A model generated the notes under the pieces. It saw only the letters and a program-made list of their open reading frames with translations, made no database searches and was not told where the DNA came from. This document shows, piece after piece, positions 1 to 64,000 of a DNA stretch of 64,000 bases (position 1 is the first letter of the stretch; every line of letters starts with the position of its first letter). The position numbers and the translations under genes are program-made. Origin of the DNA: Macrostomum lignano (taxonomy: Eukaryota). The stretch covers positions 62,001 to 126,000 of the forward strand of contig NIVC01003772.1 of NCBI GenBank assembly GCA_002269645.1, given 5' to 3'.

Positions 1-1
1 C

Positions 2-673
2 ACTGGAGCTGACTGTGTTCGCCCTGAGTTCACTAAGATTGTGTGGGGCACGTGTGATCCGATGTCCTGTAGTTACCTGTGTAACAAGACTCCCAAATGC
101 CAGGCCTTCACGCTGCCCTCTGGCGACTGTGTCTGCAAGCTGTTCCTGTTCGACAAATGCAGTCACCGAGTACAGTCAGTGCCTAACTGTGCTCACCTGG
201 TGACCATGTACGTGAGATCAATGGCCGGAGTAGCGGCGGGTCGCTTGTGTCCTCCTGGATACGAGTTCGCTCAATACGGCACGGCCTACAAGGTGTCGGT
301 CTCGACCGCGGCCAACTGGGCCGACGCCAATGAGAAATGCGGCGAGGAGGCCGGCCTGTCGAAGTTCGCGGACGCTCTGGACACCGAAGAGTCTCGCCAC
401 CTCATGTGGATCAAGAACGTGTCGAACGTTCCGATTGAGAGCTTGTTCCTGGGAGGCTACCAGATGCCAGGTTTGGGTAGCATGACTGAAGGCTGGATCT
501 GGGGCGCGTGCAACGAGAGCATCCAAGCCGACGTGTGGGAGCCGGGCAGACCGAACTTTGGCTTGCCCAGACAAGGATGCGCCAACGCTGGTAGCAATCA
601 AATGATCGGAATTGATGACGGCGACTGCAGTCATGTATTAAAATACATCTGCGAGTGTCAACTTGTGTTCTAA
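2..673 (+). CDS. C-type lectin domain protein with N-terminal PAN/apple-like Cys-rich module (5'-partial)
   Basis: The frame is open from position 2 (TGADCVRPEFTKIVWGTCD...) to TAA at 671-673. CTLD pattern W-A-C...FLGG...W-W...W-PG-PN...C...DD-C-L-YICE, preceded by CSYLC-x5-C-AF...C-C-L (PAN/apple-like). AATAAA at 674-679. Confidence 0.8.
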   Translation, partial: TGADCVRPEFTKIVWGTCDPMSCSYLCNKTPKCQAFTLPSGDCVCKLFLFDKCSHRVQSVPNCAHLVTMYVRSMAGVAAGRLCPPGYEFAQYGTAYKVSVSTAANWADANEKCGEEAGLSKFADALDTEESRHLMWIKNVSNVPIESLFLGGYQMPGLGSMTEGWIWGACNESIQADVWEPGRPNFGLPRQGCANAGSNQMIGIDDGDCSHVLKYICECQLVF

Positions 674-1057
674 AATAAATAATCGTTGTACGGTGTCGTT
701 GAATATTATTCGTAAAAGCGCGTAAAATTTTCAAAAGTAAAATTGTTCGGCGCGTCTGTTGAAGATGTTTGAATTGATTGAAAATATTAATAAGAGATTT
801 TTGCATCAGACTCTTGTTTAACTTTATACGTATGCTCTTTTATAATATTTCTCTGTAAAATATCGTACGGTAATCTTATTTTAAGGACTATATAAACGGA
901 AGCGTGAACTATGTTTGAGTGAGCTACCGCACTGAGTCCAGTGGTTTGCTTGCATTTTCTGTTTAATCCATATAATTCTTCGCCTATGTGACGGTGTTGA
1001 ATTCTTCTCTATATTTTTTGAATTTATTGTATTATCCTCTACTCGTGTCCAATCAAA

Positions 1058-1372
1058 TCTATATGTAGCTATTGGGGGTGCTTGCTATTGTATTCGGGTA
1101 CGTGATGCTTGCTATCTTGGGGATGCTTTCTATTTAGGGGGAATGCCTGTTTTCTGTGAAGGCTATATTTCGTTGTTGTCTTTTTGTTACTTTTAGAATA
1201 AATAGATTCATTGCAAACATCTTTGTCCGTGACAATTTTACTTGAATAAGGTGATTTATAAAACCGAAGAAATTGATTCTTAAGAAAATGTGCTTTTTGA
1301 TGGATTTGCATTAATAATTTAATTTTGCTCTTTGCTTTTTGGGCGCCCCGAATGGGGGCACTACATTGCTAG
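1058..1372 (+). mobile_element. Non-autonomous mini-Helitron (~315 bp)
   Basis: A|TC 5' end at 1057/1058, GC-rich hairpin GCCCCGAATGGGGGC, then ...TTGCTAG|T 3' end at 1372/1373, with no TSD. The interior resembles 8965-9200 (inverted) and contains decayed copies of the 18-bp ATAGCAAGCATCCCCCAG unit. Confidence 0.7.
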
Positions 1373-1511
1373 TCTAATCTATGCTTAAGTTACATTTAAG
1401 TTTATTGTAACGGTAACTCAAAGGTAAAAAACTGAACTATTTTTATGTGTATGTGCATGAATTGTCTTTTTGCGCTGTTTCTTTCGTTCGTGCATTGGCC
1501 TTGTCTTGTGA

Positions 1512-1555
1512 CCTTTGAAGGCGTCTCTTGCTGCAAAGACTCAGTTTATTACATG
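1512..1555 (+). ncRNA. Spliced-leader (SL)-like sequence: diverged SL RNA copy/pseudogene or retroposed leader
   Basis: CCTTTGAAGGCGTCTCTTGCTGCAAAGACTCAGTTTATTACATG is 44 nt and ends in ATG like flatworm SLs. It matches 29/33 over the 3' part of the Macrostomum lignano SL as recalled from the literature (needs verification). It is followed by CTAAG rather than a GT donor. Confidence 0.55.
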
Positions 1556-2514
1556 CTAAGCTAAAAGTTCTTTTTCGACATAGCATTGCATCCTAGTTTC
1601 AAGTACTTGAAAATTTAGAAATTTATTTTCATTTAGTACCGGAAATTCGTCGAAAACCTCGTCTTACTTCGTCGAACTATGAATAAAACAAACGAAGCGA
1701 CGCGTTCTGTTATTTTGTGAATATCTGGCAACTATTACGAAAGTATATAGAATAGGAACCTTTTATTTATTTAATTTTTTTAAATCCTCCTGTGCAAAAA
1801 ACATCAGTTTTAAATCCAAGAGACAGTTGTGCAGTCTTCACAGTTACATTTGACATTTAATTTCGATTGAATTTTAGCAAGGCTTGTGCTGCTAAAAGCC
1901 ATACAAAATAAGCACAAAAAGGAGAAGACAAATTATAATTTTTAAAGAAAAAACAGGTTACAAGTGACAACTGACAATTTAACAAGTAGTGACAACTTGA
2001 AAAGTGACAATAAGTACGCTCGTAGAAATCTGCTGAATTTTGTGAATTAGCAATCAATTATTTCTGCTTTCTCAAGAATCAATATAAAGACTCTGTTCGC
2101 AAGAGCAGAAGCCACTTATAGAGTTTTTTAAATGACAAGAAGAAGTACACTTGCTGATGAACGAGCTACATTTGTTTTGTCTATAACCCCAAGACAAACA
2201 AGAAACGCTTGAAAAATTCTCATATGTCACTTGGACTCCTGAATATCTTGGCTTCAAGTATCTTCAATTCAGGGTCAGTCCTAACAATTAGAGTGAGATA
2301 GATTTTTCAAAATATCACCATCCATAAAACTAAATCAAGCTCCATTATTTAAAACTTACTTCGACAATGGTGCATTGTCCATATTTATGTCCGTCTAATT
2401 GAAGATACTTAGACACTTATCTATTTGTTTTAAATTGAATAACAAGCAGAACGACAGTTTGAGAAAAGCGTGGAACAAAATAACAAATTGTAAAGTAATT
2501 AAAGACACTGCCGG

Positions 2515-7728
<5,214 letters not shown>

Positions 7729-7929
7729 GTTGCTGCATGCATAAGAAAAAATTGAGGGCCTAGATTAGACCATAAAAATATTTTTGTCTTAAAATAGTAA
7801 TGAAACAGTTAAACAGAATTTAGGAACATATAAATGCATATAAACAAAGTATTAGACTAAATATTAGCTAGATCAGCCAAAATAGTGAAAATTAGGAAAT
7901 ATGTGGGCAATAAACACAACCTGCTAGAT

Positions 7930-8226
7930 CATACATGCGCAACCTCCAAAATTCGGTCGGCCATGCGACTTAGTTTTAACAAAAATGCGACATAGTTTTT
8001 GGCCAAAAATGTGACTTACATGTAAAAAACCCTAAAGCAAAATTAACGCAACTTTGGGTAAACGGCAGGAGTAACTATGACTGTTTTATTAGGTCAAAAT
8101 GCCTCGTCAGCTACTTAGTACTACTACTTTAGTATCTATTTGGGTGGGCATTTTTGCGACCTCCTTGGTTGGCCGTCAAATCGGTCGGCCGGATCGGCCG
8201 ACTCGGCCGACTGTTGCGCATGTATG
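7930..8226. mobile_element. MITE (297 bp), 14-bp TIR, 8-bp TSD (hAT- or P-superfamily type)
   Basis: TIR CATACATGCGCAAC (7930-7943) / GTTGCGCATGTATG (8213-8226). TSD TGCTAGAT at 7922-7929 and 8227-8234. Subterminal GGTCGGCC motifs. Confidence 0.85.
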
Positions 8227-9111
8227 TGCTAGATATAAAAAAAATGTTTTAGCCAGTCATAATGGCTGAACAAAAACAGCCTATAGTAAATTGTTCTGTA
8301 TACCAACAAATTAGAAAGGTATATATATTAAATTTCCAGTAAAACTTAGTACAAAAAAAGACTTATTATAAATTAATAACGTTGCCTTAAGTTTATAAAT
8401 TGAGACTTTAAACCACATGTTAAAATTAGCTGCCAGTTTTTACGATGCTATACGTAAATTCAAGTAAAATAAGTTCATGCTACAAATTGAGAACTCAAGG
8501 ACTTCTAGACTAACAGGACGTAAAATTCAAAGATCGTGCAATTTTTTGGAGGCCACGATTTCCTGGAAAAAATACACTGCGAAGATAGGAAAAAATCTGC
8601 TTTTTGTCACAAAATCTGTGATTGTATTTGATCTGGGGCAGTGAAGACTACCATTCTTTTAATTTAACATGCACAACATGTTACTCTATTATATTTTCAT
8701 ATAGCTGTGTAGTGAAGTTTTCATTTTCATATTGTTTTCACTTTATTTCATAAGCCCAAAGTTGCAAACTCACAAGTGGCATTAGCCAAATATAAAATTC
8801 AAGAAAAGAAAAGCTATTCAAATTTGTAATATAATAATATTTTTAGCCTTTAAAATAAAAATGACAAAAGGACTAATCAATTTTTTTTCTTATAGATACC
8901 TAGTAAAAATGGTTAGGGCCTATTTTTGTGATTAAGTCTATTCTTCTTAAATCTTAGTCTTAAACTAGCAATCTTCGCCCCCCGATGGGGGACATCTGGA
9001 TAGAATCTCTGTTCTCTACAAGTAACAAAAAGACAGCCAGAAAATCCTTCACAAAGACAACAGACAAACTGCTCAAATGAAGTGAATTGCAATAAGAAAT
9101 CTTCCCAAGAC

Positions 9112-9575
9112 CACAAGCATCCCCCAGATAGCAAGCATTCCCCAGATAGCAAGCATCCCTCAAATAGCAAGCATCCCCCAGATAGCAAGCATCCCCCAGA
9201 TAGCAAGCATCCCCAGATAGCAAGCATCCCCCAGATAGCAAACATCCCCCAGATAGCAAGCATCCCCCAGATAGCAAGCATTCCCCAGATAGCAAACATT
9301 CCCCAGATAGCAAGCATTCCCCAGATAGCAAGCATCCCTCAGATAGCAAGCATACCCCAAATAGCAAGCATCCCTCAGATAGCAAGCATCCCTCAGATAG
9401 CAAGCATCCCCCAGATAGCAAGCATCACTCAGATAGCAAGCATCCCTCAGATAGCAAGCATCCACCAGATAGCAAGCATCCCTCAGATAGCAAGCATCCC
9501 CCAAATTGCAAGCATCGCCCAGATAGCAAGCATCCCCCAGAAGGCAAGCATCCCCCAAATAGCAACCATCCACCA
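9112..9575. repeat. 18-bp minisatellite (ATAGCAAGCATCCCCCAG) inside the Helitron
   Basis: Tandem periodicity, ~25 copies. Confidence 0.95.
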
Positions 9576-9674
9576 GACAAAAAGTAGCTAGAGCGACAAT
9601 TTCCTTAGCTTTATAGTGGCTCCTTTAAATTGGCATGGCGCTTTATACCTTTACATTTGAAATTGTATATCTTG

Positions 9675-11740
9675 AATGTTTGACATGGTGGCTCTTTTAT
9701 GTTTGACATGGTGGCTCTTTATTGTTCGACATGGTGGCTTTTTTATGTTTGACATGGTGGCTCTTGTATGTTCGACATGGTGGCTCTTTTAATGGTCGAC
9801 ATGGTGGCTCTTTAATGTTCTTCATGTTGGCTCTTTTATGTTTGACATGCTGGCTTTTTTATGTTTGACATGGTGGCTCTTTTATGTTCGACATGGTGGC
9901 TCTTTTATGTTCTACATGGCTGCTCTTTTATGTTCGACATGGTGGCTCTTGTATGTTCGACATGGTCGCTCTTTTGGGTTTGAAATGGTGGCTCTTTAAT
10001 ATTTGACAAGGTGGCCCTTTAATGTTTAACATGGTGGCTCTTTAAATTTCGAAATGGTGGCTCCTTAATTTTCGAAATGGTGGCTGTTTTATGTTTGACA
10101 TGGTGGCTCTTTAATGTTCGACATGGTGGCTCTTTAATGTTCTTAATGGTGTCTGTTTTATGTTTGACATGGTGGCTCTTTATTGTTCGACATGGTGGCT
10201 CTTTAATTTTCGAAATGGTGGCTGTTTTATGTTTGACATGGTGGCTCTTTAATATTTGACAAGGTGGCCCTTTAATGTTTAACATGGTGGCTCTTTAATT
10301 TTCGAAATGGTGGCTCCTTAATTTTCGAAATGGTGGCTCTTTTATGTTTGACATGGTGGCTCTTTAATGTTTGACATGGTGGCTCTTTAATGTTCGACAT
10401 GGTGGCTCTTTAATGTTCTTAATGGTGTCTGTTTTATGTTCGACATGGTGGCTCTTTTATGTTCGACATGGTGGCTCTTTAATGTTCGACATGGTGGCTC
10501 ATTTAGGTTTGAAATGGTGGCTCTTTAATGTTTGACATTGTGGCTCTTTAATATTTGACAAGGTGGCTCTTTAATGTTCGACATGGTGGCTTCTTAATTT
10601 TCGAAATGGTGGCTCCTTAATTTTCGAAATGGTGGCTGCTTTATGTTTGACATGGTGGCTCTTTAATGTTTGACATGGTAACTCTTTTATGTTTGATATG
10701 GTGGCTCTTTTATGTTCGACATGGTGGCTCTTTAATGTTCGACATGGTGGCTCCTTTAGGTTTGAAATGGTGGCTCTTTAATGTTTGACATTGTGGCTCT
10801 TTTATGTTCGACATGGTGGCTCTTTTAGGTTTGACATGGTGACTCTTAAATGTTTGACATGGTGGCTCTTTAATGTTTCACATGGTGGCTCTTTAATATT
10901 TGACATAAAGTCACATATATGTTTGACATGGTGGCTCCTAAATGTTTGACATGGTGGCTCTTTAATGTTCGACATGGTGGCTCCTTAATTTTCGAAATGG
11001 TGGCTCCTTAATTTTCGAAATGGTGGCTGCTTTATGTTTGACATGGTGGCTCTTTAATGTTTGACATGGTAACTCTTTTATGTTTGATATGGTGGCTCTT
11101 TTATGTTCGACATGGTGGCTCTTTAATGTTCGACATGGTGGCTCCTTTAGGTTTGAAATGGTGGCTCTTTAATGTTTGACATTGTGGCTCTTTTATGTTC
11201 GACATGGTGGCTCTTTTAGGTTTGACATGGTGACTCTTAAATGTTTGACATGGTGGCTCTTTAATGTTTCACATGGTGGCTCTTTAATATTTGACATAAA
11301 GTCACATATATGTTTGACATGGTGGCTTCTAAATGTTTGACATGGTGGCTCTTTATGTTTGACATGGTGGCTCTTTTATGTTCGACATGGTGGATCTTTT
11401 TTGTTCTACATGGTAACTCTTTTATGTTTGATACGGTGGCTTTTGAATGTCTGACATGTTGGCTCTTTTATGTTTGACATGGTGGCTCTTAATTGTTTGA
11501 CATAGTGGCTCTTTAATGTTCAAAATGGTGGCTCTTTAATGTTCGAAATGGTGGCTCTTTAATGTTCGAAATGGTGGCTGTTTTATGTTTGACATGGTGG
11601 CTCTTTTATGTTTGACATGGTGGCTCTTTAATGTTCGACATGGTAGCTCTTTAATGTTCGACATGGTAGCTCTTTTATGTTTGACATGGTAACTCTTTTA
11701 TGTTCGATATGTTGGCTCTTCTATGTTTGACATTGCGCTT
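9675..11740. repeat. 23-bp minisatellite (AATGTTYGACATGGTGGCTCTTT), ~90 copies, inside the Helitron
   Basis: 23-bp period, with an internal 391-bp (17-unit) higher-order duplication. Confidence 0.95.
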
Positions 11741-14313
11741 CTTTGATGTTTAGCAGTTTTGTTGTGTTTTTAAGGTGTTTTAATAAAAAAATCTTTTTGC
11801 ACTACTATGATTCGAACCCAGGTCGCTACATTAGCATTCCAGTCTGTTCGCATCAGGGCTATCTCTTTTCAATTGGAGAACATGAATTGTGGCCCTTATA
11901 ATTCAATTCTTACAGCAAGTCAATTGGAGTAAAAAGTTATGACATAATCAATTTCTCAGTCAGCCAGTATCAGTCTCAATTTAAGTTAGCAATATGGTTA
12001 CGCAATTTAAATCAAGTCGTGTGTGCATTTCTTCGGTACTGTTTTCAACTTGTTGTGATGCAATCTTTATCACAATCGGAATTCAGTCAGTCAGTTTTTT
12101 CTCTAGCATTCTTACAATGCATTTCAGGTCGAAAGAGCTGCTTGACCTTTGCAAAAAAGCATGTTTTTCGAATATTTAATCCCTTTAAAATTGAGCAATT
12201 TCTTAGCCAAGATGCATGTACCGTCCCAGGAAAATTTCTGATCGAATAATGCAAGTTTGAAGAAAATCGGTTGAGCCATTTTTTCTGAAATCTATCGCAT
12301 ACCTACCTACCTACCTACCCACAGACAACTCATTTTTAGTATATAGGATATAGGCTTGGCTTAAAAACTGATAATACAGCTTTCTCAAGCCTAGGTAACC
12401 AACCATATGAAACTATGTATTGGTAATCTATATATAATAAAAAAATCATTGTCTAAATTTAATTACTTATTAGGCTAGATAGTGTACTGTAGTGATAGGT
12501 CTAGTTCTAGTAGGCCTAGGAATTAGTATAGTTACTAAACCTACAATAATAGCTTAAGACTAAGAGTACCTACATGCAATGTTTTTATACTTTATTTTAA
12601 AAAGAACAACACAAAAAGTTTGGCTAGGCCTAATGCCACTTGTAAGTTTGCAACTTTGGGCTTATGAAATAAAGTGAAAACAATATGAAAATGAAAACTT
12701 CACTACACAGCTATATAAAAATATAATAGAGTAACATGTTGTGCATGTTAAATTAAAAGAATGCTAGTCTTCACTGCCCCAGATCAAATACAATCACAGA
12801 TTTTGTGATGAAAAACAGATTTTTTCCTATCTTCGCAGTGTATTTTTTCCAGGAAATCGTGGCCTCCAAAAAATTGCACGATCTTTGAGTTTTACGTCCT
12901 GTTAGTCTAGAAGTCCTTGTGAGAACTATACGACTTTATAACTTTAAAGCTTAAAGTATTACTGGTCCAAAAGTAGCATTGCTACAAAAGTAAATGTAAT
13001 TGCATCAAAAATGTTCTAACAGATGACAAATTAAAAAGAAAAGAATGCTACCTTCAAAATATTTAAAAGTTAGTAAAAAGATAAGAATTATAAGTATTTT
13101 GACAAAATAAAGAGTCAAATCAAAAGTTTTTGCTTGTTAGTATGTACAAAATATATTTAGATATACGCTTTGTTTAAATATGAACTTTTTTCTAAAACTT
13201 GAAGTGCCTTTTTTTCGAAACACGCATCGCAACGACCGGTGATCAAAATTGGTGAATCGTTCTTTCGATGGTCACAAATTTTATAAAATAATGCGATAGT
13301 TAAATCCACACATGAAAATTGTTTCGTTTAGATTTTGGGAAGAATTTATTAAAATGTTAGAAGACCTGGAAAGTGGAAAGCATAGGGCCTAGTAGTTTGA
13401 AGCATTGAAGAATTGAATGAGATTTTATTTTTTGGCATAGGGCCTACACTTACTCAATTACTGTGACTTATTTTTTCCATACAAATAAATAGCCATCTGG
13501 AAAATCACTCTGAAAAAAGATTAAGAGCTAAGAAAGCTTGTTTTAATGTAATTTAATTCTCTTATTTTATAATTTCCAACAACTTTTTGTTCAAGCTTAT
13601 GATAGGCCTAGCCTAGCTCATGCACATATGCTTTGTCTACTGGTCTACAGACTCTCAGTACAGGTACTAAGAATTATGGCCTACTGAACAGTGCAGATTG
13701 AGATATTGAGATATTAGGTATATTATATAATAGGCCTACTAAGTCCTAAAACTGTGATCTAACTGTTCTATTAGTTAGCCATAATGCCCATAAGCCATAA
13801 GGTTTGACTAGGCGTAAAAAGTATTTTTTTTTCATTTGAATATTGGGTGCTAGTGAATCTAGTAGCCAGTTAAATGTAGAATCTGTAGCAGAATTGGAAT
13901 GGAATAGGCCTAGCAGGGTAAAATGTATAAATTTGTAGGGCCTAATAGAATGGTAAATTGCAAAATCAATTGTAGATTGTTGAATGTAATCTAGGCCTAA
14001 TCTCTAATGGGAGACAAGGAAATGCTTTAAACCTTGGTGGTGCTTCAACATGCCTTTTATTTTTATTGTTTATATGAATGCAAAGTATATTTTAGTTAAT
14101 AACATTTGTAATTGCAAAGGTTGCTTATTCACTAAAAAGGTAATCAACCAATGCACATTTCAGCTATTCTCTGTGTTTAGCATTACTTGCATCAATAAAC
14201 AAAATGACTAAAGTCCTTACTAGACTGCTGTAGTGTAAATCCATATGCCAATGCAGGTAGTATATTTAGTTTCATAATTGCATGATAACAGAATCTCAAT
14301 AATCAGTGCAAAG

Positions 14314-17300
14314 ATGTCTCTAGACCCTGCTGTACAGAGGCGACAGCAGTTGCAGCCTAATCGGCACTATTCTTGTGACTCGGCAGAGATGCGCATAGCT
14401 GGGCAGTATGAGCTGCATCACACCATTGGCCGGGGCCATTTTGCTGTTGTCAAACTAGCTAGGCACGTGTTTACTGGCGAACAGGTTGCCGTTAAAGTTA
14501 TTGACAAAGCTAAGTTAGATTCGTCTAATCGAGAGAGCCTCTATCAGGAGGTGATGTGTATGAAGCTTGTACAGCATCCGAATGTTGTCAGGCTGTATGA
14601 CGTAATTGATACGCCTAATAAGCTCTATCTCATATTGGAGTTGGGCGACGGCGGTGACCTGTACGATTTCATTGTTCGACAGGACGACAACAGCGGATTA
14701 AAGGAGTCTTTAGCTAAGAGTTTCTTTTATCAGATTGTCACTGCAATTGCTTATTGTCATCGGTTGCACGTGTGTCATCGAGATTTAAAATTAGAGAACT
14801 GTGTTGTATTCGAACGACTGGGCGTTGTTAAACTGACCGATTTCGGTTTCTCCAATGTGTTCACGCCTGGCAAGTATTTGGAAACCTCTTGCGGCTCGTT
14901 GGCCTATTCGGCGCCGGAAATTCTGCTTGGCGATTCCTATGATGCGCCTAAGGTGGATGTCTGGTCGCTAGGTGAGCTTCTGAGTTTTGTAGCAGGCTCT
15001 CTAGAGATTAAGGATGCCAAATTGGAAACCCAGCTGGCAGCAGTCAAAGCATATCTATACCCTATGCTTTTGATCTGTTAAGCCTCTGACCTCTGACTAC
15101 TGAGAATCCTCCATACGCTGCCTGCAAGGGGCCTTGGCTGTTTCTTGCCTTAGTCTATGGGCCATAGTCGATTGTCGATTGTTTTGTATAACAGAAACAG
15201 AAACAGATACAATTGATGTTGCAAAGAATAAAATGAAATGACTGCGATGAGTCGCTGGCTGTCTACAGATGAAGCAATAGGCATTTGGACTGCAGAGTAT
15301 TGTATTAGATATAAGTGATAAATGCAAGTAGGCAACATCCCTTGTGGTGTTGGAGAGGCAATGGTCAAGGAGGGTTGAGCTCGCAGGGGCTGGAGAGAGC
15401 TAGGAAAGAGAGAAACCGATCGATTCTCAGTTTGGGTTTCTTTTTATCACTTTGGTTGGCTTTGACAGTCTTAGCCCATAGACTAAGGCATGAAACAGCC
15501 AAGGCCCCTCGCAGCAGCGTATGGAGGATTCTCTCGGTTTAAATGGCTTTTTTCTCAGTTAGGCTGTCAAAAACACTACTTGAACTAATTACATTAAATA
15601 TGACATTTAGCTCCTCTTAGAGTGCATTTTAATGAGTATCTAATTATTCTAAATCAGGGAAATTTTGAAATGTAAAATATAAAAACTAGCTAATAAGCAG
15701 TGTCAATAAGCGCGTGACTTACCACCGCTGTACCCCCTGTGTGAGTGGGTGTGTGAGTGTGTGCCTGCCTACGGTCTTGGCGCGCTTGTGTGTGGGCAGA
15801 ATCGTGTGTGGCCAAGCGCAGCGGAATGGCGCAGAATCGCTGCACCTCTGCATGGTTGTGGGACAAAGTCACCGAGGGCGTTGCGCCTGGGTGCCCACAA
15901 AATAACTTTTGCAATGATTAAAATGATTGACAAGTGTCGCTCATCGTTCATACCATCGTTTGACAGGCGTGATCCTATTCATGCTAGTATCCGGTCGACT
16001 GCCATTTCAAGAGCCTAACGATTCCGAGACCTTAGCTCGCATTATGGACGTGCGTTACAAAGTCCCTAAGCACGTTACCGACCAATGTCGCAGCCTAATT
16101 AGCCGATTATTGCAGCGGGATCCATCGAAACGGCCAACTTTGGATGGCATACTAACTGACGATTGGTTCGCCGACGTGCAGCATAGCGTCTACGATGAGA
16201 GGCCATTGATTAGTCTGGGTAGGATTAGTCAGGCTGACCAACAGGAGGTTATTGGCAAGATGGTGAGTAGCAGATGTTAGAGACAGTCCTGGGTTTTGGT
16301 TTACATTCATATTTTCTGTCCTAATGTACATCCATGCAATTTTCTCTCTTGCCCAGTGTACATGCTTGCTGTTTATCTCTGCCCCAGTGTACATCCAGAC
16401 TGTGTGCCCCAATGTACAGTTTGGTTCTCTGTCCCAATGTACATTGAGTTTCTCTGTCCCAATGTACAGCCAGATTATCTGCCTCAATGTACATTCATGC
16501 AGTTTTCTCTCTGCCCAGTGTACAATCATGCAGTTTTTTTTCTGCCCATTGTACAACCAGATTCTCTGCCCCAATGTACATTGAGATTCTCTGCCCCAAT
16601 GTACATTCCGATTCTCTGCCCCAATGTACATTGAGATTCTCTGCTCCAATGTACATTCAGATTCTCTGCCCCAATGTACATTCCGATTCTCTGCCCCAAT
16701 GTACACTGAGATTCTCTGCCCCAATGTACATTCGGATTCTCTGCCCCAATGTACATTCGGATTCTCTGCCCCAATGTACATTCAGATTCTCCGCCCCAAT
16801 GTACATTCCGATTCTCTGCCCCAATGTACATTCAGATTCTCTGCTCCAATGTACATTAAAATTTTCTGTCTCGGTGTCCGTTCAGTTTGTCACAAACTTG
16901 CAGTCGATTTAAACAATTTGAACTGTCGCACTGCAGGTGGACGGCGGCCTAGCAACAGAGCAGGAGATACTCGAAGCATTAGAACGCGACGATTACAGTT
17001 ACATTACGTCCACGTTTTATCTGCTAGCTGAGAGGTTAATTAAACGGAACCTAGCATCTCCGGCCGCGGGTTCTTCCGCTCGACATTTGCTGCTACAACA
17101 TCAGCAGCATCAAAGCCAGCGAAAGACATCGGATCCGTCTGCATTGTCGGCAGCGAGTGCTGACATTCAGCAGCAGCAACAGCAAGCATCCAGCGGCGGC
17201 GGCAGCAGTCGACAATCTTCGTCTGCTTCGCTTAGCGTCGAAGAGAAACTGCGCCGTTTCTCAATGATTCTAGAAGAAGAAGACGACGATGTCGCTTGTT

Positions 17301-18451
17301 TGGAAGAGGCCGGTGCCGCCGGCGCCGCGGCCGCAGCGGCTGGGAGCGGCACCCCGCCGGTTCGTTTGCAGTCTCCGCAGTTCAGCGGCGGCGGTGGGGT
17401 GGGCGGCCGTCTCTCCAGCCTATCAGGATTGGCCGCCCTGTGCGATCCAATCAGAGAAGAGGAGACAGGGGAGGGCGGAGTGCTGCAGATTCCTACGCCG
17501 GTTCTTTCTTCATCGGCGCTGTTTCCCGGCGCGGCGACGCTGCAATCTGCGAATATCGGCGGCGGAGGCTCGTCGACATCGTCGCAGAAGCGTCGATCTA
17601 GCGCGGCTAGAGAGAGCAGTTTCTCGTTGAGCTCGCTGGCTTCGAGTCTTCGATCGCTGTCGTCTCAGCGGGTGGCAGTGGATTTGATGCGCGATCTAGG
17701 CGGCTGTCCCAGCCCTATTAACAATGGCAGCAAGCAGAACTCGTGTGTGTTCTATCCAGCTAGCGGAAATACTACTACCAGTACTACTACTAGCAATAAC
17801 AATAATAGTAATTCCACAATTCTCGCTGCCACCACGGCGCCAGTTGCTTCAACAGATGAAGTTGACCTTGAAGCCGACTCTGACGACGACTGCGACAGAG
17901 AAATAATTGACAACAATTCCGGAGATGATACTGTGGATTCGAGCAGAAAGAATGCTACTAGAAGTAGTAGTAGTAATAAACAGCCGCGCAAAGAGTCCGA
18001 TAGTAATCACAATAGGCGAACTGGCTTATCCGGTCATGTTAATCAGTGCGTATCGCTTAGCTCAGAAGAGATCCACAGAGCGTCTGATAGCGGGTCATCT
18101 ACTCGTTCGCAAAAGCAGAAACAGCAGCAGCAGCAGCAGCAAGCGCATTCTTCCAGACAGCGCAGGCGTTCGTCCCGCAGTTCTAGACAGCGAAATAGTA
18201 GGCAGATCGGTCGCCTGCCTCCGCACAATAGCGGTGGTCATCAGCAGAGAAATCATAGTCACCAGGCGGTTGATATCAACAGCGGCAATGCCAAATGGCA
18301 GCGTCAGCAACAGCTGGCTTCCTGTTCAAGACAGGATAGCGGATTAGTCATCGCTGTTGCTAATTCCTCGGCTCAAGCCACTAATACTGCTCAGGCTGCG
18401 TCAAAAGCATCAATGGAGAAGTTTCGAATACGGTGTTGTACAATCAGCTGA
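14314..18451 (+). CDS. SNRK: SNF1-related serine/threonine kinase SNRK (kinase + UBA + low-complexity tail), ~822 aa
   Basis: Exons 14314-14971, 15967-16262, 16937-18451 (the start could be ATG 14389). Motifs IAGQY...[58 protein letters not shown] and [12 protein letters not shown] are diagnostic of SNRK. Confidence 0.95.
15102..15533. mobile_element. MITE-like element / ~60-bp inverted repeat in SNRK intron 1
   Basis: 15102-15162 is the reverse complement of 15474-15533 with few mismatches. No TSD recognised. Confidence 0.6.
16300..16865. repeat. 25-bp minisatellite (GATTCTCTGCCCCAATGTACATTSA), SNRK intron 2
   Basis: Period 25 (16561, 16586, 16611). Confidence 0.95.
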
Positions 18452-18830
18452 ATTGGAAATCAATCTGCATTTGTTTTGTGTGCGCGCGTTTGGGAAATTC
18501 AACTGAAATTGATGAAATCAATCGTTACTGATCGATCTGACGGCTTGCAAAATTTTACGTAACTGCGGTAGAAACAGTGTCATTCGGCATTGCCCAGCTG
18601 GCACTACAGGTGCTAGAATAGTCAGCTATTTCACTCGAAATTTGTTTTAAAAAATCGAAGCATCTACTCTTTTTTCAGTAGTTTATCTGCGCAGTGTCAC
18701 CTAAGTTTAATGTGACAGCTAAAATTTTCTTTCCTTCCTCGCTCGAGGTTTGTAGCCTAAGGATCATCCCTGGGATTAAGAATATTAAACTTGATGTAAA
18801 AAAGTGAAACAGACAGTCTAGTTAGTTAAC

Positions 18831-19455
18831 AGGCCCAATCTAGCTCAGCCAACGAGAGAGCAGTAAGGAGAGAGGGTCAAAGTCAGACGGACGAAACTCA
18901 GCCTAGGGGGCAGGCCCAATCTGGCTCAGCCAATGAGAGAGCAGTAAGGAGAGATTGTCAAAGTCAGACTGACGAAACTCAGCCTAGGGGACAGGCCCAA
19001 TCTGGCTCAGCCAACGAGAGAGCAGTAAGGAGAGAGGGTCAAAGTCAGACGGACGAAACTCAGCCTAGGGGGCAGGCCCAATCTAGCTCAGCCAGTGAGA
19101 GAGCAGTAAGGAGAGATTGTCAAAGTCAGACTGACGAAACTCAGCCTAGGGGACAGGCCCAATCTAGCTCAGCCAATGAGATAGCAGTAAGGAGAGAGGT
19201 TAAAGTCTGACGGATAAAATTCAGCCTAGGGGACAGGCCCAATCTAGCTCAGCCAATGAGATAGCAGTAAGGAGAGAGGGTCAAAGTCAGACGGACGAAA
19301 CTCAGCCTAGGGGACAGGCCCAATCTAGCTCAGCCAATGAGATAGCAGTAAGGAGAGAGGGTCAAAGTCAGACGGACGAAACTCAGCCTAGGGGACAGGC
19401 CCAATCTGGCTCAGCCAATGGGATAGCAGTAAGGAGAGAAGTCAAAGCCAGACAT
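18831..19455. repeat. 81-bp tandem repeat, ~7.5 copies, downstream of the SNRK stop
   Basis: TRGCTCAGCC recurs at 18841, 18922 and onward. No spacers between units. Confidence 0.95.
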
Positions 19456-21116
19456 AAGCGGGCAAGAAGAAAGCCTAGCTTTATCGGCCTGGCTGGGGGC
19501 TGGGGCGCCAACCTTTTTCTTTCTTGCTCGCTAAGCACAGGCACTGGATTTGGGTGCAGCTTCAAACCTTGTGAAGATGTTATTTAACAGATTTACTTTT
19601 AGAAAGCCAGACAGAAGGCGATTGTTTCAGCTTTAAAAACTTAATGTAAGGTTTAATAGATTTTTAATTTTACTAAAACGAATTAAAAGCGCTAATTTTA
19701 CTACTGAAAAAGAGTAGATAAGCGAATTTTTTCGTGCGGCCTAACGAGTTATTCTAGTATCTGTGGCTGGCATCAGACTACATTAAAATCAACTAAAGCA
19801 TATCTTAATATGTTGTAATAATACAGTAAATTAGCTTTAGTTTCATAAGTTTTATTATAAATGTCCCCTTTAATTTGTTGAATTTACACTTCAAAAAAAT
19901 CTATTTAGTAGAGTTTAAAATCGACCCGGTAAGTCAATTGTGAAGAGACAATATTGCCTGTAGTAATTTTTGTTTTCTATTTAATCTCGTGTACAATTTT
20001 TATTAAAGAAAACGTTCATATTTATCAATATTGCTACTAACAGTAGTGCTACAATATGCAAATTTGTTTTTGTGCAGTTCAAGCCTCTGAGCTGAGTGTG
20101 CTCAGTCTGTGATTGTTAAATTTGAAATTTATTAAATTCTAAAACCATAAAATTGCTTATTGATGCTTATAATTAACACTGTAAAGGTAAAGGCTCATAT
20201 TAGTGAGCTCAAATTCTTTTTATTGATTTATAAACTTTGTATATGTATATATTATTTACTTAGATAGATTGGCCATTTAGCTGTTGCTATAATTATTTGT
20301 AAATAATATTTATTTGCTCTCAGGGTTAACTCGGAGATTGTGGAAGAAGTTAACAGAAACTGACATATTTATATTCATATATATATATATATATTTGAGT
20401 AAACTGAATAAAAATTCAATAATAATTATCATAAATATAGTTGATGTTCCTAAAGTTCCTGGACATTTTTTGACCAGCGCCTTGATAGTGCAGTTCCCTT
20501 TTTCGTGCTTTTCTCATGCAGAATTGTTATGCAAAGAAGAGAACTAAGAGTTTTCTCTCTGTCTTGAAAGAGTTTTGAAATTGTGTGCTTTTACACAAGA
20601 CCGTCTCCACAATCGATGTTGGGTTCGCTATGCATGACTATATTTTTTCGGCACCTGCGCACTTACTCTACTCTCTTATAGTTGTCAACTATATGGATTT
20701 TGTAATATGCGTTTTTTGAGCTCAGTTGAGTAGTATATATTTTCACTACGCGCACACGTTTTTTAAAATGTAAAACTAAACCAACCTGTTTATGCAATTG
20801 CTGTTATTTCGATGCTCTGATGCAGAGATTGTAGTTATATTTTAGTATGTCATTCTTTGCAATTGTTTGTGTCTGTCTTTAGTTAACATTTGTCTTTTTC
20901 ACTTATTTTAATATCTTATATTCGTTTTGTAAATTCTATTTTTTTAAAGTAGCCAATGACATTTTTTGGCTATGATCAAGTCGTTTGTTAATGCGAGTAA
21001 ATATAACTGAATATTGTGCGTTTAGTGATTAAATATATATCAATATGCGATAATATATCATGCAGGTTAGCAGATTAAATCTATGTTTATTATTGCGATT
21101 ATGTTTATTTTTACTG

Positions 21117-21515
21117 AATGATCTATAGGCAGGGGTAGCATTCTACCGAGTGATCTATAGGCAGGGGTAGCATTCTACCGAGTGATCTATAGGCAGGGGT
21201 AGCATCCTACTGAGTGATCTATAGGCAGGGGTAGCATCCTACTGAGTGATCTATAGGCAGGGGTAGCATCCTACTGAGTGGTCTATTGGTATGGGTAGCA
21301 TCCTGCTGAGTGATCTATAGGCAGGGGTAGCATCCCGCTGAGTGATCTATAGGCAGGGGTAGCATCCCGCTGAGTGATCTATAGGCAGGGGTAGCATCCC
21401 GCTGAGTGATCTATAGGCAGGGGTAGCATCCCGCTGAGTGATCTATAGGCAGGGGTAGCATCCCGCTGAGTGATCTATAGGCAGGGGGTAGCATCCCGCT
21501 GAGTGATCTATAGGT
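21117..21515. repeat. 32-bp minisatellite (GAGTGATCTATAGGCAGGGGTAGCATCCYRCT), ~12 copies, upstream of GCN1
   Basis: Period 32; ends ~190 bp before the GCN1 ATG. Confidence 0.95.
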
Positions 21516-21704
21516 AGGGTAACAGCCCCCTATTACGAAGTGAGTTTCGGCATGTATTTCTGCTAATTTTTACCTTCATGAGATACACAGCTACTGATTA
21601 GTGCACTCTGATTTTTTCAAAATTCCAAAGTCAATATTAGCCAATAAGTTGGCTTAGAAGTTGCTTGGTTCTGGTAGACATTATTATCAACACTGTCAGT
21701 GACT

Positions 21705-24700
21705 ATGGAAGAGGTCAAATCGTTTTTGACCAGCGTGAAGAGCAAAGGCGCCTCTGTGCAAACACGCGAAGTACTGGCGGTGTGCGAGGCTCTGACAGAT
21801 AATTGTGAGTGTCTGAGAATCAGCGGACTGTCTCTGAGACGATTTCTTTTGAGATGGGGCACTTTATAGTAAATTGGGAGGCTGCGGATTGTAAGGATCA
21901 GCAGCTGTGTTGTGTCAAGAATAGCAGGGATGTCAGGATATAGCTAAGCAGTGTTTGAATGACAGCGGGTGTTTCTCAGACAAGATAGAGAGGTGTCAGG
22001 AAAGACAGGAGGGGTGCCAGGGCAGACAAAATGGGTGTCAGGAAAGACAAACGGGTGTCAGGAAAGACAAATGAGTGTCAGGAAAGACAAAATGGGTGTC
22101 AGGAAAGATAGAGGGGTGTCAGGAAAGACAAAAGAGTGTCAGGAAAGACAAAATGGGTGTCAGGAAAGACAAAATGGGTGTCAGGAAGGACAAAATGGGT
22201 GTCAGGAACGACAAAATGGGTGTCAGGAAAGACAAAATGGGTGTCAGGAAAGACAAAATGGATGTCAGGAAAGACAAAATGGGTGTCAGGAAAGACAAAA
22301 TGGGTGTCAGGAAAGACAAAATGGGTGTCAGGAAAGACAGAGGGATCTCAGGAAAGATAAAGGGTGTCAGGAAAGACAAAATGGGTGTCAGGAAAGACAA
22401 AGGGGTATTAGAAAATTCAGGGGGTGTCAGAAGAGACAGCGAGGTGTCAGGTAAGACAACGGGGTGTCGGAAATATAGCAACGTGTCATGGAGGTGCGGG
22501 AGGTGTCAGGGAACTGAAAAAGCCACTGAGTAAGTTTTAAACATTTAATATCTCTCACCGCTGTCAGGCATTCCTGATGCGGCTTTGAAGGCCTTCTTCA
22601 AGCACATCTCGCCGCTAAGCGCTCACTATCCTAACGGCAGTCGGAGACGGGCCTCTCTGCTCAAGCTGTTTAGTCGGCTGCAGGCTACTCACCCAGCCGC
22701 TGTTGAGCACTGCAGAGTGTTCTGCTCGGATTTGGAGAGGTTCTATACGGGTCCGACGCCAAGGTATAGTGCTGTGTTACTAGGCTGTTATCGATCGGCT
22801 CTGATTTCAGGAAAGATATGATGACCCAAATGTACCAAGAATCGCCCCTAATATACAAAAATCGTCTTTAATATACCAACATCGCCCCTAATCTCAGGAA
22901 TCGCCCCCCCCCCCTAATCTCAAGAATCGCCCCCTAATCTCAAGAATCGCCCTTTAATCTCAAGAATCGCCCCCTAATCTCAAGAATCGCCCTTTAATCT
23001 CAAGAATCGCCCCCTAATCTCAAGAATCGCTCCTAGTCTCAAGAATCGCCCTTTAATTGTAGGAATCGCCCCTTAATCTCAAGAATCGCCGACAATCTCA
23101 AGAATCGCTCCTAATCTCAAGAATCGCCCCTAATCTCAAGAATCTCCCCTAATCTCAAGAATCGCCCTTTATCTTAAGAATCGCCCCTAATCTCAAGAAT
23201 CGCCCTCCTAATCTCAAGAATCGCCCCTAATCTCAAAAATCGCCCTCCTAATCTCAAGAATCGCCCCTAATCTCAAGAATCGCCCCTGATCTCAGAAATC
23301 GCCCCCTAATCTCGAGAATCGCCCCTAATCTCAGGAATCGCTCCCTAATCTCCTGCAGCCCGTCGCACCTGCGGGAAAGCGTATTCTCCCTGCACTGCCT
23401 GGCGTCAGCCCTGATTGCTGCCAGTCAACAGCAAGCGGTCACTATTGGCACAGTGCGGCAAGCACTGCTGTCCTTTGCCGCCCTATTGCAAGGCCACTAT
23501 TTGGCTAAGCGGGCCAGCCTTCGAGTTGCTTTTCAACGAGTTGCTGCTCGACTGTTTCAGGTATTTGTATACGAGCTATAGGCTGAATAATAATAATGAT
23601 GTAACCACGCTCTGGTCGCGGGATAGGGCATGGGAACTTTTTCGAAAGTGCCTCCTATCCCGTGCACCCTCTGCACAGAGCTGTCGAGACTCGGCCAGGT
23701 CTCCGACCAGGCCTGGAGACTCCCGCTCTGCTGCACCCCTCCTGCTGCCTTGGTTCCGTCTCCCCTGCCGCCACACCTGCCTTTCCGGAGCTCCCCACCC
23801 CTCTCTGTATCTCCCCCTCTACCCTATCTCTTCTGTTTTTCGCCCTATTCTTCCTGTACTTTCCCTATCCCCCCTCTTTTCGTCTCCCTCTGCACTCTTT
23901 TCCTGCGCTGTCCCCCCTTTTCCTGTGTCTACTTACAGTATTTTGTGTGCTCACCGTCTCCCCATCCCCTCTCAAACTCCCAAACGGTGACGCAAGTCGT
24001 GTGACCCCTTCCCCCTCGGTGACTCATCGATGACTCATCCCCCTCTCTTGCGCAATCTTTTCTCACGCCATTGTTCTCCTTCCCAAATTTCTCATGCGAC
24101 ACCCACCCCACCTCCGCTTCTATTGTTCTCGTTTTTGATTCTTTTGTTCTCTCGACCCCCACCAATTATCACATTTTCTCCGATTTTCTCTTTCTTTTGT
24201 TCTCGTTTTCGCACCTAATTATCACCTTTTCCCCAATGTTTACTTTTCCATTGTTCTCAGTTCTCCCCAATTATCCCCGATTTCCAATTCCTTTGTTCTC
24301 GACCCCAGCCCTATTGTTCTCAATGTTTGCTTGCGCAACACTTTCGTGACCACCCGCTGCGCCAATTATCCCCCTACCCCACCTCCGGATTGCGCAATTT
24401 CCCGATTTCTCATGTTGCTATGCCGGTCTCATGCTTCTCATCATGACTCATTCTGACGTCATTCTGCCGGCAGCCAATCAGAGAGAGGGAGCCATGGTAA
24501 CGACCTTGAGGAGGCGGCTGTGAGGTCTATAAAAGGAAGCGATTTCGGCATGAGAATCCTCAGTCGCTTCCTCTCCTCGTCCTTCTTTGGACTTGCAGTC
24601 AGATTGAGTTCTGACCCATTCGTCTATAAGACGAATCCCTGCCGGTCCGCGGTCTGTTACCGCCAAGTTATCCTTAGCTCCCCAAGTGAGCTCGCCTATC

Positions 24701-27700
24701 GGCCAGCGGTCTGATACCGCCCAGCATCATCAGCATCGCCTGATCTACATCAGCGCCTCGTCGCTTCAGCGCATCGCCGCTTCACCGTCTGCCTGACTGC
24801 AGCCTACAGCCGCCCTCGGTCACTCCGCCTCTCTCTCTCTCTGTGCAGCTGCCGGTAAGTTCCTGTTACTAATTTGTGCTCTAATTACCTTTGCTTATCC
24901 GGGGTTTGCCTATTTTCCATTATCTGATTAGAGAGCTGAGCCAATTGTGATACCGTAACTTATTGCTGTATTTTACTCAACAGTGAAGCCGCCTAATTGC
25001 CTGATTATTCGCCTAAGGGCCTAATTATTAACTATTAACTAACCCCATCATTATTCACTCTTTCACCATCATTTCACTCATGGCTTGCTAAGCCTTTCTC
25101 CCGGGGTGGCGAAGCATAAGGAAGTTGGGTAAGCTAATGGCCTCTCCCCGTGCAAAGCCCGCCTGTGAGTGCGTGCTGCGGGGCCGCGTGTGCGTGCAGT
25201 AGAGGGATTAGCGAGTCTTGGCACAGAATGGCAGTAGGAAGGTTGCAACCCCATGCTGACGCGTCCCTTCGCCCTGAGCAATCTAAACTATAGACAGTAC
25301 ATGTTCGTCTCATACTACTCTTAGTAATCAAAGTCGCAAGTTAGCCTCGCTCACAGCCACAAAGGATCCCCTGCTGAGAAATCCTCCAGATTGAGCCCAG
25401 AGTTCCCGATCATGCCCCAAGCAGAGTCCCTGTTCTCGGCTGCATGTGTCTCCCCTGTTAGCCTAAATCTCCTGGTAACCAATCCAGGCGGGGCTCTAGC
25501 CTCGAGAGGTCTGGTAGAAAGATCCAGGTGCGCCAGGTCACATAGAGTGGTGGCAGCCACTCGGTCATACGATGACCGAATGACCAACTATTGCACCTTG
25601 GCTACATGAGGGGTCCATGTGGGTCCTTGGCCCTCTGGTCACAAAGCGCTACCAAAGCTATCAATCATGTGGGCGGGACAGTCTGGTGCTGGAGGTCCGT
25701 CAGGCCATTGCCCGGTCATAGGCAGCCTACGGTCATTGCCCCCTCTAGTCATGCGTTCGTCTCTCTACGGAGTGGACAGGCGACAAGGGCGGTTACAACA
25801 ATAACGGAATTGGATGTGTTGGAAAGATATTGAAGTGTTAGGAAGCACAGACAGTAAGGGTGTCAGAATGACACAGTGGGGTGTCAGAATGACACAGTGG
25901 GGTGTCAGAAGGACACAGTGGGGTGTCAGAATGACACAGTGGGGTGTCAGAATGACACAGTGGGGTGTCAGAAGGACACAGTGGGGTGTCAGAATGACAC
26001 AGTGGGGTGTCAGAAGGACACAGTGGGGTGTCAGAATGACACAGTGGGGTGTCAGAATGACACAGTGGGGTGTCAGAAGGACACAGTGGGGTGTCAGAAG
26101 GACACAGTGGGGTGTCAGAATGACACAGTGGGGTGTCAGAAGGACACAGTGGGGTGTCAGAATGACACAGTGGGGTGGACACAGTGGGGTGTCAGAAGGA
26201 CGCAGTGGGGTGTCAGAATGACAGAATTGGTTGTCAGAATGACACAGTGGGGTGTCAGAATGACACAGTGGGGTGTCAGAATGACACAGTGGGGTGTCAG
26301 AATGACACAGTGGGGTGTCAGAATGACACAGTGGGGTGTCAGAATGACACAGTGGGGTGTCAGAATGACACAGTGGGGTGTCAGAATGACACAGTGGGGT
26401 GTCAGAATGACACAGTGGGGTGTCAGAAGGACACAGTGGGTGTCAGAAGGACACAGTGGGGTGTCAGAATGACACAGTGGGGTGTCAGAATGACGGGGTG
26501 TCAGAATGACACAGTGGGGTGTCAGAAGGACACTGGGGACTGGGGTGTCAGAATGACACAGTGGGGTGGACACAGTGGGGTGTCAGAATGACACGGTGGG
26601 GTGTCAGAAGGACACAGTGGGGTGTCAGAAGGACACTGGGGACTGGGGTGTCAGAATGACACAGTGGGGTGGACACAGTGGGGTGTCAGAAGGACGCAGT
26701 GGGGTGTCAGAATGACACAGTGGGGTGTCAGAATGACACAGTGGGGTGTCAGAAGGACACAGTGGGGTGTCAGAATGACACAGTGGGGTGTCAGAATGAC
26801 ACAGTGGGGTGTCAGAATGACACAGTGGGGTGTCAGAAGGACGCAGTTGGGTGTCAGAATGACAGAATTGGTTGTCAGAATGACACAGTGGGGTGTCAGA
26901 ATGACACAGTGGGGTGTCAGAATGACACAGTGGGGTGTCAGAAGGACACAGTGGGGTGTCAGAATGACACAGTGGGATGTCAGAATGACACAGTGGGGTG
27001 TCAGAATGACACAGTGGGGTGTCAGAATCACACAGTGGGGTGTCAGAAGGACACAGTGGGGTGTCAGAAGGACACAGTGGGGTGTCAGAATGACACAGTG
27101 GGGTGTCAGAATGACACAGTGGGGTGTCAGAAGGACACAGTGGGGTGTCAGAATGACACAGTGGGGTGTCAGAAGGACACAGGGGTGTCAGAATGACACA
27201 GTGGGGTGTCAGAAGGACACAGTGGGGTGTCAGAAGGACACAGTGGGGTGTCAGAATGACACAGTGGGGTGTCAGAATGACACAGTGGGGTGTCAGAATG
27301 ACACAGTGGGGTGTCAGAATGACACAGTGGGGTGTCAGAATGACACAGTGGGGTGTCAGAAGGACACAGTGGGGTGTCAGAATGACACAGTGGGGTGTCA
27401 GAATGACACAGTGGGGTGTCAGAATGACACAGTGGGGTGTCAGAATGACACAGTGGGGTGTCAGAATGACACAGTGGGGTGTCAGAATGACACAGTGGGG
27501 TGTCAGAATGACACAGTGGGGTGTCAGAATGACACAGTGGGGTGTCAGAATGACACAGTGGGGTGTCAGAATGACACAGTGGGGTGTCAGAAGGACACAG
27601 TGGGGTGTCAGAATGACACAGTGGGGTGTCAGAATGACACAGTGGGGTGTCAGAATGACACAGTGGGGTGTCAGAAGGACACAGTGGGGTGTCAGAAGGA

Positions 27701-30700
27701 CACTGGGGACTGGGGTGTCAGAATGACACAGTGGGGTGGACACAGTGGGGTGTCAGAAGGACGCAGTGGGGTGTCAGAATGACACAGTGGGGTGTCAGAA
27801 TGACACAGTGGGGTGTCAGAATGACACAGTGGGGTGGACACAGTGGGGTGTCAGAATGACACAGTGGGGTGTCAGAATGACACAGTGGGGTGTCAGAATG
27901 ACACAGTGGGGTGTCAGAATGACACAGTGGGGTGTCAGAATGACACAGTGGGGTGTCAGAATGACACAGTGGGGTGTCAGAATGACACAGTGGGGTGTCA
28001 GAATGACACAGTGGGATGTCAGAATGACACAGTGGGGTGTCAAATGGACACAGTGGGGTGTCAGAATCACACAGTGGGGTGTCAGAAGGACACAGTGGGG
28101 TGTCAGAATGAAGGAGTCTGCGGAATGGGCAGAATTGCCGTCAGCGCCCTGGGTTGTGGGACGATGTCGCTTTGTTAACACAGGCACCTGTGAATTGTGT
28201 TGCTAAAGTTTAGAAATCATATATTTTTCTAACTAAAAGCGTTTCACTTCCCTAAATACTTTTAGGTTCCTAAACTGCGAGCACTGTGCCTTGAATTCTC
28301 GACAGAACAAAGTCCTAATCCTGGAATTATAGCATTTTGTTCTATGCTGGCTGGTTTCTTGTTCGATCGCGGATTAGCTAACGAAATTACAGACAAGGTG
28401 AGACTGTTCTGTATACAGGGGGCATTGTATTCTATCACACCAGTGATTTTGGTCTCTATCCCACCGGTGTATTGGTCTCTATCCCACCGGTGTATTGGTT
28501 TCTATCCCACTGGTATATTGGTCTCTATCCCACCGGTGTATTGGTCTCTATCCCACCGGTGTATTGGTCTCTATCCCACCGGTATATTGGTATTTATCCC
28601 ACCGGTGTATTGGTCTCTATCCCACCGGTGTATTGGTCTTTATCCCACTGGTGTATTGGTCTCTAATCCCACCGGTTACTTATTCCCATTTAATTTAATG
28701 CAAGTTCAACGATGCACCTATGCATCAAGATTACTGTTATTTAGTAAATAAATACAGTAATATTGTACATTACAATCCTTACTATTGCAGTCGGTTCTGC
28801 TAAAGCACTATCTGCAGACCTGTTTTGTTACCAAGGAGGCGGCCAGCCAATTGCAGTTGGACAGCAGCAAACGAATGGTCCAATTACTGGTTGATAGGAA
28901 ACTGTTTTCTGATGAAGTCCTACCGCTCATTAAAAAAGCCGTGCTGCGTTCTCCAGAGGTAACGGGATTGTGTTTGAAGGCTTAAGATAGGGCTTAGACC
29001 TTAGTGTTGTGTTGGATATCTTTGTGTTATATCTGTGTCATGTATTGTCAACATTAGTAATGAGATTTCATTAGGATAATTAATGGGATTCTATTGGGAT
29101 TTCATTGAAAAAATTATCTGGATTTCGTTGGGATAGTTATTGGGATTTCATTGAAAAAATTATCTGGATTTCGTTGGGATAGTTATTGGGATTTCATTGA
29201 AAAAATTATCTGGATTTCGTTGGGATAGTTATTGGGATTTCATTGGGAAAAGTAATTATTGGGATATCATTGGGATAATTATTGGGAAAAGTAATTATTG
29301 GTATTTTATTGGGATAATTGTTGGGATTTCATTGGGATAATTGTTGGGATTTCATTGGGATAATTATTGGGATTTCATTGGGATAAATATTGGGATTTCA
29401 TTGGGATAATTATTGGGATTTCATTGGGATAAATATTGGGATTTCATTGGGATAATTATTGGGATTTCATTGGGATAAATATTGGGATTTCATTGGGATA
29501 AATATTGGGATTTCATTGGGATAAATATTGGGATTTCATTGGGATAATTATTGGGATTTCATTGGGATAAATATTGGGATTTCATTGGGATAATTATTGG
29601 GATTTCATTGGGATAAATATTGGGATTTCATTGGGATAATTACTGGGATTTCATTTGGATAATTAGTGGGATTTCATTGGGATAATTATTGGGATTTCAT
29701 TGGGATAATTATTGGGATTTCATTGGGATAATTATTGGGATTTCATTGGGTTAGTTATTCGGATTTCATTGGGATAATTATTAGGATTTCATTGGGATAG
29801 CTAGTGCAGATGCTCTCCATCAGCCCAAGCCCCATCGCCCAATCCCAGGTTGCCCTACCAACCGTGTCCAGCTGCCTGAGCAGTCTCAGCGTCGATCTCA
29901 GCCAGTACAGCGGCGACCTGCTCGACACGCTGAGCGGCCATCTGCGCGCCGAATCCGACGCTCTGAGGTCGGGCAGCGTTGACTGCGTCGGCTGCTTAGC
30001 CAAGCAAGTAACGACGGTCAAGCATTCGTCGAAGGTTTAACTCGCAGATTGTGCGGCCTGTTGCTAGGCAACGAGGCAAAGCTAACTAATCCCAAACATA
30101 AGCTGAGTCTGTTAGCGGCCTGTTCTCAACTGCCGGGTGCGGCGCCCACTGACTCTGCTAGGCGGAGCTGCTCAGCTATGCTGGGCAAAGCTTTGGTCAG
30201 CTTTCTGGGACAGGAGGGTGAGTGCTGTCCCGTCTTGTTGGTGCTTTGGTCTCTAACTGAGGATATCGTATCATTGGCGCCTCTCTGACATTTGATTAAT
30301 TGATTGGCGCCTTGCTGACACTTGATTGATTGATTGGCGCTTTCTGACACTTGACTAATTAATTGGCGCCTCTCTGACATTTAATTGATTGATTGGCGCC
30401 TTTCTGACACTTGATTGATTGGTTGGCGCCTCTCTGACATTTGATTGATTGATTGGCGCCGTTCTGACACTTGATTGATTGATTGGCGCCTTGCTAACAC
30501 TTGATTGATTTATTGGCGCCTTTCTGACACTTGATTGATTGATTGGCGCTGTTCTGACACATGATTGATTGATTGGCGCCGTTCTGACACTTGATTGATT
30601 GATTGGCGCCTTGCTGACACTTGGTTGATTAATTGGCGCCTTTCTGACACTTGATTGATTGATTGGCGCCTTTCTGACACTTGATTGATTGATTGGCGCT

Positions 30701-33700
30701 GTTCTGACACTTGATTGATTGATTGGCGCCTTGCTGACACTTGGTTGATTAATTGGCGCCTTCTGACACTTGATTGATTGGTTGGCGCCTTCTGACACTT
30801 GACTAATTAATTGGCGCCGTTCTGACACTTGATTGATTGACTGACTGATTGGCGCCTTTCTGACACTTGATTGATTGATTGGCGCCTTTCTGAAATTTGA
30901 TGGATTGATTGGCGCCTTTCTGACACTTGATTGATTGGTTGGCGCCTTCTGACACTTGATTGATTGGTTGGCGCCGTTCTGACACTTGATTGATTGATTG
31001 GCGCCTTTCTGACACTTGATTGATTGACTGACTGATTGGCGCCTTTCTGACACTTGATGGATTGATTGGCGCCGTTCTGACACTTGATTGATTGATTGGC
31101 GCCTTTCTGACACTTGATTAATTGACTGACTGATTGGCGCCTTTCTGACACTTGATTGATTGATTGGCGCCTTTCTGACACTTGATTAATTGACTGACTG
31201 ATTGGCGCCTTTCTGACACTTGATTGATTGATTGGCGCCGTTCTGACACTTGATTGATTGATTGGCGCCTTGCTGACACTTGGTTGATTAATTGGCGCCT
31301 TCTGACACTTGATTGATTGGTTGGCGCCTTCTGACACTTGACTAATTAATTGGCGCCGTTCTGACACTTGATTGATTGACTGACTGATTGGCGCCTTTCT
31401 GACACTTGATTGATTGATTGGCGCCTTTCTGAAATTTGATGGATTGATTGGCGCCTTTCTGACACTTGATTGATTGGTTGGCGCCTTCTGACACTTGATT
31501 GATTGGTTGGCGCCGTTCTGACACTTGATTGATTGATTGGCGCCTTTCTGACACTTGATTGATTGACTGACTGATTGGCGCCTTTCTGACACTTGATGGA
31601 TTGATTGGCGCCGTTCTGACACTTGATTGATTGATTGGCGCCTTTCTGACACTTGATTAATTGACTGACTGATTGGCGCCTTTCTGACACTTGATTGATT
31701 GATTGGCGCCTTTCTGACACTTGATTAATTGACTGACTGATTGGCGCCTTTCTGACACTTGATTGATTGATTGGCGCCGTTCTGACACTTGATTGATTGA
31801 TTGGCGCCGTTCTGAAATTTGATTGATTGATTGGCGCCTTTCTGACACTTTATTGATTGATTGGCGCTTTTCTGACACTTGATTGATTGATTGGCGCCTT
31901 TCTGACACTTGATTGATTGATTGGCGCCGTTCTGACACTTGATTGATTGATTGGCGCCGTTCTGACACTTGATTGATTGATTGGCGCCTTTCTGAAATTT
32001 GATTGATTGATTGGCGCCTTTCTGACACTTTTTTGATTGATTGGCGCTTTTCTGACACTTGATTGATTGATTGGCGCCGTTCTGAAATTTGATCGATTGA
32101 TTGGCGCCTTTCTGACACTTTATTGATTGATTGGCGCTTTTCTGACACTTGATTGATTGATTGGCGCCTTTCTGACACTTGATTGATTGATTGGCGCCGT
32201 TCTGACACTTGATTGATTGATTGACGCCTTTCTGAAATTTGATTGATTGATTGGCGCCTTTCTGACACTTTATTGATTGATTGGCGCTTTTCTGACACTT
32301 GATTGATTGATTGGCGCCTTTCTGACACTTGACTGGTTAATTGGCGCCTTTAATGGGCGCCACCCTGAGGGACCCTGATGTCCCTGTTTGACCTTAACTA
32401 CCCCATAACCCATAGTATCGGCGCTACTGCCTTAGTCAATCACAAACAATTACAAATTTCAGTTCAAGAAGCCATCACCATTGAAGCGCTGTGCCAGTTG
32501 CGACTGTGCTTACAGAAAATTGACGCCAAAGACTTGCCAATCATTGTGACGGCACTGCAGGCAAGTTACAAGTATTTTTATATAGAAATGTTGGTCTCAG
32601 AATTCTATTTTGACTATTAATTTGTGCCGCCGAAAAGCCATTCACTCCGCTGGCTGAAGCTTTAATTAGTCACTTCGCTGTAAGTGCTAGATAATTACAG
32701 GTGGATTATTAGCCTATGTAATTAGATATTTAGTTGATTTCACAAAAATCTTACCTAATTTGATAATTAGTAATTAGGCAGTCAGCTTAGCTAATTAGGT
32801 AATTACACAAACAGCTTAGGTAATCAGATAATTATAGAAACAGCTTAGGTGGTTAGATGGTAAGACATACAGCTTAGGTAATCAGATAATTATAGAAACA
32901 GCTTAGGTAATTAGATAATTAGACATACAGCTTAGGTAATTAGATAATTAGACCTACAGCTTAGATAATTAGACCTACAGCTTAGATAATTAGACCTACA
33001 GCTTAGATAATTAGACATACAGCTTAGGTAATTAGATAATTAGACATACAGCTTAGGTAATTAGATAATTAGACATACAGCTTAGATAATTAGACCTACA
33101 GCTTAGATAATTAGACCTACAGCTTAGATAATTAGACCTACAGCTTAGATAATTACACATACAGCTTAGGTAGTTAGGTAATTAGACATACAGCTTAGGT
33201 AGTTAGGTAATTAGACATACAGCTTAGGTAGTTAGGTAATTAGACAAGCAGTTTATTTAATTTGGTAATTAGTAATCAGCTTAGGTAATTATATTATTTT
33301 CAAATCTGATAATGATGAATTGTTGTACTTTAATGATTATTAAACAGGACGGCTTAGCCAAGAAGCAGACCCAGCAACAGAGACTGCACTATCTGTGGTG
33401 CCTCCGATCCGCATTCGTCGATCATCCGGTATCCGGCCTTTTATCCAACTTGTCGGCGCTGAAGGACGCTTTGACTCGGGTCTCCGCTGTCGGCAAGCCG
33501 CCGGCTGCCGCGCTTCTGCTTCAAGCTGCCGCGCCTCTGCTTGAAGCTCTGGCCCCGTGCGAGCTGACCCTGCGATTGCACTCGGAGGGCGCCGCGCCGA
33601 CCGATCTGTTCGATGCCGCTATGGCCGCCTGCGGCAAGCCGCACCAGCCGCCGTTGCTAAGCGACACGCTGGCCAGGGCGATTCGATTGGGCGGTGCAGC

Positions 33701-34196
33701 GGCTCGGTGCTGCCTGCCATCCGCTCTCGCCATCGTTGACGCCCTGCTTAGCGACTACCCGAGTCTGCCTAATGAGCCCATGTGCGCCTTCTTGTCGTCT
33801 GTGGCCACCTGCGCTAACTATGCTGACGTGCGCTCCGATGCGCTGCGCTGCGCCAGGAGGCACCTGCAGGTCTGTCTTTCTGTCTGTGTCTGTCTGTCTG
33901 TCTGTATGTTTGTCTGTCTGTCTGTCTGTCTGCCTGTCTGTCTGTCTGTTTGTCTGTGTCTGTCTGTCTGTCATTCTGTCTGTCCGTCTGTCTGTCTGTC
34001 CCTGTCTGTCTGTCTGTCTGCCTGTCTGTCTGTCTGTCTGTTTGTCTGTGTCTGTCTGTCTGTCATTCTGTCTGTCCGTCTGTCTGTCTGTCCCTGTCTA
34101 TCTGTCTGTCTGTCTGTCTGTTTGTCTGTTTGTTTGTCTGTCTGTTTGTCTGTCTGTTTGTCTGTCTGCCTGTCTGTCTGTCATTCTGTCTGCCTC

Positions 34197-34255
<59 letters not shown>

Positions 34256-34258
34256 GCC

Positions 34259-34308
<50 letters not shown>

Positions 34309-34323
34309 CCTGTCTGCCTGTCG

Positions 34324-34416
<93 letters not shown>

Positions 34417-34431
34417 CCTGTCTGCCTGTCG

Positions 34432-34475
<44 letters not shown>

Positions 34476-34482
34476 GCCTGTC

Positions 34483-34525
<43 letters not shown>

Positions 34526-34540
34526 GCCTGTCTCTGTCTC

Positions 34541-34587
<47 letters not shown>

Positions 34588-34594
34588 GCCTGTC

Positions 34595-34637
<43 letters not shown>

Positions 34638-34734
34638 GCCTGTCTCTGTCTCTCTGTCTGTCTGTCTGTCATTCTGTCTGTCTGTCTGTCTGTGTGTCTG
34701 TCTGTCTGTCTGTCTGTCTGTGTGTCTGTCTGTG

Positions 34735-34767
<33 letters not shown>

Positions 34768-34818
34768 TTCTGTCTGTCTGTCTGTCTGCCTGTCTGTCTG
34801 TCTGCCTGTCTCTGTCTC

Positions 34819-34907
<89 letters not shown>

Positions 34908-34920
34908 GTGTCTGTCTGTG

Positions 34921-34960
<40 letters not shown>

Positions 34961-34969
34961 AGTCTGTCA

Positions 34970-35003
<34 letters not shown>

Positions 35004-35004
35004 G

Positions 35005-35084
<80 letters not shown>

Positions 35085-35093
35085 AGTCTATCA

Positions 35094-35157
<64 letters not shown>

Positions 35158-35164
35158 GCCTGTC

Positions 35165-35199
<35 letters not shown>

Positions 35200-35234
35200 G
35201 CCTGTCTCTGTCTCTCTGTCTGTCTGTCTGTCAT

Positions 35235-35267
<33 letters not shown>

Positions 35268-35284
35268 GTGTCTGTCTGTCTGTG

Positions 35285-35345
<61 letters not shown>

Positions 35346-38300
35346 GCCCAGCCGTATCCCTATTCACATTCATACCTCCTCAGGGACTCACCGGCCTATC
35401 GTTTGCGCGCTCACTGCTGCTGGCCTGCAACCAGCTGCTAGTCGCCAACGCCCAGTCCGTTGCCAAAGCCTCGCCTTCCACTACCGACGCTGTTGCCGAC
35501 GCTGGCCCCGCGGCGTCGGCATCGGCGGCAGACATGGGCGACGCCTTGTCGAGAGACGCAACCGACGCCTCGCCAGATACGGCAATCGCCCTGCACGACC
35601 TGATGACCGCCTTTGCCGATGTCGGCCGCGTTGGAGACTCGGCTGGGCCTGGCGATGCGAACTCGGAACTGCCGGCGCTCCTGCTGCTGCCCTGCCATCA
35701 CGCCTCCGTGCGGACGCCGGACCTCTGGCGCCGGCTGCTGTTGAAGTTGTTCGCCGATACTGGCGCGAATGACGTTAATGCATCTGGCGCATGGCAACGG
35801 GTTAGTAACGGGGGGGGGTGGTAATTATCTAGTGTCCATGCTTGTTATCTCCGTAAAATCCCAATAATTTTCCTCATGAATCCCTAATAATTATCCTAAC
35901 GAAGTCCCAGAAGTTATCCCAAAAAATATTCCAATAAAATCCCAACAGTAATCCCCATAAGATCTCAATAATTATCGCCATGAACTCCCAAATCCCAATT
36001 ATCACTCCCTTAAAATCCCAACAATTATCATAATGAAATCCCAATAATTATCCGAATGAAATCCCAATAATTATCATAATGAAATCCCAATAATTATCCG
36101 AATGAAATCCCAATAATTATCCGAATGAAATCCCAATAATTATCCGAATGAAATCCCAATAATTATCATAATGAAATCCCAATAATTATCCGAATGAAAT
36201 CCCAATAATTATGCGAATTAAATCCCAATAATTATCCGAATAAAATCCCAATAATTATCCGAATGAAATCCCAATAATTATGCGAATTAAATCCCAATAA
36301 TTATCCGAATTAAATCCCAATAATTATCCGAATGAAATCCCAATAATTATGCGAATTAAATCCCAATAATTATCCGAATTAAATCCCAATAATTATCCGA
36401 ATTAAATCCCAATAATTATCCGAATGAAATCCCAATAATTATCCGAATGAAATCCCAATAATTATCCCCATTAAGTTCTAATCCAAGTTAATCCCAGTAA
36501 TTATCCCCATGGAATCCCAGTACCTTTTTGTCTTTATTATCCCTAGTAGCCTGCTCTTAACGAAGCTAGATGCATCTGCCGCATGGCAACGGGATAGTAA
36601 CTGGTAGTTGAAACCTACCTCATAATGGCAGATGCCGTTAGACTTACCGGCCCTACTAAACCGCTGTTTCGATCCGCTGCTATCAGCACCTGCGTCACCT
36701 GCCAGTTCGCCTCAACCGCATCACAGGCGGGCAATAGTCACGCTAACAATGGAGTGTCCGGGATTTGCCAACTTGCTAGCCAGCCGCATCCTAGACTGTT
36801 TAACCTCTCCGGAAGTGTTTGAAGTCACCGAACTAGAAGCTGGCATCCTGCGCACGCCAGACAATCGGGTATTCGATCTGGCCGCTCTGGATGAGTCTGC
36901 CAATAGGATTCGAGAAGAACTGGAATCCAGCCTGCTAGGCGGTGACAGCAAGGCTGGGTCCAATGTTAAACGGGAGAACCGGCTTTACAGCTACGCTGAT
37001 CAGATGGCCGAATTGGAGCTTCGCCGGGAGTTGGCCAGCAAGAAAGGCGACAAAGAGTTGCAGAAACGCTTGGCCGCGGCTATGGCTGAACAGTTATCGG
37101 CTGAGAAAGCTGTTCGAGACCGGCTGTGCGGACTTGATCGACGTGTTGACGCAGCGTTTCAGCTGCTGCTTGGCCTCATCGAAGCTATCGGTTAGGTTTG
37201 CTTCTTTGTAGCTTGCCTAGATCTTGTAGAGACTGGCGTCTAGATGTCTCTTAGAGATTGGCACCTAGATATATGAGAGATTGGCGCCTTAATATCTTAG
37301 AGATTGGCGCCTAGATAGCTTAGAGGTTGGTGCCTAGATATATTAAAGATTGGCGCTTAGATATCTTAGTTATTGGCGCCTAGATATTTTAGAGATTGGC
37401 GCCTTAATATCTTAGAGATTGGCGCTTAGATATCTTAGAGATTGGCGCCTAGATGTGATAGAGATTAATGCCTAGATCTTAGAGATTGGTGCCTAGATAT
37501 CTTAGAGATTGGCGCCTAGATATCTTAGAGATTGGCGCCTTAATATCTTAGAGATTGGCGCTTAGATATCTTAGAGATTGGCGCCTAGGTGTGATAGAGA
37601 TTGATGCCTAGATCTTAGAGATTGTCGCCTAGATATCTTAGGGATTGGTGCCTAGATATCTTAGAGATTGGCGCCTAGATATCTTAGAGATTGGTGCCTA
37701 GATATCTTAGAGATTGGCGCCTTGGTCTAGTAAATATTGGCTCATAGATCTTGAAGATTAGCGCCCTAGATTTGAATGAAAATTAATGGCGCCTAGATCT
37801 AAGAGATTGGCGCTCAGATCTGTGAGACACTACATATAGGGCTTAGATTGATAAATAAGTGCCTAATAGATTTGATACGAAAGCACCTAGATGTAAAAAT
37901 TGAATGCCCAGATCTTAGAGATAAGCGACTGAATATATAGATATAAAAAACCGTATGTCTAATTTAGTTTGTATTACCCCAATGTAAAAAATCTATTATT
38001 AATAAAGAATCAGTGCACCCTTGACCCCTCTCTCTACCACACTGTACACAGGTCGCACTCTAACGCAGGGCAACTCCGCAGACGAGTCGCTTTTACTTCG
38101 CCACCGCCTCGCTGACTGTCTCTCTTCTCTACTCGCTTATCCGTTAACTGCTCGTCGCGCTATAATCGCTTTCGAAGCCTTAGCAACCGTTGCTAAGGCC
38201 TCAAATTCGAATGGTTTGATCTACGCTCGAGCCCTGTTTAGTCTGTGCTCGCCAGCTGTAGGCAGAATCGGGGCCGGTTGCACCATAGACTGGATGAGCA

Positions 38301-39656
38301 ACAACGGGGGCGCTTCGAGTTTAGTAGATTCGGCTTTATACCGACTAGCCAATGCCGACAGCATCGGCGAGAATGATAGTCGGCAGCCTCTGTTGGACAG
38401 TCGAACTGAAGGCGATTTCGCCGTCGCTTTGCCGTTGCTTCGCTGCGTTCTGCTGCACTCGGACGGCCGGGACTGCCAGCCGAAACGGTGCGATCTGGCT
38501 CTGACGGCTAGCGAACGGTATTGCAGACTGGTTGGCGAGCCGCAACGATTGCCGTTGAACAGCTTCTTGCCTATGCTTGCCGGGCACCTGCCTGCGGCAA
38601 GGCCAGCTCTGCTGTTGCTGTGCGAGCGGTGCGGCGATCGGCTGACGCCAGAGTGCCTGCGTGCGCTGATGAGGTTTGCGTTCTTATATGTACGAGTAGA
38701 TAGGGGAGTTTGTGATTTAATGAGGGGTTGTAGCCTAATGAGGGGTTGTAGCCTAATGAGGGGTTGTAGCCTAATGAGGGGTTGTAGCCTAATGAGGGGT
38801 TGTAGTCTAATGAGGGGTTGTAGTCTAATGAGGGGTTGTAGCCTAATGAGGGGTTGTAGCCTAATGAGGGGTTGTAGTCTAATGAGGGGTTGTAGCCTAA
38901 TGAGGGGTTGTAGCCTAATGAGGGGTTGTAGTCTAATGAGGGGTTGTAGCCTAATGAGGGGCTGTAGCCTAATGAGGGGTTGTAGTCTAATGAGGGGCTG
39001 TAGCCTAATGAGGGGTTGTAGCCTAATGAGGGGGTGTAGTCTAATGAGGGGTTGTAGCCTAATGAGGGGTTGTAGTCTAATGAGGGGTTGTAGCCTAATG
39101 AGAGGTTGTAGCCTAATGAGGGGTTGTAGTCTAATGAGGGGTTGTAGCCTAATGAGGGGTTGTAGTCTAATGAGGGGTTGTAGCCTAATGAGAGGTTGTA
39201 GCCTAATGAGAGGTTGTAGCCTAATGAGAGGTTGTAGCCTAATGAGGGGTTGTAGTCTAATGAGGGGTTGTAGTCTAATGAGGGGTTGTAGTCTAATGAG
39301 GGGTTGTAGTCTAATGAGGGGTTGTAGCCTAATAAGGGGTTGTAGCCTAATAAGGGGTTGTAGCCTAATGAGGGGTTGTAGCCTAATGAGGGGTTGTAGC
39401 CTAATGAGGGGTTGTAGCTTAATGAAGGTTTGTAGCCTTATGAAGGTTTGTAGCCTTATGAAGGGTTGTAGCCTTATGAAGGTTTGTAGCCTTATGAAGG
39501 TTTGTAGCCTTATGAAGGGTTGTAGCCTTATGAAGGGTTGTAGCCTTATGAAGGGTTGTAGCCTAATGGTTAGAGCGCGTCAGACTTACGACTGAAAGGT
39601 CGGGGGTTCGATTCTCATTAGGCTAGATTAGTTATTTAAATGAAATTTTACCTTTC

Positions 39657-39733
<77 letters not shown>

Positions 39734-41090
39734 ACGCCTTGTACATGCTTGGTGCAGATTGAGAAGATGAAGTAGTTTATAGTTCTCATCCTCTCTGCCG
39801 CCAGCTGCATCACCGGCTCCGAGGACCCCCTGGCAGCCCAGACCGCCCTGGAGTGCCTGGCCGGTGCCCAGCCGCTGCCTCTTGTCAAGCAGGATCAGCA
39901 GCTCCGCGTCGACCTGCTCTGTCACGTGCACCTGGCTCGTCGACATCCCGACGCCGACGTTTCAGCTCGCGCCGTCGAAGTCTGGCGCCGTCAGTTCGTC
40001 GCCGATTCTACATCGACGCCGACTGCAAATTTGTCGACAGCTCTGTCGGAATTTCATCTACGTTGTTTGGCGTCGCCACGAGCGGCCATTCGACAAGCGG
40101 CGGCCGTGGCTCTAGCGGCTCTGGCCGTCAAGCCGGATCGTAATGGCGCCGGCGCCGGCGGCAACGAGGATGACGATGGAGATGCTGAGCTCGCCGTTTT
40201 GTCGCCGAGCGAGCTGCTTCGGCAGCTGCTAGATCTGTACAAGGATCTGGCGCACCGGCCGGCCGCTGAGTTCGACCAGTTCGGCCGGATGACCCGCGAC
40301 AGGCCGCCGGATCGGTGGGAAGGTCGATCAGCCGTGGCCGCCGCGTTGGAGCAGCTGCTGCCGAAGCTGACGGTTCTGGAGACTAAAGATTTGTGCTCCA
40401 GTCTGGTTGAGTCGCTGCTCAGAGACGAGTCGGACAAAGTGAGTAGTTTTGCCGGGAGACTGATTAGTTCAGATGAGATTTCGTTTGGAAAGGGTGAGAT
40501 TTCGTTTGGATAGGGTGAGATTTCGTTTGGATAGGGTGAGTTTTCGTTTCGATAGGGTGAGATTCCGTTTGGATAGGGTGAGTTTTCGTTTCGATAGGGT
40601 GAGATTCCGTTTGAATAGGGTGAGATTTCGTTTGGATAGGGTGAGATTTCGTAAATTGAAGCCTAACCCCAAAACCTCAACTCCACCGCTCAGGTCCGCT
40701 CCGCGATGCTGAAAATGGGCCAAAAAGCTGTTGAACTTCACGGACGAGACTGCTTAACCGAATTAGTGGCCCTGTTCGAACGATTCTTAGAAACTGCCCC
40801 GGCTACGGCCGCCTTGGATTCGGTTCGTCAGGGCGTTGTGGTGCTGCTAGGCCAGCTGGCCAGGTACCTGGATGCCGAGCGGGACCAGGCCAGGATCTGC
40901 AAGATCTTTGCCCGTCTGCTGGACACGCTCAGCATTCCGTCTCAGAGTGTTCAGGAGGCCGTGTCCGCCTGCCTGCCGCCTCTGATGCCCGCTATGCGGA
41001 AGGACAAGGAGGTTATTGTGGAGAAACTGCTGCTGCAGGTGCGTTCGCTGCGGGATTCTGGTTCTGTCTGTGTCCGTCTGTCTGTCTGTC

Positions 41091-41131
<41 letters not shown>

Positions 41132-41150
41132 GTCTGTCTATCTGTCTGCC

Positions 41151-41191
<41 letters not shown>

Positions 41192-41210
41192 GACTGTCTG
41201 TCTGTCTGCC

Positions 41211-41241
<31 letters not shown>

Positions 41242-41270
41242 GTGTCTGCGTATCTGCCTGTCTGTCAGCC

Positions 41271-41301
<31 letters not shown>

Positions 41302-41302
41302 G

Positions 41303-41375
<73 letters not shown>

Positions 41376-44300
41376 CAGTGCCAGTATGCAACCTGTACGC
41401 AGGATTATGTATGGATTAACCCGCCTAATCCCCACTCTCCCGCAGGCCCTAGAAGCGGACTCGTACGCGCAGCGCAAAGGCGCAGCGTACGGCCTGGCCG
41501 GAGCCACCAAAGGCCTCGGCATAGCCGTGCTGAAAGAGATTCAGGTGAACCAACGCCTACTAGACGCTATGAAAGACAAGAAAAACCCTCAGCGCAGGGA
41601 GGGCGCCCTACTGGCTCTGGAGCAGATCTGCATTGTCTGGGGCCGCCTGTTTGAGCCCTACGTAGTCTCAATCCTGCCCAGCTTACTAATCTGTTGCGGC
41701 GACACTGTAGCCTGCGTGCGCCAAGCCGCAGATGAATGCTCAATAGCTGTGATGAGTAAGCTGAGTAATCACGGTGTTAAACTGGTCCTGCCGTCTCTAT
41801 TGAGCACCCTAGCCGAAGATAACTGGCGAACTAAATGCGCCAGCGTTGACCTGCTTGGCTCAATGTCCTACTGCGCGCCGAAACAGCTGAGCGCCTGTTT
41901 GCCACAGATTGTGCCTAAACTAATGGAAGTGCTCACCGATTCGCATGTCCGAGTGCAGAAGGCTGGCGAGGAGGCTCTGGCCAAAATTGGCAAAGTTATT
42001 ACTAATCAAGAGGTGAGACTGGGCGCTAATCTAATCCTGTCTGCATTGTGCTTGCTTTCAAATCCTTTCCCTCTCTCCCTCCTCGATCCCTCTCTTCCAA
42101 CCCTCTCTCCCCTCGATCCCCTCTTCCAACCCTCTCTCCCCTCGATCCCCTCTTGCAACCCTCTCTCCCCTCGATCCCCCTCTTCCAACCCTCTCTCCCC
42201 TCGATCCCCTCTTGCAACCCTCTCTCCCCTCGATCCCCTCTTGCAACCCTCTCTCCCCTCGATCCCCTCTTGCAACCCTCTCTCCCCTCGATCCCCCTCT
42301 TGCAACCCTCTATCCCTTCGATCCCCCACTTGCAACCCTCTCTCCCCTCGATCCCCTCTTGCAACCCTCTCTCCCCTCGATCCCCCTCTTGCAACCCTCT
42401 CTCCCCTCGATCCCCTCTTGCAACCCTCTCTCCCCTCGATCCCCTCTTCCAACCCTCTCTCCCCTCGATCCCCCTCTTCCAACCCTCTCTCCCCTCGATC
42501 CCCCTCTTGCAACCCTCTCTCCCCTCGATCCCCTCTTGCAACCCTCTCTCCCCTCAATCCCCTCTTCCAACCCTCTCTCCCCTCGATCCCCCTCTTCCAA
42601 CCCTCTCTCCCCTCGATCCCCCTCTTGCAGCCCTCTCTCCCCTCGATCCCCTCTTGCAACCCTCTCTCCCCTCAATCCCCTCTTCCAACCCTCTCTCCCC
42701 TCGATCCCCCTCTTCCAACCCTCTCTCCCCTCGATCCCCCTCTTGCAACCCTCTCTCCCCTCGATCCCCTCTTCCAACCCTCTCTCCCCTCGATCCCTCT
42801 CTTCCAACCCTCTCTCCCCTCGATCCCCCCTTCCAACCCTCTCTCCCCTCGATCCCCTCTTGCAGCCCTCTCTCCCCTCGATCCCCCTCTTCCAACCCTC
42901 TCTCCCCTCGATCCCCCTCTTCCAACCCTCTCTCCCTTCGATCCCCTCTTGCAACCCTCTCTCCCCTCGATCCCCTCTTTCAATATTCCTCTCTTCCCAT
43001 CTTTCTCTCTTCGGTCTCTTCCACCCTTCCCTCTCTTCCCTTCTTCCCCCTTCCTGTCTTCCCCTCTTCATTTCTTCCTCTCTCCTCCTCTCCCTTTCTC
43101 TCCTTCTTCCTCTCTTCGGCCTCTTCCCCTCTTCCTTTCTTCCCCTCTTCCCCTCTTCCCCTCTTCCTGTCTTCCCCTCTTCCCCTCTTCCCCTCTTGCC
43201 CTCTTCTCCTCTTCCCCCTTCCCCTTCTCTCTTTCTCTCTTTCCCTCTTCAGCATTCCCGCCGCCAAACTCTCTTCCCCAGATCCGCGACATCGTGCCGC
43301 ACCTGCTGGACGCGATCCGAGACCCAGACGGTCACACCAACGCCGCGCTGCAGCGATTGCTTAGCGTTAAATTTGTTCACAAAATCGACACGGCCTCGTT
43401 GGCGCTGATCATGCCCGTGCTTGGCCGGGCGTTCCGAGACCCGGCCACGGACACTAGGAAGACTGCCGCTCTCATTGTTGGCAGCATGTACCGCCTCACT
43501 GACCGGGCCGATCTCACTCCTTATATGGAATCTCTCATGCCGGGCCTGAAGAAGTGCCTGCTGGACCCCGTGCCCGACGTTCGCTCGGTGGCCGCTAAGG
43601 CGCTTGGCTCCATGGTTCGCGAGATGGGCGAGACCAGCTTCCAGGTAAGGCATTGGCGATGGAGTATGGATAGAATGTGATTAGGGTTGGAATAGAAGCG
43701 AGATCAGGTTAGAACTCAGAGAGAGATTAGAGTAAAAATTAGGGCGAGATTAAAGTAGGGAATATAATGAGGTTGAAAGTATAGATTGGGGTGTGATTAG
43801 AGTAAGGATTGATGTGAGATCAGAGTGTGGATTGGGGTGAGATTGGAGTATACATTGGAGAGAGATTAGAGTGTGGATTGGGGTGAGATTGGAGTATACA
43901 TTGGAGGGAGATTAGAGTGTGGATTGGGGTAAGATTTGAGTATATATTGGGGTGAGATTGGAGTGTGGATTGGATTGAGATTGGATCATGTATATTGGGG
44001 TTAGATTGGAGTATGGACTGGGGTGAGATTGGAGTGGGAATTGAGATGAGATTGTAGTATGGGTTGGGTGAGATTATAGTGTGGACTGGGTGAGATAAGA
44101 GTATATAGTGGGGAGATTAGTGTGTAGAAAGCTGGGCAAATTAGAATAGAGATCAAAGAGTGCGACAGCATATAGCACATTGTCAGATAGATATAAGAAA
44201 GCATCAAGCACCCTGCGCCCCCTCCCCTCCTAAAACCGCCGCAGGACCTGTTCCCCTGGCTGATGCGAACCCTGGTGTCGGAGGACAGTCCAATCAACAG

Positions 44301-47300
44301 GGCCGGCGCGGCGCAGGGCCTTTCCGAGATGATTGGCGGGATGGGCAGTGCCAAACTCGAGAGCCTAATGCCCGAGCTCATCAACACCGCTAAACAGCCG
44401 GACATTGCACCGCACGTTCGGGACGGCTATTTATTAATGTTCGTCTTCTTGCCCAGAGTGTTTCAAACGGATTTCTCGCAGTACGTCAGCGCCACCCTGC
44501 CTGCGATATTGAGCGGCCTAGCTAACGAGATTGAGTTTGTTAGGGAGACCGCTTTGAAGGCTGGGCAGACTCTGGTGCAGCAGTATTCTAAGATGGCTAT
44601 CTCCCTGCTGCTGCCCGAGTTGGAGGTGAGCGGCTGACGCCAGTGAATAAGTCTTAGCATGCAGATATCGTCTGGGATAATCATTATCATCGACCTGTAT
44701 CACATGGGATAATCAATTTCACAGACCTGTATCATGGTGTCACACATGTATCACCAGAACAGTCACACAGGTGTCACCAGGACAGTCACACAGGTGTCAC
44801 CAGGACAGTCACACAGGTGTCACCAGGACAATCGCACAGGTACCACCAGGACAGTCACACAGGTATCACCAGAACAATCGCACAGGTGCCACCAGGACAG
44901 TCACACAGGTATCACCAGAACAATCACACAGTTATCACCAGAACAATCACACAGGTACCACCAGGACAGTCACACAGGTATCATCAGGACAGTCACACAG
45001 GTATCACCAGAACAGTCACACAGGTATCACCAGAACAATCACACAGGTATCACCAGAACAATCACACAGGTACCACCAGGACAGTCACACAGGTATCACC
45101 AGGACAGTCACACAGTTATCACCAGAACAGTCACACAGGTATCACCAGGACAGTCACACAGATACCACCGGGACAGTCACACAGGTATCACCAGAACAGT
45201 CACACAGGTATCACCAGAACAGTCACACAGGTATCACCAGAACAATCACACAGTTACCACCAGGACAGTCACACAGGTACCACCAGGACAGTCACACAGG
45301 TATCATCAGGACAGTCACACAGGTATCACCAGAACAGTCACACAGGTATCACCAGAACAGTCACACAGGTATCACCAGAACAATCACACAGGTATCACCA
45401 GAACAATCACACAGGTACCACCAGGACAGTCACACAGGTATCACCAGGACAGTCACACAGTTATCACCAGAACAGTCACACAGGTATCACCAGGACAGTC
45501 ACACAGATACCACCGGGACAGTCACACAGGTATCACCAGAACAGTCACACAGGTATCACCAGAACAGTCACACAGGTATCACCAGAACAATCACACAGTT
45601 ACCACCAGGACAGTCACACAGGTACCACCAGGACAGTCACACAGGTATCATCAGGACAGTCACACAGGTATCACCAGAACAGTCACACAGGTATCACCAG
45701 AACAATCACACAGTTATCACCAGAACAATCACACAGGTACCACCAGAACAGTCACACAGGTATCATCAGGACAGTCACACAGGTATCACCAGGACAGTCA
45801 CACAGTTATCACCAGGACAGTCACACAGTTATCACCAGGACAGTCACATAGGTATCATTAGGACAGTCACACAGGTATCACCAGGACAGTCACACAGTTA
45901 TCATCAGGACAGTCACACAGGCATCACCGGGATCTGCAGGAAAATCATAACCACATCCCCGCAGGTCGGCCTATTCGATGAGAACTGGCGCATCCGGTAC
46001 AGCAGCGTCCAACTGCTCGGCGACCTGCTCTACAAACTGAGCGGCGCCTCGGGCAAAGGCACCACAGTCAGCGCCAATGATGACGACACAATGGGATCAA
46101 GCAATGAGTTTGCTCGGATTGGCGATCAGCTGGGTCAGGAGAGGCGCAATCGAGTGCTAGCCGGACTGTAAGCTCTTGCTCTGTGCTGATTATGCTGCTG
46201 GTTCTGTATATACTACTGAGTCAAGATTTGCATACTACTTACTTATAATAGTACGAAGGTTAGCAATTATAATATAATACTACTCAGAATATTTTCATAG
46301 TACTTATATGTACTACTTACTGGGATGTTAGAGCGTCAAACTCACGACTGAGAGGTCGGGGGTTCGATTCTCGACCCACTCGGAACAATTTGTGTCCTTG
46401 AGAGCAAGACACTCAACTCTGCATTGCTTCAGTTCACCCAGCTGTAAAATGGGTGCCAGCATTAGCTGGGGTAATTGGGGTGTGAGTGGCGACCCCCAGT
46501 CTTAGTCCCTGCAGGTGTAATCAATTATTATTATCATTCAAGTAGTATATACGCACATCTATCATCCATATATACTTTATAAACCCACCCAGCTACGTGA
46601 GCCGTTCAGACTCAGCTCTGCTAGTCCGTCAGGCCTCCTGCCATGTCTGGAAGGTGGTTGTGCCGCACACGCCTCGCACTCTGCAGGCCATACTGCCCAC
46701 ACTGCTGCCAATGCTGCTAGGCAACCTAGCCAGCGCCAGCTCCGACATGCGCGAGGTGTCGGCCAAGACGCTTGGCGATATTGTTAAAAAATTGGGCGAA
46801 CGAGTGTTGCAGCATATGATGCAGATGCTGCAGACTGGCTTAGATAGTAGCGACGCCAAGCAGAGGGAGGGGGTCTGTCTGGCTCTGTCTGAGATCATGC
46901 GAAGCGTGCCGAAGGATCATATGCAGGTGAGCATTCTTTATTAATGTTAGGCTATGATGGTATTATTTGAATAACTGGCCCATAATCTTCAAGAATTGCC
47001 CTCGATCTCATGTGAGAATCGCCCTTGATCTCATGTGAGAATCGCCCTTGATCTCATGAGAGAATCGCCCTTGATCTCATGAGAGAATCGCCCTCGATCT
47101 CATTGTGAGAATCGCCCTTGATCTCATGAGAGAATCGCCCTTGATCTCATGAGAGAATCGCCCTCGATCTCATTGTGAGAATCGCCCTTGATCTCATTGT
47201 GAGAATCGCCCTTGATCTCATTGTGAGAATCGCCCTTGATCTCAATGTGAGAATTGCCCTTGATCTCATTGTGAGAATCGCCCTTGATCTCATTGTGAGA

Positions 47301-50300
47301 ATCGCCCTTGATCTCAATGTGAGAATCGCCCTTGATCTCATTGTGAGAATCGCCCTTGATCTCATTGTGAGAATCGCCCTTGATCTCAATGTGAGAATCG
47401 CCCTCGATCTTATTGTGAGAATCGCCCTTGATCTCATGAGAGAATCGCCCTCAATATCATGGGTGATTCCGCCCTTAATTCCCCGATAGAACTGCCCTTG
47501 ATTCCCTCATAGAATCGCCCTTAATTCCCTCAGAATCGCCTTTAAATCCCCCACAGAATGGCTTCACAAAGTTCAGTCTATTCCTTGAAACAATAACCTC
47601 AAAAAGTGGATTAACGAATCGCCCCGATAACCACTGCAGTCCTACGCCGACCAGCTGGTCCCCACGGTTCGCCGGGCCCTTGCCGATCCGCTGCCAAGCG
47701 TCCGCGTCGCCGCATCGCGCACCTTCGACCAGCTGTACACTGTACTGGGCCAGCGCGCACTGGACGATATCGTTATCAAACTGCAGTCCGACCTTGAAGC
47801 CGGCAATGTTGACGATCCCGACGCCGCGCTAGACGGCTTGAAACAGGCGGTAGCCGCGAGAAGCGAAGTCGCCTTGCCGTATCTGGTGCCCCGGCTCACA
47901 CAGGAGCCCGTTAACACGCGAACTCTGGCTATTCTTGCCTCTGTAGCTGGCGGAGCCCTGACCCCGCATCTGAGTAGGATTCTGCCAGCCCTGCTTGGCG
48001 CTCTGGATCCCGACTCTGAGGATCAGATGGACCAGTGCAGGACTGTCATGCACAGCGTTCGGGACGATGCAGGCGTGCAGGTGAGAGCGGACTTGGGGGC
48101 ATTGACAGACTGTAACAGACACTTTGACAGACAGACAGCTACAGACACTATCACAGACAGACAGCTACAGGCAATTACAGACACTATGACAGACAGACAG
48201 CTACAGACACTATGACAGGCAGACAACTACATACACTATGACAGACACAGCTACAGGCAATTACAGACACTATGACAGACAGACAGCTACAGACACTATG
48301 ACAGACAGCTACAGGCAATTACAGACAATATGACAGACAGACAGCTACAGACACTATGACAGACAGACAGCTACAGACACTATGGCAGATAGACAACTAC
48401 AGACACTATGACAGACAGACAACTACATACACTATGACAGACACAGCTACAGGCAATTACAGACACTATGACAGACAGACAGCTTCAGGCAATTACAGAC
48501 ACTATGACAGACAGACAGCTACAAGCAGTTACAGACACTATGACAGACAGCTACAGGCAATTACAGACACTATGACAGACAGCTACAGGCAATTACAGAC
48601 ACTATGACAGACAGCTACAGGCAATTACAGACACTATGACAAACACACAGCTATAGGCAATTACAGACACTATGACAGACAGACAGCTACAGACACTATG
48701 GCAGATAGACAACTACAGACACTATGACAGACAGACAGCTACGGACACTATGACAGACAGACAGCTTCAGGCAATTACAGACACTATGACAGACAGACAG
48801 CTACAAGCAGTTACAGACACTATGACAGACAGCTACAGGCAATTACAGACACTAGGACAGACAGCTACTGGCAATTAATTACAGACACTATGACAGACAG
48901 CTACAGGCAATTACAGACACTATGACAGACAGCTACAGGCAATTACAGACACTATGACAGACAGCTACAGGCAATTACAGACACTATGACAGACAGCTAC
49001 AGACAATTACAGACATTATTACCTCCCGCCTCTCCCGCAGCTCACCATCCGGCATCTCACCAGCTCAGAGCTGTCCAACCAGCCCCTAAACTACCGCTTG
49101 GGCGCCGCCCGCCTGTTGCACAGCCTCACCCAGCGCGACGACTCAGCTGAGATGCTCGCTGAGCACACCGAGGCCGTCCTGCGAGCCTGTCTGCGCAGCT
49201 ACTGCATCCAGGACCCCAGGGTCATCGCCGCTGCCCACGACTGCCTGGCCGGTCTGGTGTCCCGCTGCCCCACCCCGTCTGAACTTGTCGCGCCGATTCG
49301 AACCGCAGTCCGTCACGTGCTCAGCGAGCCGCAGCACCGGGCTACCGTCACTCTGGTGCCGGGCTTCTGCTCGCTGCAGCCTCGCGGCATCCAGCCGCTG
49401 CTCAACGTCTACAGGGAGGGCCTGCTCAGCGGCCAGGTTGAGCAGAAAGAGGCCGCTGCCCTCGGACTCAAGGAGCTGATTGAACGGACCTCGCCTGACG
49501 CTTTGAAGTCGTCGGTAAGATACCCGATGCGATACCCAGTCAGATACCCGATGCGATACCCAGTCAGATACCCGATGCGATACCCAGTCAGATACCCGAT
49601 GCAATACCCAGTTAGATACCCGACACGATGCGATACCTAGCTAGCTATTCAGTGCGATACCCAGTCAGATACCCGATGCGATACCCAGTCAGATACCCGA
49701 TGCGATACCCAGTTAGACACCCGATGCGATACCCAGTTAGACACCCGATGCGATACCCAGTTAGACACCCGATGCGATACCCAGTTAGATACCCGATGCG
49801 ATACCCAGTTAGACACCCGATGCGATACCCAGTTAGCCACCCGATGCGATACCCAGTTAGATACCCGATGCGATACCCAGTTAGACACCCGATGCGATAC
49901 CCAGTTAGACACCCGATGCGATACCCAGTTAAATACCCGCTTACCACCTAACCCCCCGTCAACTGCCGCAGGTGGTAGCCATCACTGGCCCGCTAATCCG
50001 TGTACTCGGCGACCGATTCTCCGCCCAACTGAAGTGCGCCGTGATCGACGCCCTCACAGCCCTGCTGGGCCGGTGCGGCCCGGGCATGAAGGCCTTCCTG
50101 CCCCAGCTGCAGCTGACTCTGTTCAAAGCTCTGGCAGACCCGGCTCAAACTCTGCGATCCAGGGCAGCTTTGGCCATTGGCCAGTTGGCCAGCGTGCACG
50201 CCAAGCCGGACCAGATGGCCGCCGAGCTGCTGTCGGCTCTGGCCAAGCCCGACGCCTACCAGACCACCCTGCTGTCGGCCCTGCGCCAGTGGTGCCTCCT

Positions 50301-51434
50301 AGCTGGCCGCTCCTTGTCGCCGGCCGCCTGCGAATCCGTGCTGAACGCCGTTAAATCTAACAAACTGTGCGGCGCCGGAGCCGACGAAGAAACGGCGCGC
50401 GCCTGCGCCGGCGCCTGCGTCGGTCTGCTAGCGGCGGCCTGTTCGGCCGTGACCGACACCGCACTCGGCCAGTTTTTGCTGACGGCGCCACCTAGCGGGG
50501 CCAGCGACTCGGCCGCCTGGCAGGAGTGGCAGGCCAGACTGGCCGGGCTGGCCGCCTATCTGGGGGCGGCGCCGGCCGACAGCGTCAAGGAGAGACTGGG
50601 CGACATTGAGACAGCTGTGCTGGCCGCTGTTGGCAGCGATCGGTCTCAGGTTAGTATTAGCCTAGCTGTGTAGCTTCGATTCCTATCAGCTATGTGTACT
50701 TTGGATACATATCGGCTTAGATGTGTAGCTTCGATTGCTATCAGTTGTGTACTTTCGATACATATCGGCGTAACTGTGTAGCTTCGATTCCTATCAGTTA
50801 TGTGTACTTTCGATACATATCGGCGTGACTATGTAGCTTCGATTCCTTTCCTTTCAGTCATGTAACGTTTCGACACATATCGGCTAGTCAACGAAGCAAA
50901 TTGCTATTATTTTTTCTAAATGCACAAATTTAATTTTATAAACCCAACTAATGCTACTGTCAGTAGAAATATAAGCTTATATCTTGTCTAAAAACTTTTT
51001 ATTCTCAGGTTGTAGACGCGGGCGTTCGCTGCATCGGACTGGCGCTGGCCAAGGCGCCTCAGTCGGAGCGCCTCGTAGCCGGCCTGGTGAAGGCGCAGAA
51101 GCACGAGAACAGCGACGTGAAACTGCTGACCAGCCAGGCCGCCTCCTTCGCCATCGAAGCCCTGCCAGACGATCAGCTGTTGAACTGCCTCGCCAAGCCG
51201 CTGCTGCCAATGCTGGCCAACGGCACCAGAGAGAAAAACATCGGAGTAAAGGCGGCCAGCGAGCAGGCCCTGGCCGATGCCTGCCGGCTCTACCGAGCCG
51301 AGCGATTGACAGCCAGCTGTCTGGACCGCCTGGAGCCGGCAATGCGCGACTCGGTGCAGCAGATTGTGGACCGGCTGGCCAAGAAGCAGTGGCAGCGAGT
51401 GCCCGTCTGCCTGGACCGCACCGCCGCTATGTAG
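21705..51434 (+). CDS. GCN1: GCN1 (eIF2-alpha kinase GCN2 activator; HEAT-repeat protein), 22 exons, ~2740 aa; one apparent 1-nt deletion in exon 6
   Basis: Exons 21705-21804, 22568-22763, 23359-23560, 28266-28397, 28791-28958, 29849-30217, 32463-32560, 33348-33869, 35384-35800, 36632-37190, 38052-38673, 39805-40438, 40694-41038, 41446-42012, 43282-43644, 44245-44625, 45965-46167, 46593-46926, 47640-48080, 49041-49514, 49972-50649, 51009-51434; phases are consistent. Motifs [79 protein letters not shown] and [19 protein letters not shown] at 51482. Confidence 0.93.
21985..22460. repeat. 21-bp minisatellite (GGGTGTCAGGAAAGACAAAAT), GCN1 intron 1
   Basis: Tandem periodicity. Confidence 0.95.
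22835..23352. repeat. ~19-bp minisatellite (AATCTCAAGAATCGCCCCT), GCN1 intron 2
   Basis: Tandem periodicity running up to the acceptor. Confidence 0.95.
23600..25797 (+). mobile_element. Probable solo LTR (~2.2 kb) in GCN1 intron 3
   Basis: TGTAACC...GGTTACA termini and an internal Pol II promoter. No gag/pol ORF. The flanks do not form a matching TSD, so the boundaries are less certain. Confidence 0.6.
24444..24534 (+). promoter_or_regulatory. Pol II promoter module inside the LTR-like element
   Basis: TGACTCA 24444-24450 (also at 24020 and 24031), TGACGTCA 24454-24461, CCAAT 24474-24478 and TATAAAA 24528-24534, in canonical order and spacing. Confidence 0.6.
25855..28108. repeat. 21-bp minisatellite (ACAGTGGGGTGTCAGAAKGAC), ~105 copies, GCN1 intron 3
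   Basis: Highly homogeneous tandem array. Confidence 0.98.
28445..28675. repeat. 23-bp minisatellite (CTCTATCCCACCGGTGTATTGGT), GCN1 intron 4
   Basis: Tandem periodicity. Confidence 0.95.
29085..29800. repeat. 23-bp minisatellite (ATAATTATTGGGATTTCATTGGG), GCN1 intron 5
   Basis: Tandem periodicity; reverse complement of the intron 9 array. Confidence 0.95.
30270..32350. repeat. ~30-bp minisatellite (TTGATTGATTGATTGGCGCCTTTCTGACAC), GCN1 intron 6
   Basis: Tandem periodicity with a 539-bp higher-order duplication. Confidence 0.97.
32790..33245. repeat. 21/30-bp minisatellite (CAGCTTAGATAATTAGACMTA), GCN1 intron 7
   Basis: Tandem periodicity. Confidence 0.9.
33870..35346. repeat. (TCTG)n microsatellite, ~1.5 kb, GCN1 intron 8
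   Basis: Interrupted tetranucleotide run starting at the donor site. Confidence 0.98.
35880..36475. repeat. 23-bp minisatellite (ATCCCAATAATTATCCGAATGAA), GCN1 intron 9
   Basis: Tandem periodicity; same family as intron 5, inverted. Confidence 0.95.
37250..37815. repeat. 23-bp minisatellite (AGATTGGCGCCTAGATATCTTAG), GCN1 intron 10
   Basis: Tandem periodicity. Confidence 0.93.
38718..39560. repeat. 18-bp minisatellite (TAGCCTAATGAGGGGTTG), ~47 copies, GCN1 intron 11
   Basis: Tandem periodicity; the last unit runs into a tRNA-like head. Confidence 0.97.
39552..39616 (+). mobile_element. tRNA-derived SINE head (A box + B box), 3'-truncated
   Basis: TAGCCTAATGGTTAGAGC (A box/D arm), TCAGA...CTGA stem and GGGGGTTCGATTC (B box). 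Closely similar to 46327-46372. No intact acceptor stem, so not a tRNA gene. Confidence 0.75.
39661..39730. repeat. (GA)n microsatellite, GCN1 intron 11
   Basis: Perfect dinucleotide run. Confidence 0.98.
40484..40632. repeat. 21-bp minisatellite (GGTGAGATTTCGTTTGGATAG), GCN1 intron 12
   Basis: Period 21, ~7 copies. Confidence 0.93.
41065..41375. repeat. (TCTG)n microsatellite, GCN1 intron 13
   Basis: Tetranucleotide run. Confidence 0.97.
42060..43250. repeat. 29-30-bp CT-rich minisatellite (CCCTCTCTCCCCTCGATCCCCTCTTSCAA) with a degenerate polypyrimidine tail, GCN1 intron 14
   Basis: Tandem periodicity. Confidence 0.95.
43680..44150. repeat. Degenerate GA-rich repeat (GATTGGGGTGAGATTGGAGT-like), GCN1 intron 15
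   Basis: Recurrent ~10/20-bp words. Confidence 0.75.
44745..45925. repeat. 23-bp minisatellite (ACAGTCACACAGGTATCACCAGR), GCN1 intron 16
   Basis: Tandem periodicity. Confidence 0.97.
46327..46535 (+). mobile_element. tRNA-derived CORE-type SINE (5'-eroded), GCN1 intron 17
   Basis: tRNA-like head with B box GGTTCGATTC. 46391-46453 (TGTGTCCTTGAGAGCAAGACACTCAACTCTGCATTGCTTCAGTTCACCCAGCTGTAAAATGGG) aligns with the MIR/CORE consensus. (TTA)n-like tail. Confidence 0.75.
46985..47630. repeat. 22-24-bp minisatellite (GAGAATCGCCCTTGATCTCATTGT), GCN1 intron 18
   Basis: Tandem periodicity; AATCGCCC core shared with intron 2 and 61750-62140. Confidence 0.95.
48110..49015. repeat. ACAG-derived composite minisatellite (GACAGACAGCTACAGGCAATTACAGACACTAT), GCN1 intron 19
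   Basis: Tandem ~20-36-bp variant units. Confidence 0.93.
49518..49940. repeat. 24-bp minisatellite (GATACCCGATGCGATACCCAGTYA), GCN1 intron 20
   Basis: Tandem periodicity starting right after the donor. Confidence 0.95.
50667..50887. repeat. ~55-bp tandem repeat, 4 copies, GCN1 intron 21
   Basis: TAGCTTCGAT at 50671, 50726, 50779 and 50834. Confidence 0.9.
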
Positions 51435-51926
51435 GCCCTCATTAATAATTCATGAACTGAACTGATACTTGACTGAGTAACAATAAATCCCAGTAACCCG
51501 TTAAGATAATAAAATTAAGAAGTTTTTCGTTGCGAGACTCAAATTTCGATAGCAATCAATTGCTGCTTGATGGAGAAAGAAACAATTCTAATAATAGTTG
51601 TCTATTGTTTATTTTTGTTTATCTGCGTCTATCGTGAGGGAATTGGAAGTAATCAGATTACTGAAATTATTTCAAGCAAATTGGCCGAATAAACAAGCTG
51701 AAAAAACTACTACTACTACTGCTGTTCAATAAGTAGGCAGAAATGCGCATGCAAATCATCACAAGCTGCAAAAGCTAAAAATTGATTAGCAAAGCTGCTT
51801 GTGCCGATAAAACATTAAAAAGTATTGGAGGAGTGCAGTGTTTTTATTAAAGTTCATCACATGCCACAAAAATGGAGCCTTGGCTTTGGAGATCATCTTT
51901 AGAGCGGAAGAAGAAGGCAATCCAGT

Positions 51927-54900
51927 TTAATCAGATTCTGATTCTTCGCCAGATACCATCGATGCAGCCAGGTGCACCTCCTCAACTGAGGGCGCGCTTG
52001 TGCGACCTGCGGAACAATTGGAAAGAATTGCATTCGATTCGGTTTAGCTTGGGGACAACTCCCTCACCTACCTAGGTCTGTCTACTCTACCATTTCTTTC
52101 TGTGAAAGACACACAGACAGACAGGCAGACACAGGCAGACAGACAGACACTAAGACAGACAGACAGACAGACAGACAGACAGGCACACACACAAAGACAG
52201 ACAGACAGACAGGCAGACAGACAGACAAGCAGGCAGACACACAGGCAGACAGACAAACAGACACTAAGAGACAGGCAGACAGACAGACACTAAGACAGAC
52301 AGACAGACAGGCAGACAAACAGACAGACAGATAGATAGACAGACAGACAGACACTAAGACAGACAGACAGACAGACAGACAGGCAGGCAGACAGACAGAA
52401 AGGCACTCACGCTCGCGTCCCCGCTCAACAATGGAGTTGGCCCGCATGGCCAGCCTGGCGGTGGCAGCGATGGCCTCCACCGGAGAGCCGTCCTGCCTCG
52501 CAGCCGCGTCTCCAGCCACGTCGCCCTCGGCGCCACCAGAAGGATTAGCGAACGCGGTCGTCGCCGACCGAGTCACGGTGGACTCGTGCGGCATGAGTCG
52601 TTGCGGCGATCTGAACAGGTAGTTGCTAGGGTAGTGCCGCAGGTTGGTGACACGCTGGGCGTAGATATCGGCGTAGCGCTCCAGCTGGTAGGCGAAGCTG
52701 GTCAGGCGGCCCCCGGACCGGAACAGCGAGCCCAAGAAGCCGTAGGCGGTGTCCATCTGGCGGACAACGTCGCGAATATCGGCGCGAATGCGTTGGACCT
52801 CGCTAGCCGGCGGTCCCGGGTTCGAATCGCTGCCAGCTAGAGTGCAGTGAAGGTACATTCGGCCCATCTCGGCTTCCAACCGTTGCAGCCTCTCGAACAG
52901 CTGCTGGTCCTGCTTCCACACGAATAGCTCGTTCGCCAGCTCAGGCACAATGAGCAGGGTGCGCCAGCCGACCTTCTTGGACTTGATGATGTCGCCGAAG
53001 ATGTGATCGCCTGCGTACAGCACGTCTTTGCCGCGGCAGCCGATTAGGCGGGAGAACTCGGCGCAGGAGCCTGCGGAATGTGATGGGGAATGTTTCTGTA
53101 AGCTCCTTGGGGCGTCATTCAGCTGTGCTATTGAGGGTGATAATTGATCCTTTTAATTAACCTGTGCAACTTCATTTAATAAGGCTTTTTAATTCGTTCT
53201 GTGATATCTTGCTAGGTGAGGTGTTAGGGAGAGATCTCATTGAGAAGGGAGAGATTTAATCGAGAAGGGAGAGATCTCATCGAGAAGGGAGAGATCGCAT
53301 TGAGAAGGGAGAGTCAGTTATAAAAAATCGATATCCCTAATAGCTCTAATAGATTTACATGTGTAGCCGATATTGTTGCGTAAAATACTTTACAAAGCAA
53401 AATTCTAAATTGACATAAAAAGTTGGTGCACTTTAATTTCCAAATTGAAACACTGAAACTCAAATCAGCTTAATTCACCTACCCATACGTCATAAAAATA
53501 GATACCCTCAATATAGCTGTAATAAAAATGCACATACATTGCCGATATGTAGCGCAAAATACTTTTCAAAGCGGACTTCTATAGACTTAATAAAGTTAAA
53601 CTTTGTTTCAATTGAAGCCACTCACCACCCGAATAGACCACGCCAGACTGCAGCGGGCCCATGTGAGTACCCAGCTTGAGCTTGCCGCTAGAGCGATCAA
53701 CCACGCGCAGTAGGCTACCCTCGGCGAAGAACTTCGGCTTGCAGGCGCTAACTAATACGTAGTTGAACATGCCCACCCAGTTGGGGCCCAACAGGTAGGA
53801 CATGAGAGCGTCAGTGTACCAATACTCGGAATTAGTCAGTAGAAACACCTTCGCACCCGTAGCCTTTAACTGCTCCAGTAGATCCAACAGATCCGAGTCG
53901 GTGTGAACAAACTCGTCGATCTGTTCAACGGTGAGACGTTTCAACGAGTCGTCGTTGTGAATTGCGTCCGCCGCGCCTCGAACGTCATTGAATAGGGAGC
54001 GGTACGAGATGTTGAGCTCCTGGGGGATTGGAGGGACAGCACACAATAACGGTGAGATAGGGTGAGAACGGGGAAAGCAGAAAGAATCATAGTGCCCTCA
54101 AACAGACCTTGTACACAATGCCGTTCCGTTCCACCGAAGCCTACGGCAGGGCCTTGAAGAACTCAATGATGGAGGCCATGCAGTAGATCTCCGGCAAATT
54201 AAACAGAGTATCGTACACATAGAACCTGTCGCTCAGCTGTACAAACTTATTCTCGTACCAGGAGTGAAGCTCAGCGGACGGCACTACTGTTAGGCCAAAT
54301 AGGCAGCTTAATAAATTGCCAAACGAATCCACTTTAAGTAGGCAGCCGCGATCTTTGTCAAACCACAAGCCTCTGATAGGGAATGTGTGATCGTATTGGA
54401 ATTTGAGTATCTCGCTGGGGTAGCCAATGTCAACCAGGCGGTTGAGCATTAAACGGAAGGCTGCAGATTCGTAGCTGGGTGATTTGTACTGGGCAAGGGT
54501 GTAGTCCATGTCGAATCCGTAGAACTTGATGCGGTCCAGCTGCAGACTGCGGTTCACGAATATTCTGGGCAGAGGTCAGTGGGGGAGGTGGGCACTGGTG
54601 AGGGATCTTTGTAGGCTAAACAATATTCGTAAAGTACTTTGGCTGGACCAGCCTCCCAGTTCCTTAGTTGCTGGGCCAGCCTCCCAGATCCTCAGTTTCT
54701 GGGCCAGCCTCCCAGATCCTTAGTTGCTGGGCCAGCTTCCCAGTCCTTAGTTGCTGGGCCAGCCTCTCAGATCCTCAGTTGCTGGGCCAGCCTCCCAGAT
54801 CCTTAGTTGCTGGGCCAGCCTCCCAGATCCTCAGTTGCTGGGCCAGCCTCCCAGATCCTTAGTTGCTGGGCCAGCTTCCCAGTCCTTAGTTGCTGGGCCA

Positions 54901-56262
54901 GCCTCTCAGATCCTCAGTTGCTGGGCCAGCCTCCCAGATCCTCAGTTGCTCTGCCAGCCTCTCAGAGTGTCAGTTGCTGGGCCAGCCTCTTAGATCATCA
55001 GATGCTGGGCCAGCCTCCTAGAGTGTCAGTTGCTGGGCCAGCCTCTCAGATCCTCAGTTGCTGGGCCAGCCTCCCAGATCCTTAGTTGCTGGGCCAGCCT
55101 CCCAGAGTGTCAGTTGCTGGGCCAGCCTCCCAGATCCTTAGTTGCTGGGCCAGCCTCCCAGATCCTCAGTTGCTGGGCCAGCCTCCCAGTGTCAGTTGCT
55201 GGGCCAGCCTCCCAGAGTGTCAGTTGCTGTGCCAGCCTCCCAGATCCTTAGTTGCTGGGCCAGCCTCCCAGATCCTCAGTTGCTGGGCCAGCCTTCCAGA
55301 TCCTCAGTTGCTGGGCCAGCCTCCCAGAGTGTCAGTTGCTGGGCCAGCCTCCCAGATCCTCAGTTGCTGGGCCAGCCTCCCAGATCCTTAGTTGCTGGGC
55401 CAGCTTCCCAGTCCTTAGTTGCTGGGCCAGCCTCTCAGATCCTCAGTTGCTGGGCCAGCCTCCCAGATCCTTAGTTGCTGGGCCAGCCTTCCAGATCCTC
55501 AGTTGCTGGGCCAGCCTCCCAGATCCTTAGTTGCTGGGCCAGCTTCCCAGTCCTTAGTTGTTGGGCCAGCCTCTCAGATCCTCAGTTGCTGGGCCAGCCT
55601 CCCAGATCCTCAGTTGCTCTGCCAGCCTCTCAGAGTGTCAGTTGCTGGGCCAGCCTCCTAGATCATCAGATGCTGGGCCAGCCTCCTAGAGTGTCAGTTG
55701 CTGGGCCAGCCTCCCAGATCCTTAGTTGCTGGGCCAGCCTCCCAGAGTGTCAGTTGCTGGGCCAGCCTCCCAGATCCTTAGTTGCTGGGCCAGCCTCAAA
55801 GATCCTCAGTTGCTGGGCCAGCCTCCCAGATCCTCAGTTGCTGGGCCAGCCACCCAGTGTCAGTTGCTGGGCCAGCCTCCCAGAGTGTCAGTTGCTGTGC
55901 CAGCCTCCCAGAGTGTCAGTTGCTGGGCCAGCCTCCCAGATCCTCAGTTGCTGGGCCAGCCTTCCAGATCCTCAGTTGCTGGGCCAGCCTCCCAGAGTGT
56001 CAGTTGCTGGGCCAGCCTCCCAGAGTGTCAGTTGCTGGGCCAGCCTCCCAGATCCTCAGTTGCTGGGCCAGCCTCCCAGATCCTTAGTTGCTGGGCCAGC
56101 CTCCCAGAGTGTCAGTTGCTGGGCCATCACCCTTCATCGTCAAGCAATAAGCGACCATTCTCAAAAGCAAAGCACGCACCTGTGACCAGTCTCACGCTTG
56201 AGCAATTGAAATTCGGAAGACTTCTTCTCCGACCAAGTGTTGGCTCTGCTGTAGTAGTCCAT
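51927..56262 (-). CDS. NT5C2: Cytosolic purine 5'-nucleotidase cN-II (HAD family); contains an in-frame TAG at codon ~169 (possible pseudogene or sequence error)
   Basis: Exons (minus): 56262-56180, 54564-54108, 54019-53626, 53070-52411, 52006-51927 (~557 codons). Motifs HRIFVNRSL, GFDMDYTLAQYKSP, KVFLLTNSEY, VYSGGS, LYAGDHIFGDIIKSKK-GWRT, GFLGSLFRSG and an acidic C-tail. TAG at 54143-54141. AATAAA (minus) at 51848-51843. Confidence 0.9.
52110..52400. repeat. (CAGA)n = sense (TCTG)n microsatellite, NT5C2 last intron
   Basis: Interrupted tetranucleotide run. Confidence 0.95.
54640..56125. repeat. ~28-bp minisatellite (AGTTGCTGGGCCAGCCTCCCAGATCCTY), NT5C2 intron 1
   Basis: Tandem periodicity with a ~668-bp higher-order duplication. 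Confidence 0.97.
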
Positions 56263-56832
56263 GTCCAGCCTTTGCAGGATGTGTTTACAAAATGCCCTAC
56301 CGTAGTTCTATTTATATATTAATCTAATTCAAAGTCATCCAATTGGGAAGCTCAGAAAAAAATGGGCAATCTATATAATAATGACTACTAAATATAGAGT
56401 CATGTCAGCTATTTACAGATTTCTTTTGAGGTAGAAATATTTTCCCAAGAAAACAATCAATCTGGCACAAACGTTAATTAGGAAGGGCGGTTGCCAGGCA
56501 AACGAAGATTTGCCTATCAATTATAATACCATAAATAGGACTCTTATTCGCCTTGGATCCTTAGCTTCATCCACATACCTAACCGTCTATATAATAAAAC
56601 TACTTATAAGTAGTGTAAACGCGCATCAACAAAAGGTAGAAAAAAAGAAAATCAAAGAAACACTTTAATACAACAAAAAAAGAAACGATCACAGAGGGTT
56701 TTTATTCTAAAACAGTTTTTTACAGAATTTGTCTGGTTGGCTTCTAGTTTGTTTTAATCCAGTGTATTTGTTTTTTAATAGGAAAATAACTCTAAAGACT
56801 GCTTATAGTAGGCGCAGTATAAGGCGCGCCAG

Positions 56833-59800
56833 TCACCAGTATTTGTCATCGACTAGCAGATTGTCGGCATCTCCAGTCTGCCAGGTGCCAACAAAGCCAG
56901 GTCTCACTTGTCGTCTGGCTGTTAACTTGGCTGTTGATTCGGGATTTGAGTAGGATAATTCATGTAGGCGTGCTCTCTGGCGCTCTTTCACTGATGCAGC
57001 TGCTTTGTCGCCATTGCTTGCCTGCGTAAAATAGTTTTAGAGCGATTGGCGCTGAAATCCAGCCTCTGGCGCTAAAATCCAGCCTCTGGCGCTAAAATCT
57101 AGCCTGTGACGCCAAAATCTAGCCTCTGGTGCTAAAATCCAGTCTGTGACCCTAATATCTAGCCTGTGGCGCTAGTTTAGCCTGTGGCGCTAAAATCTAG
57201 CCTGTGGCCCCAAAATCTAGCTTGTGGCGCTAAAATTTAGTCTGTGACTTTGTGGCGCTAAAATTTAGTCTGTGACTTTGTGGCGCTAAAATTTAGTCTG
57301 TGACTTTGTGGCGCTAAATTTAGTCTGTGACTTTGTGGCGCTAAAATTTAGTCTGTGACTTTGTGGCGCTAAATTTAGTCTGTGACTTTGTGGCGCTAAA
57401 ATTTAGTCTGTGACTTTGTGGCGCTAAAATCTAGCCTGTGGCGCTAAAATCCAGTCTGTGGCGCTAAAATCCAGTCTGTGGCGCTAAAACCCAGTCTGTG
57501 GCGCTAAAATCCCGTCTGTGGTGCTAAAATCTAGCCTGTGGCGCCAAAATCTAGCTTGTGGCGCTGAAATTAGTTTGTGGCGCTTAAATCTAGCAGCTGT
57601 AACGCTAAAATCTAGCCTGGGGCGAAAATCTAGCTTGTGGCGCTGAAATCTAGTTTGTGGCGCTAAAATCTAGTCTGTGGCTCTAAAATCGAGTTTGTGG
57701 CGCTAAAATCCAGCCTGTGGCTCTAAAATCGAGTTTGTGGCGCTAAAATCCAGCCTGTGGCGCTAAAATCTAGCCTGTGGCGCTAATATCTAGCCTGTTG
57801 CGCTAATATCTAGTTTGTGGCGCTTTAAACCAGCCTGTGGTGCTAAAATCTTGTCTGTGGCGCCATAAACTAGCCTGTGGCGCCATGAACCAGCCTGTGG
57901 CTCTAAAATCTAACCTGTGGTGCTAAAATCTAGTCTGTGGCGCCATAAACCTGCCTGTGGCGCCATAAACCAGCTTGTGGCGCTAAAATCTAGTCTGTGG
58001 CGCTAAAATCTAGCCTGTGGCGCTAAAATCTAGTCTGTTTGCGCTAAAATCTAGTCTGTGGCGCCATAAACCTGCCTCTGGCGCCATAAACCTGCCTCTG
58101 GCGCCATAAACCAGCCTGTGGCGCTAAAATCTAGTCTGTGGCGCTAAAATCTAGTCTGTGGCGCTAAAATCTAGTCTGTGGCGCTAAAATCTAGCCTGTG
58201 GCGCTAAAATCCGTCTGTGGCGCTAAAATCTAGTCTGTGGCGCTAAAATCTAGCCTGTTGGCGCTAAAATCTAGCCTGCTCACCTGATCAGACCCATCGT
58301 CAGACTCCTTGCCCAGCTCGGGAGCTCGCACTCCCAGCTGAGACTCCCACTCCTCGGCAACCAGATGATACAATTTCAGGCAAGCGTCGGCGTCTTCAAC
58401 TGAGTCGTGCTCGCGCTGCTGGATTCTCAGATTGAGCAGAGCGAGGGAGAGACTGCGCAGACTGGCCGGCCGCTTGCCCTGGGGCGGCATGCCAGCTTTG
58501 GCCTTGGCGTAGGGTGGGTGGGGTATCGGGGTGATTGGGCGATAACTGTTGTCTTGAAAACTGTAAGGCTCTGGGCGTGAGATAACGGATGGTGCATAAG
58601 TTGAGACAGGGGTGAGATAGGAGTGAGACAGAGGTGAGATAGGAGTGACACAGGAGTGAGATTAGGTGAAATAGGGGTGAGATAGGGGTGAGACAGGGGT
58701 GAGATTTAGGTAAGTAGGGGTGAGAGTGAGATAGGTGTGAGACAGGTGCGAGACAGGAGTGAGATTAGGTGAGATAGGGGGAGATAGGGGTGAGACAAGG
58801 GTGAGATATAGGTAAGATAGGGGTGAGAGTGGGATAGGTGTGAGACAGGTGCGAGATAGGAGTGAGATTAGGTGAGATGGTGTGAGATAGGGGTGAAACA
58901 GGGACTGTGAGGTATAGGTAAGATAGGGGTGAGAGTGAGATAGGGGTGAGACAGGGGTGAGATAGAATGAGATATGGCTGAAACAGGTGTGAGACAGGGA
59001 GATAAGAATGGGATATGGATGAGAAAGGGATGAGAACACTCGGGCAGTCCAGAAGGCTCACCTGCAGCAGAACACACTTGCTAGTGTCCCGAACCAGACC
59101 CTCCGGATGGTGCAACCGCAGCACTCTCAAATCGTTATGCAATGCGTGACCAACTAAAACTCGACCCCGTACAGCCCGACGGACCAGATCCTGAACGGCG
59201 TCGAATGGAAGGCCGCGTGAGAGGTCGGCAGCTCGAATGCCGCTCCATCTGGTTCGGTAATCTGTTACTGGCTCGTCTGGCAGGCACATCACATCTAGCA
59301 GCACCTGACAGGTGGATTGGGAGACAGATTAATGAGCATCGTCTACCATGCCTTATCTACTCCAGTCCATGATCGACTGTCTAGCCCAGTCCATGATCTA
59401 CCGTCTACCCCAGTCCATGATCTACAGTCTACCCCAGTCCATGATCTACAGTCTACCCCAATCCATGATCTACAGTCTACCCCAGTCCATGATCTACAGT
59501 CTACCCCAGTCCATGATCTACCGTCTACCCCAATCCATGATCTACAGTCTACCCCAGTCCATGATCTACAGTCTACCCCAGTCCATGATCTACCGTCTAC
59601 CCCAATCCATGATCTACAGTCTACCCCAGTCCATGATCTACAGTCTACCCCAGTCCATGATCTACCGTCTACCCCAATCCATGATCTACAGTCTACCCCA
59701 ATCCATGATCAACCGTCTACCCCAATCCATGATCTACAGCCTACCCCAATCCATGATCTACCGTCTACCCCAATCCATGATCTACAGTCTACCCCAACCC

Positions 59801-61660
59801 TGATTTACCATAACTATCTACCCCCAATCCATGATCTACAGTCTACCCCAATCCATGATCTACAGTCTACCCCAATCCATGATCTACCGTTTACCCCAAT
59901 CCATGATCTACAGTCTACCCCAATCAATGATCTACCGTCTACCTCAATCCATGATCTACAGTCTACCCCAATCCATGATCTACAGTCTACCCCAATCCAT
60001 GATCTACAGTCTACCCCAATCCATGATCTACAGTATACCCCAACCCTGATTTACCATAACTATCTATCCCCAATCCATGATCTACCATAACTATCTACCC
60101 CCAATCCATGATCTACCATAACTATCTACCCCCAATCCATGATCTACCATAACTATCTATCCCCAATCCATGATCTACCATAACTATCTATCCCCAATCC
60201 ATGATCTACCATAACTATCTATCCCCAATCCATGATCTACCATAACTATCTATCCCCAATCCATGATCTACCATAACTATCTATCCTCAATCCATGATCT
60301 ACCATAACTATCTACTCACCCAATCCATGATCTACCATAACTATCTATCCCCAATCCATGATCTACCATAACTATCTACTCACCCAATCCATGATCTACC
60401 ATAACTATCTACTCACCCAATCCATGATCTACCATAACTATCTACTCACCCAATCCATGATCTACCATAATTATCTACTCACCCAATCCATGATCTACCA
60501 TAACTATCTACTCACCCAATCCATGATCTACCATAACTATCTACTCACACAATCCATGATCTACCATAACTATCTACTCACCCAATCCATGATCTACCAT
60601 AACTATCTATCCCCAATCCATGATCTACCATAACTATCTATCCCCAATCCATGATCTACCATAACTATCTATCCTCAATCCATGATCTACCATAACTATC
60701 TATCCTCAATCCATGATCTACCATAACTATCTACTCACCCAATCCATGATCTACCATAACTATCTATCCCCAATCCATGATCTACCATAACTATCTACTC
60801 ACCCAATCCATGATCTACCATAACTATCTACTCACCCAATCCATGATCTACCATAATTATCTACTCACCCAATCCATGATCTACCATAACTATCTACTCA
60901 CCCAATCCATGATCTACCATAACTATCTACTCACACAATCCATGATCTACCATAACTATCTACTCACCCAATCCATGATCTACCATAACTATCTATCCCC
61001 AATCCATGATCTACCATAACTATCTATCCCCAATCCATGATCTACCATAACTATCTATCCTCAATCCATGATCTACCATAACTATCTATCCTCAATCCAT
61101 GATCTACCATAACTATCTACTCACCCAATCCATGATCTACCATAACTATCCACCCCCAATCCATGATCTACCATAACTATCTACTCACCCAATCCATGAT
61201 CTACCATAACTATCTATCCCCAATCCATGATCTACCAAAAACGACAAAAGATCTATTTCATAACCATAAGGATCAATCTACCTTCTGTTCATCTACACAC
61301 CTGTTATCACCTGTGCCATTAACTAACCAAAGTACTATAAAATATAGGCATTAACCCATTCAAAAAAAGTCTCACATCTCCTCTCTCGTTGAGCACGCTA
61401 GCTCTTCCTAGAGCGCTAACGCTGCCTCTTGGCCCGGTGCCAACAAATTCGCAATCAATAGCCACCACTTGAGTGGCTAAGTTAGGCTCATCTAGGCGAA
61501 CAATGTTAGTTCTAATAATTGGCAGCGCCTTTGACCGAGAAAAGAAATTGTTACGAATATTTAAACGGGCACGTTTGACTCCGATGGACTGCTGCTTAGC
61601 TGATGCACTTTGTCGTTTTGTACTTCCGACAGCGCGTTTTTCATGAGAAGTTGATGCCAT
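56833..61660 (-). CDS. DEDDh 3'-5' exonuclease of the REXO4/ISG20/AEN family, AEN/ISG20L2-like, ~311 aa
   Basis: Exons (minus): 61660-61376, 59304-59062, 58502-58284, 57021-56833. ExoI VAIDCEFVGTGPRG, DYRTRWSGI, ExoII LVGHALHNDL and ExoIII HDSVEDA are intact. C-terminus DNLLVDDKYW. AATAAA (minus) at 56706-56701. Confidence 0.88.
57045..58278. repeat. 20-bp minisatellite (TGTGGCGCTAAAATCTAGYC), exonuclease intron 3
   Basis: Tandem periodicity reaching the donor site. Confidence 0.95.
58600..59035. repeat. GA-rich ~10-bp repeat (GGTGAGATAG), exonuclease intron 2
   Basis: Degenerate tandem words; a similar array lies at 62450-62770. Confidence 0.85.
59345..61240. repeat. Bipartite minisatellite: 24-bp unit (to ~60050), then 32-33-bp unit; shared core CAATCCATGATCTAC; exonuclease intron 1
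   Basis: 8-aa then 11-aa periodicity in the ORF track; 419-bp higher-order duplication. Confidence 0.96.
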
Positions 61661-61749
61661 TCGCTGCTAGTAAAAACTGAAAATTTACCTGCAAATTGGA
61701 ATGAAAAAAGATTCTCTTCAGTTGCTTGTTATGAGCGATTCAGAAATGA

Positions 61750-62140
61750 TCAAGGGCGAATCTCAGGGTAGATCGAGGGCGATTCTTATGGTAAATTGAG
61801 GGCAAATCTCAGGGTAGATTGATGGCGATTCTCAGATCTCAGGGTAGATTGAAGGCGATTCTCAGGGTAGATTGAGGCGATTCTCGGGGTAGATTGAGGG
61901 CGATTCTCGGGGTAGATTGAGGGCAAATCTCAGGGTAGATTGATGGCGATTCTCAGATCTCAGGGTAGATTGAGGGCGATTCTCAGATCTCAGGGTAGAT
62001 TGAGGGGGATTCTCAGGGTAGATTAAGGGCGATTCTCGGGGTAGATTGAGGGCGATTCTCGGGGTAGATTGAGGGCAAATCTCAGGGTAGATTGATGGCG
62101 ATTCTCAGGGTAGATTAAGGGCGATTCTCGGGGTAGATTG
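61750..62140. repeat. 23-bp minisatellite (GGGTAGATTGAGGGCGATTCTCA) between ERCC1 and the exonuclease gene
   Basis: Tandem periodicity; reverse complement carries the AATCGCCC core. Confidence 0.93.
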
Positions 62141-62449
62141 ACACAAAACACAAATTTGAAGCGTTAACAAACACCGATAAAGACATTAATTGAATAGAAA
62201 AACAGTTTATTATTTTGATATACACAAAAATGCAGTGCGCAAGTTGCAGAAAACAGGCAGAAGTTACATGTATAGTTCAAAATTAGGTTGCGAAGATGCA
62301 AAATATTTTTTCCGGTTTCTAGGTAATGGTTTCTCGGAACAAAATACATTTATGAAGGAATAAAAGTGAGAAGAGTGGCCAGGAGGTTAGTGGCTGATAC
62401 CTATCAATAATTAGAGACTAATAGCGGCATTTGTGAGACTTATCGTGAG

Positions 62450-62770
62450 ATAAGAATTGAGATAAGGACGAAATAAGGGCCCTTAAGGGGTGAGATGTAG
62501 ATGAGATAGTGTGAGATATGGTTGAAGTAAAAGGGTGAGATAGGAGCGAGCAACATGTATGCGTGAGATAGGGATGGGTAAGGGTGAGATGAAGGTAAGA
62601 AAATGAGATAGGGGTTAGATGGGTGAGATAAAGGTGAGATAGGGATGAGATATCGGTGGATGGGGGTGAGATGGGGTAAGATAGGGATGAGATCGGGTGA
62701 GATATAGGTGAGATAAGGGTGAGAAACATGGATGAGAAGACAGGATGAGTGAGATACGGATGAGATCGGG
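62450..62770. repeat. GA-rich degenerate repeat (GGTGAGAT) in the ERCC1 3' region
   Basis: Recurrent ~10-bp words. Confidence 0.8.
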
Positions 62771-62810
62771 AACAATGAGGAGACTAATCCCAGACCCAGA
62801 CCATCAGCCT

Positions 62811-64000
<1,190 letters not shown>

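What the first reader, a model, noticed from the sequence alone, without database searches (positions are those of the whole stretch)
1512..1612. Diverged spliced-leader-like sequence with a compensated 5' hairpin
Seen: a 44-mer ending in ATG with a 5' mini-hairpin CCTT-TG-AAGG, followed by CTAAG, a U-rich AGTTCTTTTT word and a perfect palindrome TTTCAAGTACTTGAAA (1597-1612). Known (recalled, must be verified): flatworm SLs end in AUG, and the M. lignano SL is CCGTAAAGACGGTCTCTTACTGCGAAGACTCAATTTATTGCATG with a CCGT/ACGG hairpin. The 3' 33 nt match at 29 positions, all four differences being transitions, and the hairpin is kept by apparent compensatory change. Inference: either a second/variant SL RNA gene or SL pseudogene (donor GT to CT), or a retroposed trans-spliced mRNA 5' end (relict SL). 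A variant SL class would be a new component of the trans-splicing system.
Basis: partly seen in the sequence, partly recalled or inferred. Interest (0 to 1): 0.8.

Follow-up and report, generated by a model that had tools for sequence, protein, structure and literature searches.

The report
Dead spliced-leader fragment in flatworm DNA
A 33-base stretch really is a mutated copy of the Macrostomum flatworm spliced leader, but it is an isolated, decayed fragment that lacks what a working spliced-leader RNA gene needs, so it is a genomic fossil and not a new part of the trans-splicing machinery.

Summary
The sequence is there as described. Window 1523-1555 matches the published Macrostomum spliced leader (SL) at 29 of 33 positions, and all four differences are transitions. 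About 1e-8 such matches are expected by chance in the window.

The rest of the reading does not hold. I recovered two genuine Macrostomum-type SL RNA genes from public contigs (L005, L007). They fit the published description of the M. lignano gene: about 109 bp, GTAAG donor, Sm-like site between hairpins. Against them, similarity in the window is confined to leader nt 12-44 plus CTAAG. The 5' 11 nt, the other 59 intron nt and the flanks are at chance level.

- A covariance model scores the genuine genes 125-129 bits and this locus 15.4 bits (local, exon only). Leaders on trans-spliced mRNAs score about the same.
- The donor is CT.
- The "compensated" 5' hairpin is out of register and worth -0.4 kcal/mol.
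- The U-rich word and the palindrome belong to a separate 85-nt inverted repeat.

The locus is single-copy in the window, non-coding, and upstream of the IFT81 3' end. The window is M. lignano or a close relative.

Best reading: a dead SL RNA gene or transcript fragment. A retro-copied mRNA leader is the main rival. A functional variant SL is unlikely (about 3%).

The parts
1523..1555 (+). SL-derived core: a copy of leader nt 12-44 (GTCTCTTGCTGCAAAGACTCAGTTTATTACATG), ending in the leader's ATG.
   Evidence: 29/33 identical to the published leader, with 4 transitions. About 1e-8 expected by chance. It is the only copy in the window at <=3 mismatches. The covariance model matches it locally, model positions 17-50, at 15.4 bits.
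1556..1560 (+). CTAAG at the position of the genuine donor GTAAG. A dead donor if homologous; otherwise a coincidence.
   Evidence: 4/5 in register with L005 and L007. Chance probability of >=4/5 is about 0.016. C at +1 cannot act as a 5' splice site (established knowledge).
1512..1522 (+). Most likely unrelated flanking DNA.
   Evidence: 4/12 identity in register. The hairpin is 3 bp, -0.4 kcal/mol and out of register. A gapped alternative that aligns CTTTG with the genuine 5' flank is possible but not significant.
1572..1656 (.). An 85-nt imperfect inverted repeat (base TTTTCGAC...GTCGAAAA). It is a separate foldback element of unknown nature.
   Evidence: Folding 1568-1660 gives -19.1 kcal/mol, z = -3.45 on the + strand and -18.7 kcal/mol, z = -2.36 on the - strand. 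No Rfam match.
41..673 (+). Context: an upstream + strand ORF (210 aa, cysteine-rich) that ends at 673 with AATAAA at the stop.
   Evidence: No Pfam family was assigned, so whether it is an exon is inferred.
2507..7272 (-). Context: the IFT81 gene on the opposite strand. Its 3' end (stop near 2507) points towards the SL-like fragment.
   Evidence: IFT81_CH domain at 6754-7272, E = 7e-16. The coiled-coil exons and the C-terminal exon at about 2507-2722 were read (inferred).

Best explanation
The locus is a solitary, non-functional fragment about 38 bp long, derived from a Macrostomum SL RNA gene or its unspliced transcript. It covers leader nt 12-44 and the first five intron nucleotides.

My inference is that it was pasted into intergenic DNA, for example as a duplication remnant or as filler in a repair event, and has since drifted. 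It has four transitions in the leader and G->C at the donor, so 5 changes in 38 nt, about 13%.

It has no donor, no Sm site, no stem I base and no recognisable promoter. It therefore cannot donate a leader and does nothing in trans-splicing.

Shown: the homology, its sharp boundaries, and the absence of the other SL RNA gene parts. Inferred: the route by which the fragment arrived.
For: - The homology is real: 29/33 to the published leader.
- Two genuine genes were recovered, L005 615-723 and L007 1589-1696. Each has the leader, GTAAG, stem-loop II, AUUUUUAG and stem-loop III. They fold at -33.4 and -33.5 kcal/mol with z = -3.3 and -4.1, and are 91% identical to each other from -5 to +111.
- Against L005 in register the window gives: 5' flank 10/30, leader nt 1-12 4/12, nt 13-45 29/33, intron +1..+5 4/5, intron +6..+64 15/59. 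The boundaries are sharp.
- Alignment of the downstream 100 nt to the genuine introns scores no better than shuffles.
- Covariance model R1 scores genuine genes 125-129 bits and this locus 15.4 bits, local only. No full-length gene is present anywhere in the window.
- Window 1512-1625 folds no better than shuffles (z = +0.16).
- The in-register CTAAG (p about 0.016) favours a gene or unspliced-RNA source over a spliced mRNA.
- There is no ORF of 40 aa or more on the + strand nearby or downstream, no poly(A) and no target-site duplication.
- SL-RNA loci that lack the donor have already been read as pseudogenes in parasitic flatworms (PMC12582326).
Against: - The 3' limit of homology falls within 5 nt of the exon end. 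That is what a spliced-leader copy would give, and needs some luck (about 0.08) for a random gene fragment.
- The model score and extent are the same as for leaders on real trans-spliced mRNAs (19.8-21 bits).
- C is the first base after the leader in 3 of 5 real trans-spliced mRNAs.
- The M. lignano SL RNA intron sequence itself was not available. The comparison relies on two environmental Macrostomum-type genes that fit the published description.
- A perfect 6-bp, 4-nt-loop hairpin followed directly by AUUUAG (1597-1618) has the same geometry as stem-loop II plus the Sm-like site. It is rare: the only case in the window, at an expected 0.006-0.015 per kb. This hints that more of the gene architecture may be present than sequence comparison shows.
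Confidence: 0.5

Rival explanations
1. It is a relict leader from a trans-spliced RNA. The 5' end of a mature, SL-capped transcript was reverse-transcribed, truncated 5' at leader nt 12, and integrated. The sequence after ATG is the body of that RNA. It is dead and drifting.
For: - Homology stops at the exon end.
- The model hit is indistinguishable from leaders on real mRNAs: 15.4 bits against 19.8-21 bits, same model span.
- The next base is C, as in 3 of 5 real mRNAs.
- 5' truncation is typical of retro-copies (established knowledge).
- In M. lignano a genomic SL sequence at the 5' end of the protein-coding gene Mlig013257.g1 has been reported (PMC8629364).
- Relict SLs are documented in dinoflagellates.
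Against: - There is no ORF remnant on the + strand downstream (longest 30 aa in 1556-2400), no poly(A) tract and no target-site duplication.
- It requires CTAAG matching GTAAG at 4/5 by chance (p about 0.016).
- No parent gene could be sought.
Confidence: 0.25
2. It is the remnant of an old, once-functional paralogous SL RNA gene, a second SL class. Its leader was conserved while its intron diverged but kept the hairpin-plus-Sm architecture. This copy is now dead because its donor changed from G to C.
For: - The leader is 88% conserved while the intron is unalignable. That is the pattern seen between SL classes in other animals (recalled knowledge of nematode and planarian SL1/SL2).
- A 6-bp, 4-nt-loop hairpin directly followed by AUUUAG mirrors genuine stem-loop II plus AUUUUUAG. 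This composite occurs once in the 128 kb of window strands.
- CTAAG sits in register.
- CTTTG lies upstream, as in both genuine genes.
Against: - The hairpin is part of a larger 85-nt inverted repeat that folds on both strands, so it reads better as an unrelated foldback.
- The donor-to-hairpin spacing is 41 nt, against 12-13 nt in the genuine genes.
- The 5' CCGU...ACGG element, the part best conserved among flatworm leaders (recalled), is destroyed, and the base of stem I is lost.
- The motif definition was relaxed after the fact: 3 U instead of 5.
- Only one SL has been reported in three Macrostomum species.
Confidence: 0.12
3. It is a currently functional variant SL RNA gene that donates a variant leader.
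For: The leader-like sequence ends in ATG. There are a U-rich word and a hairpin downstream.
Against: - CT stands at the donor, and the nearest GTs (1544, 1567) lie in poor contexts.
- The fold is not better than shuffles.
- The model hit is local only.
- It is single-copy in the window.
- All 7 public leader-bearing contigs carry the canonical bases at the three variable positions that the search pattern left open.
- No paper in the library lists the variant.
Confidence: 0.03
4. It is a chance resemblance.
For: The match is short (33 nt) and occurs once.
Against: Per-site probability is about 7e-14, so about 1e-8 are expected in the window and about 1e-4 in a 1-Gb genome. The match also ends exactly at the leader's ATG.
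Confidence: 0.005

Closest known systems
Macrostomum SL RNA gene (109 bp, about 8 copies in the deduplicated M. lignano genome; PMC8629364). Represented here by L005 615-723 and L007 1589-1696.
   Same: Leader nt 12-44 at 88% identity, ending in ATG. The next five bases are CTAAG against GTAAG.
   Different: No GT donor. The 5' CCGU-AAAG-ACGG element is absent. Stem-loop II, the AUUUUUAG site and stem-loop III are unalignable. 15.4 bits against 125-129 bits on the covariance model. No stable three-stem fold.
SL-RNA pseudogenes of parasitic flatworms (Unique_SL-18, -20 and -37, which lack the donor; PMC12582326)
   Same: An SL-like leader without a conserved splice donor, interpreted as non-functional.
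   Different: Those loci were found as full-length SL RNA-like sequences. Here only about 38 nt survive. This one is in a free-living macrostomid.
Relict spliced leaders of dinoflagellate genes (for example PMC3229502, PMC5585692)
   Same: A 5'-truncated, mutated leader copy encoded in the genome.
   Different: Dinoflagellate relicts sit in the 5' UTRs of expressed retro-genes, often in series. Here no gene body, poly(A) or second relict follows.
Genomic SL at the 5' end of M. lignano gene Mlig013257.g1 (earlier mistaken for the SL RNA; PMC8629364)
   Same: An SL sequence in the Macrostomum genome outside a bona fide SL RNA gene.
   Different: That copy heads a protein-coding gene.

Membership tests
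Flatworm SL RNA gene | Leader ending in AUG | tested here: met
   The match ends ...TTACATG at 1555.
Flatworm SL RNA gene | Canonical GU 5' splice donor immediately after the leader | tested here: not met
   CTAAG at 1556-1560, against GTAAG in L005, L007 and the published gene.
Flatworm SL RNA gene | Donor held in stem I by pairing with the leader, within an overall stable multi-stem fold | tested here: not met
   The window folds at -18.3 kcal/mol with z = +0.16. The genuine genes fold at -33.4 and -33.5 kcal/mol with z = -3.3 and -4.1. The stem I base (CGGU/ACCG) is lost, and there are C.C and C.A mismatches.
Flatworm SL RNA gene | Sm-like site flanked by hairpins | tested here: inconclusive
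   A hairpin at 1597-1612 followed by AUUUAG has the geometry of the genuine genes and is rare. But it lies 41 nt from the donor and is part of a larger inverted repeat. AGUUCUUUUUCG only loosely resembles the S. mansoni motif AGUUUUCUUUGG.
Flatworm SL RNA gene | Full-length similarity to genuine genes of the genus | tested here: not met
   Covariance model R1 gives 15.4 bits, local, positions 17-50, against 125-129 bits. Intron identity is 15/59. Alignment is no better than shuffles.
Flatworm SL RNA gene | Multiple or tandem copies, or linkage to other snRNA genes | tested here: not met
   One copy in 64 kb. No Rfam snRNA in the window. The genuine gene in L007 sits about 300 bp from a U1 gene. 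Whole-genome copy number could not be tested.
Flatworm SL RNA gene | The leader is found spliced onto diverse mRNAs | not testable with these tools
   No read data for the species. The five public leader-bearing transcript contigs, from another Macrostomum-like species, all carry the canonical leader.
Relict SL / processed retro-copy of a trans-spliced mRNA | A leader copy ending exactly at the leader's 3' end, usually 5'-truncated | tested here: met
   Homology runs from leader nt 12 to 44. Whether +1..+5 belongs to it is ambiguous.
Relict SL / processed retro-copy of a trans-spliced mRNA | Followed by an mRNA body (ORF or its remnants), a poly(A) tail and target-site duplications | tested here: not met
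   The longest + strand ORF in 1556-2400 is 30 aa. There is no A-tract and no flanking direct repeats.

The most novel reading that the evidence does not exclude
The fragment is the visible trace of a second, diverged SL RNA class in Macrostomum, with the leader variant GUCUCUUGCUGCAAAGACUCAGUUUAUUACAUG. Intact members elsewhere in the genome would be used at a low level or in particular cells. They would have been missed because the published analyses searched for or assembled the dominant leader.
Probability: 0.05. Interest if true: 0.6.

Novelty: new member of a known kind. Interest (0 to 1): 0.2.

Why it matters
As it stands the finding matters little. It shows that pieces of the spliced leader or of its gene get scattered into Macrostomum intergenic DNA and decay there. 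That is a small data point on the turnover of SL RNA genes, or on reverse transcription of leader-bearing RNAs, in free-living flatworms. SL-RNA pseudogenes have so far been described only in parasitic species.

There is a practical consequence. Leader-based searches of Macrostomum genomes will hit such relics, so candidate genes should be required to have GT, an Sm-like site and the fold. One locus was already mis-assigned as the SL RNA in the first M. lignano genome paper, according to PMC8629364.

It would matter more only if variant-leader transcripts exist.

Tried and rejected
- **Rfam.** No family matched at gathering thresholds over the whole window, and nothing relevant at E <= 10 over 1300-1800. 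Rfam also fails to detect the genuine Macrostomum SL RNA genes, so it is uninformative here.
- **Literature search for the variant.** Only the canonical leader is printed anywhere in the library. Text searches for the M. lignano SL RNA intron found nothing. The first genome paper is not held.
- **Species identification through proteins.** The GCN1 and SNRK exons gave no near-identical hits and no M. lignano hits, even though M. lignano proteins are in the database. This is unexplained. Species assignment rests on repeats shared with M. lignano genomic loci.
- **Promoter comparison** of the window upstream region with L005, L007 and the U1 gene. There are too few sequences, and only T-run similarity appeared.
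- **Search for a transposon context.** A 16-nt inverted repeat pair (1272-1287 and 2068-2083, 94%) brackets the locus. There are no target-site duplications and no further copies in 96 kb of M. lignano DNA.
- **Gapped alignment of the 5' end.** CTTTG-(5-nt gap)-AAGGCG would extend homology into the genuine 5' flank, but it scores no better than the ungapped alignment.
- **Weak full-length model hits** at window 32267 and 8172 and at L008 18324. The first lies in a minisatellite. I read the second as lying in a transposon terminal repeat. The third shows nothing SL-like in the sequence.
- **Reconstructing the full IFT81 protein** to fetch homeologous copies of this intergenic region. Judged too error-prone for an exact-match look-up, so not attempted.

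Full report
**The observation.** Window 1512-1555 reads CCTTTGAAGGCGTCTCTTGCTGCAAAGACTCAGTTTATTACATG. It is followed by CTAAG, then AGTTCTTTTTCG, then the perfect palindrome TTTCAAGTACTTGAAA at 1597-1612. PMC8629364 gives the M. lignano 35-mer CGGTCTCTTACTGCGAAGACTCAATTTATTGCATG. Table S3 of PMC10468722 gives the 45-mer GCCGTAAAGACGGTCTCTTACTGCGAAGACTCAATTTATTGCATG for M. cliftonense, and the same sequence less two bases for M. hystrix. In ungapped register the last 33 nt match at 29 positions, and the four differences are all A<->G. The probability of 29 or more matches in 33 at one site is about 7e-14. That gives about 1e-8 expected in the window and about 1e-4 in a 1-Gb genome. The resemblance is homology, not chance. 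There is one copy in the window, and no canonical leader at <=3 mismatches.

**The organism.** Real exons in the window encode SNRK, GCN1, a 5'-nucleotidase and IFT81. The best SNRK hits are flatworms. The window is packed with more than 40 different minisatellite arrays. Genomic DNA of M. lignano (GCA_002269645.1; loci L008-L012) has the same texture. It shares three things with the window: the 28-bp minisatellite family (85-87% over 1.5 kb), a tRNA-derived SINE (79-91%) and a 58-bp repeat piece at 98%. The window is therefore M. lignano or a very close relative. The expected functional leader is then the canonical one, which is identical in three Macrostomum species and in every public contig found below. 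One oddity remains. No M. lignano protein appeared among the SNRK and GCN1 hits, although M. lignano proteins are in the database.

**Genuine genes for comparison.** I scanned public collections with CTGCNAAGACTCANTTTATTNCATG, which leaves three of the four variant positions free. This returned seven contigs, all with the canonical bases. Five are transcript-like contigs with the leader at the 5' end followed by different 5' UTRs and ORFs. One of these encodes a GAPDH 87% identical to an M. lignano GAPDH. Two are genomic SL RNA genes:
- L005 615-723, from a JGI metagenome.
- L007 1589-1696, a eukaryotic contig mis-binned in a Flavobacteriaceae MAG, about 300 bp from a U1 snRNA gene.

Both read leader | GTAAGACACCG(G/T) | stem-loop II (GATCCA-AUxx-UGGAUC) | UAUUUUUAGC | stem-loop III (AGCCC-loop-GGGCU). 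This fits the published description of the 109-bp M. lignano gene. They fold into three stems at -33.4 and -33.5 kcal/mol, with z = -3.3 and -4.1. The donor GUAAG is paired to CUUAC of the leader. The two contigs are alignable only from -5 to +111 of the gene, at 91%. The gene, intron part included, is therefore strongly conserved.

**What the window locus shares with them.** In register with L005, identity is as follows:

| Segment | Identity |
|---|---|
| 5' flank | 10/30 |
| leader nt 1-12 | 4/12 |
| leader nt 13-45 | 29/33 |
| intron +1..+5 | 4/5 |
| intron +6..+64 | 15/59 |

- Local and semi-global alignments of the 100 nt after the ATG to either genuine intron score no better than shuffled sequence.
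- A covariance model built from the two genes scores them 125-129 bits. It scores the window locus 15.4 bits as a local hit to model positions 17-50 only. It finds no full-length SL RNA gene anywhere in the window.
- The leaders on the five real trans-spliced mRNAs score 19.8-21 bits over similar model spans. To the model, the locus looks like a leader without its gene.
- Window 1512-1625 folds at -18.3 kcal/mol, no better than shuffles (z = +0.16).

**The 5' hairpin.** The canonical CCGU-AAAG-ACGG forms 4 bp at -2.8 kcal/mol. The window's CCUU-UG-AAGG would need a 2-nt loop. The predicted fold is 3 bp at -0.4 kcal/mol, reached by 17 of 200 shuffles. It is 2 nt out of register with the canonical hairpin, so there is no compensatory change column by column. 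In the full-length genuine RNA the ACGG strand is in any case predicted to pair with the intron, forming the base of stem I. That pairing is lost here.

**The downstream 'Sm word' and palindrome.** A perfect 6-bp stem with a 4-nt loop, followed at once by AUUUAG, mimics the geometry of genuine stem-loop II plus AUUUUUAG. This composite is rare. It occurs only at this site in the 128 kb of window strands, and 0.006-0.015 per kb are expected. This is the best argument that more than the leader survives. Three points weaken it:
- The hairpin begins 41 nt after the donor instead of 12-13 nt.
- The motif had to be relaxed to three U.
- Both the U-rich word and the palindrome turn out to be arms of one imperfect inverted repeat, 1572-1656 (TTTTCGAC...GTCGAAAA). 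It folds on either strand: -19.1 kcal/mol, z = -3.45 on +, and -18.7 kcal/mol, z = -2.36 on -.

I read that as a separate foldback element next to the fragment.

**Context.** The locus lies in non-coding DNA. Upstream is a + strand ORF ending at 673. Downstream is the 3' end of IFT81 on the - strand, with its stop near 2507 and its N-terminal CH-domain exon at 6754-7272. On the + strand there is no ORF longer than 39 aa overlapping 1400-2400, and none longer than 30 aa between 1556 and 2400. There is no poly(A) tract and there are no flanking direct repeats. The flanks have no other copy in the window or in 96 kb of M. lignano DNA. That sample also has no leader-like fragment longer than 11 nt, so such relics are not dense.

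**Interpretation.** A recent whole-gene pseudogene is excluded. With 12% divergence in the leader, the intron would still align. Three histories remain.
- (a) An approximately 38-bp fragment of an SL RNA gene or unspliced SL RNA. It explains the sharp boundaries and the in-register CTAAG (p about 0.016 by chance). It needs the 3' boundary to fall near the exon end (about 0.08).
- (b) A 5'-truncated copy of the leader from a spliced mRNA. It explains the boundary at the exon end and the C that follows, which 3 of 5 real mRNAs share. It needs the CTAAG coincidence and leaves the lack of any ORF, poly(A) or duplication unexplained.
- (c) An old paralogous SL RNA gene whose intron diverged but kept its architecture. 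It fits the hairpin-AUUUAG composite. It conflicts with the destroyed 5' element, the lost base of stem I, the altered spacing and the larger inverted repeat.

I put these at about 0.5, 0.25 and 0.12, and a currently functional variant gene at 0.03. In every case but the last the locus is inert.

**Comparison with what is known.** SL-RNA loci lacking the donor, with negligible transcript support, have been called pseudogenes in Schistosoma and Fasciola (PMC12582326). Relict leaders are known in dinoflagellate retro-genes. A genomic leader at the head of an M. lignano protein-coding gene was once mistaken for the SL RNA. The present fragment is one more member of this class of SL debris, in a free-living macrostomid. 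Only one SL is reported for Macrostomum, and nothing here changes that.

**Limits.** I had no read data and no whole genome for the species. The M. lignano SL RNA intron was not available as text, so two environmental Macrostomum-type genes stand in for it. The p-values for the flank coincidences are partly post hoc.

Noticed in passing
window 1572-1656: An 85-nt imperfect inverted repeat (TTTTCGAC...GTCGAAAA, with the 16-nt perfect palindrome near its centre). It folds well on both strands (z = -3.45 and -2.36). No Rfam match. It could be a foldback or MITE remnant, a miRNA-like hairpin, or a terminator-like element in the non-coding gap upstream of the IFT81 3' end.
   Followed up: partly
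whole window, e.g. 9670-11751, 25858-28111, 30273-32351, 54642-56126, 60038-61237: More than 40 different minisatellite arrays (units of about 18-32 bp, tens of copies each), many apparently inside introns. The same texture, and one shared 28-bp family, occur in M. lignano loci L008-L012. Tandem and simple repeats make up 15% of that genome according to PMC5730564.
   Followed up: partly
window 38021-39595, 44771-46171, 26601-27782, 30807-31652: Some Pfam hits on long mechanical ORFs (Hexapep/LbH_EIF2B, UBact/AraC_binding, ice-binding beta roll, extensin) fall inside minisatellite arrays. One example is the 18-bp unit at 38718-39568, which reads as a hexapeptide repeat. These are translation artefacts, not genes.
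   Followed up: partly
L007 (JAGQZA010000190.1) 1121-1283 and 1589-1696: A contig filed under a Flavobacteriaceae MAG carries a U1 snRNA gene (151.7 bits) and a Macrostomum-type SL RNA gene about 300 bp apart. It is eukaryotic (flatworm) contamination of the bin. It also shows SL RNA-U1 linkage.
   Followed up: partly
L001-L004, L006 (Ga0316592) and L005 (Ga0302322_100095745): JGI environmental data contain trans-spliced mRNAs and an SL RNA gene of uncultured Macrostomum-like worms. The leader is 100% identical to that of the three published species; the GAPDH is 87% identical to an M. lignano GAPDH. L005 has a partial duplication of the gene's 5' end (CGCCGTAAACTCTTT) just upstream of the gene.
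   Followed up: partly
window 7930-7987 and 8172-8230: An inverted pair (CATACATGCGCAAC... / ...GTTGCGCATGTATG) upstream of IFT81. The left arm is 98% identical to the edge of M. lignano locus L009, so it is probably the terminal repeats of a transposon. It produced a spurious weak SL RNA model hit at 8172-8268 (12.3 bits, E = 0.25).
   Followed up: partly
window 46342-46501 and 39551-39614: tRNA-derived SINE-like copies (…GGTTAGAGCGCGTCAGACTTACGACTGAAAGGTCGGGGGTTCGATTC…), shared with M. lignano loci L008 and L009 at 79-91%.
   Followed up: no
window 1272-1287 and 2068-2083: A 16-nt inverted repeat (ATTGATTCTTAAGAAA / TTTCTCAAGAATCAAT, 94%) brackets the SL-like fragment at 780 nt spacing. No target-site duplication was seen. 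It may be chance or old transposon ends.
   Followed up: partly
protein searches: The SNRK and GCN1 exons of the window returned no M. lignano protein, although M. lignano proteins are in the database and the DNA repeats say the window is M. lignano-like. The genes may be unannotated or the entries masked. This is unexplained.
   Followed up: no
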